Positions 1 to 64,000 of a stretch of DNA of 64,000 nucleotides are shown here, piece by piece. The notes below the pieces were generated by a model. The model saw only the letters and a list, made by a program, of their open reading frames with translations, did not search any database and was not told the DNA's origin. Numbering within the stretch: position 1 is the stretch's first letter; every line of letters begins with the position of its first letter. Source of the DNA: a virus; IMG/VR virus record IMGVR_UViG_3300050011_000164, positions 20,730 through 84,729 of that record; one strand, given 5' to 3'. The position numbers and the translations under genes are program-made.

Positions 1-338
1 TCGGTGACAATGTTCTTCATCTGACCGATATCGGCGGCGGTTTTGGCAGCAGCAGATTTCTGTGTCGGGGTAAGAGTTACGAACTTCCCATCGGCAGGAT
101 CGCCAATAACGGTGCTCATTCCATCCGTATTATAGTCGTCGAAGATCGCCCAATGCTCATCCCACCAATCGGCTTCGGGGGTGCCTGCTTCACGTCGGCA
201 GCCGAGGGTGTGGGTTTCGACAATGAAATCCCCGATTCTCTGGCTGATGCCACAGACTTGAGGATCGGTCTCATCTAACAGGTTTTGAGCCTGAAGAAGA
301 ACGTCCTTTGTATCAGGCTTTTGGAGAAGTGGGTTCAT
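1..338 (-). CDS. Hypothetical protein, N-terminal part only (runs off window); contains KSAAAKTAAD motif
   Basis: Manual translation from ATG 338: MNPLLQKPDTKDVLLQAQ...TQKSAAAKTAADIGQMKNIVT, open to window edge; late-type motif directly upstream. Confidence 0.7.
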   Translation of the reverse strand, partial: MNPLLQKPDTKDVLLQAQNLLDETDPQVCGISQRIGDFIVETHTLGCRREAGTPEADWWDEHWAIFDDYNTDGMSTVIGDPADGKFVTLTPTQKSAAAKTAADIGQMKNIVT

Positions 339-374
339 TCTACTTTAAGATACCAATAGTTTCAGTGTTTTTGG

Positions 375-773
375 TTAAAACAGGGTGTGACCTTTGTAGA
401 GAGCGTGCTTCCTGAAGATACCTTTGTCCGCAATATGTTGCCGCCACTGCTCGAACGCAGGACCGTGGTCGTCCTTCATGTTCGTGGCGAGATGAATCAT
501 CTCATGTGCCATGGAACTTAGGATGCTGACCCAATCAGCCTTCTCATCCAGAACGATCTCGAAATTGTGACGGCAGTTGGGGCAGTTCCTCTCGTTGTGG
601 GGCCAAGTGGGAGTGTTTGGTGCATCCGCCCAGCCGTGGAAGCCCGTTTCTATCTCTCGCTTCTCCTCCCCCTGTCTTGCGTATCGAAGGCACACCCATT
701 CGGGACATACGCCGTCGAAAAACCGCTTATTTATGTCCTTATACCAACGGCGAAGTGTGCGGTCAGACTGCAT
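375..773 (-). CDS. SprT-like zinc metallopeptidase
   Basis: HEMIH zincin motif followed by DHGPAF; INKRFFDG N-terminal segment typical of SprT-like proteins. Confidence 0.7.
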   Translation of the reverse strand: MQSDRTLRRWYKDINKRFFDGVCPEWVCLRYARQGEEKREIETGFHGWADAPNTPTWPHNERNCPNCRHNFEIVLDEKADWVSILSSMAHEMIHLATNMKDDHGPAFEQWRQHIADKGIFRKHALYKGHTLF

Positions 774-783
774 TTGACGGCTC

Positions 784-2256
784 CTAAATTTTCTTTGTTG
801 CCTCGGCTTTCAACTGTTGAGCAAGGGCTATAATCTCGCTACGATTTGGCAGAACCCATAACGTGCTGCTTGGCTTACCCGGAGCGAGTTTTGCCATGGC
901 TTCTTGGATGTAGCGCGTCTCATTCCCTGAGACACCTGCGGATTCCCACGCCTTGCGGTAGTTCGCGTCGTTCAGGTCGGTCTTTTCCCAACGAGCCTTC
1001 CTGAGCGTCTCCGTAGCTTTCACGTAGATTGACCACAGTGATGTCTTACTTCCAACAATAACTCTGACGGCTTTCTCGATGTCGCCCACAGTCAGGGAGG
1101 CGGTCTTTCCCATCGACCGAGCTTTGAGATTCGTCGCCAAAGCTGCGGCAATTTCAAACCGAAGGCTTTCATCCGTGCGGCCTTCGATGGCAAACTGAAG
1201 CTTTTCAAGCTCTCGTTCCCCTTCCTGCACCAACCTATTCAGGTTGCTCAGGGATTCCTTTTCTTCAGGCGTCAATTCGCCTTTTTCAGGCTTATAAAGC
1301 AGGTCATGGGTCACTTCAGCCCAAGCGTGCATCAGGACGGATGCGACCTGAATCTCGATCTGCGTATCGGCGTACCGAAGCTCCTTCTTGCGAAGCGTCT
1401 CGGGACGCAAGCGCACCAAATAGTGAGTCGCCGTGTAACCTAACGTGTCGCCTTCCTCGGGCTTGCTGGCTTCGGGGAAGCTCTTCGGGGGTCGCACGGG
1501 AACGAACAGCTTGTCAATGATCTGTCCAACTACCCCTCGGTCGGCGGGCATGTAGAGCGCCACACGGCAACCAGCCAGATCGATGATGTCGTCGTCGATG
1601 TCGCGGAACGTCTTGTACAGTCTTTTCTTGTCCCGCTTGTACAATTTTTTCCTTAGCCGATCTGGGGTTTTCGCACGAGAGCTAACCACCGCCTTGATCC
1701 CCGCGTCCTGAAGTGCCTGATCTAATTTGTCCTGTACGAGGTGAGCTACTTCATCGTAGAAATCCACCTCGTGCTTGTAGTTTTTCAGGAAGGCTTCGAT
1801 AACCGTATACTTCTCACCTGCGGCAACCTTACTCGCGGCGGCTTCCTTCTGCTTTTCCTTCACCGTGTCGAACAGATACTCAAAATCAACCTCGGAAATG
1901 TCGCCCAACAGGTCCTCGCCTGCCTGTCCCACGTATGCCTCTTCAGCCTCTTCTAGCGTACTGAACCCCAGCATGATTTTGTACTCATCGAACTCGCCCT
2001 TGTCATCTAATTGCTCAACAATGTAGGCATATTCAGCATCTTCGCTGGGACCTCGGTAGATGTCGAGCTTCTCGGCGTCCCCGGCAGCCGTTGTGTCAGG
2101 GATGTAGCCGTAATCGACTTTCATCTCTGTTTTGAATGGCGTACCGTCAGGCTTTTTGCCTACTCGCGTAGACCCTTTAGGCCATTCAATTATAACAGGA
2201 AGACCCCGAAATTCGGTAGAGTGTTCCTGCGGCAGCTTGTCAGCAACGATTTTCAC
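784..2256 (-). CDS. Fusion of inorganic pyrophosphatase-like (phage InPase) domain and RelA/SpoT small alarmone synthetase domain, plus C-terminal extra domain
   Basis: N-term IIEWPKGSTR...DYGYIPDT...DAEKLDIY...FDEYKIMLGF; middle SRAKT..RLRKK, DLAGCRV, GYTATHY, EIQVAS..MHAWAEVTHDLLYK (SYNTH motifs). Confidence 0.88.
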   Translation of the reverse strand: MKIVADKLPQEHSTEFRGLPVIIEWPKGSTRVGKKPDGTPFKTEMKVDYGYIPDTTAAGDAEKLDIYRGPSEDAEYAYIVEQLDDKGEFDEYKIMLGFSTLEEAEEAYVGQAGEDLLGDISEVDFEYLFDTVKEKQKEAAASKVAAGEKYTVIEAFLKNYKHEVDFYDEVAHLVQDKLDQALQDAGIKAVVSSRAKTPDRLRKKLYKRDKKRLYKTFRDIDDDIIDLAGCRVALYMPADRGVVGQIIDKLFVPVRPPKSFPEASKPEEGDTLGYTATHYLVRLRPETLRKKELRYADTQIEIQVASVLMHAWAEVTHDLLYKPEKGELTPEEKESLSNLNRLVQEGERELEKLQFAIEGRTDESLRFEIAAALATNLKARSMGKTASLTVGDIEKAVRVIVGSKTSLWSIYVKATETLRKARWEKTDLNDANYRKAWESAGVSGNETRYIQEAMAKLAPGKPSSTLWVLPNRSEIIALAQQLKAEATKKI

Positions 2257-2319
2257 GAAAATGTCCTAATTTCCTATGGTTTTGGGGGGTCTCCGGGTAA
2301 CCCGTCGATCCAGCATCCC

Positions 2320-2340
2320 TCACTAGAAGATACGGAAAGT
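2320..2340 (-). promoter_or_regulatory. Putative late promoter motif ACTTTCCGTATCTTCTAGTG
   Basis: Closely resembles the motif at 340-360 (ACTATTGGTATCTTAAAGTAG) and others upstream of structural genes. Confidence 0.45.
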
Positions 2341-2540
2341 GACTGAGTTTTTCCACGTTGGTTGGCGGAAAATTTTTCGGCACGAATTATGGTGGAACTT
2401 GGGTATTACAAAAATGTGGGAGACTGCACCCAAAACGCGGCAGGCCATTTCCTCCCATTGGCGCTGGCGCTGCGTTTGATAAAGGGCCACTTTAGCAACT
2501 ACACGTTGCATAGATGTGTCCCTTCTTGGAGGAAACATTC

Positions 2541-3776
2541 TTGGCTAAGAAAAAAGATTCAAAGAAAGTTTCAAAGCAAACCCTCATCGCTGAAGCCCAG
2601 CGTTTAGCAACTCAGACAGACGAACTCACACGTGATTTTTTCCGCAGCAAGAGCGAGTTCAAAGACGGATGGAACATCTACTGGCCAACCTTCCAAGCCT
2701 TTCTGGCCGAAGCGAAAGTGGTTTTCAAAGTTGCAAAACCATCGCCCGACAAGCAAGTTGAGCTTGAGATCGAGAAAGTCCGCGACCGCAAGACTAACTT
2801 GAAAGCTAAATACGACGCCGCTGTTCGTCGTGCAGAACGGGCTGAAGAAACTCTATCCGTATTACAAGACCTTCGCACTCGCACGTCGCAGCATCTAAGC
2901 ATCCTACCGAAAGCTGTCAGTGGCACCAGTGAGTCGGTCGCAGTGTGGGCCGCAAGCGATTGGCACATCGAAGAAAAAGTCGATTACGCCGATGTCGAAG
3001 GTCGCAACTATTTCGATTTGAGTGTCGCTCACCATCGCATTGAGATGTTCTGGCAGAATCAAATGCGCCTGACAGACATTATGCAGAAGGACACCAACAT
3101 TCCCGTTGTCTTTCTGGCCCTACTCGGTGACTTCATTACCAACACCATCCACCCTGACGTGGCCGAAAGCAATCAACTCGGCCCGGGCGATGCGATCTGG
3201 TGGGTGCAGGAGCATCTTGTCAGTGGCATGAAGTTCGCCCTCGACAACCTCAGTAAGAACACGGTTCTCAAGGTCGCCTGTCACACGGGCAACCATGGGC
3301 GCACTACAGTGAAACAGCGCCAGAAAACGGAACCTTCAAACTCGTGGGAGAGATTGATGTACCGCGAAATGAAGATGATCTTCGACGGCGATTCAAAGTA
3401 CGGCAATCGCGTCGAATGGTGCATTGCTGATGGATATCACAGCACGCACGACCTGTTCAATGGAGCCTTCAAGCTTCGTACTCATCACGGTCACGCTATC
3501 GGTTATGGCGGCGGTGTGGGCGGCATCACGATCCCCGTCAACAAGAAGATCGCCAACTGGAACATCAACAACCCGAGAACTCCGAACCTTGACTTGTTCG
3601 GTCACTTCCACCAGTACATCGACAGCGGGACGTTCGTTACGAACGGCAGCTTGATTGGGTACAACGCCTTTGCTAACACCATCGGCGCTGCATTTGAGAA
3701 GCCGACACAGGCATTCTTCCTCATCAACAAGAAGTTCAACTCAAAGACGATGGCAACGCCGATCTTCCTCGACTAA
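2541..3776 (+). CDS. Calcineurin-like metallophosphoesterase with N-terminal coiled coil
   Basis: Motifs SDWH, LGDF, GNHG, HHGH, GHFH in order; start moved to TTG 2541 after GGAGG. Confidence 0.8.
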   Translation: MAKKKDSKKVSKQTLIAEAQRLATQTDELTRDFFRSKSEFKDGWNIYWPTFQAFLAEAKVVFKVAKPSPDKQVELEIEKVRDRKTNLKAKYDAAVRRAERAEETLSVLQDLRTRTSQHLSILPKAVSGTSESVAVWAASDWHIEEKVDYADVEGRNYFDLSVAHHRIEMFWQNQMRLTDIMQKDTNIPVVFLALLGDFITNTIHPDVAESNQLGPGDAIWWVQEHLVSGMKFALDNLSKNTVLKVACHTGNHGRTTVKQRQKTEPSNSWERLMYREMKMIFDGDSKYGNRVEWCIADGYHSTHDLFNGAFKLRTHHGHAIGYGGGVGGITIPVNKKIANWNINNPRTPNLDLFGHFHQYIDSGTFVTNGSLIGYNAFANTIGAAFEKPTQAFFLINKKFNSKTMATPIFLD

Positions 3777-3777
3777 T

Positions 3778-3921
3778 ATGAAAGAAGCAATCAACGTTGG
3801 CTACTATCGCTTGGTAACCCCCTCCGCGAATGACAAAGCGGAGGTCAATAGAATTGTCGCCGAATTTACGGGACGGTTTGAAAAAGCGATTGACGAGGCG
3901 CTGCAATCTAAGAAACTTTAA
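3778..3921 (+). CDS. Small hypothetical protein (MKEAINVGYY...)
   Basis: ATG 1 nt after upstream stop. Confidence 0.5.
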   Translation: MKEAINVGYYRLVTPSANDKAEVNRIVAEFTGRFEKAIDEALQSKKL

Positions 3922-4138
3922 GCTTGCGGTTGTGACGAACCTCGATGGCAAGCATTTGGTGCTCGCCGCCCATCACGTCCTGAATCTCGTTGATCTCCAT
4001 GAAGCGGTTCCAGCACCGCATACGCTCCTCTTCGAGAGCGTCCATCTCGACGTTGTATCCATCATAGGTGCAAAGCAACTCTTCGTCGCTCAGTGATCTG
4101 ACTTTATTGCAGAACTCTTCGCTAGGCAGCTTCGTCAT
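3908..4138 (-). CDS. Hypothetical protein (MTKLPSEEF...)
   Basis: TAATG coupling with upstream ORF. Confidence 0.55.
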   Translation of the reverse strand: MTKLPSEEFCNKVRSLSDEELLCTYDGYNVEMDALEEERMRCWNRFMEINEIQDVMGGEHQMLAIEVRHNRKLKVS

Positions 4139-4341
4139 TAGAGTTCCACCCCGTCGTCCAGATACTTTTTCTCGCCGCAGAAGCACTCGACTGTGGCGCT
4201 GTCGCCGAGGCCGCTCGGGACAAAGATGATCTTGCAATGTGCGCCCGAGAAGTCGGGCACGACCTTACAAGTCTTCCGATGTTCCTCTTGCCAAGCGGAG
4301 TATTGCTCTACCTGTGTGTCGTTCAGTGTGAATGTTCTCAT
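4138..4341 (-). CDS. Small hypothetical protein, possible Zn-binding
   Basis: ORF with TGGTAAGAT extended -10 immediately upstream; Cys-rich. Confidence 0.6.
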   Translation of the reverse strand: MRTFTLNDTQVEQYSAWQEEHRKTCKVVPDFSGAHCKIIFVPSGLGDSATVECFCGEKKYLDDGVEL

Positions 4342-4350
4342 GAACCCATC

Positions 4351-4626
4351 TTACCACGGGTGCGAGGCAGTAGTCAAAAAGGTTCCCGTCACGTTCTCGC
4401 GCCCGCGCCAGCCGAGTGAGCGGGCCTTAGCGATGGTCTTACGGTAGGAGAGTTTGTCGGGTACGAACTGGAATGCGCGTTGATCCCTGATGGCGACTTT
4501 GTTCGTGCGGGCGTTGAACCCGAGCCAGCCTTCGAGGAGCCAGTAGCACATGTAGTAACACAGGTTCGGCTGCTTGACATCCGCCGTGCGCTTGCTTCCG
4601 CAGACTTGGCAACAGGGGATGGTCAT
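4351..4626 (-). CDS. Hypothetical protein (MTIPCCQVCG...)
   Basis: TAATG coupling to upstream ORF. Confidence 0.55.
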   Translation of the reverse strand: MTIPCCQVCGSKRTADVKQPNLCYYMCYWLLEGWLGFNARTNKVAIRDQRAFQFVPDKLSYRKTIAKARSLGWRGRENVTGTFLTTASHPW

Positions 4627-4940
4627 TACTTGCTCTCCACGTAGCCCGCGCCGTCTACCCAAACGCGGTGAACATGCTCGGTGGTGTTGTCTTTCGCACT
4701 GTAGCCGCTGGATTCATCCTTCGCCTGACCCTTGGTGAAATAAGGTCCGCAGAGCACGCCAACGACCTTTGGGTCAGCGGCGATGTCGCGTTCCCGCATC
4801 TGCTTAATCGTGCCACGCTCAGTCACGACTACGTACCAGTCCGTCGTGCCGAACATTTTCTTGTCCTGTGGGCTGATGCGGAACTCGGCGGCTGCTTTCT
4901 CGCGGGTCTCGTTGGCTTCCAGTTGGCGGTCAGTGTTCAT
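4626..4940 (-). CDS. Hypothetical protein, leaderless early-type
   Basis: ATG 6 nt downstream of TGGGTATAAT. Confidence 0.65.
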   Translation of the reverse strand: MNTDRQLEANETREKAAAEFRISPQDKKMFGTTDWYVVVTERGTIKQMRERDIAADPKVVGVLCGPYFTKGQAKDESSGYSAKDNTTEHVHRVWVDGAGYVESK

Positions 4941-5010
4941 ACCCCTATTATACCCAAAAAGATGTCAAAATCGATAGGATTTTAGGGGTTTATTGCCTTT
5001 GTTTTCAACT
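4941..5010 (-). promoter_or_regulatory. Conserved early-type promoter: GAAAACAAA..TCCTAT-N21-TATAAT-N6-ATG
   Basis: Similar copies at 60645-60715, 61802-61875 and 63398-63470; partial copies at 58441-58495 and 39005-39057 (+). Confidence 0.75.
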
Positions 5011-5941
5011 ACCTAGTGGGGGAGTTGACGTTGATTGTCATCGAACCGTCACCGCTGGTAAAGCTGGCGCTTTTATGGCCGAATTGTTTGTCAATGGCAC
5101 CCAAACAATCGTCACGAAAACAATCCTTCGTACTCGGCTTGTCGTAGTCGTGCTCGATCTTGGGCGGCGGCGAAGACTCCATTTGTCGCTGTGCTTCCCG
5201 AGGAATGCTCTGATACGCACGCCCAACCGTGGTCGTAGTTACCGCCTCTACTTCTCCATTTGAATCCGTCTCCACTACCTGTACGGGCTGAGCGGCGACG
5301 GCTGCAATCGGAGGGGGTAAAGCGGCTGCGGCTGGAGCGGGTAAAGCGGCTGCGGCTGGAGCGGGATCGGCGGGGATAACGGGTGCTGGTGCCGCAAACA
5401 GGCTGGCCGTTGCCATGTTGAACTCTTCGTTGCTGACCATAATCTGTTCCATCTGCTTGATCTGCTCTGCCTGTATCTCGATTGTGCGGATAGTGTTCTG
5501 CATCCTGATTTGGTCGAGGGTCGGTCCACGTTGGCTAAAGCTGAAAGCCATGACCCCCGCGAAGATCGCCGTCACCACTCCCACGAATTTGAAAAAGCCA
5601 AACTTTGTGGCGGTTTCCACCGCTTTCGCCGCTTCAACCACCTTGGGCTCAGTCTTCAACATCTTGTCGGCGAGCTTTTTCACATCCTCCCATTTGCCAT
5701 TGAACCATTGCTCGGCATCGGCTTCGCTCATGCCGTAATGCATCAAATGTCCCATGACATGTTTCCGCCACTCTTCACGGGCGGCGTCAGTGGACGACTT
5801 CGCCGTACCACTGCACGCTTGATGAAACTCTTTCCAAGTCCCTTCTACGTCGCCCTGTCCCCTTGATGCGGCTTCGGCGACTTTTTGAAAGGTCTGGAAA
5901 GCTTTCTTGTGGATGTTGATGACGGCTGATTCGAATGACAT
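5009..5941 (-). CDS. Membrane-anchored hypothetical protein with Pro/Ala-rich linker
   Basis: Single TM (FVGVVTAIFAGVMAFSF); PAPAAAAL tandem repeat. Confidence 0.65.
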   Translation of the reverse strand: MSFESAVINIHKKAFQTFQKVAEAASRGQGDVEGTWKEFHQACSGTAKSSTDAAREEWRKHVMGHLMHYGMSEADAEQWFNGKWEDVKKLADKMLKTEPKVVEAAKAVETATKFGFFKFVGVVTAIFAGVMAFSFSQRGPTLDQIRMQNTIRTIEIQAEQIKQMEQIMVSNEEFNMATASLFAAPAPVIPADPAPAAAALPAPAAAALPPPIAAVAAQPVQVVETDSNGEVEAVTTTTVGRAYQSIPREAQRQMESSPPPKIEHDYDKPSTKDCFRDDCLGAIDKQFGHKSASFTSGDGSMTINVNSPTR

Positions 5942-6222
5942 TAGGCTACCACCCGACGAGGCGGGAGATTCGCCGCCCAAACCGCCGCTATGGGGGCGAC
6001 GATAGACATTGCAAGACCACCCGCATCTACAACGCGGTTCATCTCAGCAAGAGTACCTGAATCAGGCATCAGGATGCGAATCGCGATGAATCCCAATACG
6101 ACGACAAATGAGAACGCTCCGAAAGCGTAGAAAAATGAGCGTAAACGTTGTGAGCTTTTGCGAATTCCATCAATCAAAAGCCAGAGACAAACGAGCATGA
6201 CGAGCAATGCGATGTATTCCAT
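5941..6222 (-). CDS. Small membrane protein (3 TM)
   Basis: Hydrophobic segments; TGGTATAAT just upstream of ATG. Confidence 0.6.
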   Translation of the reverse strand: MEYIALLVMLVCLWLLIDGIRKSSQRLRSFFYAFGAFSFVVVLGFIAIRILMPDSGTLAEMNRVVDAGGLAMSIVAPIAAVWAANLPPRRVVA

Positions 6223-6270
6223 AGCAATCATTATACCACGAGGGATTGAGTGGGGTATCCCACTAAAGTG

Positions 6271-6645
6271 CTACTCTTCGGTTCTGTCCAGACGCCGTAG
6301 CGTATGTTCGAGAAGAATGCGGCCTGTCTCGGTGTCGGGCACCAGATTGCCGTCAATGGCAAAGAACCCCCGCTCGTCAATTTCCACAACGGGCGGCTTG
6401 GGTAGTTCGACAACTACGGGCTCGAAGTCCCGCTTGAACATTCCAGCGGGCGGCTCGGGTAGCGGGCCGCAGGACTTCTCATACTCTTCCAGTCGTCTGA
6501 TGACCTCGGGATCGAGCGGCGGGGGTGGGATGAGTGTGTAGCCCTCGATCTCCCTCGGGTGGACAATCTTAAGTCCCTCTCTGCCGTCCTCATCAGTAAA
6601 GACGACAAGCACTTCATCCATATTTTCGATTCTGACAAGCCTCAT
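6271..6645 (-). CDS. Hypothetical protein, Pro-rich
   Basis: ATGA overlap with upstream ORF. Confidence 0.6.
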   Translation of the reverse strand: MRLVRIENMDEVLVVFTDEDGREGLKIVHPREIEGYTLIPPPPLDPEVIRRLEEYEKSCGPLPEPPAGMFKRDFEPVVVELPKPPVVEIDERGFFAIDGNLVPDTETGRILLEHTLRRLDRTEE

Positions 6646-6857
6646 CGTCTGCTCAATTCTCGGCTTCTTCGTCGCATCTCTGCGGGGTGGGCCGTTTCAT
6701 CCACGTCGAACGAGAGCCCCAGTTTCGTTTGATTTCCGTGGAAATAATCGCCGATTGCTTCTTTCATCGTTCTCCCGCGACCGACCACGGGGGAGCCGGG
6801 AACTGTTGGATCATCTACCACAAATTGAGCGCCGTCTTTGCTTATCTTCAGCTTCAT
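6642..6857 (-). CDS. Small hypothetical protein (HicB-like fold possible)
   Basis: VVGRGRTMKEAI pattern; TGGTAGAAT upstream. Confidence 0.5.
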   Translation of the reverse strand: MKLKISKDGAQFVVDDPTVPGSPVVGRGRTMKEAIGDYFHGNQTKLGLSFDVDETAHPAEMRRRSRELSRR

Positions 6858-6886
6858 AATCCCATTCTACCACAGGTCGTAGTCGA

Positions 6887-7105
6887 TCATAACTTAACGA
6901 GTTTCTCCAGTTCCAGCCGACCTACCAACTCGTCAATGGTGTGTTGAAGCGGGGCCTTGAGCCAGTCGGGGAATTTCGGCTTGGCAATCAATTCACGAGA
7001 AACAGCGAGATCGGTTTCTATCTCTTCGATAGATTGATTGGCGAGCTTGGCGAGGCGTTCTTCTCGCCAACGAGCACGGACGATATTGCATTGCTTTTTT
7101 GTCAT
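6887..7105 (-). CDS. Hypothetical protein
   Basis: ORF coupled to neighbours. Confidence 0.55.
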   Translation of the reverse strand: MTKKQCNIVRARWREERLAKLANQSIEEIETDLAVSRELIAKPKFPDWLKAPLQHTIDELVGRLELEKLVKL

Positions 7106-7365
7106 GACAACGGCTCAACGTGGCAGCCCCGCAAGAATTCTTGGTCATTCTTCTCGATTTTCCCCTTCTCGATCTCTTCGGCGATGGATGTCGGAATCAT
7201 TTTCTCAGGGTCGGCACAACGGACTGGAATCCCCAGTTTACCGACCCACTGCCACATGGCGGTGTACCTCGCAATACACTCGGGACATGCCCAGAGAGAA
7301 AGGTATTTTTCGAAGGCGGGTTTACCGCAGGGTTTGTTGCCCGGAACGTGATATCCACAGATCAT
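7102..7365 (-). CDS. Hypothetical Cys-containing protein
   Basis: ATGA overlap; CxxC. Confidence 0.5.
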   Translation of the reverse strand: MICGYHVPGNKPCGKPAFEKYLSLWACPECIARYTAMWQWVGKLGIPVRCADPEKMIPTSIAEEIEKGKIEKNDQEFLRGCHVEPLS

Positions 7366-7515
7366 TTCTTCCACACCAACCACGTGACGCTGTGCTTCGG
7401 TAGATGTGGTGGGGCGAAGATGGCCTGCGCCAGTAGGGCAACCGCCCAGAGCACACACCAAACCAGCACGGCGGAAAGAGCGAAGCCGATAACCGCAGCG
7501 GGGCGTCTCATGCCC

Positions 7516-7722
7516 TCATTGTACCACAATGAAAGTCTTGGATGATCCATCAGCGTACTCAACCGTGAAGTTCACGTCACACTGCAATTCCCTGAACCGC
7601 TGGATGATCTTCTTCCACGTCTCATCCTGATAGGCGGTGTTGTATGCCGCTTTGACCTTTTCCAGTTCTTCCGTGGGCAAGGTCTGGTAGAGGCAACCGG
7701 GATGTGGACGGGGGGTCATCAT
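7516..7722 (-). CDS. Hypothetical protein
   Basis: TGGTAGAAT immediately upstream. Confidence 0.55.
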   Translation of the reverse strand: MMTPRPHPGCLYQTLPTEELEKVKAAYNTAYQDETWKKIIQRFRELQCDVNFTVEYADGSSKTFIVVQ

Positions 7723-7901
7723 ACAGTCATTCTACCACAAACCACCAGACCATTGAACATTGGAGTGTGGGCAGTTGTCTCGATGCATTTCGGTATTGCA
7801 CTCAACGCAGATGGGTTGTTGATTTACGTGCAGGTCTAATAGGGTCTGTACACGAATACCACAACCGGGACATTCCCAGATGAAAAGTTCGGTTAATGCG
7901 C

Positions 7902-8486
7902 TCATTTCTTCTCAGCTTCTTTCTTCTTACCAAGTCCCAGTCGCTTTATGGCCTCTTTGGTCTTACCGCAGTCGGCACATGGTCTCGGACCACACTTACC
8001 ATCGCGGTATACATTTGGCTTGTAATCCCCGTAATTCTTGCGGACGTTCCGAGCCAATTGGACGAGAGCCGCGTCGAAGGTCGGTCCCCCACAGTCCAGC
8101 TTCCAGTCGTGATAATTCATCTCGCCTGTGGTGTCGTCCCAATCCTCGTTGGGCTGACCGTACAAATAGCCGTACTCGACTGGGCCGAATTCCAGCCAGC
8201 ATTCCACGTTGACATTCTTCTTTGGGTCATCCGTCACCTTGCGACCATCGGTCTTGGCATAGTGAATACTGAGATTCTCTTCAATGGCGGGGACGGTCAG
8301 ATGGCGCATGTATTGATAGCATTTGCCGCATTTGTCCCGCGAAACAAGGAATCCCTGCTTCTCTATCTTATCCGCCTCTTTGGGCGTGATCTCGTTTCGA
8401 ATCATTCGTTGGAGCTTGGGGTGGTAGTGGAGGAACCACCAAGCGTCGTAGGCGTTACTGATTTTGTGATAGCGTTTCTTTGTCAT
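7902..8486 (-). CDS. Hypothetical protein
   Basis: Long ORF, TAATG coupling. Confidence 0.65.
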   Translation of the reverse strand: MTKKRYHKISNAYDAWWFLHYHPKLQRMIRNEITPKEADKIEKQGFLVSRDKCGKCYQYMRHLTVPAIEENLSIHYAKTDGRKVTDDPKKNVNVECWLEFGPVEYGYLYGQPNEDWDDTTGEMNYHDWKLDCGGPTFDAALVQLARNVRKNYGDYKPNVYRDGKCGPRPCADCGKTKEAIKRLGLGKKKEAEKK

Positions 8487-8851
8487 TAGTGTTTTCCTTT
8501 GCGTGCGATCACCCAATCGAGATACTGAATGCCTCGCGAGTATTCTGCCTGTTTTGCGGCGTACTCAGCCCGCAGCTTACGAGCGAGCCTAAGCGATTCT
8601 GCCCGTGCTTCTTTCCGCGTCTTAGCCAAGAACCCGTTACAGGTATGAACCGCTCCCGACACAGCCTCAGGATCACTGGGATCGGTCTCTGGATGCTCCG
8701 CTGCGAACTTGGGGCTGTGGGCTGTGTAGCCGTCACCCTCGTCGCATTCTCCAGTGATTGTGATGACTTCGTAGTCCCAACTCCCGAAAATCCAATATGC
8801 CTTGTCGCCGACCTTAAGGTCGATCAACTGTCTTTGGTGCCATTGTGTCAT
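8486..8851 (-). CDS. Hypothetical protein
   Basis: ORF in operon-like run. Confidence 0.6.
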   Translation of the reverse strand: MTQWHQRQLIDLKVGDKAYWIFGSWDYEVITITGECDEGDGYTAHSPKFAAEHPETDPSDPEAVSGAVHTCNGFLAKTRKEARAESLRLARKLRAEYAAKQAEYSRGIQYLDWVIARKGKH

Positions 8852-9125
8852 TTTTAGCCTTAAATAGTTCGGGGTTTGTTCCCCTAAATTCTTCTAGTGC
8901 GTTCTCTAGGTCACTCGGATGTTTGCCCCATGGATCGGCGATCATGAGCCAGAACCTCAGGCCCAGTAGATAGAACTCAAACTCCCAGTCTTGGGAATGG
9001 TTATCGTACCCTGCCCCGATGTGAATGAGGTAGAACTCGGCCCAGCCGAATTCCTTGTGATGGGTGATCTCGTACCATTGGTTGGCGGAGAATCCCGCTG
9101 TCCAGTAATTGCTATAACCGAGCAT
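8814..9125 (-). CDS. Hypothetical protein
   Basis: GGAG RBS before MLGYSNYW. Confidence 0.55.
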   Translation of the reverse strand: MLGYSNYWTAGFSANQWYEITHHKEFGWAEFYLIHIGAGYDNHSQDWEFEFYLLGLRFWLMIADPWGKHPSDLENALEEFRGTNPELFKAKNDTMAPKTVDRP

Positions 9126-9199
9126 CTTGGTTTCTCCCTTGCCCTTCTTGGTCTTCTTCTTAATACCGCTCACATTACCCTTGCGGCTGCCTTTTGGGA

Positions 9200-9859
9200 C
9201 TAATCCCACAAGCTTTGGAAATGCTTTGCGAACAAAGCCAGTCCCTCCTCAAGAATAGCCTGATCCCGCGCTTCCAGAGCCCGTAGAGCGACGAAGTGGT
9301 CGTCCTTGACACTCTTCCATGCCTCGGGGCTGACGCCCTTAGGACGGCGACTAGGGTATGGGCCGAGTTCCTTCTCATAGAGGCAGTCATCTATGCGGTT
9401 GTGAGCCTCGAAGCCAGCGATCATCTTCATCATGATCTCGTCCCAGCGAGCTTCGGCGATCTTGAATGCCTCGTCGGTGGGGTTGCCAGTCTCGTCGATA
9501 TACTCGGGACCCTCGGGGAATACGTGCATGGGCACGCCGTGCTTGTGCTCCTTCAGGTAGCGGAGAGCCTGTGGTAGCCAGCCCGAGAGGTAGGAGGCGA
9601 GACCCCAAGTGTCACGGTTAGCCCAGCCTCGGGCTCCGCGCTGAATGAACCACTTGATGGCGTAGTAAGTGTTCTCGGGGAACTCACGGATGTGCTTGAT
9701 TCCACGGCGAATCGTCCAGTAAGTGGACGTGTACCATGGGTCGGGGGTGTCGTAGAAGAGGTCAGGGTCCCAAGGCACAGTACGGCAAATGTCAGTTGGG
9801 ACAGGGATAGGACGGTTACGGAGAAAGAAATCAATCTTCCGCCAGAGTGATATGGTCAT
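9200..9859 (-). CDS. Conserved phage hypothetical protein
   Basis: QRGARGW..RDTW and C-terminal EGLALFAKHFQSLWD, a pattern common in phage proteins; AAGGAG RBS. Confidence 0.7.
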   Translation of the reverse strand: MTISLWRKIDFFLRNRPIPVPTDICRTVPWDPDLFYDTPDPWYTSTYWTIRRGIKHIREFPENTYYAIKWFIQRGARGWANRDTWGLASYLSGWLPQALRYLKEHKHGVPMHVFPEGPEYIDETGNPTDEAFKIAEARWDEIMMKMIAGFEAHNRIDDCLYEKELGPYPSRRPKGVSPEAWKSVKDDHFVALRALEARDQAILEEGLALFAKHFQSLWD

Positions 9860-10022
9860 GTCAGGTGCTCCTTTAGTTGGTCTTCTAAAGCGTACTTGAC
9901 ATGGCTGTGCTCCTCGGGGGGTGATTGAATTTGAGAACGGCACCCGCGATACCGGACTTTGCAGGACTTACGCTCGCTCTCTAAACATAATACTGAAAGT
10001 CAGGAAAATTGGCAAGAAAATA

Positions 10023-10050
10023 GCGGAAGTGGAGCGAGGGCCACTTCCGC
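10023..10050 (-). terminator. Intrinsic terminator hairpin
   Basis: GCGGAAGTGG-N8-CCACTTCCGC followed by TATTTTCTT on minus strand. Confidence 0.65.
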
Positions 10051-10163
10051 CTAAGGAAAGGTAATCAGCATCTCGCTTGATGGCTGTCCGTGTCAATCGG
10101 TTCCACCCTGAAGGGGCAGCCCATTAGAGGCTACGGCAGCAAGGTATATCTAAGGTTTTGGAA

Positions 10164-11084
10164 TTACACCGACTGGGCGACGGACGTGGTGGTCGCCGAT
10201 CCCAATTTCACGTTAGGAGATACGCCGTGACCCTCATCCACCAGTTTCCGCATTCTGTCAGGCTTACCTTGAGCACCGTAGTACAGATTTGACAGGCTGT
10301 CATTCACCCCGGGCTGATCTTGACCCTCCCACATGCGTTCCTTCCAATGAACCTCGGTTGCTGTCCCCTGAGGTCCGATCTGTGGGTGCCAGACGTGCAA
10401 GACTTGTCCCGGCAGGGTCATGTGCAGCCCATACAGGGTGTCCATGGCACGCATGGCGGCATGATCTTCACCACCCCAGCCACGGAAACGTTGATCCCAG
10501 CCGCCTACAGTCTTAAATGCTTCACGGGACATGATCTGAACCATGGCTCCGTACCAATGTCCGACTTTCGTATCGGCTGTGCCGCCCAAGATGAACATGG
10601 ACGCCAATGGTTCTGGGAACGGGAACGGGCTCGCGGGATCGGATTGCAGAAGGCAGCGTGAGGCTTCCTCGGTCAGTCGATAGAACTGACGGTAAGGAAC
10701 GAACCAGAGTTTCTTGCCTCGCTTGCGAGCAGTACGAATCTCTTCGGCACAATAGAGAACGGAGTCAGCTTGCATGTAACCGTCAGCATCGATAATGACA
10801 AACACGTCACCCTTAGCCTTGGCTGCTGCATTGTTGACGGCGACCGACTTCGAGAATGGCTGACCTGTTGGATCATCCCCCATGACAATTTGCGCTCCCG
10901 GCAACTGGGTTACCCAGTACCGCTTAAGCCATTCGACATTCTTTACCCGAGGATTCGTTGAGTCGAGGCAGCGGAACGGAATTATGACACTGATGCCCCG
11001 TCCCTTACGAAATAGTCGAGATACGAGCCAACTCACAATGGTCATAACTATAACCCCCACTACCAAATCTACTGCCCCAATCAT
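10164..11084 (-). CDS. Glycosyltransferase, GT2/GT7-like
   Basis: ISVIIPF, FSKS.AVN, IDAD, GGWDQRFRGWGGED; N-terminal TM. Confidence 0.85.
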   Translation of the reverse strand: MIGAVDLVVGVIVMTIVSWLVSRLFRKGRGISVIIPFRCLDSTNPRVKNVEWLKRYWVTQLPGAQIVMGDDPTGQPFSKSVAVNNAAAKAKGDVFVIIDADGYMQADSVLYCAEEIRTARKRGKKLWFVPYRQFYRLTEEASRCLLQSDPASPFPFPEPLASMFILGGTADTKVGHWYGAMVQIMSREAFKTVGGWDQRFRGWGGEDHAAMRAMDTLYGLHMTLPGQVLHVWHPQIGPQGTATEVHWKERMWEGQDQPGVNDSLSNLYYGAQGKPDRMRKLVDEGHGVSPNVKLGSATTTSVAQSV

Positions 11085-11848
11085 TTTAGTGCCTTTCTCA
11101 GTGCACGATATGCATCGTAAACTGCGAACTTAACATCCTCCACACGGAACTGCGAAGGTTCCCCCATCTTGCCGGCTTCCCAATTCATTTGGATGCTTGC
11201 CGAATAATCACGAAATTTGAAGTCCCCGCCATCCCTCGCCAGTGCGGGACAAACCTCCACACGACGAGGAATACCGAATGCATCCGATACGATCATCCCA
11301 TGCAGCGATGAGGTCACTATTCGTCTGCAAGCCCCGATCTGTTTCAGTACCTCAATCGGATCATCGCTCGGGTTGATAGCTTTGATAACCGTGCCCGCAG
11401 GCATCAGGTTTGTAAACCGAGGAACCAGTTCCTTATCCATGAAGTGCGGCAAGATACCTAAATCCCACTGCTTCGGCTGATCGCCAACTAACTCGTCCGC
11501 CAGTATTCCGGGATCACCTAGAGCGTAACTCCCCACGATGCCGCGAGCCGACAGCGGGCCACGTAACGACAGGATCGTCGATGAGATTTTTCCCATCTGC
11601 ATAATTTGCAGCCGAGAATCTTCGTGCAACTTACCTGAGCCAAGAATGTAGCCATCCCATAGTGGCGGGATGTGTTCTAAAACCGATCCAATGGACGCGA
11701 TCTTTGAGTGCGAAATTGTGCCCCACTCCACCTCGATGTCGGCAAAGTGTTCAAGCAAATAAGGTGCTAACGCATCGCCAAAGTTCGGCACTTCCTTCCA
11801 CCAGTAGGCTTTAATTGGTTCGGCCCTGAAAAACTGTTTCAAATTCAC
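11081..11848 (-). CDS. Polysaccharide pyruvyl transferase family (ExoV-like)
   Basis: NFGDAL, IGSVL, LRGPLS, GDPG, IVTSSLHG.I.SDAFGIP. Confidence 0.85.
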   Translation of the reverse strand: MNLKQFFRAEPIKAYWWKEVPNFGDALAPYLLEHFADIEVEWGTISHSKIASIGSVLEHIPPLWDGYILGSGKLHEDSRLQIMQMGKISSTILSLRGPLSARGIVGSYALGDPGILADELVGDQPKQWDLGILPHFMDKELVPRFTNLMPAGTVIKAINPSDDPIEVLKQIGACRRIVTSSLHGMIVSDAFGIPRRVEVCPALARDGGDFKFRDYSASIQMNWEAGKMGEPSQFRVEDVKFAVYDAYRALRKALK

Positions 11849-11921
11849 TGTAGCTCCTACTTCAGAAATGAGAAGAAGAGAAATTCGACGCTAGTAATGA
11901 ATTAGGCGGTTTTCCAATAAA

Positions 11922-11947
11922 AAATGGGGCTCCGAAGAGCCCCATTA
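11922..11947 (-). terminator. Intrinsic terminator
   Basis: AATGGGGCTC-N4-GAGCCCCATT with a T-run on minus strand. Confidence 0.7.
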
Positions 11948-11968
11948 TAGGAATTTTTACAGTGTTAC

Positions 11969-12655
11969 CTAGATAGATTTTGTCCGTGTGTGCACGTCAC
12001 ACTCGGGGAGCGGATCACCTTGCAAATCTTCGATATCCTCCATGCTGTGCTTGTGCTCGGTCGGATCGTCGCAGTACGGGCAGCCCGCGTCGGCAGCGGT
12101 CGAACCATCAGCCTCGGCAACGTCGTATTGCTGTGGGTCGAGATTCTGTTGCTCCGCTAGCTCTGCCGTATCATCAGCTTCGACAGCCTCAGCATCACAG
12201 GGGATGTCTTCAATAGCAAGAGGAGCGGTTCCTTCGATGGCTGCTTGGGTGATCGGAACGGAAACGTGTGTCATCGGTCCAACCTGAATCGGCTGCATCG
12301 GAACTTCGTTCTTGATCGCCTCATACATGAACACAAACTCCGTGGCGTCCTCGGCCTTCTCCACACCTTCGGGAAGTTCCCACTTGATGAGAACGCGATG
12401 ATTCTCGAACTTGTCCATCGCCACCTTCGGGACCGTGACCTTGTTGCCTTGCGCTTCGATCAATGCGGCTGCCAATATTGACAGACGGCTATTCTGAGTG
12501 TACAACTCGCGAGCTTGATTGATGACCTGACCGAGAGTAGTGTTCGGATCGGTTTTCAGAGCTTCGAGTTGCTTTTCAAGCTCCTCGCAATACTTCTTCA
12601 ACCGAGGAAGATACAGCTTTGTGATGGCTTTGTTTCTCTTGTTGTTGCGTCCCAT
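11969..12655 (-). CDS. Hypothetical protein with acidic C-terminus
   Basis: AAGGAG RBS; long ORF. Confidence 0.7.
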   Translation of the reverse strand: MGRNNKRNKAITKLYLPRLKKYCEELEKQLEALKTDPNTTLGQVINQARELYTQNSRLSILAAALIEAQGNKVTVPKVAMDKFENHRVLIKWELPEGVEKAEDATEFVFMYEAIKNEVPMQPIQVGPMTHVSVPITQAAIEGTAPLAIEDIPCDAEAVEADDTAELAEQQNLDPQQYDVAEADGSTAADAGCPYCDDPTEHKHSMEDIEDLQGDPLPECDVHTRTKSI

Positions 12656-12827
12656 GGATTCTCCTTAAAAGTTTTCGGGAGCGTTGCCCGAAGCGGCCAC
12701 AATACTTCATTTTCAGGCGAAGGTGTGACTCAACCTGTCCGAGGTAACCGACGTAGCCTGAATTTTTCAGCCGCCAGCTACGTCAGAGGCTTTCGGCGTG
12801 CCCGGTTTATGTCAGGCGGCAATGCTT

Positions 12828-13250
12828 TTAGTCAACGCAGAGCTTGGTGTTGCCACATTTCGGGCACACTACCAAACCCTTTTGTCTTGCTTCTATATAA
12901 CTGTTCCACGTCCACCATCGCATGGTGCGGAATTTGCGGATCATGTAGATGAATCGTCGCCCCAGAAGCGACCATGAAAACTCTTGGTGCTCCCGCATAG
13001 TCTTTGGCAGCACTTCGCCCTCTTCACAGGCGACTTTGTACGGCCACGGCTTTTCGATCACGCGAACGAAAAACTTAGACAATTTGCCTTTGCTGGTGAA
13101 CTCGCGGTCGATGCCAACCCAGCGAGGACGGATGTAGTCCTTCACATAATCGATGAACGTTTCGATGGGGTTGTAGCTCCACGACCAAAAGTCGTCCTGT
13201 TCCCAATCGCATGAGCCGTGTGGCGTGCCGTGACAATGGACGAATGCCAT
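12828..13250 (-). CDS. Hypothetical protein with split Zn ribbon
   Basis: N-term HC..C and C-term CPKC. Confidence 0.6.
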   Translation of the reverse strand: MAFVHCHGTPHGSCDWEQDDFWSWSYNPIETFIDYVKDYIRPRWVGIDREFTSKGKLSKFFVRVIEKPWPYKVACEEGEVLPKTMREHQEFSWSLLGRRFIYMIRKFRTMRWWTWNSYIEARQKGLVVCPKCGNTKLCVD

Positions 13251-13429
13251 TAAAGTTCTTCCTTAGTGATCTTTGCGGCGATGCTGCGAATCTCATTGCT
13301 GAAGAGGTTCGGATCGTTCTCAGGATCGTAGGGTGCGGATGGGGCGAAATGTGCGGGATCGCATGATGGGCATATCCCACACACGCAGACCTGATCGCCA
13401 GCTTCCTTTTTGCACGTTGGACAAATCAT
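13250..13429 (-). CDS. Small Cys-rich protein
   Basis: MICPTC...CVCGICPSC. Confidence 0.5.
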   Translation of the reverse strand: MICPTCKKEAGDQVCVCGICPSCDPAHFAPSAPYDPENDPNLFSNEIRSIAAKITKEEL

Positions 13430-13430
13430 A

Positions 13431-13760
13431 TCACTTCTTTTTCGGAGTGGCAACCTTCTTCGCGGGTGGAGCGGACTTCGCCTTCTTGATCTTCTTGCCG
13501 AAGTTCGGGTTCTTGGTCTGCACGCGGGTTGCAGGGTCGGTGATGTAAGCTCGTGAGTCGATGACTGCACCCTTACCCTGCTTGACCGCTGCCTCAGCCA
13601 CGTTAGGGGAAATAGTGGTCATCTTGGCCTCACGGATCGGATCGAGATAGATTTCGAACCCCGCCGTATCTTCGTAGCTGATGTCCGTCGTCTTCTTGAA
13701 CGTCTCACCGTCGATGTAGAAATACTGACCCATCTTGATTGCTGAAAAAGTAGCGCCCAT
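13431..13760 (-). CDS. Hypothetical protein with Lys-rich tail
   Basis: GAGGAG RBS. Confidence 0.6.
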   Translation of the reverse strand: MGATFSAIKMGQYFYIDGETFKKTTDISYEDTAGFEIYLDPIREAKMTTISPNVAEAAVKQGKGAVIDSRAYITDPATRVQTKNPNFGKKIKKAKSAPPAKKVATPKKK

Positions 13761-13790
13761 GAGAAATCTCCTCTCCTCCATAATACTGCA

Positions 13791-14192
13791 TTATGTGGAT
13801 TTTTCTGCTAATTTCTTACGCTCAGCCCGAACCTTACGGGAGGCGGTAGTTTTACGTTTATGATGGGGCTTGCATAACGACCGCAGGTTGTTCGAATCGT
13901 GGAAGCATCCGCCGTCTGCAAGCTCAATGATGTGGTCTACGTCCTTGGCAGGCAACCCGCAGATAATCCCATCCTCCATCACCCACTGACATCTCCACTT
14001 GTCCCGGCGACGGACCTTGTTGCGGATGTAGTTCCAGTCGCAGCGAGAGCGAACTTCCAGAAGACACTCCTTCGAGCACCACGCTTGCTTACGGCCCGTC
14101 AAAACTTTCTTGCAATAACGGCAATGGTAGCCCGCCGCATCCTTACGGGCGGGGAAGTCATTCCACGTGAACTCCTGACCTTTACGTGCCAT
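13791..14192 (-). CDS. HNH endonuclease
   Basis: RRDKWRCQ...CG...DVDHIIELADGG...NLRSLCKPHH. Confidence 0.85.
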   Translation of the reverse strand: MARKGQEFTWNDFPARKDAAGYHCRYCKKVLTGRKQAWCSKECLLEVRSRCDWNYIRNKVRRRDKWRCQWVMEDGIICGLPAKDVDHIIELADGGCFHDSNNLRSLCKPHHKRKTTASRKVRAERKKLAEKST

Positions 14193-14958
14193 TGGTTTCT
14201 TTCTTCGCTACACCCCAAAGAGCCGTAAGCCCAAGCATTTCCAGTTGATATACGCCCTTCAATTTAATGCGATGATACTCAAGTGCTCCCTCAACCGATC
14301 CATGTTCTCCGCGAGCAATGCTCAGGGCGGCTCTCATCGCGTCCTGTACGCGAGTTAGCGATATACGCTGCTTATCGTCCTCGCGATATTCCTTCCGCAG
14401 ACGGTTGATGTGCTCGTAGCGGGTTTGATTGTCACGCCGACATGCCACGGCATGAATCAAGTCTCTCTGTTGTTCCGCAGTCGTTGTGCGAAGCGGGGGA
14501 CGAACGCGACTAATCATGCAGTCTCGTTTGTCGCTGTACTCCAGAAGTCCCCAATCCTTCGGTTTCTCGGTCTCCGCGATCAACCCAGCGGGAGCGGCAA
14601 TCCAGCACAAGTCGGCAGGCGCAGGCCATTCCCATTTATGATCGCCACGGAAATCGCTGCGGGAAGTCTTAACCTCCACCACCACGGTCATCATGCGGTT
14701 CAGGATGCTCGCTTCGAACTGCCAAGCGTCCTTCTCTTCCTGCGGTTTCTTCCATTTGGGCTTGCGGCGAATCAATTTCAGGTCTTGCAGTTCCGTCTCA
14801 GTGGGGCACGACACCCCCGCTATATCGGCGATCCAGCCGGATGCTATCGTGACCTCGGTCTCGACGGGCTTGATCCCACGTTCGTCGAGCCAGAAACAGG
14901 TCGCAGCGGTGATCTGTTTCGTGAGTTCTGTTTTGTTCTGGTCGTCAAAAAGACTCAT
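14182..14958 (-). CDS. PD-(D/E)XK nuclease-like, MmcB family
   Basis: IADIAG...VEVKTSRSDFRGDHKW...WGLL. Confidence 0.65.
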   Translation of the reverse strand: MSLFDDQNKTELTKQITAATCFWLDERGIKPVETEVTIASGWIADIAGVSCPTETELQDLKLIRRKPKWKKPQEEKDAWQFEASILNRMMTVVVEVKTSRSDFRGDHKWEWPAPADLCWIAAPAGLIAETEKPKDWGLLEYSDKRDCMISRVRPPLRTTTAEQQRDLIHAVACRRDNQTRYEHINRLRKEYREDDKQRISLTRVQDAMRAALSIARGEHGSVEGALEYHRIKLKGVYQLEMLGLTALWGVAKKETNGT

Positions 14959-15161
14959 TCTTTTTCCATTGCTTCGATGGCGGCGACTGCCCGCGTAAGG
15001 ATTTTGGTCGCACGTTCGAGCACGTGCTTGTGACCTTGCACGCCGTAACTGTTGGATTCGCAGGCTTCGAATACCCTGCGGACGGCCTTGCGGTCGTATC
15101 GATACAACCCGCTAATGCTGATTTCGAGAATCTTTTTCTGTTGAACTTGTGTCAGTTTCAT
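14955..15161 (-). CDS. Hypothetical protein
   Basis: Coupled ORF. Confidence 0.5.
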   Translation of the reverse strand: MKLTQVQQKKILEISISGLYRYDRKAVRRVFEACESNSYGVQGHKHVLERATKILTRAVAAIEAMEKE

Positions 15162-15472
15162 TGGACAACCCCGTCGATTTCTATCAGTTCCCAAGCGACA
15201 CGCTCGGCGTTTTCAAAACCAAAGTCGATCATAAACCGTAACCCTTGTTGCTCCAAATATTTAGCGAAGGCGACTTGCTCGGGCTTCGTTTCATAATCGG
15301 GGAAACGAGTTAAGAATTTCTCAATCTCTGTCATTTAGTCCTCATCAAATACTGGTTCGGTGGTTTCCCGCGTTCCACAACTTTCCCAGTAAGCAAGTCA
15401 CACAGGTCTTGGATATGACCTGACGGCTCACGGCGGACGATGGCTCGAAGTAGCCTGTGCAACTGATTCAGT

Positions 15473-15883
15473 TTATTCACTGGTTTTCGCTTTCCCAGCC
15501 AAATACTCTTCCGCCGCTGCGCGAAGTTTGCACAGATGACAATTCTCGCGAGGACCAAATGGTTTCGAGTGGTATTCCTCAACCAATTCAATGAACTGGG
15601 GTGCGATCTGATCCAGCAAGGCGATGGTTTGAATGATCTGCACGAAGAAAATACCCGCCTGCTCATCGTCATCGTTTGCCGCCGCGATCTGGTGGGCGAC
15701 TTTAGCAACAGCCTTATCACGGAGGGTTCGTTCGGCGAATGCTCTGTTGGGCGGAATATCCTCGCCGACGTACTCGTGACCACAATAGGTTTTCTTATCC
15801 TCTGGCACTCTTCCACTCCTTGTACTTCTCAGGTAAACATTTAGCGCAAGGACGGAACCCAGCGGCAATGGCTGTGGCTTCAT
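15473..15883 (-). CDS. Hypothetical protein (start uncertain, probably later)
   Basis: ORF in run; overlaps upstream gene. Confidence 0.45.
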   Translation of the reverse strand: MKPQPLPLGSVLALNVYLRSTRSGRVPEDKKTYCGHEYVGEDIPPNRAFAERTLRDKAVAKVAHQIAAANDDDEQAGIFFVQIIQTIALLDQIAPQFIELVEEYHSKPFGPRENCHLCKLRAAAEEYLAGKAKTSE

Positions 15884-16046
15884 CCTTGAAGAAAACTCTG
15901 TGTTTTACGTAGTGTCCTGCGGCGATGAAACGGAGAGCAGAAGGGCAGTCGAGCCTACCGTATATCTTGAGTTGCCTGTGTCCGCCCAACTTCCCGGGCG
16001 TCTTGCTTGCTCGAATCCAGCCGTCCGATCCCATCAACAGAAACAT
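15795..16046 (-). CDS. Ada metal-binding domain protein (stand-alone)
   Basis: KIYGRLDCPSA...RVFFKDEATAIAAGFRPCAKC; GGAGAGG RBS and TGGGTATTAT upstream. Confidence 0.85.
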   Translation of the reverse strand: MFLLMGSDGWIRASKTPGKLGGHRQLKIYGRLDCPSALRFIAAGHYVKHRVFFKDEATAIAAGFRPCAKCLPEKYKEWKSARG

Positions 16047-16336
16047 GAGGTCCTCTCCACATAATACCCATTGTGCGGAGAAATTTGGCGTCATCCATGG
16101 TTATTGTGCTGAGACGGGCGCACCGTTTGCACTGGCAACCGAATGCAAGCTCGTGGCGGGTGCGGGTGTAGAAGAGAGGTTCGTCCTCTTGACGAGAACG
16201 TGCGATGTCGGGGTCTGCCCCGTACCCCCGACAATACAAATCCCAGTAACGCGAATCGCCCCCACAGTTTGGGGGGCGATCCTCGGGTTCAAAGTGTTGG
16301 TGCATTCGTTCCCTCTTCAATGAAAAGGGAAGTCAG

Positions 16337-17038
16337 TTAAGCGGTGACGAGATCGGGCGCGACTTCGCTCGGCATCCGATCCTTGACTGGCACATCCTCA
16401 TACGGCTCGTAAGTCGTGAGGTCCACAACGAGAGACCCGTCACTGGGTGCATTCGTCCACCGCACATTACCGCTGCCGTCGCTCGTAAGTACGGTACCAG
16501 CGGCAGGCAAGCCGCTACCACATGGAGTAGCTTGGGTGCCAAGCGACATGTTATTACTGTTAATGAAAGTAAAGACTTCGCCATTGTTGGTGTTCGCCAA
16601 CGTGCAGGTCACCGTGGGGCTCTGGTAAGTGCCGTTGCTGGTGAGCAGGCTGCCGCCCTGAAAATTGCCGCCGTTAATGATGCCAGTATTCGGCGTGTTG
16701 TAGCCGACCCAATTAGGCTGAGTGGTGAACGTGTAGTTGGGAGTGTTGTAGTAATTCGGCCAAGACCAGACCCATTGTGGGTAGGTGTAGACGTAGCGGA
16801 CGTTCTGGGGCGGCTCCGTACCCTCCACGAGGGCTCTCAGGGATCGTTCGAGCATATCTAACCGAGCGGTCTCCTGCACGATCTCTTGGTGATTCTTGGT
16901 AGCCGTTGCCAAAGCTTTTTCGGCTCTGACGAGAGCTTTCTTCTTGTCGGCAAGCTCTTTTGAAGCTGCTTTCATCAATTTCGCGTATTTTGAAGTTTTA
17001 GTCTTGCTATTTGCTGCAATTCTTTTCTTGTTTGCCAC
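16337..17038 (-). CDS. Hypothetical protein with N-terminal coiled coil and Asn/Thr/Gly-rich tail
   Basis: GAGGT RBS; long ORF. Confidence 0.65.
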   Translation of the reverse strand: MANKKRIAANSKTKTSKYAKLMKAASKELADKKKALVRAEKALATATKNHQEIVQETARLDMLERSLRALVEGTEPPQNVRYVYTYPQWVWSWPNYYNTPNYTFTTQPNWVGYNTPNTGIINGGNFQGGSLLTSNGTYQSPTVTCTLANTNNGEVFTFINSNNMSLGTQATPCGSGLPAAGTVLTSDGSGNVRWTNAPSDGSLVVDLTTYEPYEDVPVKDRMPSEVAPDLVTA

Positions 17039-17140
17039 GTGGCACCTCTAAAAGTGTGAATTGATAGTCTGAAAACACCGAATTTACAAAATTCATTGTC
17101 GATTCTGAGTATCTAATACTGAGTTTTGAGGTACAAAAGC

Positions 17141-17170
17141 AAAAAGCCCTCGATTTTCATCGAGGACTTT
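17141..17170 (-). terminator. Probable terminator
   Basis: AAAGTCCTCGAT-GAAA-ATCGAGGGCTTTTT on minus strand. Confidence 0.6.
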
Positions 17171-17197
17171 CAGTTTTGAGGAGGGATTATAGCTCCT

Positions 17198-17734
17198 TTA
17201 GAAATATCTTACGTAAACACTTACCAGATTCGAACTGGCTTGAAATTGAAATTGCTGATTCGCCTGTGCGAACACCGAGGACGGCAGCACCAGAAACTCC
17301 GTGCCCGGGTGAAGTTCCGTGGCGACGGGTACAACGTAGTCGTCAACATCGGATGTACGGCCCGTGCAAGCATCAGGAGCCGATAAAAGTGTGATCGTGG
17401 AATCACCATCTGCATAAGCTCCCCAATAGATCGATGGGGGTGACAGGGATGGGGTCTGATTCAAGCTACCCGCAAGAGCGATGTAAGCCTGACCGCCAAT
17501 ATTGACCACCTGCCCAGCCGTGTAAACCGTCACGCTCGACCATGCGAGTGCTGTAGTAGCGGCAGCACAATAGAAGGTCACCAGATCACGACCCGTTGTC
17601 AAGAAGTAGTTACCGTTCACCGCGTCACAAACGGTATAAAGAGGGTTCAACCCCGTTCCCGTTCCCGTCGTCCCGAACGTGGCACTGAGTGTGATCGGCG
17701 CGTTGTTGACGACCATTGTTGGTTTCGTAAGCAT
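17198..17734 (-). CDS. Probable virion protein with CBM5/12-like carbohydrate-binding insert
   Basis: AWSSVTVYTAGQVVNIGGQAYIAL...NQTP...YW motif; Thr/Gly-rich beta composition. Confidence 0.55.
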   Translation of the reverse strand: MLTKPTMVVNNAPITLSATFGTTGTGTGLNPLYTVCDAVNGNYFLTTGRDLVTFYCAAATTALAWSSVTVYTAGQVVNIGGQAYIALAGSLNQTPSLSPPSIYWGAYADGDSTITLLSAPDACTGRTSDVDDYVVPVATELHPGTEFLVLPSSVFAQANQQFQFQASSNLVSVYVRYF

Positions 17735-17742
17735 GTGTCCCC

Positions 17743-17961
17743 TTACTTCTTTTTCTTATGAGTGGCTTTCCACTCTTTGAATTCTTTGTGTTCGGAGGCG
17801 GTGATGCGAACAGCTTTTTCCGCTTTCCGCCAAAGCTTGCTGCCGACCCAATCAAAAGCAGCTTTACCGAATGAACCAAGCAGTAAGCCTCCACTACCGA
17901 GAAAGTAGTGGATAAACCTATCGTCAAAGTCCATTCGGGCTTTTACCAGTTCGAACAACAT
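17743..17961 (-). CDS. Small membrane protein (holin-like)
   Basis: One TM, basic C-terminus. Confidence 0.45.
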   Translation of the reverse strand: MLFELVKARMDFDDRFIHYFLGSGGLLLGSFGKAAFDWVGSKLWRKAEKAVRITASEHKEFKEWKATHKKKK

Positions 17962-18236
17962 TACGCTGCCTTTGGTGCCGTTGGTGCTGGGTTTGCCTTG
18001 ACGTACAGATACGCCGCGAGGCCGCCGCTGGCAGCCGAGACCAGAATGAGCAGGTCAAGCTCGCTGCGTAGACCGTTGGTGACGTTGAACTTCGTCGAAT
18101 CGAGGATAGACGCACCCACAACAGACGACAGCCCAGACCATGCACCGTGCAGAGCCGCCATACCGACAGCCTTGATGTAGACAGCCCAACGTGAGCCTGC
18201 CGCTTCTTCTGCTTTCAACCAAGTGGAAATGGACAT
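17961..18236 (-). CDS. Two-TM membrane protein (holin-like)
   Basis: Hydrophobic segments; GGAGG RBS; late-type motif upstream. Confidence 0.5.
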   Translation of the reverse strand: MSISTWLKAEEAAGSRWAVYIKAVGMAALHGAWSGLSSVVGASILDSTKFNVTNGLRSELDLLILVSAASGGLAAYLYVKANPAPTAPKAA

Positions 18237-18273
18237 GATGATGCCCTCCTACAAAGGAGGGCGGTAGGCAGAT

Positions 18274-18615
18274 TTATTCGGAGAAACCAGCCGCCCATAG
18301 GTAGAGGCGAGTTTGCCAGATGAAGAGGCGTCTCAGGCGAGCGCATTGGCGATAGGTCAGATTGAGGTTACCGACAAGCCAGTATTCGGGCTGGCCCCAG
18401 AACACGTCTAGAATGATGAGGATGCGAGCGACTTCCTTCCTCCATCTTGGCCAAGGGAGCTTCTTTTTCTTGGAGTTACCCGTGTAGGCTTCAGATTGAT
18501 GGGCGAGATTGTAAGTGATGGCACGCCACAAGCGTTCGCCCAGCGGGGTGTACCAGCCGTAAGGCGGGCCGTTACCTTTGGTGCGCGGGAACCATATCCA
18601 CGAATAGGGTTGCAT
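18274..18615 (-). CDS. Hypothetical protein
   Basis: ORF with AGGA RBS. Confidence 0.5.
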   Translation of the reverse strand: MQPYSWIWFPRTKGNGPPYGWYTPLGERLWRAITYNLAHQSEAYTGNSKKKKLPWPRWRKEVARILIILDVFWGQPEYWLVGNLNLTYRQCARLRRLFIWQTRLYLWAAGFSE

Positions 18616-18628
18616 TTGTTTCCTGTGG

Positions 18629-19219
18629 CTAAGATCGCTTTGCGCCTTCGACCATAGGGATTAACTGCTCGTTCGTAAGTCCCACTTTATATCCTAGATC
18701 GGCAACCTGACCTGCGTCGAGACCGTCGAACCACTTCTGGAACATTGCAATCACGTCTTGCTTGGAGAGGTTCAGGTCTTTCACCAATCGGCTCGGGGTG
18801 ACCCAGCAACGACCCATGTGCCCATTCGGACAAGAGCAACCGAGATCACATGGGACTTCGCTCACCAGTTGTTTGAAGCCCAATATGCCCGTCAGCCGCA
18901 CGGTGTCCAGAACACCATCATCCGTATTGTAACCCGAGCCCCACTTGCCGATGACGAAGAAAGCTTTGGTTTGGTAGTAGTCGCCCGAGTTGAACTTGTT
19001 CATAATCTCAACGGGGTCAATATTCCACAGGCGGTCGCCTTCGCGGGGTTCGTCACTGTTCATAAGCCAAGGAGTGCCGGATTGAATGCCGAGACGATTC
19101 GGTCGGTCACACTGGTGCTCTTTGCCATCCTTGGTGACGATGATGACGTTGCCGTCCGAGATGTCACCTTCAATAAAGAATCCAGTACCGTTACGCCTTA
19201 TTGTTTTGGTTTCCAACAT
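18629..19219 (-). CDS. Hypothetical protein
   Basis: GGAGG RBS. Confidence 0.65.
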   Translation of the reverse strand: MLETKTIRRNGTGFFIEGDISDGNVIIVTKDGKEHQCDRPNRLGIQSGTPWLMNSDEPREGDRLWNIDPVEIMNKFNSGDYYQTKAFFVIGKWGSGYNTDDGVLDTVRLTGILGFKQLVSEVPCDLGCSCPNGHMGRCWVTPSRLVKDLNLSKQDVIAMFQKWFDGLDAGQVADLGYKVGLTNEQLIPMVEGAKRS

Positions 19220-19254
19220 GTGATCCTCCCGCTTTCAATGGTACCACGAGGAAA

Positions 19255-19345
19255 GAAAAAAGGCTAGTTCCAAGTCCGATTCGAACGGAACTCATTGGAA
19301 CTAGCCTACCATTTTAATCAGAATCGGGGGTCTTTCTCCCCCATG
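19255..19345 (-). ncRNA. Candidate small RNA with tRNA-like T-arm inside a terminal hairpin
   Basis: TGGTATTAT -10, GGGGG/CCCCC hairpin, 13-bp stem enclosing TCCG-TTCGAAT-CGGA, then a T-run. Confidence 0.4.
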
Positions 19346-19374
19346 CACTATAATAATACCATAGTCTGGAACTT

Positions 19375-20115
19375 TTAGGAACCACCCGCCAAAGTAAAAT
19401 TCACCTGAATCTGGGTTTGCACTTCAACGGGTGAGCCGTTGAGCAAATACGGTCTGTACCGCCATTGTTTAACCGCATCGACGGCAGCCTTCACGAGCAG
19501 CGGATGCCCACTGATAACCTTCAAGTCCTCAATAGTCCCGTTCGCAGAAATCACCGCTTCAAGCATTACAGAGCCCTGCACGCGGGCTTGACGCGCCAAC
19601 GGCGGGTAAGTCGGTGTCACCTTCCGAACCAGCATTCCAGCCGAAACACCTGACGATACTCGCACAATCTTGGGCGGTGCAAGTTGCGGTGCCGCCACTG
19701 GAACTGCACTGAGGATTGAGCCAATCACGCCGTTTGGTGTTCCTCCCGGAATTCCTCCGGGTACGCCACCCACTACGCCTTGAACTGCCACAGACGGTGG
19801 AGGTGCGTCTTCTATGATCTGTTGAATCTTCTTTGGGATGCGCGTGGGCGTGCGAAGCTGCCCATTCACGATGTCGGTCTGTACCTGCTTAACCACCCTA
19901 ACTGGTGCGGCTGCTGGAGGGGGTGGCGGTGGTGGAGGGGAAGGCGCAACCAGCATAGTGACCAATTGCGCTGCGGGTAGCTCATCAGTGATGAACAACG
20001 GGATTAGAAGCACAATACCGAGGATCGCCGCTTCAATCAGAAACGCGACCGACGTGTATCGCCCGCGTTTGTCCTTCAGCTTACCGCCAGATTCTAATAG
20101 ACTGTCTTCAAACAT
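19375..20115 (-). CDS. tonB: Energy transducer TonB family protein
   Basis: N-term MFEDSLLES + TM, poly-Pro and GGVPGG linker, C-term P.YPPLARQARVQGSV.L..VI...G.......V.SG.P.L..AA.DAVKQWRY.P. Confidence 0.92.
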   Translation of the reverse strand: MFEDSLLESGGKLKDKRGRYTSVAFLIEAAILGIVLLIPLFITDELPAAQLVTMLVAPSPPPPPPPPAAAPVRVVKQVQTDIVNGQLRTPTRIPKKIQQIIEDAPPPSVAVQGVVGGVPGGIPGGTPNGVIGSILSAVPVAAPQLAPPKIVRVSSGVSAGMLVRKVTPTYPPLARQARVQGSVMLEAVISANGTIEDLKVISGHPLLVKAAVDAVKQWRYRPYLLNGSPVEVQTQIQVNFTLAGGS

Positions 20116-20284
20116 GTATCCCCCGTACTATATTAGAACTCAAAGTCACGTATTTGTTGCACGTTAAACCTCTATGGGAACCAGATGTCGTCGTCACCCG
20201 GTTGGGCTTGTAGATGACCGATCCAAATGAGTCCACCAACTATAAGCACGAAGCAAAGGATGAAAGCAGCGATTTGCCAGAACA

Positions 20285-21340
20285 TTATACCACCTGTGAA
20301 ACCTTTCGCCGCCCGCGCTTGCGCTTGGATTCCCCCGTATCGTTATTCTGGAAGCACGCGGCCAATTCTTTCAGTCGCGTGCGCTGACGAGCGAAAAGAG
20401 TCTCACTGATACCCAAAGATTTGGCAGCCTCATGCTGGGACGATGCCTGTTGAATCGCATCCATCGCAAATACCAACTCGGGCTCTTTCGCTTCGACATA
20501 ACGGCGGAATTCATTGGCGAGCAAGTAGTTCTCGTACTGTTGTGCCGTGCGAGACGTGGCGGCACTCAGGTAGTCCGAGTGCACATGGCAGTAAGCATCA
20601 TCCACCACGTCGTACTCACCGTTCTCGTGGCTGGGATCGACATTCGTCACGATGGTGACGTTGCCAATCCGACAGATGGGATTCTTGTTGCGCTTCGAAT
20701 ACACGGTGTTGAACTTGTTCGTGAGGCACATGTTAACATACGAGCGGAAACGACGCTCACTCGCCCCATACTGACTGATCGGATTGAATGTTTCGATCAC
20801 ATCCGTGCAGCCATTTACTCGGCCATTAGCACCCAGCTTGCGGTGCTTGCTAGATTGCGGTAGGTATTTCATGTGAATGATGAGGTCCTGAGTCCAGTCT
20901 TGAACATCCCCGTCAACGATAAAGCGAGCAAGGCGCTTCTTAACCCAATTGCTGATGTAGAGGGGGTAGCGTTCGTAGAATTCGAGGAAGTCCTTTGGAA
21001 CACGGAAACCGTCGTCGCCGATGTAGTGCCCCGTGCGAGGATCATACTGAATCTTGTCGTATTGGCTATCGGGTTTGGCGGGTGCTGGCGTGGTGACTGG
21101 GATCAGGTCCATCGGCATTGTGCGTCGGACGTGCCACACGCCGTCGATTTCCTCACCGATGGCGATAAGGGTCTTGATGAGTTCGTATTGCCATTGGTCG
21201 CCACATTCGTTTGGCAAACGTTCCGTCGCGAGAGCGAACAGTTGATCGATGCGCTTAGGGCCTTGAAAGAGAGCTATAGCTAAGAGGTTGCCGAACTTGA
21301 GAGAAGAAAATGCGAATGCAGCGGTCTCTAACGGAACCAT
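20285..21340 (-). CDS. Sigma-factor-like / HTH transcription protein (start uncertain)
   Basis: DVQDWTQDLIIHM and FRSYVNMCL resemble region 2; C-term QHEAAKSLGISETLFARQRTRL HTH resembles region 4. Confidence 0.5.
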   Translation of the reverse strand: MVPLETAAFAFSSLKFGNLLAIALFQGPKRIDQLFALATERLPNECGDQWQYELIKTLIAIGEEIDGVWHVRRTMPMDLIPVTTPAPAKPDSQYDKIQYDPRTGHYIGDDGFRVPKDFLEFYERYPLYISNWVKKRLARFIVDGDVQDWTQDLIIHMKYLPQSSKHRKLGANGRVNGCTDVIETFNPISQYGASERRFRSYVNMCLTNKFNTVYSKRNKNPICRIGNVTIVTNVDPSHENGEYDVVDDAYCHVHSDYLSAATSRTAQQYENYLLANEFRRYVEAKEPELVFAMDAIQQASSQHEAAKSLGISETLFARQRTRLKELAACFQNNDTGESKRKRGRRKVSQVV

Positions 21341-21533
21341 TAGGTCTCCAACACTATCAAAATACTGAACTCCACGGGAATTCAGCGGGTGCCTTCCACT
21401 GTAGGCACGTTAACCCTTTAGTACACAGGGTCTATTTAGTTTATACATCAAGAGTTTGGTTTTATCAAGTGGAAAAAGGTACGAGCGTTTACTCATTCTT
21501 CCGTTGGATGCCATTCGGCTCAATGAGGATTCT

Positions 21534-21959
21534 TTAGTGCGCCAGCATCTTCCAGAGCATTCCGAGGAACATCAGTACGTTAAAACCAATGCTGATGGCA
21601 AGGTTTTTGTCGAAGTTGGACTGCTCTTTATCCGAGGTCTTGGCAGATTTGTCGCCCACGCCCTGCGAACGGCTCTCACGGAGTGAGATAACGTCCTTGG
21701 TCAGTTCCGACACATTGAGAGCGACCTGCTCAATGTCTCCACTCATCACCTTATTGATCTCGCTCTGGTTGTTTTCGGACTTGCTGTTAGCCTTTTCGGA
21801 GGCGGCGAAAGCGACCTGTGTCGTCTTCTCTTGGTTAGCCAAAGCTACCGTGATGGCGGTCTGAGCGAACACAGCTTGCTCGTCAACCTTCTTGCTGAGG
21901 TTGGCGATTCGTTCCGCCAGTACATCTACCGATAGTCCATTACCGTTGCGATTTGCCAT
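21534..21959 (-). CDS. Coiled-coil protein with C-terminal TM (possible lysis accessory)
   Basis: Heptad pattern; hydrophobic C-terminus; AAGGA RBS. Confidence 0.55.
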   Translation of the reverse strand: MANRNGNGLSVDVLAERIANLSKKVDEQAVFAQTAITVALANQEKTTQVAFAASEKANSKSENNQSEINKVMSGDIEQVALNVSELTKDVISLRESRSQGVGDKSAKTSDKEQSNFDKNLAISIGFNVLMFLGMLWKMLAH

Positions 21960-22011
21960 GATTTTTCCTTCTAACTGGGGTAAAATTGACCCTACCTATA
22001 GATTCGGAAGC

Positions 22012-24141
22012 TTAAAAACGGCGTCCCTTGCCTCGGGATACCCTGTGGCTTCCGCCGCCAAATTTGAACTTGCTCATCTGGTACGTGCGTTCCGCTTGCT
22101 TCAGGTCCATCATGCTCATAGCATCGATATTGAGGATCGGCTTATGCGGAAGTGCCTGCTGTCGCTGCATGATGAGGCTCTGCCCCGTAGGGTCCATTTT
22201 CAAGTGACCCTCATCGATTAGCCATTGCTGAACTTGCATGGCGACAAGCATGACCGCATCCACCATGTCGTCGTGGGCTCCCTTTTCCAGAGGAGCGTGA
22301 ACGCGGATACGGTACTTGGCAACCACGTCGGTCTCCACCATCTTGATTTCGTGGATGAACTTCGGCACGTACGGAAAATTAGCTGTGTGGTCATTGATGA
22401 ATGACCGTAAAGCGTAAGCCATCTCCGAGTTGATCGCGGGGGTGAGATTCACCAATTCCATGTTATGGACTTCATTTTGCTCCAACAAAGTGATAAGCTG
22501 ACGACCTGCGTGTTGATCGGTTGAGCCCTTAAAACAGGGAAGGATTTTGTTCATTTCCTTCAACCAGAGTAGGATGTCACCTACGGGTAAGAGTTGGAAA
22601 TCCTTGTACTTGATACCGTCAGGAGTTTGAATGACAACCCCCGGACCTTCGAATTGCTCGCCAGCAATCATACGGTCGATGTAGTCAAACACTAGGTGGA
22701 AACCGTGGGTTAATCCGGGTGTTGGATTAGCGGCTTGACGAACCTCAAGGTGCCCAATCGCCAATGCCGAAGCGTCGGGCCTAGTATTATCGGGATCAGT
22801 GACGTTCACACCGCCAAGATCAAGGCCCCAGAAGTAGTTAAAGCCCACTTGATCGCCATTGAATCGCGTGGTGTTTAGACGAACGCTCGCACTGGGTAAA
22901 GGTTTGCCCATGCTGTCCCACGCACCTTCAGGCTTACCATTCACCAAAACATCCGTGCAGGTTATGATATCGATGGATCGAACGAACGATTCCGTAGATT
23001 CCAAGAATTGTCCGCCGTACTCAGCCCTGAACGTGATGGGGTTCTTACGAGCTTTGTCACGCAAGAACCCTGCCTTCAATTTCGGGTTCATTTCTGCCGA
23101 TGAACAACTGAGGGCAAAGGTTGGGTTATCCTCGTTGATACCATCTTCCATCGCCATACGGTAGAGATCGTACATCATACCGACTTTCTTCAATGGCGAT
23201 GAGATGCTCAGAATCAATGAATCCTGAATTTCGACTTTACCATCCGTGCCTGCGGGTTCCACGTGGTGGAAATCGCCCGTCTGGTGAAAGTCGGCCTCGT
23301 CGATGATGGGGGCGGATTCATCGTGATGGAAGTCGCCAGCGGCAGGTGTAGCAGCATCGTACATATCTTCAGACGTAGAACCTATCTCGGAACGGAAGTG
23401 AGCGAACTCATCAAGAGCGAGGAAGAGAGATGACGGACCACGGACAGCGTTCGTAGTACAGGGTAACGACACGACTTGAACAGACGGCTTGGCAGCAACC
23501 TTGTGATGACGGTCAGCCTCGCAAGTGAACGTCAGGTTTTTGGCGTTGTTGTCCTTGATGTAGGTATGGAACCACGTTGCACGAGTGACGGCAGCCTGAA
23601 GCTTTTGGAACAAGCGACCTGCGCCCGTTTCGTCCTGAGCCAAGAAGGTGAAGTCTATCTTTGAGCCCTCAGCCAAACCGAAGAACTTCTGCGGCGAGTT
23701 GATGCACAGCGTTAGGTAGAGCTTGTAGGCGGCAATGGCCGCAACGGCTTCCGATTTACCGCCACGACGACCACAGAAGATAACCGCTTCGTTAAAACCT
23801 CTCTGTGGTATATCTCGCCAGTCTCCGACGTTGCAGCGTCCCTCTTCGTGGACGATATGGAGATACTCTTCTTCCGTGACCGTGCAGATCAGTTCATCGC
23901 GGAAGGGGTTCCACATCTCCACCATTCCCCAGTTTTCGATGGCGTCAGCCCACTTGGGACGATAATCAAACGGGACGGCGAAGAGTGCCTTGATGAGGAC
24001 TCGCTGAACGGGACGCAGGACGATACCCGTCCCTCCCGGTCCTTCAATGAAATCAATGGCATTGATCTTCCTTGTCGCATCAGGCAGGATGTTGTCTGCG
24101 ATCTTTGTCCAAGCTGTATTTTTGACTTTCTTATCAGCCAT
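22012..24141 (-). CDS. terL: Terminase large subunit
   Basis: Walker A CGRRGGKS, Walker B LALDEFAHF, ISSP coupling motif, nuclease GLDLG...HDDMVDA; start placed at MADKK. Confidence 0.88.
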   Translation of the reverse strand: MADKKVKNTAWTKIADNILPDATRKINAIDFIEGPGGTGIVLRPVQRVLIKALFAVPFDYRPKWADAIENWGMVEMWNPFRDELICTVTEEEYLHIVHEEGRCNVGDWRDIPQRGFNEAVIFCGRRGGKSEAVAAIAAYKLYLTLCINSPQKFFGLAEGSKIDFTFLAQDETGAGRLFQKLQAAVTRATWFHTYIKDNNAKNLTFTCEADRHHKVAAKPSVQVVSLPCTTNAVRGPSSLFLALDEFAHFRSEIGSTSEDMYDAATPAAGDFHHDESAPIIDEADFHQTGDFHHVEPAGTDGKVEIQDSLILSISSPLKKVGMMYDLYRMAMEDGINEDNPTFALSCSSAEMNPKLKAGFLRDKARKNPITFRAEYGGQFLESTESFVRSIDIITCTDVLVNGKPEGAWDSMGKPLPSASVRLNTTRFNGDQVGFNYFWGLDLGGVNVTDPDNTRPDASALAIGHLEVRQAANPTPGLTHGFHLVFDYIDRMIAGEQFEGPGVVIQTPDGIKYKDFQLLPVGDILLWLKEMNKILPCFKGSTDQHAGRQLITLLEQNEVHNMELVNLTPAINSEMAYALRSFINDHTANFPYVPKFIHEIKMVETDVVAKYRIRVHAPLEKGAHDDMVDAVMLVAMQVQQWLIDEGHLKMDPTGQSLIMQRQQALPHKPILNIDAMSMMDLKQAERTYQMSKFKFGGGSHRVSRGKGRRF

Positions 24142-24161
24142 ATATAAAAGGAATTGGTAGT
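24142..24161 (-). promoter_or_regulatory. Putative late promoter ACTACCAATTCCTTTTATAT directly before ATG
   Basis: Closely matches ACTACCAAAGTCTTTTATAG (39562) and ACTACCAAACGCTTCTCTCAG (38018-38039). Confidence 0.5.
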
Positions 24162-24178
24162 AGGAGGATTTGGGGAGG

Positions 24179-24352
24179 TTATTCGCCGCGTTCGTACTTG
24201 CAGCCTTCACAGTCGAGTGGACAGGGGGTGGGCACGTAGCAGGTATCACAGATGAAGTATTTGGTGAAATCTTCGCCGAAGAGTTCGGCCATAATCTTCA
24301 ACTTCTTTTCGAGGTCTTCGTCGAGAGGATTATCGCATTTTATACAGTTCAT
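24179..24352 (-). CDS. Small Cys-rich protein (57 aa, not in ORF track)
   Basis: Manual translation MNCIKCDNPL...ICDTC...CPLDCEGCKYERGE. Confidence 0.55.
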   Translation of the reverse strand: MNCIKCDNPLDEDLEKKLKIMAELFGEDFTKYFICDTCYVPTPCPLDCEGCKYERGE

Positions 24353-24354
24353 AA

Positions 24355-24394
24355 GAAAACCGGGGGCGGCTGCGTAGCGGAGAGAACCGCCCCC
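24355..24394 (-). terminator. Terminator downstream of tRNA
   Basis: GGGGGCGGTT...AGCCGCCCCC followed by GGTTTTCTT. Confidence 0.55.
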
Positions 24395-24426
24395 TCAACG
24401 GCACCCACACATGGTGGGGCCGCACT

Positions 24427-24501
24427 TGGAACCCGCGACGGGACTCACACCCGCAACTCCTTCGTTTAGAATGAAGTGCTCTGCAATTGAGCTACGCAGG
24501 T
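24427..24501 (-). tRNA. tRNA with CUA anticodon (amber suppressor-type), atypical D and T loops
   Basis: ACCTGCG TA GCTC-AATTGCA-GAGC A CTTCA-TTCTAAA-CGAAG GAGTT GCGGG-TGTGAGT-CCCGT CGCGGGT T CCA; 75-nt cloverleaf with encoded CCA. Confidence 0.8.
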
Positions 24502-24752
24502 AAACTTACTTCGTCACGACAATAGCTGATATATCGAGCCGCTGCGCCACATTTGTGCTCGTAACTACAGCCGCAATCACCATTTTCATCCTCTGGGTAT
24601 GTGATGACCCTGCCATGTTGCAGCAAGTCGAAGAACGTCATGCAATTGTCACAGAAGAACCCCCACGTGTCGAAGTCCCACGGAGTGGGGCTTGGATCAG
24701 CGGGCAGCGTTGTTAGGCGTCGGTAAGTCCGATGTCCTACTCCTCCGCACAT
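24492..24752 (-). CDS. Small Cys-rich hypothetical protein
   Basis: ORF whose TAG stop lies inside the tRNA 5' end. Confidence 0.45.
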   Translation of the reverse strand: MCGGVGHRTYRRLTTLPADPSPTPWDFDTWGFFCDNCMTFFDLLQHGRVITYPEDENGDCGCSYEHKCGAAARYISYCRDEVSLPA

Positions 24753-24924
24753 AATTCGCTCTCCATCGGCACTTCGTCTGGCGGATCGTTCAATGGATAC
24801 GTTTCAGGCCACTTCTTGCCGCAGCTTGCGTCCACGTTCATTGGCACACGGAGAGGCTTGCGGAATACTTCGTTGAACTGATCGTGCGTGAAGCACAATA
24901 AAATACCCGCAGAGTTGTCTGGCA

Positions 24925-25191
24925 TTAGGCTTGTCCCCCTTCGCTCATGGGTGTGCCCTGTTGTCCTGACCTGATTTCCAAGGTAGTTATGCCGCCAGTG
25001 GTCGCGATATGAGGCACTTCGACGTTCTTCATGAGCAGAGCCCACTGAGCGATGCGCCCCATCGTGAGGTAGGTTGGCTCCATCGGGTGGTAGTAGATGC
25101 CGTGAACTTCGCAGAACGCGAACGCTTCCTCTTGACTACCTGCGATTGCTTTGAGTGCTTCGTGTTGAAGGGTGGGCATTAGTCGTCCCAT
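24925..25191 (-). CDS. Hypothetical protein (start uncertain)
   Basis: ORF in minus-strand run. Confidence 0.5.
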   Translation of the reverse strand: MGRLMPTLQHEALKAIAGSQEEAFAFCEVHGIYYHPMEPTYLTMGRIAQWALLMKNVEVPHIATTGGITTLEIRSGQQGTPMSEGGQA

Positions 25192-25324
25192 CCTTCGCGA
25201 GTAATGCCGTCCCAGCCGTCGCGAGTGATTTCGCCTTGGGTGTCAGTGATGCCGCCTGTGGTTGCCATTGTTGGGTCTGTGCCTTCGATCTCGATTGGTA
25301 CTTTCTTTCCAAATGTAGTATCCA

Positions 25325-25537
25325 TTATCGTCCTCTCCTATGTAATACTGGATTTCTTAGGTCAGCCCGAACGAACCTTACTCGGCCCCGACCGCCACTT
25401 GCCTGTGCTGCGGGCTCTTCAAGCCAGTTATCCCACTCATCTTGGTCGCACTCAATGAGATCAATCGTGTCCTTCCAGTTATCCTTGGCGAGAACACGAC
25501 CTGATTTCGATGAGGTTTTGACCCCGATCTTAGCCAC
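25325..25537 (-). CDS. Small hypothetical protein
   Basis: GAGGGGAG RBS, GTG start. Confidence 0.55.
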   Translation of the reverse strand: MAKIGVKTSSKSGRVLAKDNWKDTIDLIECDQDEWDNWLEEPAAQASGGRGRVRFVRADLRNPVLHRRGR

Positions 25538-25585
25538 GGTTAATCTCCCCTCATGTATTCTAACACTCTAGTGACCTACGGGGGT

Positions 25586-28500
25586 TCATTCTTTCGTGCC
25601 GCATATAAAACTGTATGTCGCGATCAAGCTCTCGGTGTCGATGTCATCGATACGGACGAAGACTTCGTACACGTAGCCGCCCTCTTCACCTTCGTGCCAC
25701 ACCGCACCCTGAGCCGAGGAGCTATTGATAGCGTCCTTGATCTCGCTGTCGGTGAGCTTGTTCATCAGGTACTTCACGCGGCTCGCCTGATTGTAGATAT
25801 TGAAACTCGACAAACCTTGCGGCTGTTCGACCTGAGCCAGTTGGATTTCACCCTTGCCCGGGACTTGGTTCAACATCGGACGGTAGGTGACCTTGAACAG
25901 TGCCACTAGGGTAGCCGCAATCTCACCGCAGACGTACTGAAGGAAGATTGAGAACTGCTTGGCTTCGTCGGCACCTGCGACCTTGCCCAGCTTCAGGCTC
26001 TTCAGATAAGCTAGTGCGGAACCCGGACGTACAAACCCTGCGGCTTTGCCGCTTGCGAATGCTTTGCCCGGCACCCCCGTTTGCTGACCGTAAAACTCGT
26101 CCGTAAACATCATACCACGGATGTCATTCTCTTTGCGGAGTGGAGCACCTTCGAGCACTTCAGGCTTGCCATCACGACCGATGCCAGCAGCCGCAGCGGG
26201 GCTGGTGCTGACGTAGGCGATGATGGTGGTGTCAAGAGCACCTTCGAGAGCGGCTGCAAGAGCTATCTCCTCTGGAACTTCGTCCTTGTCACCAACGATG
26301 TCGGGATACTGCATCGGGGTGTTGGTCTGGTTTGGATAATCCACGAGTTCATGCTGAAGCTCGGGGGCGATTTCGCGAAGTACCTGACCCGGGAAGAAAA
26401 AGTTGAAGCCTGCTTCCTTTTCGATCTCTTCGGGAGTCTTAGCCGCACCTTCGCCCGCATGAACTGGGGGAAGTCCTGCCGCTTCTTCTTTGTTGTATTT
26501 GTCCACGGAATCAATTGCTCCTTGTTCGGAATCGCGGATTCCGATGAATTGCTTGCCCTGATTGACCTGCCAGCGAGTGGGGCTAACCTGATCGTATGTG
26601 TATGGTTCTGCTGCTGCTTTCTTCACGCCCTTACCTCCTGCCATATAGTCCTCGTCATCCCAGCGCAAACCGTGCTTAGCTAAGATTTGCAAAGCTTCTT
26701 CTTTGCTCGGCCCGCCCATGACACCCAGCATCGCTGGGTTCATCTTGAGGGAATCGATTGCGATGCGAAGCTGGTGCTTCTCAGGTACGCTCATGGCAGC
26801 CACTCTTTTCAATACTGCGGTTGCTGTCCTGAGGGATTCCATTTTGATGCCCATGTTGTCCAACATCTTGTCGTCCTGCTTATTCGTCTGTGGGTACTTG
26901 TCGGGGTTCTCCGCACGCTCGGATTCCATCTCCGCAGTGGCGATCTCTTCCCAGTTAACTTCATTTGAGGGCTGTTCCCAATCGCTCTGCCCACCCGCGT
27001 CGTACCACATGTTCGTGATACTATCGACGAAATCACGAGCCTTGTTGCCGCTCGGCGATTTCACCACGCCTTCGAGTTGCTCGCGTTCGTGCTTTCCACG
27101 CTCACCACGGGCATTCTCGGCGTTCTCCGCATAGAACTTCTTACTCTGCTCACCGAACTTCTTGAAGAGGCGGGCGAACTGACCTGCCAACTCCTTCGGG
27201 GTCATTTTCTTCTTCAAGGCATTACGAACCAAATTGTGGAGCGTCGTAAGCCCCGCCGAGTCGTTGTTAATCATCAGGGCAGTGTGACCTGTGATCCAAT
27301 CGTCGTAGCCGAAATGGTCCGCCGCCATCTTAGCCAAGCTCATCATGCTGGCTCCCTTAGAGGGCTCCCACTTTACAGTGCAACCTGCGGGACAATCCAC
27401 TGGGTCCTGTAGCCGACCTTCATACGTCCCATCCGCAGCATACGCCACTGGAACCATCGGTGGCTGGGGCTTCGGCGGTACGGGCGACGGTGGTTGACCC
27501 TTCATCTGGCGGCTACGGTTCTGCGAGATGATCTGGTTACGCTCCTGTACCAACTTCTGGTACTCGGCGTATGACGTTGCTGCCAGTTTTGCGGAGGCGT
27601 GCTGCGTCATGTACCGCTTGTAATCGTTCGGTCCCTTTTCCTTACCACCCCAGTATGCGTCGGCATCCGCCAACTCTTCGGAACGCTGGCGGCGAAGTGC
27701 GGGACTGTTGGGGTCCTGTTTCGTCTCAGACGGCGGATGCTGAATGGTCTGCTTCTGATACGGCTGCATCTTCCACAGGTACTTTTCAACAAGCTTGTTG
27801 ACTGCCGCTTCAGGTTTGGGGATCGCAGCGTACTCCTTACGGAAACTGTCCGCATCCGTCCCACGAAGAACGTACTCACGTCCATTCATGGTCAGCAGCA
27901 TGTGGAACCCCTGCTCATCCTGACCCTGTGCCACGTTAATTGCGGCGGTACGAACCATGTGCAGATATTCCTGCCCAGCCTGCTTGAGGTTTGCCTCATT
28001 GAACAAACTTGCGTTCTTAAGAAATGCCGCCTTGAGTTCGTGGTATGTGGCGATCTTTCCCTTGCCGTATTTCCCGCTCAGGATGTCGTCAAGCTGCTGT
28101 TCGGTAATCTTGAAATAATCCATGCAAGACTGACGGCCCATGCCCGAAGTGTACTGACCGCGAACCCGAGCAACTGTGTCGGGACTGGGGGCAGCGCCTT
28201 CGAACAGGCTTTTGTGGCCTGCGTAACCTTCTTGCGGACGCTCTGCGTGCTTTTCCATATTCGGGGTTGCTGACAAGCTCGTACCTCCAAACATACCGTT
28301 AGCTGAAGTGTTTTCCCTCGGGTGCTGCTTCTCACCACCGATAGGTTGTTCTTTCTTACCTGCCTCGATCCCACGACGCGCATACTCTGGTTCACGTGCA
28401 GGAGGAGCCGCTGGCGGCATACTGGATACGGCTTCGGAGCCACATGCAGCGCATTGTCCCCTTACACTGAGTTCTCCCTCGTTGCCGCAATTGAGACATT

Positions 28501-28927
28501 GCCATTTTTCCCGAGGCACTTCGGATGCGATGTTGATGATGATTTGAGTCCCGGGTTTAGCGGTGACTTCTTGTGCGGCGGCGTTGTCCTTGACTTCTTT
28601 GTCTCCATAAGGACCATCGCCCCTAGTCGCCATCTCATCTTCTTTCTCTTCGATGGTTTTACCGATCTCCATCTCGGCCTGAGCTTCGATGGCATCTCGG
28701 ACAGCGGAAACATTCTGGCGTTCAGGCGAACGAATTTCGCCGTCGAGTACGCCTACGCCGCTTTCGTCGTGGGAATTACCCACCAACTCATCGTTACTCG
28801 GCCCAGCTTCCGCCGTAGCTTCGGGGGTTGCTGGTTCGAGCTTCTGAGACAGATCATCGTCGCTGTGCATTAAGTCCGCCCCAACCCTGCGGGCGGCTTC
28901 ACGCAACCTATCGATACTAATTGGCAT
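25586..28927 (-). CDS. Large multi-segment (polyprotein-like) probable virion protein with repeated KxA motifs
   Basis: GGAGCAGGAAG RBS before MPISID; KHAE, KIAT, KNAS, KQAG, RTAA, KLAA, KGAS, KMAA, RVAA, KKAA, KEAG, KAAG, KVAG separate short segments. Confidence 0.75.
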   Translation of the reverse strand: MPISIDRLREAARRVGADLMHSDDDLSQKLEPATPEATAEAGPSNDELVGNSHDESGVGVLDGEIRSPERQNVSAVRDAIEAQAEMEIGKTIEEKEDEMATRGDGPYGDKEVKDNAAAQEVTAKPGTQIIINIASEVPREKWQCLNCGNEGELSVRGQCAACGSEAVSSMPPAAPPAREPEYARRGIEAGKKEQPIGGEKQHPRENTSANGMFGGTSLSATPNMEKHAERPQEGYAGHKSLFEGAAPSPDTVARVRGQYTSGMGRQSCMDYFKITEQQLDDILSGKYGKGKIATYHELKAAFLKNASLFNEANLKQAGQEYLHMVRTAAINVAQGQDEQGFHMLLTMNGREYVLRGTDADSFRKEYAAIPKPEAAVNKLVEKYLWKMQPYQKQTIQHPPSETKQDPNSPALRRQRSEELADADAYWGGKEKGPNDYKRYMTQHASAKLAATSYAEYQKLVQERNQIISQNRSRQMKGQPPSPVPPKPQPPMVPVAYAADGTYEGRLQDPVDCPAGCTVKWEPSKGASMMSLAKMAADHFGYDDWITGHTALMINNDSAGLTTLHNLVRNALKKKMTPKELAGQFARLFKKFGEQSKKFYAENAENARGERGKHEREQLEGVVKSPSGNKARDFVDSITNMWYDAGGQSDWEQPSNEVNWEEIATAEMESERAENPDKYPQTNKQDDKMLDNMGIKMESLRTATAVLKRVAAMSVPEKHQLRIAIDSLKMNPAMLGVMGGPSKEEALQILAKHGLRWDDEDYMAGGKGVKKAAAEPYTYDQVSPTRWQVNQGKQFIGIRDSEQGAIDSVDKYNKEEAAGLPPVHAGEGAAKTPEEIEKEAGFNFFFPGQVLREIAPELQHELVDYPNQTNTPMQYPDIVGDKDEVPEEIALAAALEGALDTTIIAYVSTSPAAAAGIGRDGKPEVLEGAPLRKENDIRGMMFTDEFYGQQTGVPGKAFASGKAAGFVRPGSALAYLKSLKLGKVAGADEAKQFSIFLQYVCGEIAATLVALFKVTYRPMLNQVPGKGEIQLAQVEQPQGLSSFNIYNQASRVKYLMNKLTDSEIKDAINSSSAQGAVWHEGEEGGYVYEVFVRIDDIDTESLIATYSFICGTKE

Positions 28928-31900
28928 CTTCCTGCTCCACAACTAAGTCCGCCAGATCACCGATACCGAGATCGATTGGACGTTCCTCGTCTTCTTCGTC
29001 GCCATAGCCTGCACACGCTGTGTGTGCATTCAGTGCGTCGGTGCCGAGTTCCGCGACAATCTCCAGAGTGTTCTGAAGTTCATCCACGTTATCGCCCTCT
29101 TCGTAAAGCTCACCATCTACGAATACTTGGTAGCCGTCTGTGAAGGTCAGGACTTCGACGCGGCTGTCGTTGAGCATGAAATGCCCCGGCTCGCCATCGT
29201 CACTCCAACCCATACCCACCAGCGTCTCGACATACGGGAATTCCCCGACTTCGGCTGGCATTCCTGCGGCTGCTTCTTTCGTGTCGTCCGCCGCGTCCTC
29301 GTGTGGTGGTTGTGGCTTCTGTGGTTCCACAGGAGCGTCACCGCGTAGTTCTGGTTTCGTCTCCAAAGGCGTATCATTGCCTTTTAACTGATCGTCTTGT
29401 GATTCAGGCTTCGTCGCCAGAGGCTTGCCCTTTGACTGATTGCCCTGTGGCGCAGCCAAGTCACCCTGTTGACGATTGTCGCTGTCAACGCCCGGAGAAA
29501 CGGCATCCGCTGCCTGTTCAGGGTTGCGCGGAGTTCCACGTCCACCCCCGCCGCCTCCACCGCCGCCAGAGCCTTCGCCCGTGCCGCCAGTTCCATCAGA
29601 ACCCGGTCCATCGCCGCCCGGACCCGAACCGCTGTCCGTATCGACGGTAGATGCACCGCCCGTGCCGCCGTTGTAGATGATGATGGTGGGGGTTTTAGGT
29701 TGCACTCCACCAGCAGGTTGACCAGCGGCTTGTACACTGCCGTCTTCACCGCCGCCTTCGTCACCACCCGCTGAGTTTGTGCTCGTTGGTGCAATGCTCA
29801 CAGTTCCACCCGTGCCAGCCCCGCCTGTTCCCGTGCTGGTCGCCGCACCACCCGTGCCAGCCCCGCCCGTACCTGCACCACCCATGCCGCTACCTACGCC
29901 GCCAGTTGATGCACCGCCCGGACTTGAACCGCCAGTTTCGGTTGATGTTTCGTTGCCAGAAGTTTCCGAGGTTCCATTACCACCCGCACCCGCTGGTGCT
30001 GCTACGGCTGCTGGTGCTGGTGCTGCTGGAACCGCTGCTGGTGCTGCTGCTGGTGCTGCCGCTGGAGCTTCAGCCTTCGCGGGAGGAGTAACGGCGGGCT
30101 TATTCTTGCCCTTCGTCTCATCAGGCTTGGCTGCTGGTTCATCTTCAGCTTCGGGTTTCTCGTCAGCTTCAACTTCAGGCTTCTCGTCATCTGCCTCAAC
30201 GGGTTCTTCCTCATCCGCCGAGAAATGCTCAGGGTTGACCGTCTTGGTCGCACGTGAGTCATTCGCCAAATCTTTCTTGGCTCCATGGTCGAGTTCCGAC
30301 TTGGCTTCGGAGATATCCCCCGAGATGTCCGCCGAGTTCATTGTCATACGGTCTGTTTCAGCAATGTCCTGTGCGTAAGCATTATCGGCTTCGCGCTGAG
30401 CTTGAACATACGCTTCTGTTGCAGCTTCCGCTTCTGCCGCAAACTCAGGGTAGACCTGACCCGATACTGGGTCGATGTGCTCTTCACAGTCTTCCGCTGG
30501 TATCTGGCAGATTGCACAGAAGTCTTGTGCGCCTGCTGGCGGTTCATCGTTACGGCTGATGGCGGTCTTCTGAGAAGAACGCTTACCAGCCTCGCCTACG
30601 GACTCCGTGGGCTGCTTGATGTCCTTGTCAACGGTGTCTGGGTTGACTACTTCGGACTTCGCTTCCGAGATGTCCCCCGAAATGTCAGCCGCGTTACGAC
30701 GTGTCAGTTCACGAGCATCGCGTTGACGCTGCGCTTCCAGACGTTTCGCACGCTCTTCATTGGTTTCTTCCGCCACATCACCCTCTACCTTGAACATCGG
30801 CTCTTCTTCCTTCGACCACGTAGCCAACGGGTTCTGGTAGGTGCCGTCGTTCGGGTAAACCGCAGCTTCAGTTGGGTCGAAATGACCAATCAGATGCTCG
30901 TTGTGCCCGCCGGGTTCCATGCTCTTGAGCAAAGCTTCCATATATCGTGCGAGGTTCGCATCATTTGGCTTACCTGCACCACGCTGTTGTCCGTAACCCT
31001 TCACGTCCCACGCAGCATCGGTCGAGCCCGGAATACGAATGACGTACTTCGGTGTAATGGTACGGCCAGCGGTCTTGCTGATATCAGCGTCCGTCTTCGG
31101 AAGGATGGCACCGTCGCCATCAGCTTCGTTTGCAGGATTGTCGGCGGTGTCCGCCGTCTTTCCCTCACCGAAGTAAGATGCGAAGTCATCCTCGGCGTAA
31201 TTTGCCGTCTTTTCGCTCGACGCCAGAATCGCGTCGTCAAAGTTGGGCTCCATCTGCTCTTCCAGAGTGATGTACTGAGTGTTCTCTCCGAAAGGAACGT
31301 CGCTCTCTTCGAAGTGACCATTCTTATCGCGACAATCGCCATTCCAACCGAGTCCGAGTTTCTCGGAGGTCGTCAAGGATGGGTGTACGCCGCCGCAGGC
31401 ACCGCACTCGTAGAATACTGCGGGTGCCGTTGCTTGAGCTTCTTCCATCTGATCCAATGCCGCGCCATTTTCGTCAGCGAGGATGGAATCGAGTCCAGCG
31501 AAATGCTCATCGTCTTCGTCGTAACCGTTATCGAACGAAGGCTCCGCAGAGCAGCATGGATCATCCTCGTTCACGGTGCTGCCGCATTCGAAGCACTTAC
31601 GCTGCTTTACCCAACCCTGTTGGTCGGCGTCCCAGCGAGAATTCTGGTTGGGGCAACCTGTTTCGTGAGTCGCAACACCGTTGATGCTCAACATCTCGCA
31701 CTGGTCGCAACGAACACGCTGTCTGGGGCGAGCATTAGGTGCAGCCGTCTTGGAGTCTTCTTCCTTTGGCTCTTCCTTCTCTTCCTTTGGCTCGTCCTTC
31801 TTCTCGGACTTACTCTTGCCACGGTTCTTCGCCCATTCGGATTTAGAACCACCCTCGGACTTTGTTTCTTTCGAGTCCGCCGATGCTCCGTCGTCGCCCG

Positions 31901-34571
31901 TGCTGGGCTCGTCCTCTTCGGACTTGGTGGTATCGTTCTCAAGAGCCTCTTCCACCTTTACGGTCGGCTCTTCCTGATCGCCCTTGACCTGCTCGGGAAC
32001 GTCGCTCTTCGAGTCCGCACTCATCTCTGGAGCTTCGATCTCGTGCTGCCCTGTGGTGGACTTTTCGTTGTCCTTACTCTCGCCCGGAAGTCTAATCTCG
32101 GGTGCAGGCCCCATGTCTTCCATCGTCTCGGACCAAATGTCGTCGATATCCTGAGGAACATCGGCGAATTTCTTACGCTGAGACGAATACTTGCGGGCCA
32201 TCTCTTCTTCACGCTTCTTAGCCGCCGTGACGGAGTGCTGCGAGCGAGCATCGTAATCCTCGCCGCCAAACCCGCCGCCAATCAAACTGGCAATGTAGGA
32301 TGCGTCGTTTTGCGAAGCCGTCTTCTTGGACGCCTTCTTGGAGGAGATCACGGGTGGAACCTGCCCACCCTTCTGATCCTGTCCGTGGTCGCGTTCGCCA
32401 GCGTCTTCTGCTCCGAACTGATAGATCATGTCATCGTCACCGACGTAAATGTCCACGTTACCCCAAGCCTTGGAAGCCTCGGTCAAGCCATCGCCCGTTG
32501 TCGGGTAATCGCCATCCCAATAGCCCGCTCCGTGACCGCAGCGGGTGAGCCAGAAATCATGACCCTGACGGAAGTCGTCCTGACCATCCTGTTCGGATGC
32601 CGCAGCCAAAAGCTCGGCATTCTCCGCTTGGAACTTAGCGCAATCTTCGGTCATCGCCTGCAAGCAGGAGGGAGCGAGATCGCGGATATCGTAATTCTGA
32701 TCCAATGGCTGTCCACCGCTTGGATCGGACTCGTCATTCGAAGACCACAGAGCGGTCTCGATGTAGCCACGAGTGAAGTTGTCGAATTCAGCGGCGACCT
32801 TCTTGGCAGTGCCCACCCACAAGGAGGAAGCCTGCTTCTTGCCTAGCCCGCCCCACTTGGCGGCGTCGAAAGATGCGTGATGATCCTTCAGAGCATCTTT
32901 GCCCTGACGAGCCTGACTCACGTTCTTCTTCAAGTGCTCACTGATGGCTTCGGGATCGTCCTCTGCACCCTTCTTCGAAGACGAGATCGACAAAGGAGTC
33001 GGCCCATGCTTCCCTGCGGCGATCTCCTTCTTGTGATCGGCTACCGCGTGATGAGCCTGATTATCCTGACTCATGCTGGCGGCGTATTCCTTCATCTTGT
33101 CGGCATGTTTTTCGAGAGCCTCTTTAGCCTCTTTACCGCCTTTGCGGACTCCATCCAGTACCGCACTAGCGGATGCGCTCAAATCGCCAGCCTGAGTTTG
33201 TGCCGCGAGACGTTCAACATCCCCCGTACAGGTCAGACCCTCAACACGCTTCGCCTGCTTGTCAGCGGCCCTCTTGTCGTACTGAGCCTTGACTTCGCCA
33301 GCCCATGGACCCGGATTCTTTTCCTCGTACTTCTGGATCGCTTCCTTTATGTTGCTCGCCCATGTCGTGCTTGCAACATATTTGCCGCTAACGAAGATAT
33401 CGATCTTCGGGAAATCGCGACGGTCGCCGTAAGCGGCGGACTTTCCCTTACGCTCTTCTTCTGGACGGCGAGGTACGCCAGTCTCATCGAGAGCGATGCC
33501 AATTGGTGCGCTGTTGATGACGGCCTTCGGCGTGTCCTTCTCGTCCTTGTAACCTTCGGTGCGCTGGTTAGCTTCGTCGTGAGCTTCGGTGCCGGGGCCA
33601 ACGTTCGTAATCGGGGTCTCGAATACCGCAGTGGCGGAACCCTTCTTGACGCCCTTGTTGCAGAACTTGCAGCCATCGCCTTCGCACTTGTCGCATTCCT
33701 GAGCCGCAATACGGGGAACCATTTCGCCCTTTGTCGGAGCTTTACCTTCGGAAGCGTTTTCAACGCCCTTGGTGCCGCTTGGCATGATGCTGTTGCGGAG
33801 AGCCGTGTCCAAAGATTCGAACACGTCCATCTCCTGAGGTTCTAAGACAGCTTTGGTAACTTCGTCGGCGGTCTTGATGGTCAAACCGAGGCGGGTTCTC
33901 TTCTTCGACCCTTCCTTGGTGAGGAGCGGGTATTCCTTCAACGGATTCTCAGCCAAAGCGGGGAAGTTCATCTTCGGCGTGATGTCCGTGACATCGAACT
34001 TCGAGGTCTCCACATCGGTCATCATGGCATCGAATGCCGAGGACAGACGGGGGTCGAAGTACGAACTGAAGACCAAATGACGGGTCAGGTTTGCAAGCTG
34101 GTTATCGTCTTTCGGGAATTGGAAACCGATGTACTCACGCTTGTTAACCCAGTTAGGAGCGAACAGGATGAGGGCGGCGAACTTACCATCTTCGGAGCCG
34201 AACAACTCTTCCTTAATCGACGCATAGGACGCCTGAGAATATTCATCCCATTCGGTATCACCGATTTTGTGGGAGATCATGTCGCCAATTTCCTCACCAC
34301 CAAAGGTGCGAACAAGACAACCATAGAGCAGTGCGGTCGGGAAGTCCTGCCCCTTCTTGTCAGCAACCGAGGGAGGGACGATGTAGATACGACCGATGGC
34401 AATGTTCTGACGAAAGCCCTTGTAAAAAATTTCAAAGCTTTGGACGTTGCCCGAACTACGGGCTTCCTTCTCGCCAGCCTTAATAGCTTCGACAGTTTTG
34501 CTAAGCAACCCATCATTGACCATGAAGGACTGGAAAGACTTTAATGCGACTGTGTTTCCGCTCTGAGCCAT
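28917..34571 (-). CDS. 1884-aa multi-segment (polyprotein-like) probable virion protein with repeated KxA motifs
   Basis: KTAD, KSAA, KRAA, KQAK, KHAD, KQAS, KVAA, KTAS, KFAD, KTAA, KTAN, KTAG, KTAI; internal repeat ADISGDISEAKSE; Gly/Thr/Ala low-complexity tract. Confidence 0.8.
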   Translation of the reverse strand: MAQSGNTVALKSFQSFMVNDGLLSKTVEAIKAGEKEARSSGNVQSFEIFYKGFRQNIAIGRIYIVPPSVADKKGQDFPTALLYGCLVRTFGGEEIGDMISHKIGDTEWDEYSQASYASIKEELFGSEDGKFAALILFAPNWVNKREYIGFQFPKDDNQLANLTRHLVFSSYFDPRLSSAFDAMMTDVETSKFDVTDITPKMNFPALAENPLKEYPLLTKEGSKKRTRLGLTIKTADEVTKAVLEPQEMDVFESLDTALRNSIMPSGTKGVENASEGKAPTKGEMVPRIAAQECDKCEGDGCKFCNKGVKKGSATAVFETPITNVGPGTEAHDEANQRTEGYKDEKDTPKAVINSAPIGIALDETGVPRRPEEERKGKSAAYGDRRDFPKIDIFVSGKYVASTTWASNIKEAIQKYEEKNPGPWAGEVKAQYDKRAADKQAKRVEGLTCTGDVERLAAQTQAGDLSASASAVLDGVRKGGKEAKEALEKHADKMKEYAASMSQDNQAHHAVADHKKEIAAGKHGPTPLSISSSKKGAEDDPEAISEHLKKNVSQARQGKDALKDHHASFDAAKWGGLGKKQASSLWVGTAKKVAAEFDNFTRGYIETALWSSNDESDPSGGQPLDQNYDIRDLAPSCLQAMTEDCAKFQAENAELLAAASEQDGQDDFRQGHDFWLTRCGHGAGYWDGDYPTTGDGLTEASKAWGNVDIYVGDDDMIYQFGAEDAGERDHGQDQKGGQVPPVISSKKASKKTASQNDASYIASLIGGGFGGEDYDARSQHSVTAAKKREEEMARKYSSQRKKFADVPQDIDDIWSETMEDMGPAPEIRLPGESKDNEKSTTGQHEIEAPEMSADSKSDVPEQVKGDQEEPTVKVEEALENDTTKSEEDEPSTGDDGASADSKETKSEGGSKSEWAKNRGKSKSEKKDEPKEEKEEPKEEDSKTAAPNARPRQRVRCDQCEMLSINGVATHETGCPNQNSRWDADQQGWVKQRKCFECGSTVNEDDPCCSAEPSFDNGYDEDDEHFAGLDSILADENGAALDQMEEAQATAPAVFYECGACGGVHPSLTTSEKLGLGWNGDCRDKNGHFEESDVPFGENTQYITLEEQMEPNFDDAILASSEKTANYAEDDFASYFGEGKTADTADNPANEADGDGAILPKTDADISKTAGRTITPKYVIRIPGSTDAAWDVKGYGQQRGAGKPNDANLARYMEALLKSMEPGGHNEHLIGHFDPTEAAVYPNDGTYQNPLATWSKEEEPMFKVEGDVAEETNEERAKRLEAQRQRDARELTRRNAADISGDISEAKSEVVNPDTVDKDIKQPTESVGEAGKRSSQKTAISRNDEPPAGAQDFCAICQIPAEDCEEHIDPVSGQVYPEFAAEAEAATEAYVQAQREADNAYAQDIAETDRMTMNSADISGDISEAKSELDHGAKKDLANDSRATKTVNPEHFSADEEEPVEADDEKPEVEADEKPEAEDEPAAKPDETKGKNKPAVTPPAKAEAPAAAPAAAPAAVPAAPAPAAVAAPAGAGGNGTSETSGNETSTETGGSSPGGASTGGVGSGMGGAGTGGAGTGGAATSTGTGGAGTGGTVSIAPTSTNSAGGDEGGGEDGSVQAAGQPAGGVQPKTPTIIIYNGGTGGASTVDTDSGSGPGGDGPGSDGTGGTGEGSGGGGGGGGGRGTPRNPEQAADAVSPGVDSDNRQQGDLAAPQGNQSKGKPLATKPESQDDQLKGNDTPLETKPELRGDAPVEPQKPQPPHEDAADDTKEAAAGMPAEVGEFPYVETLVGMGWSDDGEPGHFMLNDSRVEVLTFTDGYQVFVDGELYEEGDNVDELQNTLEIVAELGTDALNAHTACAGYGDEEDEERPIDLGIGDLADLVVEQEDAN
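30296..30690 (-). repeat. Intragenic direct repeat encoding ADISGDISEAKSE (2 copies, about 30296-30333 and 30652-30690)
   Basis: Seen in translation and nucleotide sequence. Confidence 0.8.
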
Positions 34572-34586
34572 GCTCGTTCCCCTTCG

Positions 34587-35129
34587 TTACTTCTGTTTGT
34601 TTGTGCCGATGTTTTCCGCTTCGCGACGAATGCGGAGTTCGTTCATTTCGATTTGGCTACGGAATTGCTTGACGTAGCTGGTAACCGTGTGCTCGTCCCA
34701 GCCCATGGAGCGGAGAGCTTCAACGCCCATCTGCAACCACTGGCCAGCGACGAACTGGAACTTCTCGCCATCGAAGTTGATGAAGTCACGCTTCGCTTGA
34801 TTGTCCATCTCAATGATTTGGCGACCAAGTTCACGGACGCCCTTCAGTTGCTCGCTGAGACTCTTGATGGCGAGATTGGCATCCATACCTTTAATACCCG
34901 AGGTTGGATTGTCCAGATGTTCGTTCATGCCGTCCAAAATCGACGCCATTTCGAGGGCGATGAGTTTGCTGAGTTCCGCCTGACTGATATTCGTGTCTTC
35001 GATCTTCGTCCGAATCTCATTCAGTTTGGAGCTAAGCTCACGCTTGCCCGGTTTCTTGACTTCCGCCGCCGCGTTGTACTTTCCTTCCAGATTGATCACC
35101 AGTTCTGTACGCTCGGTTTCGTTGCTCAT
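34587..35129 (-). CDS. Helical hypothetical protein in the late operon (terminase small subunit possible)
   Basis: TAATG coupling; all-helical character; function unverified. Confidence 0.6.
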   Translation of the reverse strand: MSNETERTELVINLEGKYNAAAEVKKPGKRELSSKLNEIRTKIEDTNISQAELSKLIALEMASILDGMNEHLDNPTSGIKGMDANLAIKSLSEQLKGVRELGRQIIEMDNQAKRDFINFDGEKFQFVAGQWLQMGVEALRSMGWDEHTVTSYVKQFRSQIEMNELRIRREAENIGTNKQK

Positions 35130-37060
35130 TACTCTATGTCTCCCATCTCAAAATGATTCCCCATCCGGGTATCATCAGCCCTGTCCTTGTTCATCTCAAT
35201 GTCGGCCATCTTCGTGTCGCCCGGACGCCCTGAATTCGGCATCAGATCAAACTCCGCAAGAATTGTACGCCCATCCTCTGGCGCACCTTCCCCAACCTTG
35301 TGATTGGATGATGTTTTGTCCATACCGGGGAAGCTCAATAGAGTCCCACCCGTGAGACCACAATGCATCCCCTTGCGATACGTGCAAGAACCGCATTTGT
35401 GTGCTCCAATAATTGGATTGTGATCGGCGAGCTTGTTCTTGAGGAACGTGCAGTCGATCTGACTCAACGCAACCTTGATCGGCTTGCGCTTCAGACTGGC
35501 GATGAATTCCTTCACGGCCTTGCTTGCCTGAGCGGTGCCAAACTTGGACGCTGCCTGCTTGTAAATCTTTTGTAACGAGTGCCCCTTCTTATGATACCGT
35601 TCGATGACGCTGGCATCGAGTTCAGGCTTGCTCGCACGATGTTCGTGACGCACCTGATCTGGGTTGCTCTCGTGGAATCCAGCGTGCGGAACACGGGAAA
35701 CATAATCAGCGGACGCTGCTGACTTGTGCTTCGCCATTACCGCCGAATGTGTCACACAGGATGCACACTTTGCACCCGCCACGAAATTCTGGTTGTGCAT
35801 CCCGGACTTTGCGAGAAATTCCGCATCGACCTTTGCGAGAACAACCTGTCCGTTGACATTTGGTTTCAGGCTACCGATGAACTCACGCAATGCCTTGCCT
35901 GCCGCATGTGCACCGAACCGCTTATCAGCCGCACGGAAGATAGCCTTCAGTGAGTGGCCCTTTACGTGCAACGACGCGATGTGCGAAGAGTCGAAGTCCG
36001 TTGCAATCACGCGGCCTACACGCTTCGCCTGCGCTTCCACGCTGCCGAGGCTCGGGTGACGAGAAACGGATGAGCTTGTCTTCGGGGCGATAGGCATGGA
36101 GCTTACTCTCGTGCCTGAATTGTCGTTGGCGATGTTCACCAACGCCGCCCGTTTCTGGTTGTTAGGCGTGCCCGGTGTGAGCTTATTCACAATGGGCGTA
36201 AGCTCAGCCGTGTTCGCTACAACGGGTAAGTGATAGAGATCACAGGTCTTAGAGCTACCGTTCTTCGAGAAATACTGACATCCTTCACATGCACTGATCT
36301 GCTTTACGGATGCAGCCCGTGGTGTGACGCCTGCTTTCTTCCACTGCTCGTGCTGGCGGACGCATTCGTTACTCGTACTGCCGTGCTTCTCTCGTTCATA
36401 AGTCGGGGAGTTCTTGTCCATGTAGGTATTCGGCTCAAGGAACGCCATGCCAACCAACCCAGCGTTTTCTTGCAGGTATTGAGTCGCCATCTGGTGATTG
36501 AACAATTCGATCTCAGCCAGCTTCTTGAGCTTCGCAGCGATCTTCGACGGTGCCATACCCTGATTGAGCAAGCTGTGGACGTACTTCTGAACCTGTGCAT
36601 CTGACACGTTCTTCTTCTCGACCTTGCCAGACGAAGCCGCTGATTCCAGCGTTTCCGTAACTTCGGCGAACAATGAGTCGTCATCGCCCAGCTTCGTGCT
36701 GTAGTCTTCTGGGTGCTGGGTTGCCTGCACACGCCAGTTCTGGTTGGAGCCCGCCACACCGCTGATGTGCTGATCCTTAGCCGCCATGCGATCCATGTGG
36801 GTGCCACGTGCACGTTCAAGACGGTCTTGTTGAGCGTTCTTTTCAGCGGAGCCCGTGCGACCCGGCCATAGCGGAGTATGTCTGCTGGCACTCTCAGCTA
36901 TTTCATCCATGAACTCTTCATCGACGAACTGGTGGGAGCGATCTAACTGTTCTTCACCTGAGCCTTGTGCATCTTTCAAGCCGAGGTCCTTCCAATCGGG
37001 CTCGCGGTCGTCCAAGAATGCGTCAACGATGCTGGTGTACGGTTTCTTTTCTTCTGCCAT
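35129..37060 (-). CDS. Late protein with internal tandem repeats and CxxC motifs
   Basis: Start at MAEEKK; two repeats of H.KGHSL..I...A..FG...A.KA..EFI.SLK...GA.KC.SC. Confidence 0.75.
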   Translation of the reverse strand: MAEEKKPYTSIVDAFLDDREPDWKDLGLKDAQGSGEEQLDRSHQFVDEEFMDEIAESASRHTPLWPGRTGSAEKNAQQDRLERARGTHMDRMAAKDQHISGVAGSNQNWRVQATQHPEDYSTKLGDDDSLFAEVTETLESAASSGKVEKKNVSDAQVQKYVHSLLNQGMAPSKIAAKLKKLAEIELFNHQMATQYLQENAGLVGMAFLEPNTYMDKNSPTYEREKHGSTSNECVRQHEQWKKAGVTPRAASVKQISACEGCQYFSKNGSSKTCDLYHLPVVANTAELTPIVNKLTPGTPNNQKRAALVNIANDNSGTRVSSMPIAPKTSSSVSRHPSLGSVEAQAKRVGRVIATDFDSSHIASLHVKGHSLKAIFRAADKRFGAHAAGKALREFIGSLKPNVNGQVVLAKVDAEFLAKSGMHNQNFVAGAKCASCVTHSAVMAKHKSAASADYVSRVPHAGFHESNPDQVRHEHRASKPELDASVIERYHKKGHSLQKIYKQAASKFGTAQASKAVKEFIASLKRKPIKVALSQIDCTFLKNKLADHNPIIGAHKCGSCTYRKGMHCGLTGGTLLSFPGMDKTSSNHKVGEGAPEDGRTILAEFDLMPNSGRPGDTKMADIEMNKDRADDTRMGNHFEMGDIE

Positions 37061-37064
37061 AGGT

Positions 37065-37685
37065 TTATGCCGCAGCCGAAGCTGCTTTCCCCTTCTTTGC
37101 ATTTGAAATCGCCATCTTCCATTCCGTAGATAATGCTCCACGTTTTCCAACACGAAGACGATTCCGATTTGCTATCCGCTGTGCTTGTGCTGCCCTACGT
37201 TCGGGAGTCCATGCAGCCCGCATCGCTGCTTTCATTGCGGCTTCCACTTCTTCGGCGGGTTTAACCGCAACTATTTTTTCGGTCGATGATGCCCAAGAGC
37301 TAGGTTTTTCAACTGTTGCGCTGTGACAGGTCTTCCTTTACGCTGCTCACTCCAAAGCTGTCTTGTTCTTTCCGAAATAATCCGGCCCACAGTTCCCTCA
37401 CCGCCCAGCGTCATGTTGTAGCCGTTCTCAACTTTATGACTTTGATGGAGAACGATGAAAAAGGTCTCCATCTTGGAGAGTTCATCAGCGGTCTTGGCAC
37501 GATAAATCACTTCGGACCTTGAAGGCATCCGAGCCGTACTTGCGAATAGTGCGGCATAGGTAACGATCCCCACCCCGTCTCGCTTCGCGAACGTGCTGTT
37601 GAAAACGAGCGTCTGCCTCATCTCCGACATATTTGCCGATGTAGACCCCACCGTTGATTCGATTTGTGAGCTTGTAAATCAGCAT
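37065..37685 (-). pseudogene. GIY-YIG homing endonuclease split by two frameshifts
   Basis: MLIYKLTNRINGGVYIG (frame A), shift near 37515 to EVIY...GYNMTLGG (frame B), shift near 37275 back to a NUMOD-like tail AWTPERR (frame A). Confidence 0.7.
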
Positions 37686-37686
37686 G

Positions 37687-38004
37687 TTAGAACTCGATAT
37701 CGTCAAAAGCACCCATAAAACCCATAGGGTCGTTTTTAGGGGCGGCGGCGATTGACTCTCCATTGTCTACCTCATCGCCAACTAGCTTTATGATACTGTT
37801 TCCTTTTACTTTCCAAAAATCCCGAGTGCTCGGTGATTCATATATATTGCCAGCTACTCGTTCCAGTCCCATGCTGGCGATCTTTTGCTTGAGGGCGGGA
37901 GGTATGGGGGTGCTGGAAATGAAGTGGTTGACCGTGAAAACGCTGGAATCAGCGGACTTTTGAGCCCCCAACCCAAAACTTGACACCGCACGAAGCTTGC
38001 CCAT
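37687..38004 (-). CDS. Hypothetical late protein (first gene of large late operon)
   Basis: GAGGT RBS; KSAD, KIAS and RVAG motifs; late-type motif upstream. Confidence 0.7.
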   Translation of the reverse strand: MGKLRAVSSFGLGAQKSADSSVFTVNHFISSTPIPPALKQKIASMGLERVAGNIYESPSTRDFWKVKGNSIIKLVGDEVDNGESIAAAPKNDPMGFMGAFDDIEF

Positions 38005-38017
38005 AGTGATAGACCTC

Positions 38018-38100
38018 TCTGAGAGAAGCGTTTGGTAGTTGAAAAATGGGGAAGAAAACGGCTTTTCTGATATTCACTGACTTTCAGGTGTCTTAGATAG
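38018..38100. promoter_or_regulatory. Divergent pair of putative late promoters
   Basis: ACTACCAAACGCTTCTCTCAG (-) and ACTTTCAGGTGTCTTAGATAG (+). Confidence 0.5.
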
Positions 38101-38110
38101 GAGCGCCAAA

Positions 38111-38989
38111 ATGCAAACCGTAAATAATCTCATCCTCAACACGAATGTCGCCGCAGCAGACGGGGCGTGGCGTAACGTTTCGAACTTCGTGGCATCCTCA
38201 ATTCAAATCATCGCACGGGACTCCTCGGGCATTTCGACCGCGTTGACAGGCACTATCACCATCGAAGTCAGCAACGATCCCAACGTCAACATCGACAACC
38301 TTGCCACTCAAATTGCCGCTCCTTCGGCTCCAGTTCTAACCGCATTTACCCCCACGAGTGCTGGACACGCGCAATCCCCTAACGCTGGCGGCGGCGATCA
38401 GCCATTCACCTACCCCGCAGCCACTTATGGAGTGAAGCTGACCTACGTCACCCTTCAGGGTGAGACGGTCGGCAGCGCAGCTACTTCGCTTGCGGTCGCC
38501 GCAGGTAAAACCATTTCGGTCGCAGGTCCGGGTCCCGATGGGGCGGGGTCACCACCTACTCCTTCTTATGCCATAGGCTACAACGTGTACGTCAGCGTCA
38601 ACGGCGGACCATATATCCTTCAGAATCCACCATTTAACTCTGGTCAGACATTCGGCAACCTCGCCGTAGCCAATGGCCCTATCAGTGTTAATCAGGCGTT
38701 CATACTGTACGCATGGCAGAACAATTTGATTCAACCCCCAGTCGCCAACACCACGGGCACCCCGAACATCGGGGCAAACATCAGCGGGAACCTCAACGCG
38801 GCTGCGGTCGCGGGGGTAGACAACGAAGCGGCGGTCAGCTACGACACCGCCACTGGGTTATGGTCGGCGGCTGCCACGATGGTAATGTGGTCACCGTCTT
38901 GTCTATATTTTAATTGGGTGCGTGCTCGCGTGAGTGGTCAGACAGCGGGGCACGTCCTACAAGCTTACCTTTTTGGTCAAAATGGATAG
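38111..38989 (+). CDS. Probable virion structural/decoration protein
   Basis: Thr/Gly/Ala/Asn-rich; TYVT..GET and GYNVYVS motifs typical of phage structural beta proteins; GGAG RBS. Confidence 0.65.
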   Translation: MQTVNNLILNTNVAAADGAWRNVSNFVASSIQIIARDSSGISTALTGTITIEVSNDPNVNIDNLATQIAAPSAPVLTAFTPTSAGHAQSPNAGGGDQPFTYPAATYGVKLTYVTLQGETVGSAATSLAVAAGKTISVAGPGPDGAGSPPTPSYAIGYNVYVSVNGGPYILQNPPFNSGQTFGNLAVANGPISVNQAFILYAWQNNLIQPPVANTTGTPNIGANISGNLNAAAVAGVDNEAAVSYDTATGLWSAAATMVMWSPSCLYFNWVRARVSGQTAGHVLQAYLFGQNG

Positions 38990-39055
38990 CCTATCTCCTA
39001 AATAACTGAAAATAAAGAAGTTGTTCCTATACAAAACGTCATTCTCATTGGTATA

Positions 39056-39556
39056 ATGGGAATGCATCCAATTACCTACGAGGGGCGTCTAAATCCCATG
39101 GACAAAGAACCCGATGAGAAACAGCTTCTAGCCAACATCGCCAAGGCTGCTCAAGAGCGACAGTTGAAGAGGGTTGCTGGTGCGCCTGAGGTGGGCATTT
39201 TTTGGGTTGTGAATGACAAACCTGTGATTGATGGTATGCCGCTGAACGAGGCGGAAGATTACGGAGGGTTCAAAACCCATGGTCGAAGCCACGATCAAAT
39301 GTGGCCCGTATTCCAGCGAAATGATATCGTTCCGCGTGATGTGGAATATGACGAGGTTCCGCGTGGGCGGGTGGTTTACAGTACCAAGACTCGCAGCTTT
39401 ACTTTCTTTGCCGACCGCTGCATTCTGAAAAATAAATCCCTGACCAACAGAATCAAAGAAAGTATGCACCTGCCGAACACGGTGAAGAACCTCACGGACT
39501 CCCATTACCGCTGCTCTGGGTGCATTGATGCCGCCCTATTCGGCGACGAAGAATAA
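39056..39556 (+). CDS. Hypothetical protein (true start probably slightly downstream)
   Basis: Early-type promoter upstream; KRVAG precedes a VGIFW...PRGRVVY...D.HY domain. Confidence 0.65.
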   Translation: MGMHPITYEGRLNPMDKEPDEKQLLANIAKAAQERQLKRVAGAPEVGIFWVVNDKPVIDGMPLNEAEDYGGFKTHGRSHDQMWPVFQRNDIVPRDVEYDEVPRGRVVYSTKTRSFTFFADRCILKNKSLTNRIKESMHLPNTVKNLTDSHYRCSGCIDAALFGDEE

Positions 39557-39581
39557 CCCAGACTACCAAAGTCTTTTATAG

Positions 39582-39704
39582 TTCCCGCCGCCTATGTAAC
39601 CCGGCTCTTGCTGGGTTTGCGGGCATGGCCGCTCGCTGGGACTGTCATGACAGTTTTGGCACCTTGCACGGGCTGCGGCTGGCGGGCATTAAGTCGCAGC
39701 CTTT
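39582..39704 (+). ncRNA. Candidate structured RNA behind a late-type promoter
   Basis: Hairpins AACCCGGC/GCTGGGTT and GCGGGC/GCTCGC, palindrome ACTGTCATGACAGT, terminal GGCTGCGGCT/AGTCGCAGCC + TTTT. Confidence 0.4.
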
Positions 39705-40441
39705 TATCCTCTGATTGAGTCGTTATAGTCGTTCACCGCTTTCAGTATGTTCGCTTCGGGGTTCTCGCTGATGACGGCTCGCAAATCCTTCGGTAAACAC
39801 TTGCCCCCGAAGCCGCGCTCCTCAGTTACCATGGTATGGCTACGCCCGATACGCTTGTCCAACAACCATAGTTCTCGCAATTCATTGTAATCCACACCGT
39901 AGCGGAGAGCTATGTCATGAAACTGATTGCAGAATGCTACTTTGGTGGAAAGGTAGCAGTTGAGCATGTACTTGGACAACTCGGCTGTTGTGGGGTCGGT
40001 GGTCATATACTTGGTGTTTGCCCCCAGTACCGTTTGAAACACGCTGATGACCAATTGGCAGACAGTGAATTCCCCACCCACAATTACAAAATCATTCTCA
40101 AACTTATCCCACGTAGTTTCCCGCAGGTGTTCAGGGCAGAATGCTAAGCGCGGTTGCTTCGAGGACAGCTTGTGGGTTGTGCCCGGCGGTACCGTGGAGC
40201 GAATGCAAGTAGGTGCGGTGATCCAACTCACGCACTCCTCTACCGCCGAGGTATCGCAGGAATAGCCATCGGTACCAGTCGGGGTGCTCACTGATATGAA
40301 CGCCAAATCGCAGCCATTGATGGAGGCTTTGGTGTTGCATTCCTGAAATTTATCGTAGACCAAGATTTCAAACTTCGGGCTGAACAGCTTCTTCATCGAC
40401 TGCCCCACAACTCCGAGACCAACTATGCCTATCTTCATCAT
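39704..40441 (-). CDS. UDP-glucose/GDP-mannose dehydrogenase family, short form
   Basis: GIVGLGVVG, SVSTP, IRSTVPPG, PEHLRE, AELSKY..N, GFGGKCLPKD. Confidence 0.85.
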   Translation of the reverse strand: MMKIGIVGLGVVGQSMKKLFSPKFEILVYDKFQECNTKASINGCDLAFISVSTPTGTDGYSCDTSAVEECVSWITAPTCIRSTVPPGTTHKLSSKQPRLAFCPEHLRETTWDKFENDFVIVGGEFTVCQLVISVFQTVLGANTKYMTTDPTTAELSKYMLNCYLSTKVAFCNQFHDIALRYGVDYNELRELWLLDKRIGRSHTMVTEERGFGGKCLPKDLRAVISENPEANILKAVNDYNDSIRG

Positions 40442-40455
40442 GCCATCCCCTTTGT

Positions 40456-42741
40456 TTATCCTATCTTTCTTCGATTGTCCGCGTTCCTATTGCGATACAA
40501 GGCCCCCTGACTTGGTTTCACATGCCCCGTAAGAGCCTTCGAAGCCGCCGTCTGTATCTGTGGGTTCGGTTGAGGGGGAGGAGTGGGGGCTTGTTGCGAC
40601 GAAGATGCGCGTATATCGGAGCCGATGTGGGCTGGACCTGAGGTTTCAGATTGTCGAAACTGCCAGCCATGTGCGATGCATACACTACAAGCCGAGACGT
40701 TGTGACGATTACACCGCGCCACTTTTGGATCAGGCAGAGGTTGTGGTTGCGGAGGTTGTAGTGGAAGCGGTGGAGAAGGTTCGGTTGGCAAATTAAGGAC
40801 TGGCGCTATCAACTTATGCCAGATAAGAACAGCTTGAGTGGATGGTAGTGCTGTTATGACAGTAAAGTCAGTCCCGGACGGCACACGGAATGGGTGCCAA
40901 TAAAAATCAGGCAGTATCGTGCGGAGGATGCCCGCATCCGCCATGACCTGACCAACCCAACGGTCGTCCGCGAAATCGTTGTTCAACGGAGTATCCACAA
41001 GTATCTGTATTGCTTTCTTCGAGAACCAAACCGCACCGCCTGTGATGTAGTGATGCGGCCATGTTCCTTTCTTGTAGTGGGGGAACCCCAAATCAGGTCT
41101 ACCCCAGTCATTCGCATCACAGTGATTTCCCGCGTAATCAGCGTCCACGTGATGGATATGACTCACTTGAATGTAGGTGTCATCGTCAACCTTGAGCATC
41201 TCATCATACTGATGCTCTTGAGCCCACTTAAAGATAGCTTTGGCTTTGAGTGGAAGATGAATATAGTCGTCAGGAACCCCCAGACGTTCCCCATCAAAGA
41301 ACTCAACATCGTACCCAGCCGCCTGAGCGAGGGGAACCCATGTATCGCGGAGAGCCTGTTGACGGGCGGCGTACTTCTTACACGTGACGATGGCTATGAG
41401 AACCCTCGGTAAGCTCGTAAAAAATTCTGGCGGAATTTCATTTAAGCTCGTTTCGGGAATATCCTTGGTTCCCATAGCGGAAGATGAAGTGCAGGTATTC
41501 TTGTTGTGCGCTCGAATAACCATGAGCTTTTCAGCGTTTACTCCTACGAGTTGTCCCACTCTAGACGCCCCATAGCCCAAGTTGGTGTCTTCCCCAACCA
41601 TAATGTCGTCAAACTTATGGCTCTCCCACCATGTTTTGCGGTAGCAAAACGTTGCCCCATGAGGAGAGACACAGTAAACTGGATGATAGCGATAAATCTT
41701 GTGAGTAGACATGTTCCAGTACAGCATATTGTGGTATGTCATCACTTGCTTCCCGCTGCGCTCTAGTTTAGAGACTTGATCCGTGATTCGACTCGGTGCT
41801 GACCAATCGTCGTCATCAAAATGAATGATAAACTCTCCCTGAGCCTGTTCACAGCAAATATTACGTTTCGCCCCCGTTGTTCGTCTGGGTCCTTCTAGAC
41901 GAATGTATCTAATCCGGGGATTGTATGGAATGAGGTCCGCTACGTTGTCTGTGCCGTCGTCAAGAATTATCAGTTCTGAATCCGTGAACGTTTGCGATAG
42001 GAAGCACGCGATCATTGACGGCAGGTAGCGCCTGCGGTTATATGTTGGGCAAATGACAGTTACCTTCACCTTCAGCGGTAGTGGCAGGCTCAAAGGAAAC
42101 TCGGCGGGAAGTTCCCGCAGGTCCACCTGTGGAATACCCACAGTTCCCATAGACAGGGCGGTAACGCAATGGTTACTGCTGTGCGCTCTGACGACCATGA
42201 ATTTCTCAGCGTCTACGCCCACGTACTGTTCCGCCCTTTCCGCTGCATAACCAAACTCGGTATCTTCAAGGCAATTATCGTCAAATTTGTGCTGCGCCCA
42301 CCACGCTTTCCGATAACAAAACGATGCACCGTGAGGAGTTCCCCTAAAGGTGGGGTGGAAGAGGTAAAGTCGGCGGGTATCGACATTCCAATACAAAATG
42401 TTGTAGTAAGTCAACACCTGCTTCTGGGTGCGTTCTAACTCTGAAATCTGATGTGCGATTCGACCCGGTGCTGACCAGTCGTCATCGTCAAAATGAACTA
42501 TAAACTCCCCTTGAGCATGTTCACAACAAATGTTACGTTTTACGCCTGTGGACAATCCCGGTCCTTCGAGTCTGATGTATTTAATCCGAGGATTGTCAGG
42601 GATGAGGTCTACTATGCTATCGGTACCATCGTCAAGGATTATCAGTTCTGAATCCGTAAACGTCTGAGACAGAAAGCTCGCAATCGTTTGGGGGATGTAC
42701 TGCCTGCGGTTGTGTGTTGGGCAAATGACGGTCACTTTCAC
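40456..42741 (-). CDS. Three-domain glycosyltransferase: two GT2 domains plus a GT31/fringe-like domain
   Basis: [11 protein letters not shown]...ILDDG...HFDDDDWS twice; third domain RDTW...DDY..LPLK...KVDDDTYI...GG...DDRWVG. Confidence 0.88.
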   Translation of the reverse strand: MKVTVICPTHNRRQYIPQTIASFLSQTFTDSELIILDDGTDSIVDLIPDNPRIKYIRLEGPGLSTGVKRNICCEHAQGEFIVHFDDDDWSAPGRIAHQISELERTQKQVLTYYNILYWNVDTRRLYLFHPTFRGTPHGASFCYRKAWWAQHKFDDNCLEDTEFGYAAERAEQYVGVDAEKFMVVRAHSSNHCVTALSMGTVGIPQVDLRELPAEFPLSLPLPLKVKVTVICPTYNRRRYLPSMIACFLSQTFTDSELIILDDGTDNVADLIPYNPRIRYIRLEGPRRTTGAKRNICCEQAQGEFIIHFDDDDWSAPSRITDQVSKLERSGKQVMTYHNMLYWNMSTHKIYRYHPVYCVSPHGATFCYRKTWWESHKFDDIMVGEDTNLGYGASRVGQLVGVNAEKLMVIRAHNKNTCTSSSAMGTKDIPETSLNEIPPEFFTSLPRVLIAIVTCKKYAARQQALRDTWVPLAQAAGYDVEFFDGERLGVPDDYIHLPLKAKAIFKWAQEHQYDEMLKVDDDTYIQVSHIHHVDADYAGNHCDANDWGRPDLGFPHYKKGTWPHHYITGGAVWFSKKAIQILVDTPLNNDFADDRWVGQVMADAGILRTILPDFYWHPFRVPSGTDFTVITALPSTQAVLIWHKLIAPVLNLPTEPSPPLPLQPPQPQPLPDPKVARCNRHNVSACSVCIAHGWQFRQSETSGPAHIGSDIRASSSQQAPTPPPQPNPQIQTAASKALTGHVKPSQGALYRNRNADNRRKIG

Positions 42742-43589
42742 AAGTTTTCCTCGATGATCTTCCCCAGTGGATTCGGTTGACAATAAGTAGCGATTGTGCG
42801 ATTGAAGTTGTCATCGATTGCCGCAGCCTTCTCCTGATACGTGTCGGGAGTGATGGACTGCAATACTCGAATAAGGTCGTCATAGGTTTCGAACCGAAGA
42901 ACCCCATCCATATTGAAGTATTCTTCTAAGTTCGGACATCCCCAATAGATCGGGATCGTTTTGCTTATGAAGCAGTCGAATACCTTTTCGGTCATCCAGT
43001 TGTTATACTGGCAGTTTTCCACAGCGATGTGGTACCTGAAATCCGTGAAAAAATGCCCTCTCGCATCTTCGTCTATCCGTGGCGGTGAGCGATGTTTATG
43101 GATAGGCAATAATCCAACAGACTCGGGGAGTCGGGAAAATATCTCTTGCCTCAACATGTGTCCTGAGAGCGCGTTCATGTGGCTAGTTAAGAACGAGGCC
43201 GAAAACACTTTTGCCGAGTTCAGAGGGCAGACGTAACGCGGTTCGGGCGTAGTATACCATCCCACGTGCGAAGGTATCACAAAATCATTGCCCAGAATGC
43301 TGAGGTACGGTCCCGAGTGCAAATACTTAACGGCGTTGGGACACGCTTGGAGGATGCTCTCCCTCCACGTTAGGATCAAATCATAGAATTTATGGTTGTC
43401 GATAACCTTTTGAACCAAATCTTGGTCCGTTGGATAAGGCTCGTGGTCGTGGAATACCCGATAAGGCGAACGGTCTTCCAAGTCCACATCAGATCGGATG
43501 GATATCCCTTCTTTGCCGCCGATAGAGTGCAATATCATTGGGGGTCCATATCCTGTGTTAACCTCGGAGTTTTGATTTGTCCATGTCAT
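42738..43589 (-). CDS. GT10-like (alpha-1,3/4-fucosyltransferase family) glycosyltransferase
   Basis: FRYHIAVEN....[10 protein letters not shown]...TIPIYWG. Confidence 0.8.
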
Positions 43590-44553
43590 TGCAGGTCTCC
43601 CCCGCCCCTACAGTCTGAAGATCATAGTCAACCATCATCTCTACCAGTTCCTTAAACCTAGTCTTTGCTTCCCACCCGAGAACACGCTTAGCCTTTGAAG
43701 CGTCTCCGAGGAGAATGTCCACCTCAGTTGGTCGGTAGTATTTGGGGTCTACCCTGACATACTTTGTCCAGTCCATTTCAAGGCGGCCAAATGCTACATC
43801 CAGAAGCTCACGTATGGTGTGAGTCTCACCCGTAGCGATTACGAAATCGTCTGGTTCTGGCTGTTGCACCATGAGCCACATCGCCTCTACATATTCCTTG
43901 GCGTACCCCCAATCTCGCTTGGCGTCCAGATTTCCGAGCAGCAACTCATTTTGTTGCCCTAGCTTGATCTTTGCTGCCGCCATGGTGACTTTGCGCGACA
44001 CAAAGGTTTCACCTCTACGGGGGGATTCATGGTTAAACAGTATGCCGTTACAGGCGAATGTGCCCATCTCGCGATAGTTCACTGTCGTCCAGAATGCGAA
44101 CTGTTTAGCCACACCGTAGGGACTTCGAGGATAAAACGGTGTATCCTCGTTTTGTGGAATCTCCTGCACTTTCCCGAAAAGCTCACTAGACGATGCTTGG
44201 TAAAACTTTGCCTCTGGGCATTGTGCTTTGATCGCTTCGAGAAGCCTGAGAGTCCCGATGGCATCTACATCAGCCGTATATTCAGGAACTTCAAAGCTAA
44301 CGCGCACATGGCTCTGCGCTCCCAAATTGTAAACTTCGTCTGGTTTTACTTCTCCTATGATACGGCTTAGGGAGCTTCCATCTGTCAGGTCACTGTAGAA
44401 GAAATGCATTCTATCGATGATATGGTCTATCCTCCCCGTGTTAAAACTGCTGGACCTTCGAATGGTTCCGTACACATCGTATCCCTTGTCCAAAAGCAGT
44501 TCAGCGAGATAGGAGCCATCCTGACCCGTGACCCCCGTTATGAGTGCTTTCAT
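43558..44553 (-). CDS. gmd: GDP-mannose 4,6-dehydratase
   Basis: [57 protein letters not shown]. Confidence 0.97.
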
Positions 44554-45731
44554 CTCGATGCCCCTTCGAAGTAGCTGGCAAAAACGTCTGTAACAAATCT
44601 CATATCCTCATGCGTGAGTCCTTGGTGCATACCGATGAAGAACCCTTGCTTCTCAAGCAAGCAGGCCACGGGGTACTCCAAATACAAATTCGGAAACAGC
44701 TTATGGTACACGGGCTGGCTGAGGAGCGGAAACATGTAGCGTGTCTCGATGCCGTTTTTCTCCAGATGCAGCAGTAAAGCCTCTCTATCCACCCCGGGTT
44801 TGGCAACCATGGGGTACATCATAAAAGAGTGATCGTATCCCGTGGGAATAACTGGAAATTGTAAGTAATTCTCAAATTTTGAAAGCATGATCGTCAACGC
44901 AGCGGCGTTGTTTCTACGGTTCGCTAAATTGCCTTCCCAACGTTCTAATTCCGATAAAGCAATCGCCGCTTCGATCTCTGTGCAGCGGTATGAGTATCCC
45001 ACACGGTCGAAGCTGTATCGACGTTTGATTAGGCGCTCCAATTCTTTGTCGCCCACGTTATCGTCGTCGTCGATGCTGAGATAGATGTTGTCCCGACCGT
45101 GCGCCAAAAGACTGCGGCACATTTCGGCATTTTCGGGATCGTTCGTAATGACCAACCCCCCAACACCGCCAACAATAAGGTGTGCCACATACGTAGAGAA
45201 GCACGCCATGTCACCGAAGCTGCCGACTGATTTTCCTTCAATTCCAGCAAACATCGTTTCGCAGGAATCTTCAATCACTTGAAGGTTGTGGTCCTGCGCT
45301 ATTTCCATGATCGCTGGCATCTCCGCTGGGAGACCGAAAAGGTGAACTGGAATGATTGCTCGCGTTTTGCTTGTAATTTTTCCTAGAATCTCTTCGGGGT
45401 TCATGTTGAACGTGTTTGGATCGACATCCACGAACACGGGCTTTAGGTTGTTCTGGATCACGATGTTGGACGTGGCAATAAAGGTGATCGCTGGAACCAA
45501 AACCTCATCTCCGTCTTGGTACTTGTAGCGTTCCTTAAGGGTGGCGAGGGCGATCTGAAGGGCGCTGGTACCGCTGTTGCAGAACACACCGTGTTTGGCT
45601 CCATGAAGTTCGGAAAACTGCCTTTCAAGTTGCGCTGTGTACTTCCCCCGAGAGAGACGATTGTTGTCCAAACAGTCGTTGACGTACTTCTTGCCCTGTT
45701 CGCTGATCTGTAAATGCCCCAGTGCTACCAT
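44550..45731 (-). CDS. DegT/DnrJ/EryC1/StrS PLP-dependent sugar enzyme; His replaces the usual Lys (STYVAH), as in ColD/E1-type dehydrases
   Basis: [36 protein letters not shown]. Confidence 0.85.
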
Positions 45732-46282
45732 TTCTCCCCCATGTAAATCGCCACGGTCTTTGCATTGCGGTCACGCTCCGATAAAAGCGGGTCTTTTATT
45801 GGCCAATCCACACCCACATCTGGGTCGTCCCAGCGCACACCGTCATCTCCCTTGGCGTCGAAATACCCCGTGCATTTGTATCGCACTTCCGTATTGTCCG
45901 AGAGAGCACAAAAGCCACGGGCAAACATAGCGGGTGCCCACACCTGCACTCGGTTATCCGCAGAAGCCTCTACACTCACCCATTGCAGGAATGTGGGAGA
46001 ATCAGGGCGAAAATCAACGGTTACCAGAAGCGCCGTTCCCGACGTGACCCTCATCAGTTTGCCCATAGGCGGGTCAATCTGAAAATGCAGGCCCCGAATG
46101 ACATTTTTTGCCGAACGGGAATGGTTGTCTTGCACGAATTCGGTGGGCAACCCCAAACTCTGAAAGTCATCCTTGCGAAATTCTATGGAGAAGAATCCCC
46201 TATCGTCAGCGAATGTTTTAGCGGGCGATATCACCTTCACCTCTCCACCGAAATGCTCCGCGTCTATTTTGAACATGTTCAT
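45725..46282 (-). CDS. rmlC: dTDP-4-dehydrorhamnose 3,5-epimerase
   Basis: DDRGFF, VQDNHSRS...IRGLHFQ, FARGF, YKC...WDDP. Confidence 0.92.
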   Translation of the reverse strand: MNMFKIDAEHFGGEVKVISPAKTFADDRGFFSIEFRKDDFQSLGLPTEFVQDNHSRSAKNVIRGLHFQIDPPMGKLMRVTSGTALLVTVDFRPDSPTFLQWVSVEASADNRVQVWAPAMFARGFCALSDNTEVRYKCTGYFDAKGDDGVRWDDPDVGVDWPIKDPLLSERDRNAKTVAIYMGEKW

Positions 46283-47337
46283 TGCAGGTCTACCCCGTAT
46301 TTCCAGTTGAATTCCTCGCGATGCAATTCACGTCGGTATAAATCGCGTTGCCAATCAACGGTGCGTTTGAGCCCATCTTCAAGGCTTACATAGTCGTTCT
46401 TCCCAAATTCGGTCTCTATGCGAGACATATCCAAGCACAGGGTTTCTGGGGCACCAACCATCTCCTCAGCTACGGGGGATGTGACTTCAGTCCCCGTAAT
46501 CCTACCTATGCATTCAGCCATGTCCACGGTTCGGACAAGCTGCGTGGCCCCCACGTTATACACGGGTTGAGTGCCGTACAGAGCCACTTGCCACAGCATT
46601 CTCACTGCGTCTCGAATGTAGCAGTAGGTGCGAGACTCTTTACCAGCAAATTCCATTTCAATCTTGCCCAACGTCAGGGCCTTCTCTATGAGAGTGTTCA
46701 TCGCTCGTTTGTCGTGCTTACGTGTGCCCGGGCCGTAGGCCAGAGAAAGTCTAGCGGAAACAGCATGGACTCCAGTTTTGCGGTACGCATCGGTGATCGC
46801 CTCTCCACACCGTTTGCCCTCTATGTAACAAGCTCGTGGATGATAGGGCGTTGTCGTCCCGATGTCGGTTTCCTGCGCCGTGGTCTTCTTAAGGCCGCTA
46901 TATACTTCACTAGAACTCACAAACAAGAATTTCCCTCCGGGCCAAAGGGTTCTCAGTAACTCTTGAGTGACCACTGTGTTTAGCCTTATGGTTTCCGCAG
47001 GGTTGGATGTAAACCGAGAGGGCTGAGCGTACCCGGCAGCGTGGATCACGACATCCGCACCCTTGGGAATTTCATTCAGAAGCAGAATGTTACCCCGTCG
47101 CGCAATATCCAAAGTGTGTTCGGCGGGGGTCGAATGGTGTTCGGCAAAAACACCAATGTGCATCCCCTTTTCTTTCAGCAAGCAGAGAGAGGCGAGAAAG
47201 TGCGTGCCCACTAATCCCGTAGCGCCTGTGATAAACACCGTTGCCCCCTCCAACGGGGAGAAGTCAACGGCCCCTATGACTCTAGCGGCGTCGTCGAAAA
47301 TGATCTCTGAATTATTTCTCACTGTAAGCGTCTCCAT
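46279..47337 (-). CDS. NAD-dependent epimerase/dehydratase (extended SDR)
   Basis: TGATGLVG, HAAG, SSSEVY, YIEGK (YxxxK). Confidence 0.88.
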   Translation of the reverse strand: METLTVRNNSEIIFDDAARVIGAVDFSPLEGATVFITGATGLVGTHFLASLCLLKEKGMHIGVFAEHHSTPAEHTLDIARRGNILLLNEIPKGADVVIHAAGYAQPSRFTSNPAETIRLNTVVTQELLRTLWPGGKFLFVSSSEVYSGLKKTTAQETDIGTTTPYHPRACYIEGKRCGEAITDAYRKTGVHAVSARLSLAYGPGTRKHDKRAMNTLIEKALTLGKIEMEFAGKESRTYCYIRDAVRMLWQVALYGTQPVYNVGATQLVRTVDMAECIGRITGTEVTSPVAEEMVGAPETLCLDMSRIETEFGKNDYVSLEDGLKRTVDWQRDLYRRELHREEFNWKYGVDLQ

Positions 47338-47851
47338 ACTCTACGACAATTGTGCTCTTGCCGTCTGTTCTTTCCAGCGCCTTCTTGTACGCTGGAAATA
47401 TGTCCTCGGGCTCTTCTAATCTGATTACCTCTATGTTTTCGCACATGAGTCGAAAAGCTTCTGTGAAATCCCCGAGGTGCTGGCATTGAGGACTCAGCGG
47501 GCGTTCGGACCCGATGCCCACACGAATGATGACCTTGGGCTGATAGCCCCCGTTGGACATCTTCTTCAGCTTATCCAGATGGTTTACCACCTGATTTACC
47601 GCCAGCAAGAGGAAGTTCCACCGAGGGTACACGGTAACAGGGATAGCGCCGTTTAACGCCAGTCCAACGGTCATCCCCATCTGCATTTCTTCGGTAACAG
47701 GAAGCTCAATCCGTCTGTTGAGGTCAATATTTTGCAGTGTTGTGGTCATAGAAGTGCCTTTTACGGCGACGGCTTGTCCTAGAAAAACCACACGTTCATC
47801 CTGAGCTAAGTATTCCATTGAACGACACAACTCATCAAAATAGCGACCCAT
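47312..47851 (-). CDS. Transketolase/E1-beta pyrimidine-binding subunit
   Basis: VFLGQAV, IELPVTEEMQMG...GLAL.G, NQVVN, QH.GDF. Confidence 0.82.
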   Translation of the reverse strand: MGRYFDELCRSMEYLAQDERVVFLGQAVAVKGTSMTTTLQNIDLNRRIELPVTEEMQMGMTVGLALNGAIPVTVYPRWNFLLLAVNQVVNHLDKLKKMSNGGYQPKVIIRVGIGSERPLSPQCQHLGDFTEAFRLMCENIEVIRLEEPEDIFPAYKKALERTDGKSTIVVEYGDAYSEK

Positions 47852-48462
47852 TAGAACTGTATCCTCTCTCCAGAGCCCGCGTGCGGGTATTTCCCCGTCA
47901 CGTACTTAGAAAACTCGATGTTTTTTCCGCCAGCCTCGAATGTCAAAACGTTGTTTCCCCAAGTCGCACGAGTGTCCGTGCAGACCGACAACCCGTTGTC
48001 CTCAATGTGAAACGTTATCGGCAAGTCGAAATTCTGAGAATATTTTATGCACTCATGGGCAATGCCAGTTTCCGATGTCATGTCCCCCATGAAGCAGTGC
48101 ACACGATTAGTTCCTCCGCTACGTTTAATCCCAAGGGCGACCCCCAACGCTATAGAAACAATCCCGCCGACGATGCCCGAAGACACGATTCGATGCTTCG
48201 GAAAGCACAGCGCGATGGAACGACCCGCCAAAATCTCGGTCTTCAATTCGTCCTTGGGCACTCCCTTCAGAAGGCACTGGTAGTGACTGCGCCAAGAGCA
48301 CATGACCCAATCTTCGGGGTTGACGCCTTTGAACACCTCCAGCATGTGTTCTTCGCCGCCACTGTATAGGTGGATAACCGCCCTGATCTGCTTTGCCTTA
48401 AACAACTCGGCGATTTCCGTTTCGAACTGAATTAAATCTTGTGCTGTTAAACCCGTATTCAT
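47851..48462 (-). CDS. TPP-dependent dehydrogenase E1-alpha-like subunit
   Basis: HLYSGGE, WRSHY, GIVGG, GD...ETG..HE...EDN TPP motif. Confidence 0.85.
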   Translation of the reverse strand: MNTGLTAQDLIQFETEIAELFKAKQIRAVIHLYSGGEEHMLEVFKGVNPEDWVMCSWRSHYQCLLKGVPKDELKTEILAGRSIALCFPKHRIVSSGIVGGIVSIALGVALGIKRSGGTNRVHCFMGDMTSETGIAHECIKYSQNFDLPITFHIEDNGLSVCTDTRATWGNNVLTFEAGGKNIEFSKYVTGKYPHAGSGERIQF

Positions 48463-49262
48463 ATTCTAATCCACCTCGTAGGGGTAATGTCGGATTGCGC
48501 GGGGTCCCATTTTATGTGCCTTATATCCGCGAACCAACGGTACGGGGATATTACCACCTTGCCACGAAAATCCCCCAGCCAAGCACCCCACCAACTGAAA
48601 GAACTATTTGCGATCACAGCCTGTTTGCATATACTCATCAAAAATAAGTCTTCATGCGCTCGTCCTCCCTTATTGTGGTCTATAACTCTACACCCTTGGA
48701 AGTTTTGACGGCACCAATCGGGATCATCCGAAAAAATGAAGAAAGTAACATCCGACATTCTCTCACGTATACACTCTATGGCTTTTTTGTAGTAGTCCAG
48801 CGTTAGATTGCCTATCCACGGGGCTATATCAGGCAGCAGATAATCCCCTCGGCGGACATGAACAAATGCGCTGTTTGACGTTGCCAATATCTCATCAGCT
48901 ACACGTTGTGTCTGCTCACTCACCGCGTCTCGCAGAGATAGTTCCTCATGAATAATTTTCGGTTCAAAGTAGTATTTTTCAGTTTGCCAGTACCCAGAAA
49001 AATGTGGGTTGGCTGGGGCCGTATACACCATCTCGTCATAGGCGAAGATGCGCTCCTCATACTGTGGGTGACCACCTACATCTGCGGCAAATGTCACGTT
49101 GGTTTTGAATGCGTCAAGAGAGTATGGAAATCGAGACACCCCATCGACCATATCCGACCGTTTTTCAAAAAAGAGTTCTTCATTTCGCGCTTTGGACACG
49201 GAACGACCGAAGGCATACTGGAACATTTGGTTGCCCACACCCCCTTGGAGTCGAACAATCAT
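48459..49262 (-). CDS. GT11 alpha-1,2-fucosyltransferase family
   Basis: GGVGNQMFQYA, GYWQTEKYF, VHVRRGDY, FSDD..WC, NSSFSWWGAWL. Confidence 0.92.
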   Translation of the reverse strand: MIVRLQGGVGNQMFQYAFGRSVSKARNEELFFEKRSDMVDGVSRFPYSLDAFKTNVTFAADVGGHPQYEERIFAYDEMVYTAPANPHFSGYWQTEKYYFEPKIIHEELSLRDAVSEQTQRVADEILATSNSAFVHVRRGDYLLPDIAPWIGNLTLDYYKKAIECIRERMSDVTFFIFSDDPDWCRQNFQGCRVIDHNKGGRAHEDLFLMSICKQAVIANSSFSWWGAWLGDFRGKVVISPYRWFADIRHIKWDPAQSDITPTRWIRI

Positions 49263-49936
49263 ACGCACTCACTCGCGCAAGCGCGTAGCATTTCTGGACT
49301 GCACGGGTGGAGAGCGATAAATTTCGGGTTTCGAGGCATTGCGCTTACTCCCACAAACTTGTTATCTACGCTGACATATCGTTCATCGTGCTTTGGCATG
49401 ATTCCAGCATTGCGGAGCACCGATCCTACCCAGTGATCCTCTAAATCGTTGTTCGGACGTGCATTGGCGACCAACCCAGCGGCTTTGGCACTCAGCCAGT
49501 ATCCGAGGCCAGTGGCGTATTGTGCGTGCGGTTTACTGGCATTGACACAACCCACATAATCACACCTTTCAAATTCGCTACTCAACAAATTGTTCACCCA
49601 GACAAACGTATCATCATCGACCTTGAAAATGAAGTCGTAACGCCCGCCCGCCCACGCACACATGCCTTTCGTCTTATACGGCAAGCTTCTATAATCATCC
49701 GCAACATCCAAAAACACCTCATCAGGTAGAGGTTGACGGTTGGCACCTCGTCCGTAAAAGAATCTAACATCAACGCTGGGATATGCCGCCAAATCTTTCA
49801 CCCAAGTCTCTCGACACGCAGCAACCTGTGCATCTACTGGAATGGAACGGTGTTTCTCCTTATTCGTCCAATCCCAGCCCCTACCCTGCACTGGAACGTA
49901 CCTATGACAAACGAGAAGAGCTACTAAAATTTTCAT
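49259..49936 (-). CDS. GT31/fringe-like glycosyltransferase
   Basis: RETW, DDYRSLPYK, KVDDDTFV, G.GYWLS, EDHWVG. Confidence 0.8.
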   Translation of the reverse strand: MKILVALLVCHRYVPVQGRGWDWTNKEKHRSIPVDAQVAACRETWVKDLAAYPSVDVRFFYGRGANRQPLPDEVFLDVADDYRSLPYKTKGMCAWAGGRYDFIFKVDDDTFVWVNNLLSSEFERCDYVGCVNASKPHAQYATGLGYWLSAKAAGLVANARPNNDLEDHWVGSVLRNAGIMPKHDERYVSVDNKFVGVSAMPRNPKFIALHPCSPEMLRACASECV

Positions 49937-50646
49937 GCATTCCTCGGGTCTGGTGGTTGGACTCCATTGACGGCGGGGCGATTCGGAGCACCGGGTTTGG
50001 GAACACGAAACACCTTGGTGCTAGGTTTCCTGTTCCAAGCATTGTAGTCTTCCCCGAGTTCCATGGCGGGGGGATGGTCATATAGATATTTATTGAGCAC
50101 GCTTTCGTCGTGCCAAATGGGGACAAAATTGTTCTTGGTGTCGATGTCCACAATCGTAGCGCACTCGCGGCACAACGCGAGGAAAGCTTTAGATGTTCCA
50201 CCGTAGGACATTCCCGTGTACATCTTGCGGATGTCTTTCTTGCTCAAGCAAGCTGCGGATCGCGGGTTCTCCTCGGGAGTGCAGTACGCCCCTTTGCTCA
50301 GGATGAACGATGTGTGAATCGTGGCCGTGATGCCATCACTCAAAATCTCTTCACCCACTGGAGCCACAATCTCGCTGTCAACATCCATATACCAGATGAA
50401 ATCGTGTTGAGATAGCCAAGTCTCTTCGCCCAAGAACGTGTGGAACCTACGCCACGTGACGTTGGGCCAGCCGAGATGAGGCGACTTGACTTGTTTCGCA
50501 ACGTCATATTGTCGCTCGCTATCCGTGAACAATAGGATGTCCGTCTGCTGTGGTAGGAAATACTTCTTCGCGCTGGCAACTACGGGCTCAATATATTTGT
50601 GGTATCCTGCCCCCGTGCAGATAAACATCAAGGCAAATTTAGACAT
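49933..50646 (-). CDS. GT6 (ABO-type alpha-1,3-Gal/GalNAc transferase family)
   Basis: ICTG.Y, FTD, W....RRF, YMDVD, YGG, WHDESVLNKY. Confidence 0.85.
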   Translation of the reverse strand: MSKFALMFICTGAGYHKYIEPVVASAKKYFLPQQTDILLFTDSERQYDVAKQVKSPHLGWPNVTWRRFHTFLGEETWLSQHDFIWYMDVDSEIVAPVGEEILSDGITATIHTSFILSKGAYCTPEENPRSAACLSKKDIRKMYTGMSYGGTSKAFLALCRECATIVDIDTKNNFVPIWHDESVLNKYLYDHPPAMELGEDYNAWNRKPSTKVFRVPKPGAPNRPAVNGVQPPDPRNA

Positions 50647-51277
50647 GCAAGTCCTCCGAAATGTTCCCCACACAGGACACACACGTGGGATCAACTTTAC
50701 CCCGTGCAACATGCCATCGAGTGTGCCGCCCTTTGTCCCCCACCAGACGTAGGTGCCCGTTCTCGGCATTTATTAAGCCTTGTCTGTGGCCATTTTCCTC
50801 AGCCATGTTCGGGTACAACTCACGGACACGCTTCCCACCTAACCTCCCGCCTTTTGGTCCACCTAGCTTCCCAGCTTTGCTGGAATTTAAGAAAGCTTGT
50901 TCGGGGTTTGCTTTTCTCCATCGAGCACGTCCGGCCCTCGAAGCCACCCTAGTAGCTGCGGCACGGTCTTCGTAAGCATACGGTCCTCCCATCACTTGCT
51001 TCAGGGGGCTGGCTTGATTTTTGCCGTTAGACCACCAAGTGTCCATTCTCGCAATCCACATGGTTTCTTTGGCGGCTCTAATATAGTGGGCTTGCTCCTT
51101 GTCATGAAATTGCATCGTCCCTTCCCACAAGATGCGATGCTCATGCTTTGCGGGGTCAAACCATTTGTACGCACGATATCCGTAGCGCCGTACCTTCAGG
51201 GATTGATTGGTGCTACCCACCATGAGGCATTTTTCACCCTCGAAAACCCCGTAAATGATGAAGTGGTAATCTATCAC
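50639..51277 (-). CDS. GIY-YIG-like homing endonuclease
   Basis: IIYG...MVGST...R, ETMWI, N; GG-rich basic tail ending HTRWH...CVSC. Confidence 0.6.
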   Translation of the reverse strand: MIDYHFIIYGVFEGEKCLMVGSTNQSLKVRRYGYRAYKWFDPAKHEHRILWEGTMQFHDKEQAHYIRAAKETMWIARMDTWWSNGKNQASPLKQVMGGPYAYEDRAAATRVASRAGRARWRKANPEQAFLNSSKAGKLGGPKGGRLGGKRVRELYPNMAEENGHRQGLINAENGHLRLVGDKGRHTRWHVARGKVDPTCVSCVGNISEDLHV

Positions 51278-51705
51278 AGTCCCTCACTAATCGGTTTGAG
51301 ATACTGAATGGCTTTTGCGAGCAACTCGGGGGAGATTTTTAGTCTCTTCAAACCCTCCATGCAGTCGGCACAGAGTAATCCCCACACCCGCCCATCGCGG
51401 AAATCCACTAAAGTCTTCCTGTTATACAATACCAACGCCGAGTCGCAGATGCGGCACTTTTTATCCTGATGCCGCCAAAGTTCGAGGTACTGTCCGGGTT
51501 TCATCAGGTATTCGCGTTCGAGGAAGGCATCGTAGGTGTGGACCTTCGCCCAGAAAGTACCACAATAAGTGTTGTGACAGGTGCGGCAATAGTAGGAGCG
51601 ACCGCTGGCGGTGCGTTTGTTAAAGCCAAAAGCATCCAGTATGAGCCATTTTTCGCACTTTTTACACCATTTCTCCTTGTCGTTGAATAGCCGCTTGCGC
51701 CCCAC
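51274..51705 (-). CDS. Endonuclease VII-like Zn-finger protein (catalytic residues appear degenerate)
   Basis: CKKC...CRTC; Q..KCRIC...VD...VWGLLCADC...L.KAIQYL. Confidence 0.7.
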   Translation of the reverse strand: MGRKRLFNDKEKWCKKCEKWLILDAFGFNKRTASGRSYYCRTCHNTYCGTFWAKVHTYDAFLEREYLMKPGQYLELWRHQDKKCRICDSALVLYNRKTLVDFRDGRVWGLLCADCMEGLKRLKISPELLAKAIQYLKPISEGL

Positions 51706-51726
51706 AAATCCTCCTATTATTGACTC

Positions 51727-51785
51727 CTAAATAGAGAGTTCGCTAGTTAACAGATTTTATTCGCTACCAAACCCATCTTATGTAG
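51727..51785. promoter_or_regulatory. Divergent pair of putative late promoters
   Basis: ACTAGCGAACTCTCTATTTAG (-) and GCTACCAAACCCATCTTATGTAG (+). Confidence 0.45.
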
Positions 51786-51811
51786 AGGATACTTTCCTCC
51801 GAGGAATCACC

Positions 51812-54334
51812 ATGGGCGTACCAACAATCGGTCCTGTTTTCGTGTTGACTCAGGTTTCCAACGCAGTTTTCCCATATCTGGGGTCACCAACTGGCAGCAC
51901 AACCTACACGGGAACCGTCACTGGCGGGGCAGCATCGGCAACGCAGCCGAACGGAGCCTACGCTGGTCAGGCTTTCATCATCACTGGCTTTACCAGTCCC
52001 AGCAACAACGGCACATTCAGATGCGTGTTCTCCTCCGCGACAACCCTCGTCCTCAGCAATCGTAATGGCACGGCTGTAGTTGCCGCTGGACAAGCCCAAT
52101 TGGTTATAGGGCACGGCACTCCTTTGCAGTATGCTTCAAAAATTTCAAACCTCGCGTCAAATGACCAAGGCGATAACGTCTATGTGAGCCCCTTGGCTGG
52201 TGACACGCTTGTTGCCATCGCATTCGGCCTCAAGAGCCTCGATCCATTCGATCAGCTTCACGGCGCATCCACCCATTTCGGCTACCTACAAGGCTTGAAC
52301 GACTTCATGCCCAATGCTCCGACAATCTCGGACAACTCGACATTTACTCCCGAGTCCCCACTTGCTGTGAGACTTGGCACGGCTGCTAACTATGCCCTGC
52401 TCGCCTACAGCGGCATTACGAACACGGGCGCATCGGTCATCAGTGGTGGAAACATCGGTTCAGCACCGACAACTGGAACGGAAAGCGGATTTACCTTCGT
52501 TTCTCCAGCCGCGATTGACAACGCCAACGCAGCGGCGGCTCGCACCGCAGGCAACACTGCCTTTACGTACTACTCAGGGCTGGCTCAGACGATGGCACTC
52601 ACGACCGCCGACATTGGTTCATCGGGCACTCAGCACAGTCCCGGTGCTCCAAACGGCACTTACTATGCTGGCGTGTACGTCAGCGGAAGCTCTATTGCGA
52701 TCACCACAGCGGTCACTCTTGACGCCCAAAACAACCCGAACGCGCTTTTCGTGTTCTACGCCACAGCCAGCACCATCACACAGGCTATTGCTGGAACGAT
52801 CACTCTAATCAACGGCGCGACCCCCGATATGGTCGTCTGGGTTGTCGGAAGCTCTTGGACTACCACTGGTCCGGGCGCTGTTACGGTCGGTAACATTCTG
52901 GCTTACACGAGCATCACGCTCGGTGGTGGCTCCCTCAACGGTCGCGCTCTGGCGGTTGGCGGCGGCAATGGCGCTGTAACTATCGCGGCGGCTACGGCGG
53001 TCACAGTGCCTTCCCTTGGCGGTAGCGCCAACAACTGGGTTCTCGTGGCGAACATCAACCTCGCAGACGCGGATTACAGCGGATACTCCATTCCGCCACT
53101 TGCTAACACTTCGTGGCCCGCAGCGGATTGGAGCATTGACGGTTACTACCCAAGTCTATACATTTGGGTTTGCGCTTCTGCAAATGCAGGAAGCTACAAT
53201 GTCAACCTCAACTCCGTTTACCAGAACGGCATCTCAGCCCCACTTGATCTGGCGGCTGGCAAGCCGATCTTCGACGGCGGCATCAACTTCCAAGTCATTG
53301 ACTGGACGGGCATGACGGGTGCAACAATAGAAATCGGCGGCTCCCCAGCTTCGGATTCGCAGGTGGCGATCACGGCTGCTAACCCCGCTGTCACCGCTCC
53401 AATCGTTACATCTGGCGGCGGCAGCCCGCCTGTGGGTGATCTTGTCATCGTAGTAGGTCTCCAGAAGAACGCCAACGGTCTCGGCCTTGGTACGGATTCC
53501 ACGATGTCAACCTACAGTTCATCTGTCAATGCTGAATTGGGCACGGCAGCTAACTATGCTTTGCTGGCCTACAGCGGAATCACAAACGCCTCGGCCTCGA
53601 CCTCGGTAACGGGCGGCGTCATTGGCTCGGCTCCGACGATGACTGAGACAGGCTTCAACCCCCCAGTGGTAACAATCGACAACGCCGATGCAGCAGCGGC
53701 TCGTCTTGCAGGTAACGCAGCGTTCGGCTATTACAGCGGATTGACCGCTACGCAGTCGGGTCTCGCAGACCTCAGCGCCAACGACGGTGGCGGGGGAGCG
53801 GGTGTCTACTACGCTGGCGTATTCAAGGGCGGTGCATTCCTAATGCCGACTGGCATTACGCTCGATGCTCAGGGCAACTCGAATGCGGTCTTCGTGTTCG
53901 TCGCATCTTCAACCGTCAACCTTGCAAGCGGTCAGTCCGTGACCTTGGTCAACGGTGCTCAGGCATCAAACGTGATCTGGGTGGTCGGAAGCTCCTTCAC
54001 GTCGGTTGCCAACAGCAACATGGTTGGCGACATCTTGGCCTACACCTCGATCACTCTTGGTGGCGGCACCCTCGTTGGGCGTGCACTCGCCGTAGGTGGG
54101 GGCAACGGTGCTGTCAGCATCAGTGCTACGACCGTCATCACGGTTCCTAGTGGAAGTAGCGTCGTGACCAACGGCGGCTACAACATGGTCAGCAGCGGGA
54201 AACTGGTTGGCTCTGAAGCTCACTACCTTGTGGAGTGGGGCGTTCAGGGTGCACCGGGTTCTTGGACACCGCAATTCGCGAATCCACTCGGCTATGAGAC
54301 TCTCATCGCTGCGGTTGCGATTAGCCATAGCTAA
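51812..54334 (+). CDS. Probable virion protein with two DUF3494 ice-binding-like domains
   Basis: Twice LGTAANYALLAYSGITN...AGV...LDAQ.N.NA.FVF...L.NGA....V.WVVGSS...G.ILAYTSITLGGG.L.GRALA....GAV; no signal peptide; GAGGA RBS. Confidence 0.88.
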   Translation: MGVPTIGPVFVLTQVSNAVFPYLGSPTGSTTYTGTVTGGAASATQPNGAYAGQAFIITGFTSPSNNGTFRCVFSSATTLVLSNRNGTAVVAAGQAQLVIGHGTPLQYASKISNLASNDQGDNVYVSPLAGDTLVAIAFGLKSLDPFDQLHGASTHFGYLQGLNDFMPNAPTISDNSTFTPESPLAVRLGTAANYALLAYSGITNTGASVISGGNIGSAPTTGTESGFTFVSPAAIDNANAAAARTAGNTAFTYYSGLAQTMALTTADIGSSGTQHSPGAPNGTYYAGVYVSGSSIAITTAVTLDAQNNPNALFVFYATASTITQAIAGTITLINGATPDMVVWVVGSSWTTTGPGAVTVGNILAYTSITLGGGSLNGRALAVGGGNGAVTIAAATAVTVPSLGGSANNWVLVANINLADADYSGYSIPPLANTSWPAADWSIDGYYPSLYIWVCASANAGSYNVNLNSVYQNGISAPLDLAAGKPIFDGGINFQVIDWTGMTGATIEIGGSPASDSQVAITAANPAVTAPIVTSGGGSPPVGDLVIVVGLQKNANGLGLGTDSTMSTYSSSVNAELGTAANYALLAYSGITNASASTSVTGGVIGSAPTMTETGFNPPVVTIDNADAAAARLAGNAAFGYYSGLTATQSGLADLSANDGGGGAGVYYAGVFKGGAFLMPTGITLDAQGNSNAVFVFVASSTVNLASGQSVTLVNGAQASNVIWVVGSSFTSVANSNMVGDILAYTSITLGGGTLVGRALAVGGGNGAVSISATTVITVPSGSSVVTNGGYNMVSSGKLVGSEAHYLVEWGVQGAPGSWTPQFANPLGYETLIAAVAISHS

Positions 54335-54385
54335 CTTTCGGCGTTGGCGGGTGGGCAACCACCCGCTTAACGTGGAGTCACAGCT

Positions 54386-55351
54386 ATGAGCTACAACAGT
54401 CAGCTTGGCAATACAACCACATCCGTCTTCGGTCTCATCCTATCTCTGTACGACGATCAGGAACACCGTGAGTACAACTACAACTGGCAGATACTCAACG
54501 CCAGTGTAAACGGCGGACTCCTATTCAACGGTGTTGCTCCCATCTCTGGACAGGTGCTTACGGCGGAATTCGTAGGATCACCCCCTGTTTTACAGGCAAG
54601 CTGGCAAACTCCTTCGGGTGGCGGCGGTGGGGTCACTTCCGTATTCGGCAGTGTGGGCGTCATCACGACGCTCAACAATCCAGTGTTCACTGGCACAGTC
54701 ACCGCAAATGCCATCAGCGGTTCGAGCGGCACCTTCACAATTGGCGCGAATGGCGCGAGTATCTCAATCATCAACACTGGAAGGATCACGGTCACTCCTG
54801 CTGGTGGGACGGAAGTCGCTCTCGGCAACACGGCTCTGACAAGTGCGTTGCATGACGGCACGGATGCCACTGGTACGGCAGGTCAGTTGCTCAGTTCGAC
54901 AGGTGGTGGCACCCCTACAACGTTATGGATCACTCCTAGCTACGCACCATTAGCTTCCCCCGGGTTCTCGGGCGTACCAACTGCTCCCACGGCGGCACCG
55001 CTAACGAATGACACCCAGATCGCAACCACGGCCTACGTTGACGCTGCCACTGGCGCTTCCAAGACACAGACCGTGCGCCTTACCGTTGGCACCGTAGCCA
55101 CGGGGTCTGTGCAAGGACCATACGCGCTCAATTTCACCACGCCGTTCGCGGACAACAACTACACGGTTCAGGCATCGGTAGTAGGACTTGAAGTAGCTCC
55201 GGGAACCTTAAGTGTCAGCGCGAACTACCCGCCCCTCGCTATTGCTTACGTGGCATATCAGGCGGCGGGTGCGGGCGTGAACGTGTGGATCGCTAATCAC
55301 GACTCAATTGTTCACACGGCATACATTCAAATCACCGCGATCCACGATTAG
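54386..55351 (+). CDS. Tail fibre-like protein
   Basis: SPGFSGVPTAPTAA..TNDTQIATTAYV tail-fibre repeat; GTAGQLLSSTG; C-term FTTPFADNNYTV. Confidence 0.75.
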   Translation: MSYNSQLGNTTTSVFGLILSLYDDQEHREYNYNWQILNASVNGGLLFNGVAPISGQVLTAEFVGSPPVLQASWQTPSGGGGGVTSVFGSVGVITTLNNPVFTGTVTANAISGSSGTFTIGANGASISIINTGRITVTPAGGTEVALGNTALTSALHDGTDATGTAGQLLSSTGGGTPTTLWITPSYAPLASPGFSGVPTAPTAAPLTNDTQIATTAYVDAATGASKTQTVRLTVGTVATGSVQGPYALNFTTPFADNNYTVQASVVGLEVAPGTLSVSANYPPLAIAYVAYQAAGAGVNVWIANHDSIVHTAYIQITAIHD

Positions 55352-55437
55352 TAAACTTTGATGTGGTATTTGCTGGGAATCCTGTAACGTCTATGCGCGG
55401 CAACGAAATCGGCTCCCTTCTTCATTCGACCGCAGGC

Positions 55438-55470
55438 AACGGACACCCGAAAGTGCCCGTTTTTATTTTG
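55438..55470 (+). terminator. Probable terminator
   Basis: ACGGACAC-CCGAAA-GTGCCCGT followed by a T-run. Confidence 0.55.
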
Positions 55471-55512
55471 GAAAAACCCCTAAAAATGGGTTAAAGTTTA
55501 GTATTATGCATC

Positions 55513-56121
55513 ATGGTTGGGATTTATTGCTGGGTAAATGTTGAAAACGGGAAGATTTATGTTGGCTCGGCAACCGATGTAGCTCGCCGAAAATATCACC
55601 ACACCAGTCTTTTGAAAATCCAAAAACACCCCAATACGCACCTTCAAGCTGCTTGGCTCATGTACGGTGCCCACGCTTTTGAGTTTGAACTTCTGGAACA
55701 GGTGGACGACTTGCTTTGGCTCCGTGCCCGAGAACAAGCTTGGATTGCTCGACTTCAAGCGTGCAATCGTGAGTTCGGCTACAACGTCACCAGCGATGCA
55801 TGGGCACCCGTAACCTCGCCTGAGACCATTGCCAAGCTGAAGAAGGCTTGGGTAGCACGGAAGGCACGAGGGGACTATTACAAATTCACAACTGCGGACA
55901 CCGTGAAGGGTGTGACGGCTGCTGGCAAGAAGAACAAGGCTCGTTGGGAAGACCCTAAAATCCGAACTGAGATGCAAGAAGCACAGAAGGCGGGTTGGAC
56001 ACCTGAAGTTCGAGCAGGTCAAGCCAAGAGATTAGAACAGCAAAAGTTAAAGGACCCTACAATGTTCAGCCGTGGTGGTAGGAAAGGCTCGGCTGTTCGC
56101 TGGGCAAAGGAGTTACAATGA
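55513..56121 (+). CDS. GIY-YIG homing endonuclease
   Basis: GIYCW.N..NGKIYVGSA...R..H...L...H.N.HLQ.AW..YG...FEF..LE...REQ.WI...GYN. Confidence 0.9.
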   Translation: MVGIYCWVNVENGKIYVGSATDVARRKYHHTSLLKIQKHPNTHLQAAWLMYGAHAFEFELLEQVDDLLWLRAREQAWIARLQACNREFGYNVTSDAWAPVTSPETIAKLKKAWVARKARGDYYKFTTADTVKGVTAAGKKNKARWEDPKIRTEMQEAQKAGWTPEVRAGQAKRLEQQKLKDPTMFSRGGRKGSAVRWAKELQ

Positions 56122-56864
56122 GCGCAGAGTGTACTCCATATTTTGATTCCATTACCGCTGCCCGTGCAATGCTCCTAACCGAAGAAGAGGCCCTCGAAGG
56201 GCAAACACTCCTCAGCGCAGAGTCCGACCCAAAGAAGAAAGAGGATCAAAAAATCCTCACTTACATTCAGGAGAATTTCCCAATGTTCCTGAAAATTTTG
56301 CGTCTCCTGAAGAAGGAGGATCAGGAACTTTTGCTGAGCTACTACCTGTTGAGTAAGACCCAGAACACGCTGGCGATCATACACCGCAGCACGCAGACAG
56401 TGTGCTCCTTCCGCATCCGCATGGCGGTCAAAGTGTTGTGCGCTTTCATCCTGTATGGAAAAGAGTTCACCGAAGAGAAGATGCGGGCCGTGTTAGTTCA
56501 GGCAAAGCTTGAGAACAGTATCAAGAGCGTGCCCCTTAGCACGATCATCGACCTGTACATCAAAACTCGGAGCTTTCAGCGGGTCGCCGAGATTCACAAG
56601 CTCCACCGCCCCGACATCCGCCGTGCGATGAGTCGGTCGAGCAAGCAACTACTGGAATCCAAGGACCCTGAAGAGAAAGCATTGGGGGCGTTCATCCACA
56701 GTCTGATCGACAAGGCTAACCCTAGCGGTACGGGGTTTTCGAAGCGGAAGGTTCAGAAGTTGGGGAATATTTACAGAACCGATCCCGCGATACTAGGCAA
56801 CTTTCGAGTCAAGATCACTGACCCCGACTTCGATCACATGTTTGTCAGTCGAGCGAATCGGTAG
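56118..56864 (+). CDS. Sigma-70 region 4-like double HTH protein (candidate phage sigma or late regulator)
   Basis: LKKEDQELLLSYY...KTQNTLA.....TQ..CSFRI; second HTH SFQRVAEIHKLHRPDIRR. Confidence 0.5.
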   Translation: MSAECTPYFDSITAARAMLLTEEEALEGQTLLSAESDPKKKEDQKILTYIQENFPMFLKILRLLKKEDQELLLSYYLLSKTQNTLAIIHRSTQTVCSFRIRMAVKVLCAFILYGKEFTEEKMRAVLVQAKLENSIKSVPLSTIIDLYIKTRSFQRVAEIHKLHRPDIRRAMSRSSKQLLESKDPEEKALGAFIHSLIDKANPSGTGFSKRKVQKLGNIYRTDPAILGNFRVKITDPDFDHMFVSRANR

Positions 56865-56876
56865 TATACTTGGGGA

Positions 56877-57032
56877 ATGGCAAACCGAGTGTGGCACACA
56901 GCCGAGGCTAAGGACAACGAACTGGAGAGCTTGCTCAACCTCTTTCAAGGCCGAGGTTACACAATCTTTTCGATCATGAAGATGTCACGCGGCGGGTTCA
57001 GCGAGTATTTCATGATCGTCTACTACGAATAG
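56877..57032 (+). CDS. Small hypothetical protein (MANRVWH..., not in ORF track)
   Basis: Manual translation; TATACT -10 just upstream; in frame with the upstream gene across TAG. Confidence 0.55.
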   Translation: MANRVWHTAEAKDNELESLLNLFQGRGYTIFSIMKMSRGGFSEYFMIVYYE

Positions 57033-57039
57033 GAGCAGT

Positions 57040-57312
57040 ATGCCTACCAACATAGCCTTTGATATCAACTGGGACTTGCAAAGCACCAAAGCCGTAAGCT
57101 TCAACCTGCGGGTGAACAACCGTAACTGGCATCTCACCCTCGCATGGTCTGACTACCGCAAGGGCAAGCGTTACCCGTTCCCTGTTCGCGTCACCCCGTA
57201 CTTCTCCTACCAGCCCGACCTGAACGCCATCGAAAGCGATTGTGAGAACCACCACAAGGATTGCTGCGGATGGACGCCGACGAGTCACTGTGGGCGGTTT
57301 GAAGGGGCTTAG
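57040..57312 (+). CDS. Hypothetical protein
   Basis: AGGAG RBS. Confidence 0.55.
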   Translation: MPTNIAFDINWDLQSTKAVSFNLRVNNRNWHLTLAWSDYRKGKRYPFPVRVTPYFSYQPDLNAIESDCENHHKDCCGWTPTSHCGRFEGA

Positions 57313-58127
57313 AACCCGCGAGCCGCTGTGCGGGAGAGCGCCGTGCTTGTGCCTGTGGTATCGGATTCCCAACGATTATTCCTACTGTGCCAGCGGATCG
57401 CTTCCCGTGGAATGCGGTGAACCGTCTGATTGAACAGGGTGATGGTGACTTCCTGAGGGAACGTCTTGGTGACGGCACTGACCACAGCGATGCCCACATT
57501 CTTGATGCACAGGCGCTCGCCAACTTCTGGATCATCTTCTGCACGGTCATCCTTGAACGAGTAAATCCGTTGGATGTAGTTCTTGAGGAAATCAATCCCC
57601 TGAGCCGAGTAGCCAAAGTCTTTCACCCACAGCGGAACTTTTTGAACGTCTGGTAAGGGCTTGTTGTTTACCATCACGAAGATATCGACGTTGTAAGCGA
57701 TGAGAGCTTCCATTCTCTCTTCGGTGTCTTTCATACCCACGGTGAGCATGTTGGGTGGAACGCAGAAAAACTTCGGGTAGGCATACTGAGCGCGGTATCC
57801 CAATCGGCATTCTTCAATCGTCCCCCACAGAGCGACTTCCCCATGAATGCCGTAGCCGCCGTAGCCAATTTCAATCAAGTGCTTCCAGTGCTTCGCCGCA
57901 TAAATACCGCACGTGCAGGACTCGTTGGGCACGGGATGAAGGTAGCTGTAGTCAATTTTTGAGGGCAAAGTGGGAAACCCACCATCACGGCCACGATTGC
58001 ACTTGGCGACGTGCGCTTCACCTGACTTCCACGCCGTATCATTCAGTGAGCGAATGCCAAAGCCGAAAGGCTCCCAATGCCACGTGCGGTACGCCGTAAA
58101 CGGCGAGATGTAATCGGGGGATTGCAT
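57309..58127 (-). CDS. Conserved hypothetical protein
   Basis: AYRTW...W....A.C...H.VP...CTCGIYA...GEVALWG...GYRAQYA motif. Confidence 0.7.
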   Translation of the reverse strand: MQSPDYISPFTAYRTWHWEPFGFGIRSLNDTAWKSGEAHVAKCNRGRDGGFPTLPSKIDYSYLHPVPNESCTCGIYAAKHWKHLIEIGYGGYGIHGEVALWGTIEECRLGYRAQYAYPKFFCVPPNMLTVGMKDTEERMEALIAYNVDIFVMVNNKPLPDVQKVPLWVKDFGYSAQGIDFLKNYIQRIYSFKDDRAEDDPEVGERLCIKNVGIAVVSAVTKTFPQEVTITLFNQTVHRIPREAIRWHSRNNRWESDTTGTSTALSRTAARGF

Positions 58128-58357
58128 TAGCTCTTAGCGATGAATTCAACCGTGGTGAGCCCACTTTGCGGATCGTAGCATTCATCACACACTGGACGCC
58201 CCTCAATTTCAGTTACCGAAGGACGGTCGCCGCAACGGATGCAGAACACGGGCTCAGCGTATGACGGCTCAATCTGGGGCTCTTGTCCGGGAAGTGGGGC
58301 TGGGACTTGGATGGGATCAACTACGACGGTGCGGACGTGCTCACCAATATTGCACAT
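58127..58357 (-). CDS. Small Zn-finger protein
   Basis: CIRC...VCDEC; AGGAG RBS. Confidence 0.55.
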   Translation of the reverse strand: MCNIGEHVRTVVVDPIQVPAPLPGQEPQIEPSYAEPVFCIRCGDRPSVTEIEGRPVCDECYDPQSGLTTVEFIAKS

Positions 58358-58533
58358 GAGGGGCTCCTAAAGAGGAAGTAGGGTGCGGCTCTAGGCTCGC
58401 ACCCCGATACTGATTATTCTGCGCTATCAGCAAACGCCATACCCCCATTATACCAGCCGAGGGTCCAATTCAGCTAGGATTCTAGGAATTATTTTCAGGT
58501 CGCCTTCCTCGGCGATAAGCTCTTCCAGCGTGC

Positions 58534-58857
58534 TCACGTTCGTGCCTTCCATGCCGCGACAGCCTGCTCGCGGGTGAAGCCGAACTTCACTACCAACTTG
58601 TTTACGGCGAAGGCGGCGAGCTTCGGATAACGGATGCCTTTGATGAACTTGTTGATCTCTTTGGCAGTCGGCGGCTTCACCTTCTTGGGGAAGTCGTCAG
58701 GATGATAGCCGTAGGTGCCCTGAACCTGCACGTGCGTGTTGCTCACACAGCCGTACAGGTTCAAGCCCCACGGTTTGGAATCCTCGCGGCGGATCATGCC
58801 TATCTTGCCGCCGCATTTCGGACATTCTCGGTTCCTGAAATTAGGTCTCTTAGCCAT
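58534..58857 (-). CDS. Hypothetical protein with Zn ribbon
   Basis: CPKCGG; GAGGGG RBS. Confidence 0.6.
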   Translation of the reverse strand: MAKRPNFRNRECPKCGGKIGMIRREDSKPWGLNLYGCVSNTHVQVQGTYGYHPDDFPKKVKPPTAKEINKFIKGIRYPKLAAFAVNKLVVKFGFTREQAVAAWKART

Positions 58858-59194
58858 TATCCCCTCGGGCGTAACCGCTTCGCCTGTTCCTCTCGACTCC
58901 AGAAAATATCACGTAGGTAGGTCGGCCCAACGATGCGTTCATAGACGTACAGCGCCGTGATCGCGATCACGACCACCCCACTTAGACAAAGGAAAACTTC
59001 ACTCATCGGGTCCATGGTTACTCCTCATGCTTCAAACGATATTTTACCACGTCCTGAGCAACCTTGAATTCGTCCTTGTCGAAAACCTCTGCCAACACGT
59101 GCACCGAGGCGTATCCCCGCATTTCCTCCGCGTCCATGATTCGCGGCTCGTCATTCAGAGCAATATACGCCACGCCTTTGCGGTAGGACGCCAT

Positions 59195-59860
59195 TTAGAT
59201 CAACTTCTTCGGCTTGTAGCCGCCCATCACGTCATCTTCATCCTTAGGCGTGAACCATACGCCCTCTTCCCGATTCACGTTCCGCATCGCGATGCCCCAA
59301 GCTTCCGAGGCGTAAGTCACGAATTCGTGCATGTTGATGAAGCGGTGACCCGCCTGCTTGAGCAACTCGACAGCCCGCTTCTTAGTCGCGGCACACACGT
59401 AGAACCGACCATCGAAATCACTGTAGTCGCCACGAATGTTCCAAATCTTGAAATTGTGCAGGGTGATGACGGGGAAACTCCAGCCCTTCGACATCGACTC
59501 GTTCCAACCCACAGCTTTACCGTTTGCCAATTCCCACCAGCAGTGAACGTCCTTCTGTGATCCGGGCCACGGTCTGTAATCTGCGCCATCGGTCACACGG
59601 CTGTACTCACGCACGACCCACTCATCGAGCAACAGGGCGGCGGGAGACGGCTTTTCCTTACCGACACCAGCCCAACGCGGCGAGCATACTGCCATGTGCT
59701 CAATGAAGAATTCCTTCGGCAGTTCGTTCCTAAGGCTGCGAACCGAGGCTTGGTACGAGCAGCGGGGACACCACAGTCCCTTGCTGTGATACCCAACGAT
59801 CTCGGAATCCTCTTTGAAGTTCGCCGTGCACTTCGAGCATGAGTAGGTGGTGAGTGGCAT
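59195..59860 (-). CDS. Hypothetical protein
   Basis: Start MPLTTY by TAATG coupling; WELANGKAVGWNE...GWSFP motif. Confidence 0.65.
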   Translation of the reverse strand: MPLTTYSCSKCTANFKEDSEIVGYHSKGLWCPRCSYQASVRSLRNELPKEFFIEHMAVCSPRWAGVGKEKPSPAALLLDEWVVREYSRVTDGADYRPWPGSQKDVHCWWELANGKAVGWNESMSKGWSFPVITLHNFKIWNIRGDYSDFDGRFYVCAATKKRAVELLKQAGHRFINMHEFVTYASEAWGIAMRNVNREEGVWFTPKDEDDVMGGYKPKKLI

Positions 59861-60126
59861 TAGAGTAGCGCCTCCAAAAACTTCTTGACCTGTTGCGCTT
59901 CGGCACAGGTGATGCAACCATCCTGTGCTTCGTTGAACATGTCTAGTTCGTGCTCTGCTTGTGCCCTCAAGTCGGAGATCGTTTTGGGGTGATCGAGCCC
60001 GCCGAACACACAAGCTGGCAGGGCCTTGAGAGCCTCTTCAAAGGTCTTAGGTTTCTTTATTAGATCGCCCTTGAGTGCGGTCACTCGGCTGGCTTCTTTC
60101 CACATTCTGTCTGTGCGTCGGCTCAT
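59860..60126 (-). CDS. Hypothetical protein
   Basis: Coupled ORF. Confidence 0.55.
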   Translation of the reverse strand: MSRRTDRMWKEASRVTALKGDLIKKPKTFEEALKALPACVFGGLDHPKTISDLRAQAEHELDMFNEAQDGCITCAEAQQVKKFLEALL

Positions 60127-60644
60127 TAGGAGTTGTCCTCTTCAACGCGGGGACCGTCACACACGTGCTTCGGGTTCACCTTGCCGTAGGCTCCGCAGCA
60201 GGAGAACAGGACGATGCTATTTGGCGAGGACGGAATCAGTTCGCTGCGAGACGACATAACAGCGGCGAGTTCCGCACGCTTCGCGGCAATTTTCTGTTCG
60301 AGTTCGGCGATCTCTTCCTCGATCCGCATCGCACGATTGTTGCTGTGAGCCTGCTCCGCGTCACGCTGAATCATCGGCGTGCTCTGGATGTACTCATTCA
60401 CGGCTTTGACCCACGAGGCGACGATCACCTTGCGCTGCGCCTCGGTAGCCTTGCTGGAATAAAAAGAGTGGTGAGAGGAACGGGGGTTGTCCTGATCGCG
60501 GGCGGGCTCGAAGCCCTTGCCGTGAGCGCATTTCTGTCCGTTGATGTAGATGTGGTTGTATTCGGTGATGGCGAGTTCAACGACGCCCGTGTCGGTTTTA
60601 ATCAGGATGTGGTCGGGATAGTCTTGATAGTCTCGGTCGCTCAT
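60126..60644 (-). CDS. Hypothetical protein, leaderless early-type
   Basis: ATG 6 nt after TGGGTATAAT. Confidence 0.65.
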   Translation of the reverse strand: MSDRDYQDYPDHILIKTDTGVVELAITEYNHIYINGQKCAHGKGFEPARDQDNPRSSHHSFYSSKATEAQRKVIVASWVKAVNEYIQSTPMIQRDAEQAHSNNRAMRIEEEIAELEQKIAAKRAELAAVMSSRSELIPSSPNSIVLFSCCGAYGKVNPKHVCDGPRVEEDNS

Positions 60645-60715
60645 GTCCCTATTATACCCAAAAAATGCCCAAATCGCTAGGATTTGGGCATTATATTTGC
60701 TTTGTTTTCAGTGGT
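60645..60715 (-). promoter_or_regulatory. Early-type promoter copy containing a 12-bp inverted repeat
   Basis: AATGCCCAAATC-GCTAG-GATTTGGGCATT overlapping the TCCTAG box. Confidence 0.7.
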
Positions 60716-61801
60716 TTATGCGATGCAGACTAACGCGCAATCGTAGGGGGCTTCTAAGCCCGTCATCTTAGGATACATGATGAGGAAGCCCACCATCACG
60801 GCCACGACAACCACCGTGCTCAGCCTGACCCCGAAAATCTTGGGGTTGCTGCGGAGGGCGACGGGAACCAGTAGAGTCAGCATCGTAAAGGCAATCGCAT
60901 AGTAGTAGTAATAACTAAACGTCCTGCCGATGATTGCCCACTGCAACAAGCTGCTGGCGAAGAGTGCCACAACCACCCCGTCAACAAACATCTTCCCCTT
61001 GATAAAGCTAACCACGCAGAACACAAGAGCCAAAACCCCGCACACCGCCATCGCTGGGTTGGCAACCAAATAGTCCATTGCCCGCTCGGGGTTGGTGCGT
61101 GTGATCCAAGTGAACCACAGTGAGTTGATGGCTGGATTGCCTGTCGCGTGTTGGTGAAAGTGCAGAATGAACTTTGATGCGGTGATGGGGTTGCGACCAC
61201 CGAAAGACGCACAGTAGGTAACAACCGCTGTCAGGATCATCTTCGCCGCACCCTTCAAATACCAGCGGTGATACACAGCCATCAAACCTATCACCGTAAC
61301 GAATACGACAAGGGCAGACCACTTGGTCGCTATTGCACAACCGAAGAGGAACCCCGCAAGCACCCATTGCCCCTGCTTCCATGCCGCCAAACCCCAGATC
61401 AAAAAGCAGATGATGAAAATTTCCAGCATAGCCACTCTCGCAAGAACGAAAGTGAAATTGTTGAAGGTCATGAGCAATGCAGCCAACACGCCAGCTTCAA
61501 AGCGGCTTGTCAGTATGCAAATCAGAACGAAAGCACCTGCAACGCTGAACGCGCCAGCAACCGCCGAGGCGATGCGCCAGCCAAACGGGTTATCGCCAAA
61601 GGCAGTAATGCCGAGACCGATCAACAGCTTGCCCATGGGCGGGTGCTCGGGGTTTGCATCAGGCAGACCGTGCATCAAAGCCTTGGCTCCCGCGACGTAA
61701 CAAGGTTCATCAAAGATGGGGCTGCTGGGCTGACCGAGGCGGAAGGTGAACAGTGCCAAACTTGCCGTAAAGATCAGAGCGGCTGTGATTGCTTTGTTCA
61801 T
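60716..61801 (-). CDS. GT-C membrane glycosyltransferase (PMT/ArnT-like)
   Basis: FDE..YV, NPEHPPMGK, FGWR, AR.AMLE, KWS; many TM helices. Confidence 0.85.
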   Translation of the reverse strand: MNKAITAALIFTASLALFTFRLGQPSSPIFDEPCYVAGAKALMHGLPDANPEHPPMGKLLIGLGITAFGDNPFGWRIASAVAGAFSVAGAFVLICILTSRFEAGVLAALLMTFNNFTFVLARVAMLEIFIICFLIWGLAAWKQGQWVLAGFLFGCAIATKWSALVVFVTVIGLMAVYHRWYLKGAAKMILTAVVTYCASFGGRNPITASKFILHFHQHATGNPAINSLWFTWITRTNPERAMDYLVANPAMAVCGVLALVFCVVSFIKGKMFVDGVVVALFASSLLQWAIIGRTFSYYYYYAIAFTMLTLLVPVALRSNPKIFGVRLSTVVVVAVMVGFLIMYPKMTGLEAPYDCALVCIA

Positions 61802-61875
61802 GTCTCTATTATACCCAAAAAGAGACTAGAATCGATAGGAATTTTGGACTATATTTGCTTTGTTTTCAATAAGTT
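61802..61875 (-). promoter_or_regulatory. Early-type promoter copy
   Basis: GAAAACAAAGCAAATATAG...TTCCTAT-N21-TATAAT-N6-ATG. Confidence 0.75.
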
Positions 61876-61964
61876 ACCGTAGCGGGTTCTTAGCTTTCGC
61901 TCCCCCGCTACGGGCCGAAGGACGGCTTACCGCGTCCCGTTGGTGCGAGTCATCCTCGCGGGCG

Positions 61965-62417
61965 TTAGATGTTCACTTCCTCAACTCGAATTAGTTTGTC
62001 ATGCTCGAAGTAATGAATCCGCTTGATGTTTTGCTGCGGAATATCGGATGCAATTCTTTGAGCGGTGCATTCAACGTCCACGTCCCAAAAAACCAGTTCG
62101 ACATCGGGCTCATACGAACCAACCAACGCAAATTCGATAATGGCGTATTGACCATTCAACGTGGGTTCCTCTCCGACTTCTTCCGTGGATTGCAATGGCG
62201 TCTGGTCAAGATAATCACGACCGTGTTCTCTAGCCTGTGAAAACGCCCCGTAACACCAGACGTATTTTTTATCATTTTCGTTGTCGATGAAGAAGCTGCT
62301 TTTGCGAGCCCACAGTCCAGTTTCTTTAATTTTGTTCGCACGAAACCACGAAGTTGAGTGGTATTTGACCCCCGCCGCTTCGTTGCGTTTTGCCTGTCCC
62401 ATTGGTTTAGACCCCAT
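61965..62417 (-). CDS. Hypothetical protein (start 62402 or 62417)
   Basis: KYHSTS...IKETGL...VW pattern loosely resembles ADP-ribosyltransferase-like proteins; unverified. Confidence 0.55.
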   Translation of the reverse strand: MGSKPMGQAKRNEAAGVKYHSTSWFRANKIKETGLWARKSSFFIDNENDKKYVWCYGAFSQAREHGRDYLDQTPLQSTEEVGEEPTLNGQYAIIEFALVGSYEPDVELVFWDVDVECTAQRIASDIPQQNIKRIHYFEHDKLIRVEEVNI

Positions 62418-62559
62418 CCATTGCTTCGGCGATGGTCAGGACGAGGTTCGTTGGTGTCAACGCTCTCCTCGGTGAACTGTGACCCCGTGGTGAGGCTATA
62501 TTTGCTCTGGACTGCCTCGGCGATCTTGGTCGCCAGTAAAATCTTCTCTGCGGTGTTCA

Positions 62560-63153
62560 TCATACGGTGCTCCCTTCCAGTTTGTGTAATGCGGCGGCGA
62601 GAACTTCCGGCTTGGGTCTTACGCTACTCGGTGCCCAATTCGGTCCACCGATCTTTCGGATTTGAAACACCCGCTCCACCCGCGTGCGGCGGTGCGGGGA
62701 CTTGCGGAGGAATACGGGCTCCTCTGTGTGGCTGTCGCAGAATCGCCGACCGTAGACGGCGACGTAATGCCCCGTGACGCCTATAATGCAGGCGTGCTCT
62801 TGAAAGTCTTCGCGGAATTGGCGGCAGTAACGTGCCAGCGTGGGGCGATCCTTGGAGGGGATAAACTGAGTGGTGAAACCCCCTTTGATGACGATGCTCG
62901 CACTAATACGCTCTTCGCCGCCCTCGACCCGCTGGTAATCGAATTTTTGGATAGTGCGGGCTTCCCACCCCAACATGGCTAAAGTGCGCTGTAGCAACCC
63001 GTAAGGCACACCCTTGATCGTTTTACAACCGCTCAGGTCCCGCATGATGCCCATGATCTTGCTGACTGGCTCCCCTGTCACGGCAGATATGGCGGCAGGC
63101 CCACACCACAGTTTGGTCGTAACGTCGTTTTTGATCGCCCGTAGCTTATCCAC
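62560..63153 (-). CDS. Papain-like/C39-type peptidase-fold protein (tentative)
   Basis: WCGPAAISAVTG...GHYVAV....CDS Cys-His-Asp arrangement. Confidence 0.55.
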   Translation of the reverse strand: MDKLRAIKNDVTTKLWCGPAAISAVTGEPVSKIMGIMRDLSGCKTIKGVPYGLLQRTLAMLGWEARTIQKFDYQRVEGGEERISASIVIKGGFTTQFIPSKDRPTLARYCRQFREDFQEHACIIGVTGHYVAVYGRRFCDSHTEEPVFLRKSPHRRTRVERVFQIRKIGGPNWAPSSVRPKPEVLAAALHKLEGSTV

Positions 63154-63397
63154 GCGATGCCTCCGCTTTTTCCGCAGCGTCCCTGAGGGTCTTGAACTGT
63201 TCCTCAGTGATGGTCTCGGCGGTCGGTGCGTTGAAACGAGTGTAGCCGATGAGGGCGCATCGCTGATCCACGTCGATGCCTACCGCTTGCAGGCGAGTGG
63301 CGAGTTCGAACATTTCCGCAAACTTGGCGATGCCCGAGCGCACTTCGACGATCTGTTTCTCTTGGCGCTTAGTGGGTTTGCCCTTGGGAAGTTCCAT
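63146..63397 (-). CDS. Hypothetical protein, leaderless early-type
   Basis: Start MELPKG 6 nt after TGGGTATAAT. Confidence 0.6.
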   Translation of the reverse strand: MELPKGKPTKRQEKQIVEVRSGIAKFAEMFELATRLQAVGIDVDQRCALIGYTRFNAPTAETITEEQFKTLRDAAEKAEASRG

Positions 63398-63470
63398 ACC
63401 CCTATTATACCCAAAAATGGGACGGAAACTATAGGAATTTTTGACTATATTTGGTTTGTTTTCACTCACT
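63398..63470 (-). promoter_or_regulatory. Early-type promoter copy
   Basis: GAAAACAAACCAAATATAG...TTCCTAT-N21-TATAAT-N6-ATG. Confidence 0.75.
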
Positions 63471-63496
63471 TACTGGTGGTGGCGACCAGTTTCTCG

Positions 63497-64000
63497 TCAG
63501 AAATTGCCCTTCCACACGCACTCAGTCCGCCTGCTCCCGTTGGCGCTGGCGAGGTTTGTGACACTCTTTGTGTGGAATGGTTCACCGAAGGCTTTCACGT
63601 AGAAATCCTGCCGGTATTCAGTCAGCATCCACTTGAAGCGGGCACGCTTGAGCATGTCAACCATCCTCAGGTGTTCTTCCAGCGGCCAGCTTTTGTAAGC
63701 ACGCACGTCGCATTCAAAATACGGGGGATCAAGGAACACGAAATCATCCGGCGTTAGCTGATCCAGAGGGAGGCTTTTCCAATCCTTGGCCGTGATTTTT
63801 ACGGAGTTGTTCTGCATTAGCCGCTGGCGAAAGCGGAGTCTTTCTCGATAAGTTTCAGGGAGCACGGCGATCTGCGTGGCGGGACCGCCCTTTGCGTAAC
63901 CGCCGCGTGGACTCAGGAACGGCTCTAACAGGACGCTGGCGATTGTTGGCTTACGGTCGGCCCTTTTACGAGCGAGGAAATAACTGTACTGAAGACGCAT
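63497..64000 (-). CDS. DNA adenine methyltransferase (Dam/D12-like), C-terminal part
   Basis: DDFVFLDPPY motif IV, KWMLT.Y, RTECVW.; 5' end probably outside the window. Confidence 0.8.
   Translation of the reverse strand: MRLQYSYFLARKRADRKPTIASVLLEPFLSPRGGYAKGGPATQIAVLPETYRERLRFRQRLMQNNSVKITAKDWKSLPLDQLTPDDFVFLDPPYFECDVRAYKSWPLEEHLRMVDMLKRARFKWMLTEYRQDFYVKAFGEPFHTKSVTNLASANGSRRTECVWKGNF

Follow-up and report, generated by a model that had tools for sequence, protein, structure and literature searches.

The product of gene P0001 (840 aa, open throughout under translation table 11) carries two ice-binding-fold domains (DUF3494/PF11999, hereafter IBDs) and, on sequence comparison with its homologues, these are genuine insertions into a phage-specific scaffold. 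We consider it probable, at roughly 60%, that P0001 serves an uncultured jumbo phage as an accessory adhesin exposed at the surface. In the mechanism proposed here, the scaffold would accept swappable cassettes at its N-terminal position and at two loop positions, both loops holding DUF3494 beta-solenoids in this protein; each IBD would keep a flat, Thr/Ser-lined B face (the ice-binding face of the antifreeze relatives) turned outward, and this face would stick the particle to an extended repetitive surface. That surface could be a polysaccharide (host capsule or slime, or the peat matrix), a candidate that we place somewhat below even odds; ice is a more tentative one, as is the case in which there is no external ligand or something else is bound. 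An earlier note on this DNA had offered both a virion-displayed ice adhesin or cryoprotectant and a repurposing of the domains for host or other surfaces, of which the second is at least as likely as the first.

Domain content of P0001

The gene lies in the window (the whole stretch of 64,000 nucleotides analysed here), which belongs to an 84.7-kb fragment, 26% complete according to CheckV. Its assignment to a phage is in keeping with the content of the window (terL, a fibre gene, EndoVII and GIY-YIG) and with the IMG/VR virus record. The Pfam search recovered both DUF3494 (Ice_binding) domains that the earlier note had read as complete, at full length (E 6.4e-51, 173.4 bits against a cut-off of 28.7; best stretch at profile positions 2-207 of 208), and the spans proposed for them, 52365-53010 and 53530-54150, lie close to the computed ones (Table 1). 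In the same six-frame search PF11999 matched none of 14 control genomes. The two IBDs are 54% identical to each other (122/226, E 1e-51), and the 25 PDB sequence matches of P0001 were all ice-binding or DUF3494 proteins. Homologues aligned over the full length have 837 aa (74% identity) and 824 aa (61% identity). Besides PF11999, no Pfam family was matched by P0001 or by the minimal scaffold P0121, and neither protein matched a PHROG; the scaffold of P0048 and of ten further family members likewise gave no Pfam or PHROG match.

Table 1. Features of P0001 and its surroundings, in window positions
Feature	Position	Strand	Basis
P0001, conserved jumbo-phage scaffold protein with two DUF3494 cassettes	51812..54334	+	PF11999 and full-length homologues
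Residues 1-100, optional N-terminal small beta module, 'NNGTF'-type cassette	51812..52111	+	Missing from 516-520-aa homologues
Residues 101-183, scaffold part A	52112..52360	+	In all scaffold-bearing homologues
Residues 184-402, IBD1 at insertion site 1	52361..53017	+	PF11999 at 52400-52996, 98.1 bits (six-frame search, phage record)
Residues 403-584, scaffold part B	53018..53563	+	Invariant residues; 86% identical to P0002
Residues 585-780, IBD2 at insertion site 2	53564..54151	+	PF11999 at 53564-54136, 97.6 bits (six-frame search, phage record)
Residues 781-840, scaffold part C (GKLVGSEAHY ... NPLGYE strands)	54152..54331	+	Near-invariant residues
Conserved upstream element: GCTACCAAACCCATCTT, then hairpin GAGGA (51785-51789)/TCCTC (51795-51799), then Shine-Dalgarno GAGGA (51801-51805)	51763..51808	+	Conserved before homologues in related phages
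Tail-fibre-like gene, 321 aa	54386..55351	+	4 tail-fibre PHROGs
Endonuclease VII gene, divergent conserved neighbour	51274..51705	-	PF02945, E 1.6e-9
248-aa gene, possible regulator	56118..56864	+	Sub-threshold Phage_antitermQ match only (E 0.0012)

Scaffold and cassettes

The scaffold comprises about 290 all-beta residues that are conserved across the phage clade and take cassettes at the three positions named above. Relatives without an IBD (269-375 aa) have the same all-beta scaffold, those free of any insert measuring 269-312 aa, and in the minimal homologue parts B and C are contiguous; the existence of such insert-free homologues bears out the description of the domains as embedded in a scaffold. 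Since insert-free and single-insert scaffolds both exist and are conserved, the scaffold does not need the solenoids. Among the 66 mapped homologues, three combine the scaffold with two IBDs, 27 with one IBD and 12 with other small beta-barrel cassettes, and the remaining 24 carry the IBD in other architectures. Across 42 aligned homologues, invariant columns run from G130 to D174 in part A and include N407, W409, D421, W440, D443, G444 and P447, among others, in part B, and positions L798 to Y805, N824, P825 and Y828 of part C are near-invariant. Alignments of the 516-520-aa homologues start at P0001 residue 96-101, i.e. without the N-terminal module, and 'NNGTF'-type modules recur within other proteins.

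The cassettes have been exchanged, since the relative P0002 diverges from P0001 mostly at site 1 (51-56% identity there, compared with 81-87% in the scaffold and 85% in IBD2), and since IBD2 is nearer to domains of a 2070-aa and a 1066-aa protein of the sister phage G001 (72-75% identical) than to its own neighbour IBD1 (54-55%). IBD1, for its part, shares 81% identity with the domain at site 1 of P0006. A recent tandem duplication of one IBD was considered and rejected, as the copies share no more than 54% identity, each being nearer to domains in other proteins. A DUF3494 solenoid plugs easily into a loop because its first and last coils lie side by side.

The cassette that replaces the IBD in other relatives is a six-stranded barrel of a fold different from DUF3494, which in VIA-align resembles tail-tube inserts and the insertion barrel of the phi92 endosialidase (PDB 4HIZ, residues 254-338; Z 8.8, rmsd 2.3, 82 residues). 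The phi92 barrel binds polysialic acid and follows the same logic, also seen in Ig-like decorations such as T4 Hoc, of an accessory binding domain spliced into a phage structural protein. A catalytic role of the scaffold was also considered on account of a PFDxLHG motif that is invariant in close relatives; it was rejected, the motif being lost in distant family members.

Structure models

In the AF2 model each IBD consists of a long helix (residues 240-255 and 627-642, respectively) followed by many short strands, a predicted helix-braced beta-solenoid, with block pLDDT of about 84-96 in IBD1 and a range of about 85-91 given for each copy. Foldseek matched this model to DUF3494 models at a probability of 1.00. 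The N-terminal module was modelled with pLDDT of 55-93, mostly 78-93, in ten-residue blocks, and the pTM of the whole chain was low (0.48).

For the scaffold, Foldseek returned no PDB match at E <= 0.001, and the profile search against PDB sequences gave only ice-binding proteins and one match at E 0.33. VIA-align placed residues 268-375 of the P0121 scaffold near the Tuc2009 RBP head (Z 6.5, rmsd 4.1, 98 residues), a C1q trimer (Z 6.4, rmsd 8.3) and XepA (Z 6.1), all below the tool's clear level, scaffold-core scores of Z 6.0-6.5 being within its stated noise. The scaffold core was barely probed by this tool, because the barrel cassette (model residues 85-173) took up most of the rows. Over the whole chain, the scaffold model comes closest to uncharacterised phage proteins (231-253 aa; TM by target 0.54-0.63), and the ESM Atlas gave no usable feature match for the scaffold and, by structure, only unnamed viral clusters.

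Upstream element and neighbouring genes

Upstream of P0001, CTACCAAA is found at 51764-51771. A late-type motif had been claimed upstream of the gene, and the claim holds in part: CTACCA is common to the P0001 site and to five sites matching ACTWCC-N5-CTT, one of them upstream of terL, but at the P0001 site the first A is replaced by G, and the full pattern is not matched there. That CTACCA stands before terL and the giant-protein block as well as before P0001 is a point in favour of the adhesin view. The gene announced downstream as a tail-fibre gene is tail-fibre-like by its PHROG matches (E 1.2e-9 to 1.9e-7). Its G001 ortholog has 479 aa, with ends 76% and 60% identical and PF11999 in the middle (residues 88-272). 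A fibre gene stands beside the P0001 homologue in only one of 15 related loci, an endonuclease VII homologue stands upstream in 13 of the 15, and the 248-aa gene is found downstream in all 15, being 68-97% identical across relatives. The conserved neighbours of P0001 are an endonuclease and a probable regulator rather than tail genes, and this, together with the rarity of the fibre gene at these loci and the lack of a PHROG match, speaks against the adhesin view.

Phage, host and habitat

The TonB protein of the phage shows up to 69% identity to Acidobacteriaceae/Sulfotelmatobacter, and the host is probably a member of the peat Acidobacteriota. The 21 listed runs that hold the P0001 gene or part of it are all peat or permafrost metagenomes, from 18 studies, which agrees with the guess of freeze-thaw soils or peat made from the letters alone; among the listed runs, a near-identical gene occurs only in peat and permafrost metagenomes, and, not counting the possible source, five of them contain half or more of the gene's words. 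No RNA run with the gene was among those listed, which says nothing either way on expression.

The sister phages G001, G002 and G003 have six, five and three PF11999 matches, respectively, and their IBD carriers include a DUF2793 and tail-fibre-PHROG protein and a protein with K1-lyase_C at its end (33.5 bits; cut-off 27). IBDs are missing from two complete relatives, of 463 and 332 kb, and so the cassette would be an optional ecological add-on and not an essential part of infection. DNA and protein searches found no relative among 50,697 GenBank phage records. Recent capture of the domains from the host was rejected: in species-representative genomes, the best cellular copies reach 36-44% identity across the full domain, and host-lineage DUF3494 copies score about 175-220 bits against the Pfam model, compared with about 98 bits in P0001.

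The B face and its possible ligands

The positions of the B face were located by sequence alignment to the antifreeze protein AnpIBP. Rows of the AnpIBP ice-binding face align to rows of Thr, Ser, Ala and Gly in the P0001 IBDs, and over 109 IBDs the 27 B-face positions are 57% Thr/Ser, compared with a background of 19%. The face also varies less than the remainder of the domain (0.80 vs 1.22 bits in 69 phage-clade IBDs; 54 of 10,000 random position sets were as low), the beta-2 row having been excluded from this entropy test on account of its doubtful alignment register (positions 676 and 678 are hydrophobic). Such conservation may be no more than a feature of the fold itself. The conservation of the face in many proteins counts against a role in host-specific receptor binding.

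DUF3494 is the most widespread microbial ice-binding fold and moves by horizontal transfer, and ice binding is, to our knowledge, the only function shown for it experimentally. It is thus conceivable, if doubtful, that P0001 is a genuine viral ice adhesin or cryoprotectant, whose B faces would bind ice as in EfcIBP, AnpIBP and IBPv, with the consequence that virions would be fastened to liquid-vein walls within frozen peat or that ice would recrystallise more slowly around the particle. The residues point the same way: the equivalent of AnpIBP S153 is Ser in 96 of the 109 IBDs and that of T156 is Thr in 102, and in AnpIBP the B-face substitutions S153Y and T156Y cut activity to 17%, according to the available part of PMC7277481. 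Purifying selection on the face, as expected for an unchanging ligand, the peat or permafrost origin of every listed run and the missing IBD in the two complete relatives are likewise in its favour. On the other side, a Thr/Ser-rich B face does not prove ice binding, because it is equally present in 14 DUF3494 copies from diverse lineages of soil bacteria (55%, background 17%); PF11999 occurs in 34 of the 151 sampled genomes of the probable host order; and whole-cassette swaps between close relatives would be unexpected if the ligand were constant. In addition, the portion of a metagenome survey of 50,669 sequences that was accessible calls the DUF3494 family 'ice-binding and substrate-binding' (PMC12337378). 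The broader proposition, that peat and permafrost phages carry working ice-binding domains on their particles and that these have spread as cassettes among the head and tail surface proteins of the clade, is one we would advance only with hesitation.

A further reading, which we regard as improbable, takes the solenoids as structural spacers or oligomerisation modules whose flat faces pack on each other or on the scaffold and bind nothing outside. A conserved face would suit a fixed protein-protein interface, hydrophobic ice-binding faces tend to pack face-to-face in crystals (available part of PMC7277481), and the low whole-chain pTM leaves the packing of the domains unfixed by the model; against this, the solenoids are dispensable to the conserved scaffold, as its insert-free and single-insert forms indicate, and the IBD is found in many unrelated architectures. 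Least probable of all is a role off the particle, with P0001 as an auxiliary protein produced inside the infected cell or set free on lysis, e.g. for freeze protection of the host, a role that the absence of virion-family PHROG matches, the endonuclease and regulator-like neighbours and the DUF3494 proteins of the probable host order would suit, but that the N-terminus, which by eye is not signal-peptide-like, the placing of the IBDs within a phage-only scaffold that shares cassettes with fibre-type proteins of 1000-2100 aa, and the occurrence of IBDs in sister-phage proteins with tail-fibre or tailspike signatures all count against. A virion protein would need no signal peptide. Returning to the accessory adhesin, we infer its display on the virion from the swappable cassettes and from those tail-fibre-like and tailspike-like IBD carriers of the sister phages.

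Comparison with known systems

The best solved sequence relatives of both IBDs are the single-domain DUF3494 proteins EfcIBP (PDB 6EIO) and AnpIBP (PDB 7BWX/7BWY), which align to IBD2 over nearly the whole domain (6eio, E 6.5e-16; 7bwx, E 3.6e-15) and share with the P0001 IBDs the predicted helix-braced beta-solenoid. They are, however, free proteins with proven ice activity, whereas the P0001 IBDs are internal cassettes in a phage protein. IBPv of the Flavobacteriaceae isolate 3519-10 (PDB 5UYT) has, like P0001, two complete DUF3494 domains per chain, both of which align to IBD2; its domains are directly consecutive (5-211, 214-417), whereas those of P0001 lie about 180 residues apart in two different scaffold loops and, unlike in the IBPv arrangement, come from different cassette lineages. 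A match in concept is MpIBP, the Marinomonas primoryensis ice adhesin, in which an ice-binding module is displayed on a long surface adhesin; it differs from P0001 in its unrelated fold, in being a bacterial cell-surface protein and in its proven ice adhesion. The accessible part of PMC7277481 describes the ice-binding site of MpIBP, which is termed a 'bacterial ice-binding adhesin' in the title of a reference.

Among viral structures, the only BFVD matches to the P0001 model at E <= 0.001 were three DUF3494 proteins of Hyperionvirus (A0A3G5A745 and two others; 21-30% identity), a giant virus of eukaryotes and not a phage. Our literature search found no paper reporting DUF3494 or ice-binding domains in phage proteins, and in the available parts of DUF3494 surveys, including PMC12337378, phages or viruses are nowhere mentioned.

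Whatever the ligand, this scaffold, open to cassettes at three positions, offers a clear case from nature of modular display by a phage protein. If the IBDs bind ice, viruses would count among the organisms that manipulate it, with the first viral ice adhesins, and this would bear on viral persistence and infection in frozen, now thawing soils: virions would be kept in the liquid veins in which hosts survive freezing, attached to their walls, or shielded from growing ice crystals. If they bind polysaccharide, the role of many DUF3494 proteins of non-polar soil bacteria would be revealed.

Contigs assembled from four DNA runs come in pieces of 170-900 bases, none of which spans the gene, so that cassette swapping within a population is not readable from them, and bins that they leave uncovered do not count as evidence. 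In three of the four runs a contig breaks off at 52993 and goes on with an identical continuation, and in one contig 54000 is linked back to 52913. A paralogous IBD elsewhere would account for both observations, which may, however, be assembly effects of the repeat.

Two DUF3494 domains in a phage scaffold protein

The reading frame under study comprises 840 open codons, and its product (P0001) had been described in the earlier note as a phage structural-type protein with two complete, inserted DUF3494 domains. The presence of both domains (ice-binding-fold domains, IBD1 and IBD2) was borne out. PF11999 (Ice_binding, DUF3494) matched P0001 in two stretches at E 6.4e-51, the stronger of which spans positions 2-207 of the 208-position profile; when the phage record was searched in all six frames, both copies scored above the cut-off of 28.7 bits, and none of 14 control genomes was positive; and all 25 PDB sequence matches were ice-binding or DUF3494 proteins. 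With 42 homologues as input, AlphaFold2 gave a model (mean pLDDT 79.6, pTM 0.48) in which both copies are confident, mostly at block pLDDT 84-96 and 76-93; in each, a long helix accompanies stacked short strands. The copies are 54% identical to each other.

A literature search found no publication on DUF3494 in phages, and no relative was present among 50,697 GenBank phage records. In BFVD the DUF3494 fold occurred in only three proteins, all from a giant virus.

Features of the window
Feature	Position	Strand	Remark
TonB gene	19375-20115	-	
tRNA	24427-24501	-	anticodon CUA; just upstream of terL
Large terminase gene (terL)			
Glycosyltransferase cluster			
Glycan gene cluster	39704-50769		
Endonuclease VII gene			
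Leader of P0001 gene	51783-51808		GAGGA / TCCTC / GAGGA
P0001 gene	51812-54334	+	
IBD1	52400-52996		98.1 bits
Contig departure	52993		near IBD1 end
IBD2	53564-54136		97.6 bits
Tail-fibre-like gene			directly downstream of P0001 gene
GIY-YIG homing endonuclease gene			
Contig omission	55488-56132		643 bases omitted, 32 other letters between
248-aa gene	56118-56864	+	downstream

The scaffold and its insert-free forms

Of 8000 candidates scored in a search of 5.8 billion proteins, 155 were relatives at E <= 0.001. The P0001 segments (N 1-183, IBD1 184-402, M 403-584, IBD2 585-780, C 781-840) were mapped onto the first 66 of these. Three shared the N-IBD-M-IBD-C architecture (P0001 itself and the homologues P0002 and P0003, at 74% and 61% identity), in 27 the scaffold had one IBD, placed at the first site, in 12 the scaffold had small beta modules instead of an IBD, and the other 24, of 470-1421 aa, contained an IBD but were built differently. 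The version encoded by a complete 463-kb relative is 375 aa long and has a single small barrel but lacks an IBD. When 1.84 billion representatives were searched with a profile, 858 proteins were recovered at E <= 0.001 (69 at E <= 1e-30), including insert-free scaffolds of 269-312 aa; here parts A, B (segment M) and C follow one another without a break, with just a short plain loop at each insertion point. Because such scaffolds and IBD-less homologues exist, the domains are correctly called inserted. What the window adds is a conserved scaffold with three cassette positions, together with its insert-free forms.

The scaffold matched no PHROG or Pfam family, nothing in the PDB by sequence, and nothing in the PDB by Foldseek at E <= 0.001. 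In the 375-aa model it was the barrel cassette that took the top rows of VIA-align, resembling an E1 FCCH domain (Z 9.5), the barrel of the phi92 endosialidase (Z 8.8) and an insert in a phage tail tube (Z 8.7); for the scaffold core, scores were only Z 6.0-6.5 with the Tuc2009 receptor-binding head, a C1q trimer and XepA, a range that VIA-align itself rates unclear. Among predicted viral structures, 22 matched the scaffold model at E <= 0.001, the best over the whole chain being uncharacterised proteins of phages, 231-253 aa long (TM by target 0.54-0.63).

Exchange of cassettes and fibre-type carriers

Between P0002 and P0001 the scaffold is 81-87% and IBD2 85% identical, compared with only 51-56% at site 1. 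IBD2 shares 75% and 72% identity with domains of 1066-aa and 2070-aa proteins of the related phage G001, well above its 54-55% with IBD1; recent duplication is therefore excluded as the origin of the two copies. IBD1 and IBD2 are members of a cassette pool moving between sites, genes and phages. Small beta cassettes of 'NNGTF' and 'LNGQ' type also recur often, both within the scaffold family and among hundreds of large proteins, 1000-2100 aa in length (seen in P0123, at L015:10417-12831, and in L086:4074-10370 and L090:4143-10355), and look like a cassette system wider than DUF3494. Near the end of IBD1, contigs of three of four runs depart from the window sequence at one shared base and with an identical continuation, which probably reflects another IBD gene, a paralogue or a variant, in these communities.

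PF11999 matched six times in G001 (223.5 kb), five times in G002 (186 kb) and three times in G003 (155 kb), and not at all in G004 (463 kb) or G005 (332 kb), two relatives with complete genomes. Among the carriers in sister phages, one protein of 614 aa combines DUF2793 with tail-fibre PHROGs, and another of 536 aa ends in a K1-lyase_C tailspike domain (33.5 bits; cut-off 27). The G001 ortholog of the window's 321-aa fibre-like protein, 76% identical over the first 59 and 60% over the last 137 residues, holds a PF11999 domain mid-protein (residues 88-272), so that a fibre ortholog is now known with and without the domain. These carriers provide the strongest, if indirect, argument that IBDs may be displayed on the particle.

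Host and habitat

The window corresponds to bases 20730-84729 of an IMG/VR virus record of 84,729 bases; CheckV rates this record 26% complete, which points to a jumbo phage. Compared along its entire length, the phage TonB reaches 69% identity with TonB from genomes of Acidobacteriaceae and Candidatus Sulfotelmatobacter, and nearly all of the best 80 loci were from Acidobacteriota, a clue that would point to a host in this phylum. All 21 listed sequencing runs containing the P0001 gene, whole or in part, are peat or permafrost metagenomes (18 studies), and in five runs, not counting the possible source, half or more of the words sampled from the gene were present. The tRNA has an amber suppressor anticodon (ARAGORN label tRNA-Pyl); despite it, the long ORFs of the window are open under the standard code.

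The ice-binding face

The available part of a study of the proven ice-binding protein AnpIBP lists its B-face rows and reports that S153Y and T156Y lower activity to 17% (PMC7277481). These rows were transferred through a HMMER alignment of IBD2 to 7bwx. Across 109 IBDs, Thr or Ser makes up 57% of residues at the 27 outward B-face positions, compared with 19% elsewhere, and charged residues make up 3%, compared with 5.5%; the residue aligned to S153 is Ser in 96 and that aligned to T156 is Thr in 102. After exclusion of the beta-2 row (apparent misregister, two hydrophobic columns), mean entropy in 69 phage-clade IBDs was 0.80 bits at the remaining 23 positions versus 1.22 in the rest of the domain, and 54 of 10,000 random position sets were as low. 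The phage IBDs thus retain the functional face of the DUF3494 family intact. As a cellular control, full-length alignments were available for 14 of 37 loci (Acidobacteriota, Rhodococcus, Planctomycetaceae and others), which showed the same bias (55% vs 17% Thr/Ser). Because these copies are equally biased, the kept face does not separate ice binding from other roles of soil DUF3494 proteins, and this bacterial control weakens the argument from a conserved ice face. In the probable host order, 34 of the 151 genomes sampled contain PF11999, and a survey of 50,669 metagenomic DUF3494 sequences, in the part available, terms the family 'ice-binding and substrate-binding' (PMC12337378).

Possible functions

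We consider P0001 to be a surface-exposed modular adhesin, with a probability of about 0.6. Polysaccharide is tentatively favoured as its ligand: the cassettes keep company with fibres, tailspike ends and barrels resembling an endosialidase insert, and are swapped among close relatives. Ice is a possible but less probable ligand. Ice binding is the sole proven function of the fold, a face conserved over many proteins is more readily explained by a ligand that never changes than by a host receptor, and both the peat and permafrost habitat and the optional nature of the cassette agree with it. The absence of an external ligand, or something else, is about as probable as ice. As stand-alone rivals to the adhesin, a purely structural role of the IBDs is improbable, and a role of P0001 outside the virion, to be set against the fibre-type carriers, slightly more so.

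Gene neighbourhood and leader

Fifteen related loci were compared, several of them near-duplicates, leaving about nine distinct layouts. Conservation in the neighbourhood is strongest for the 248-aa gene (15/15 loci, 68-97% identity); its product, which matches only Phage_antitermQ and does so below threshold, may be a key regulator. Upstream, 13 loci have an endonuclease VII homologue, and the fibre-like gene is found in one locus. The glycan gene cluster beside the P0001 gene occurs in closer relatives only and is missing in distant ones (compared: L010, L012, L013, L015, L017), in which the scaffold gene adjoins a giant-protein block beside terL.

About 45 bases upstream of the P0001 gene lies a motif holding CTACCA, which is shared with five sites fitting ACTWCC-N5-CTT (chance expectation 0.69), including one that precedes terL; the gene's own site deviates from this pattern. 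The CTACCA element is kept in relatives, and so is a hairpin ahead of the start codon. In this leader, TCCTC can pair with the GAGGA before it, and the GAGGA after it serves as the Shine-Dalgarno sequence, an arrangement that may control translation.

The GIY-YIG gene, present in just eight of the 15 loci, consequently behaves as a mobile homing endonuclease; in a contig from a permafrost run, the omitted stretch removes it.
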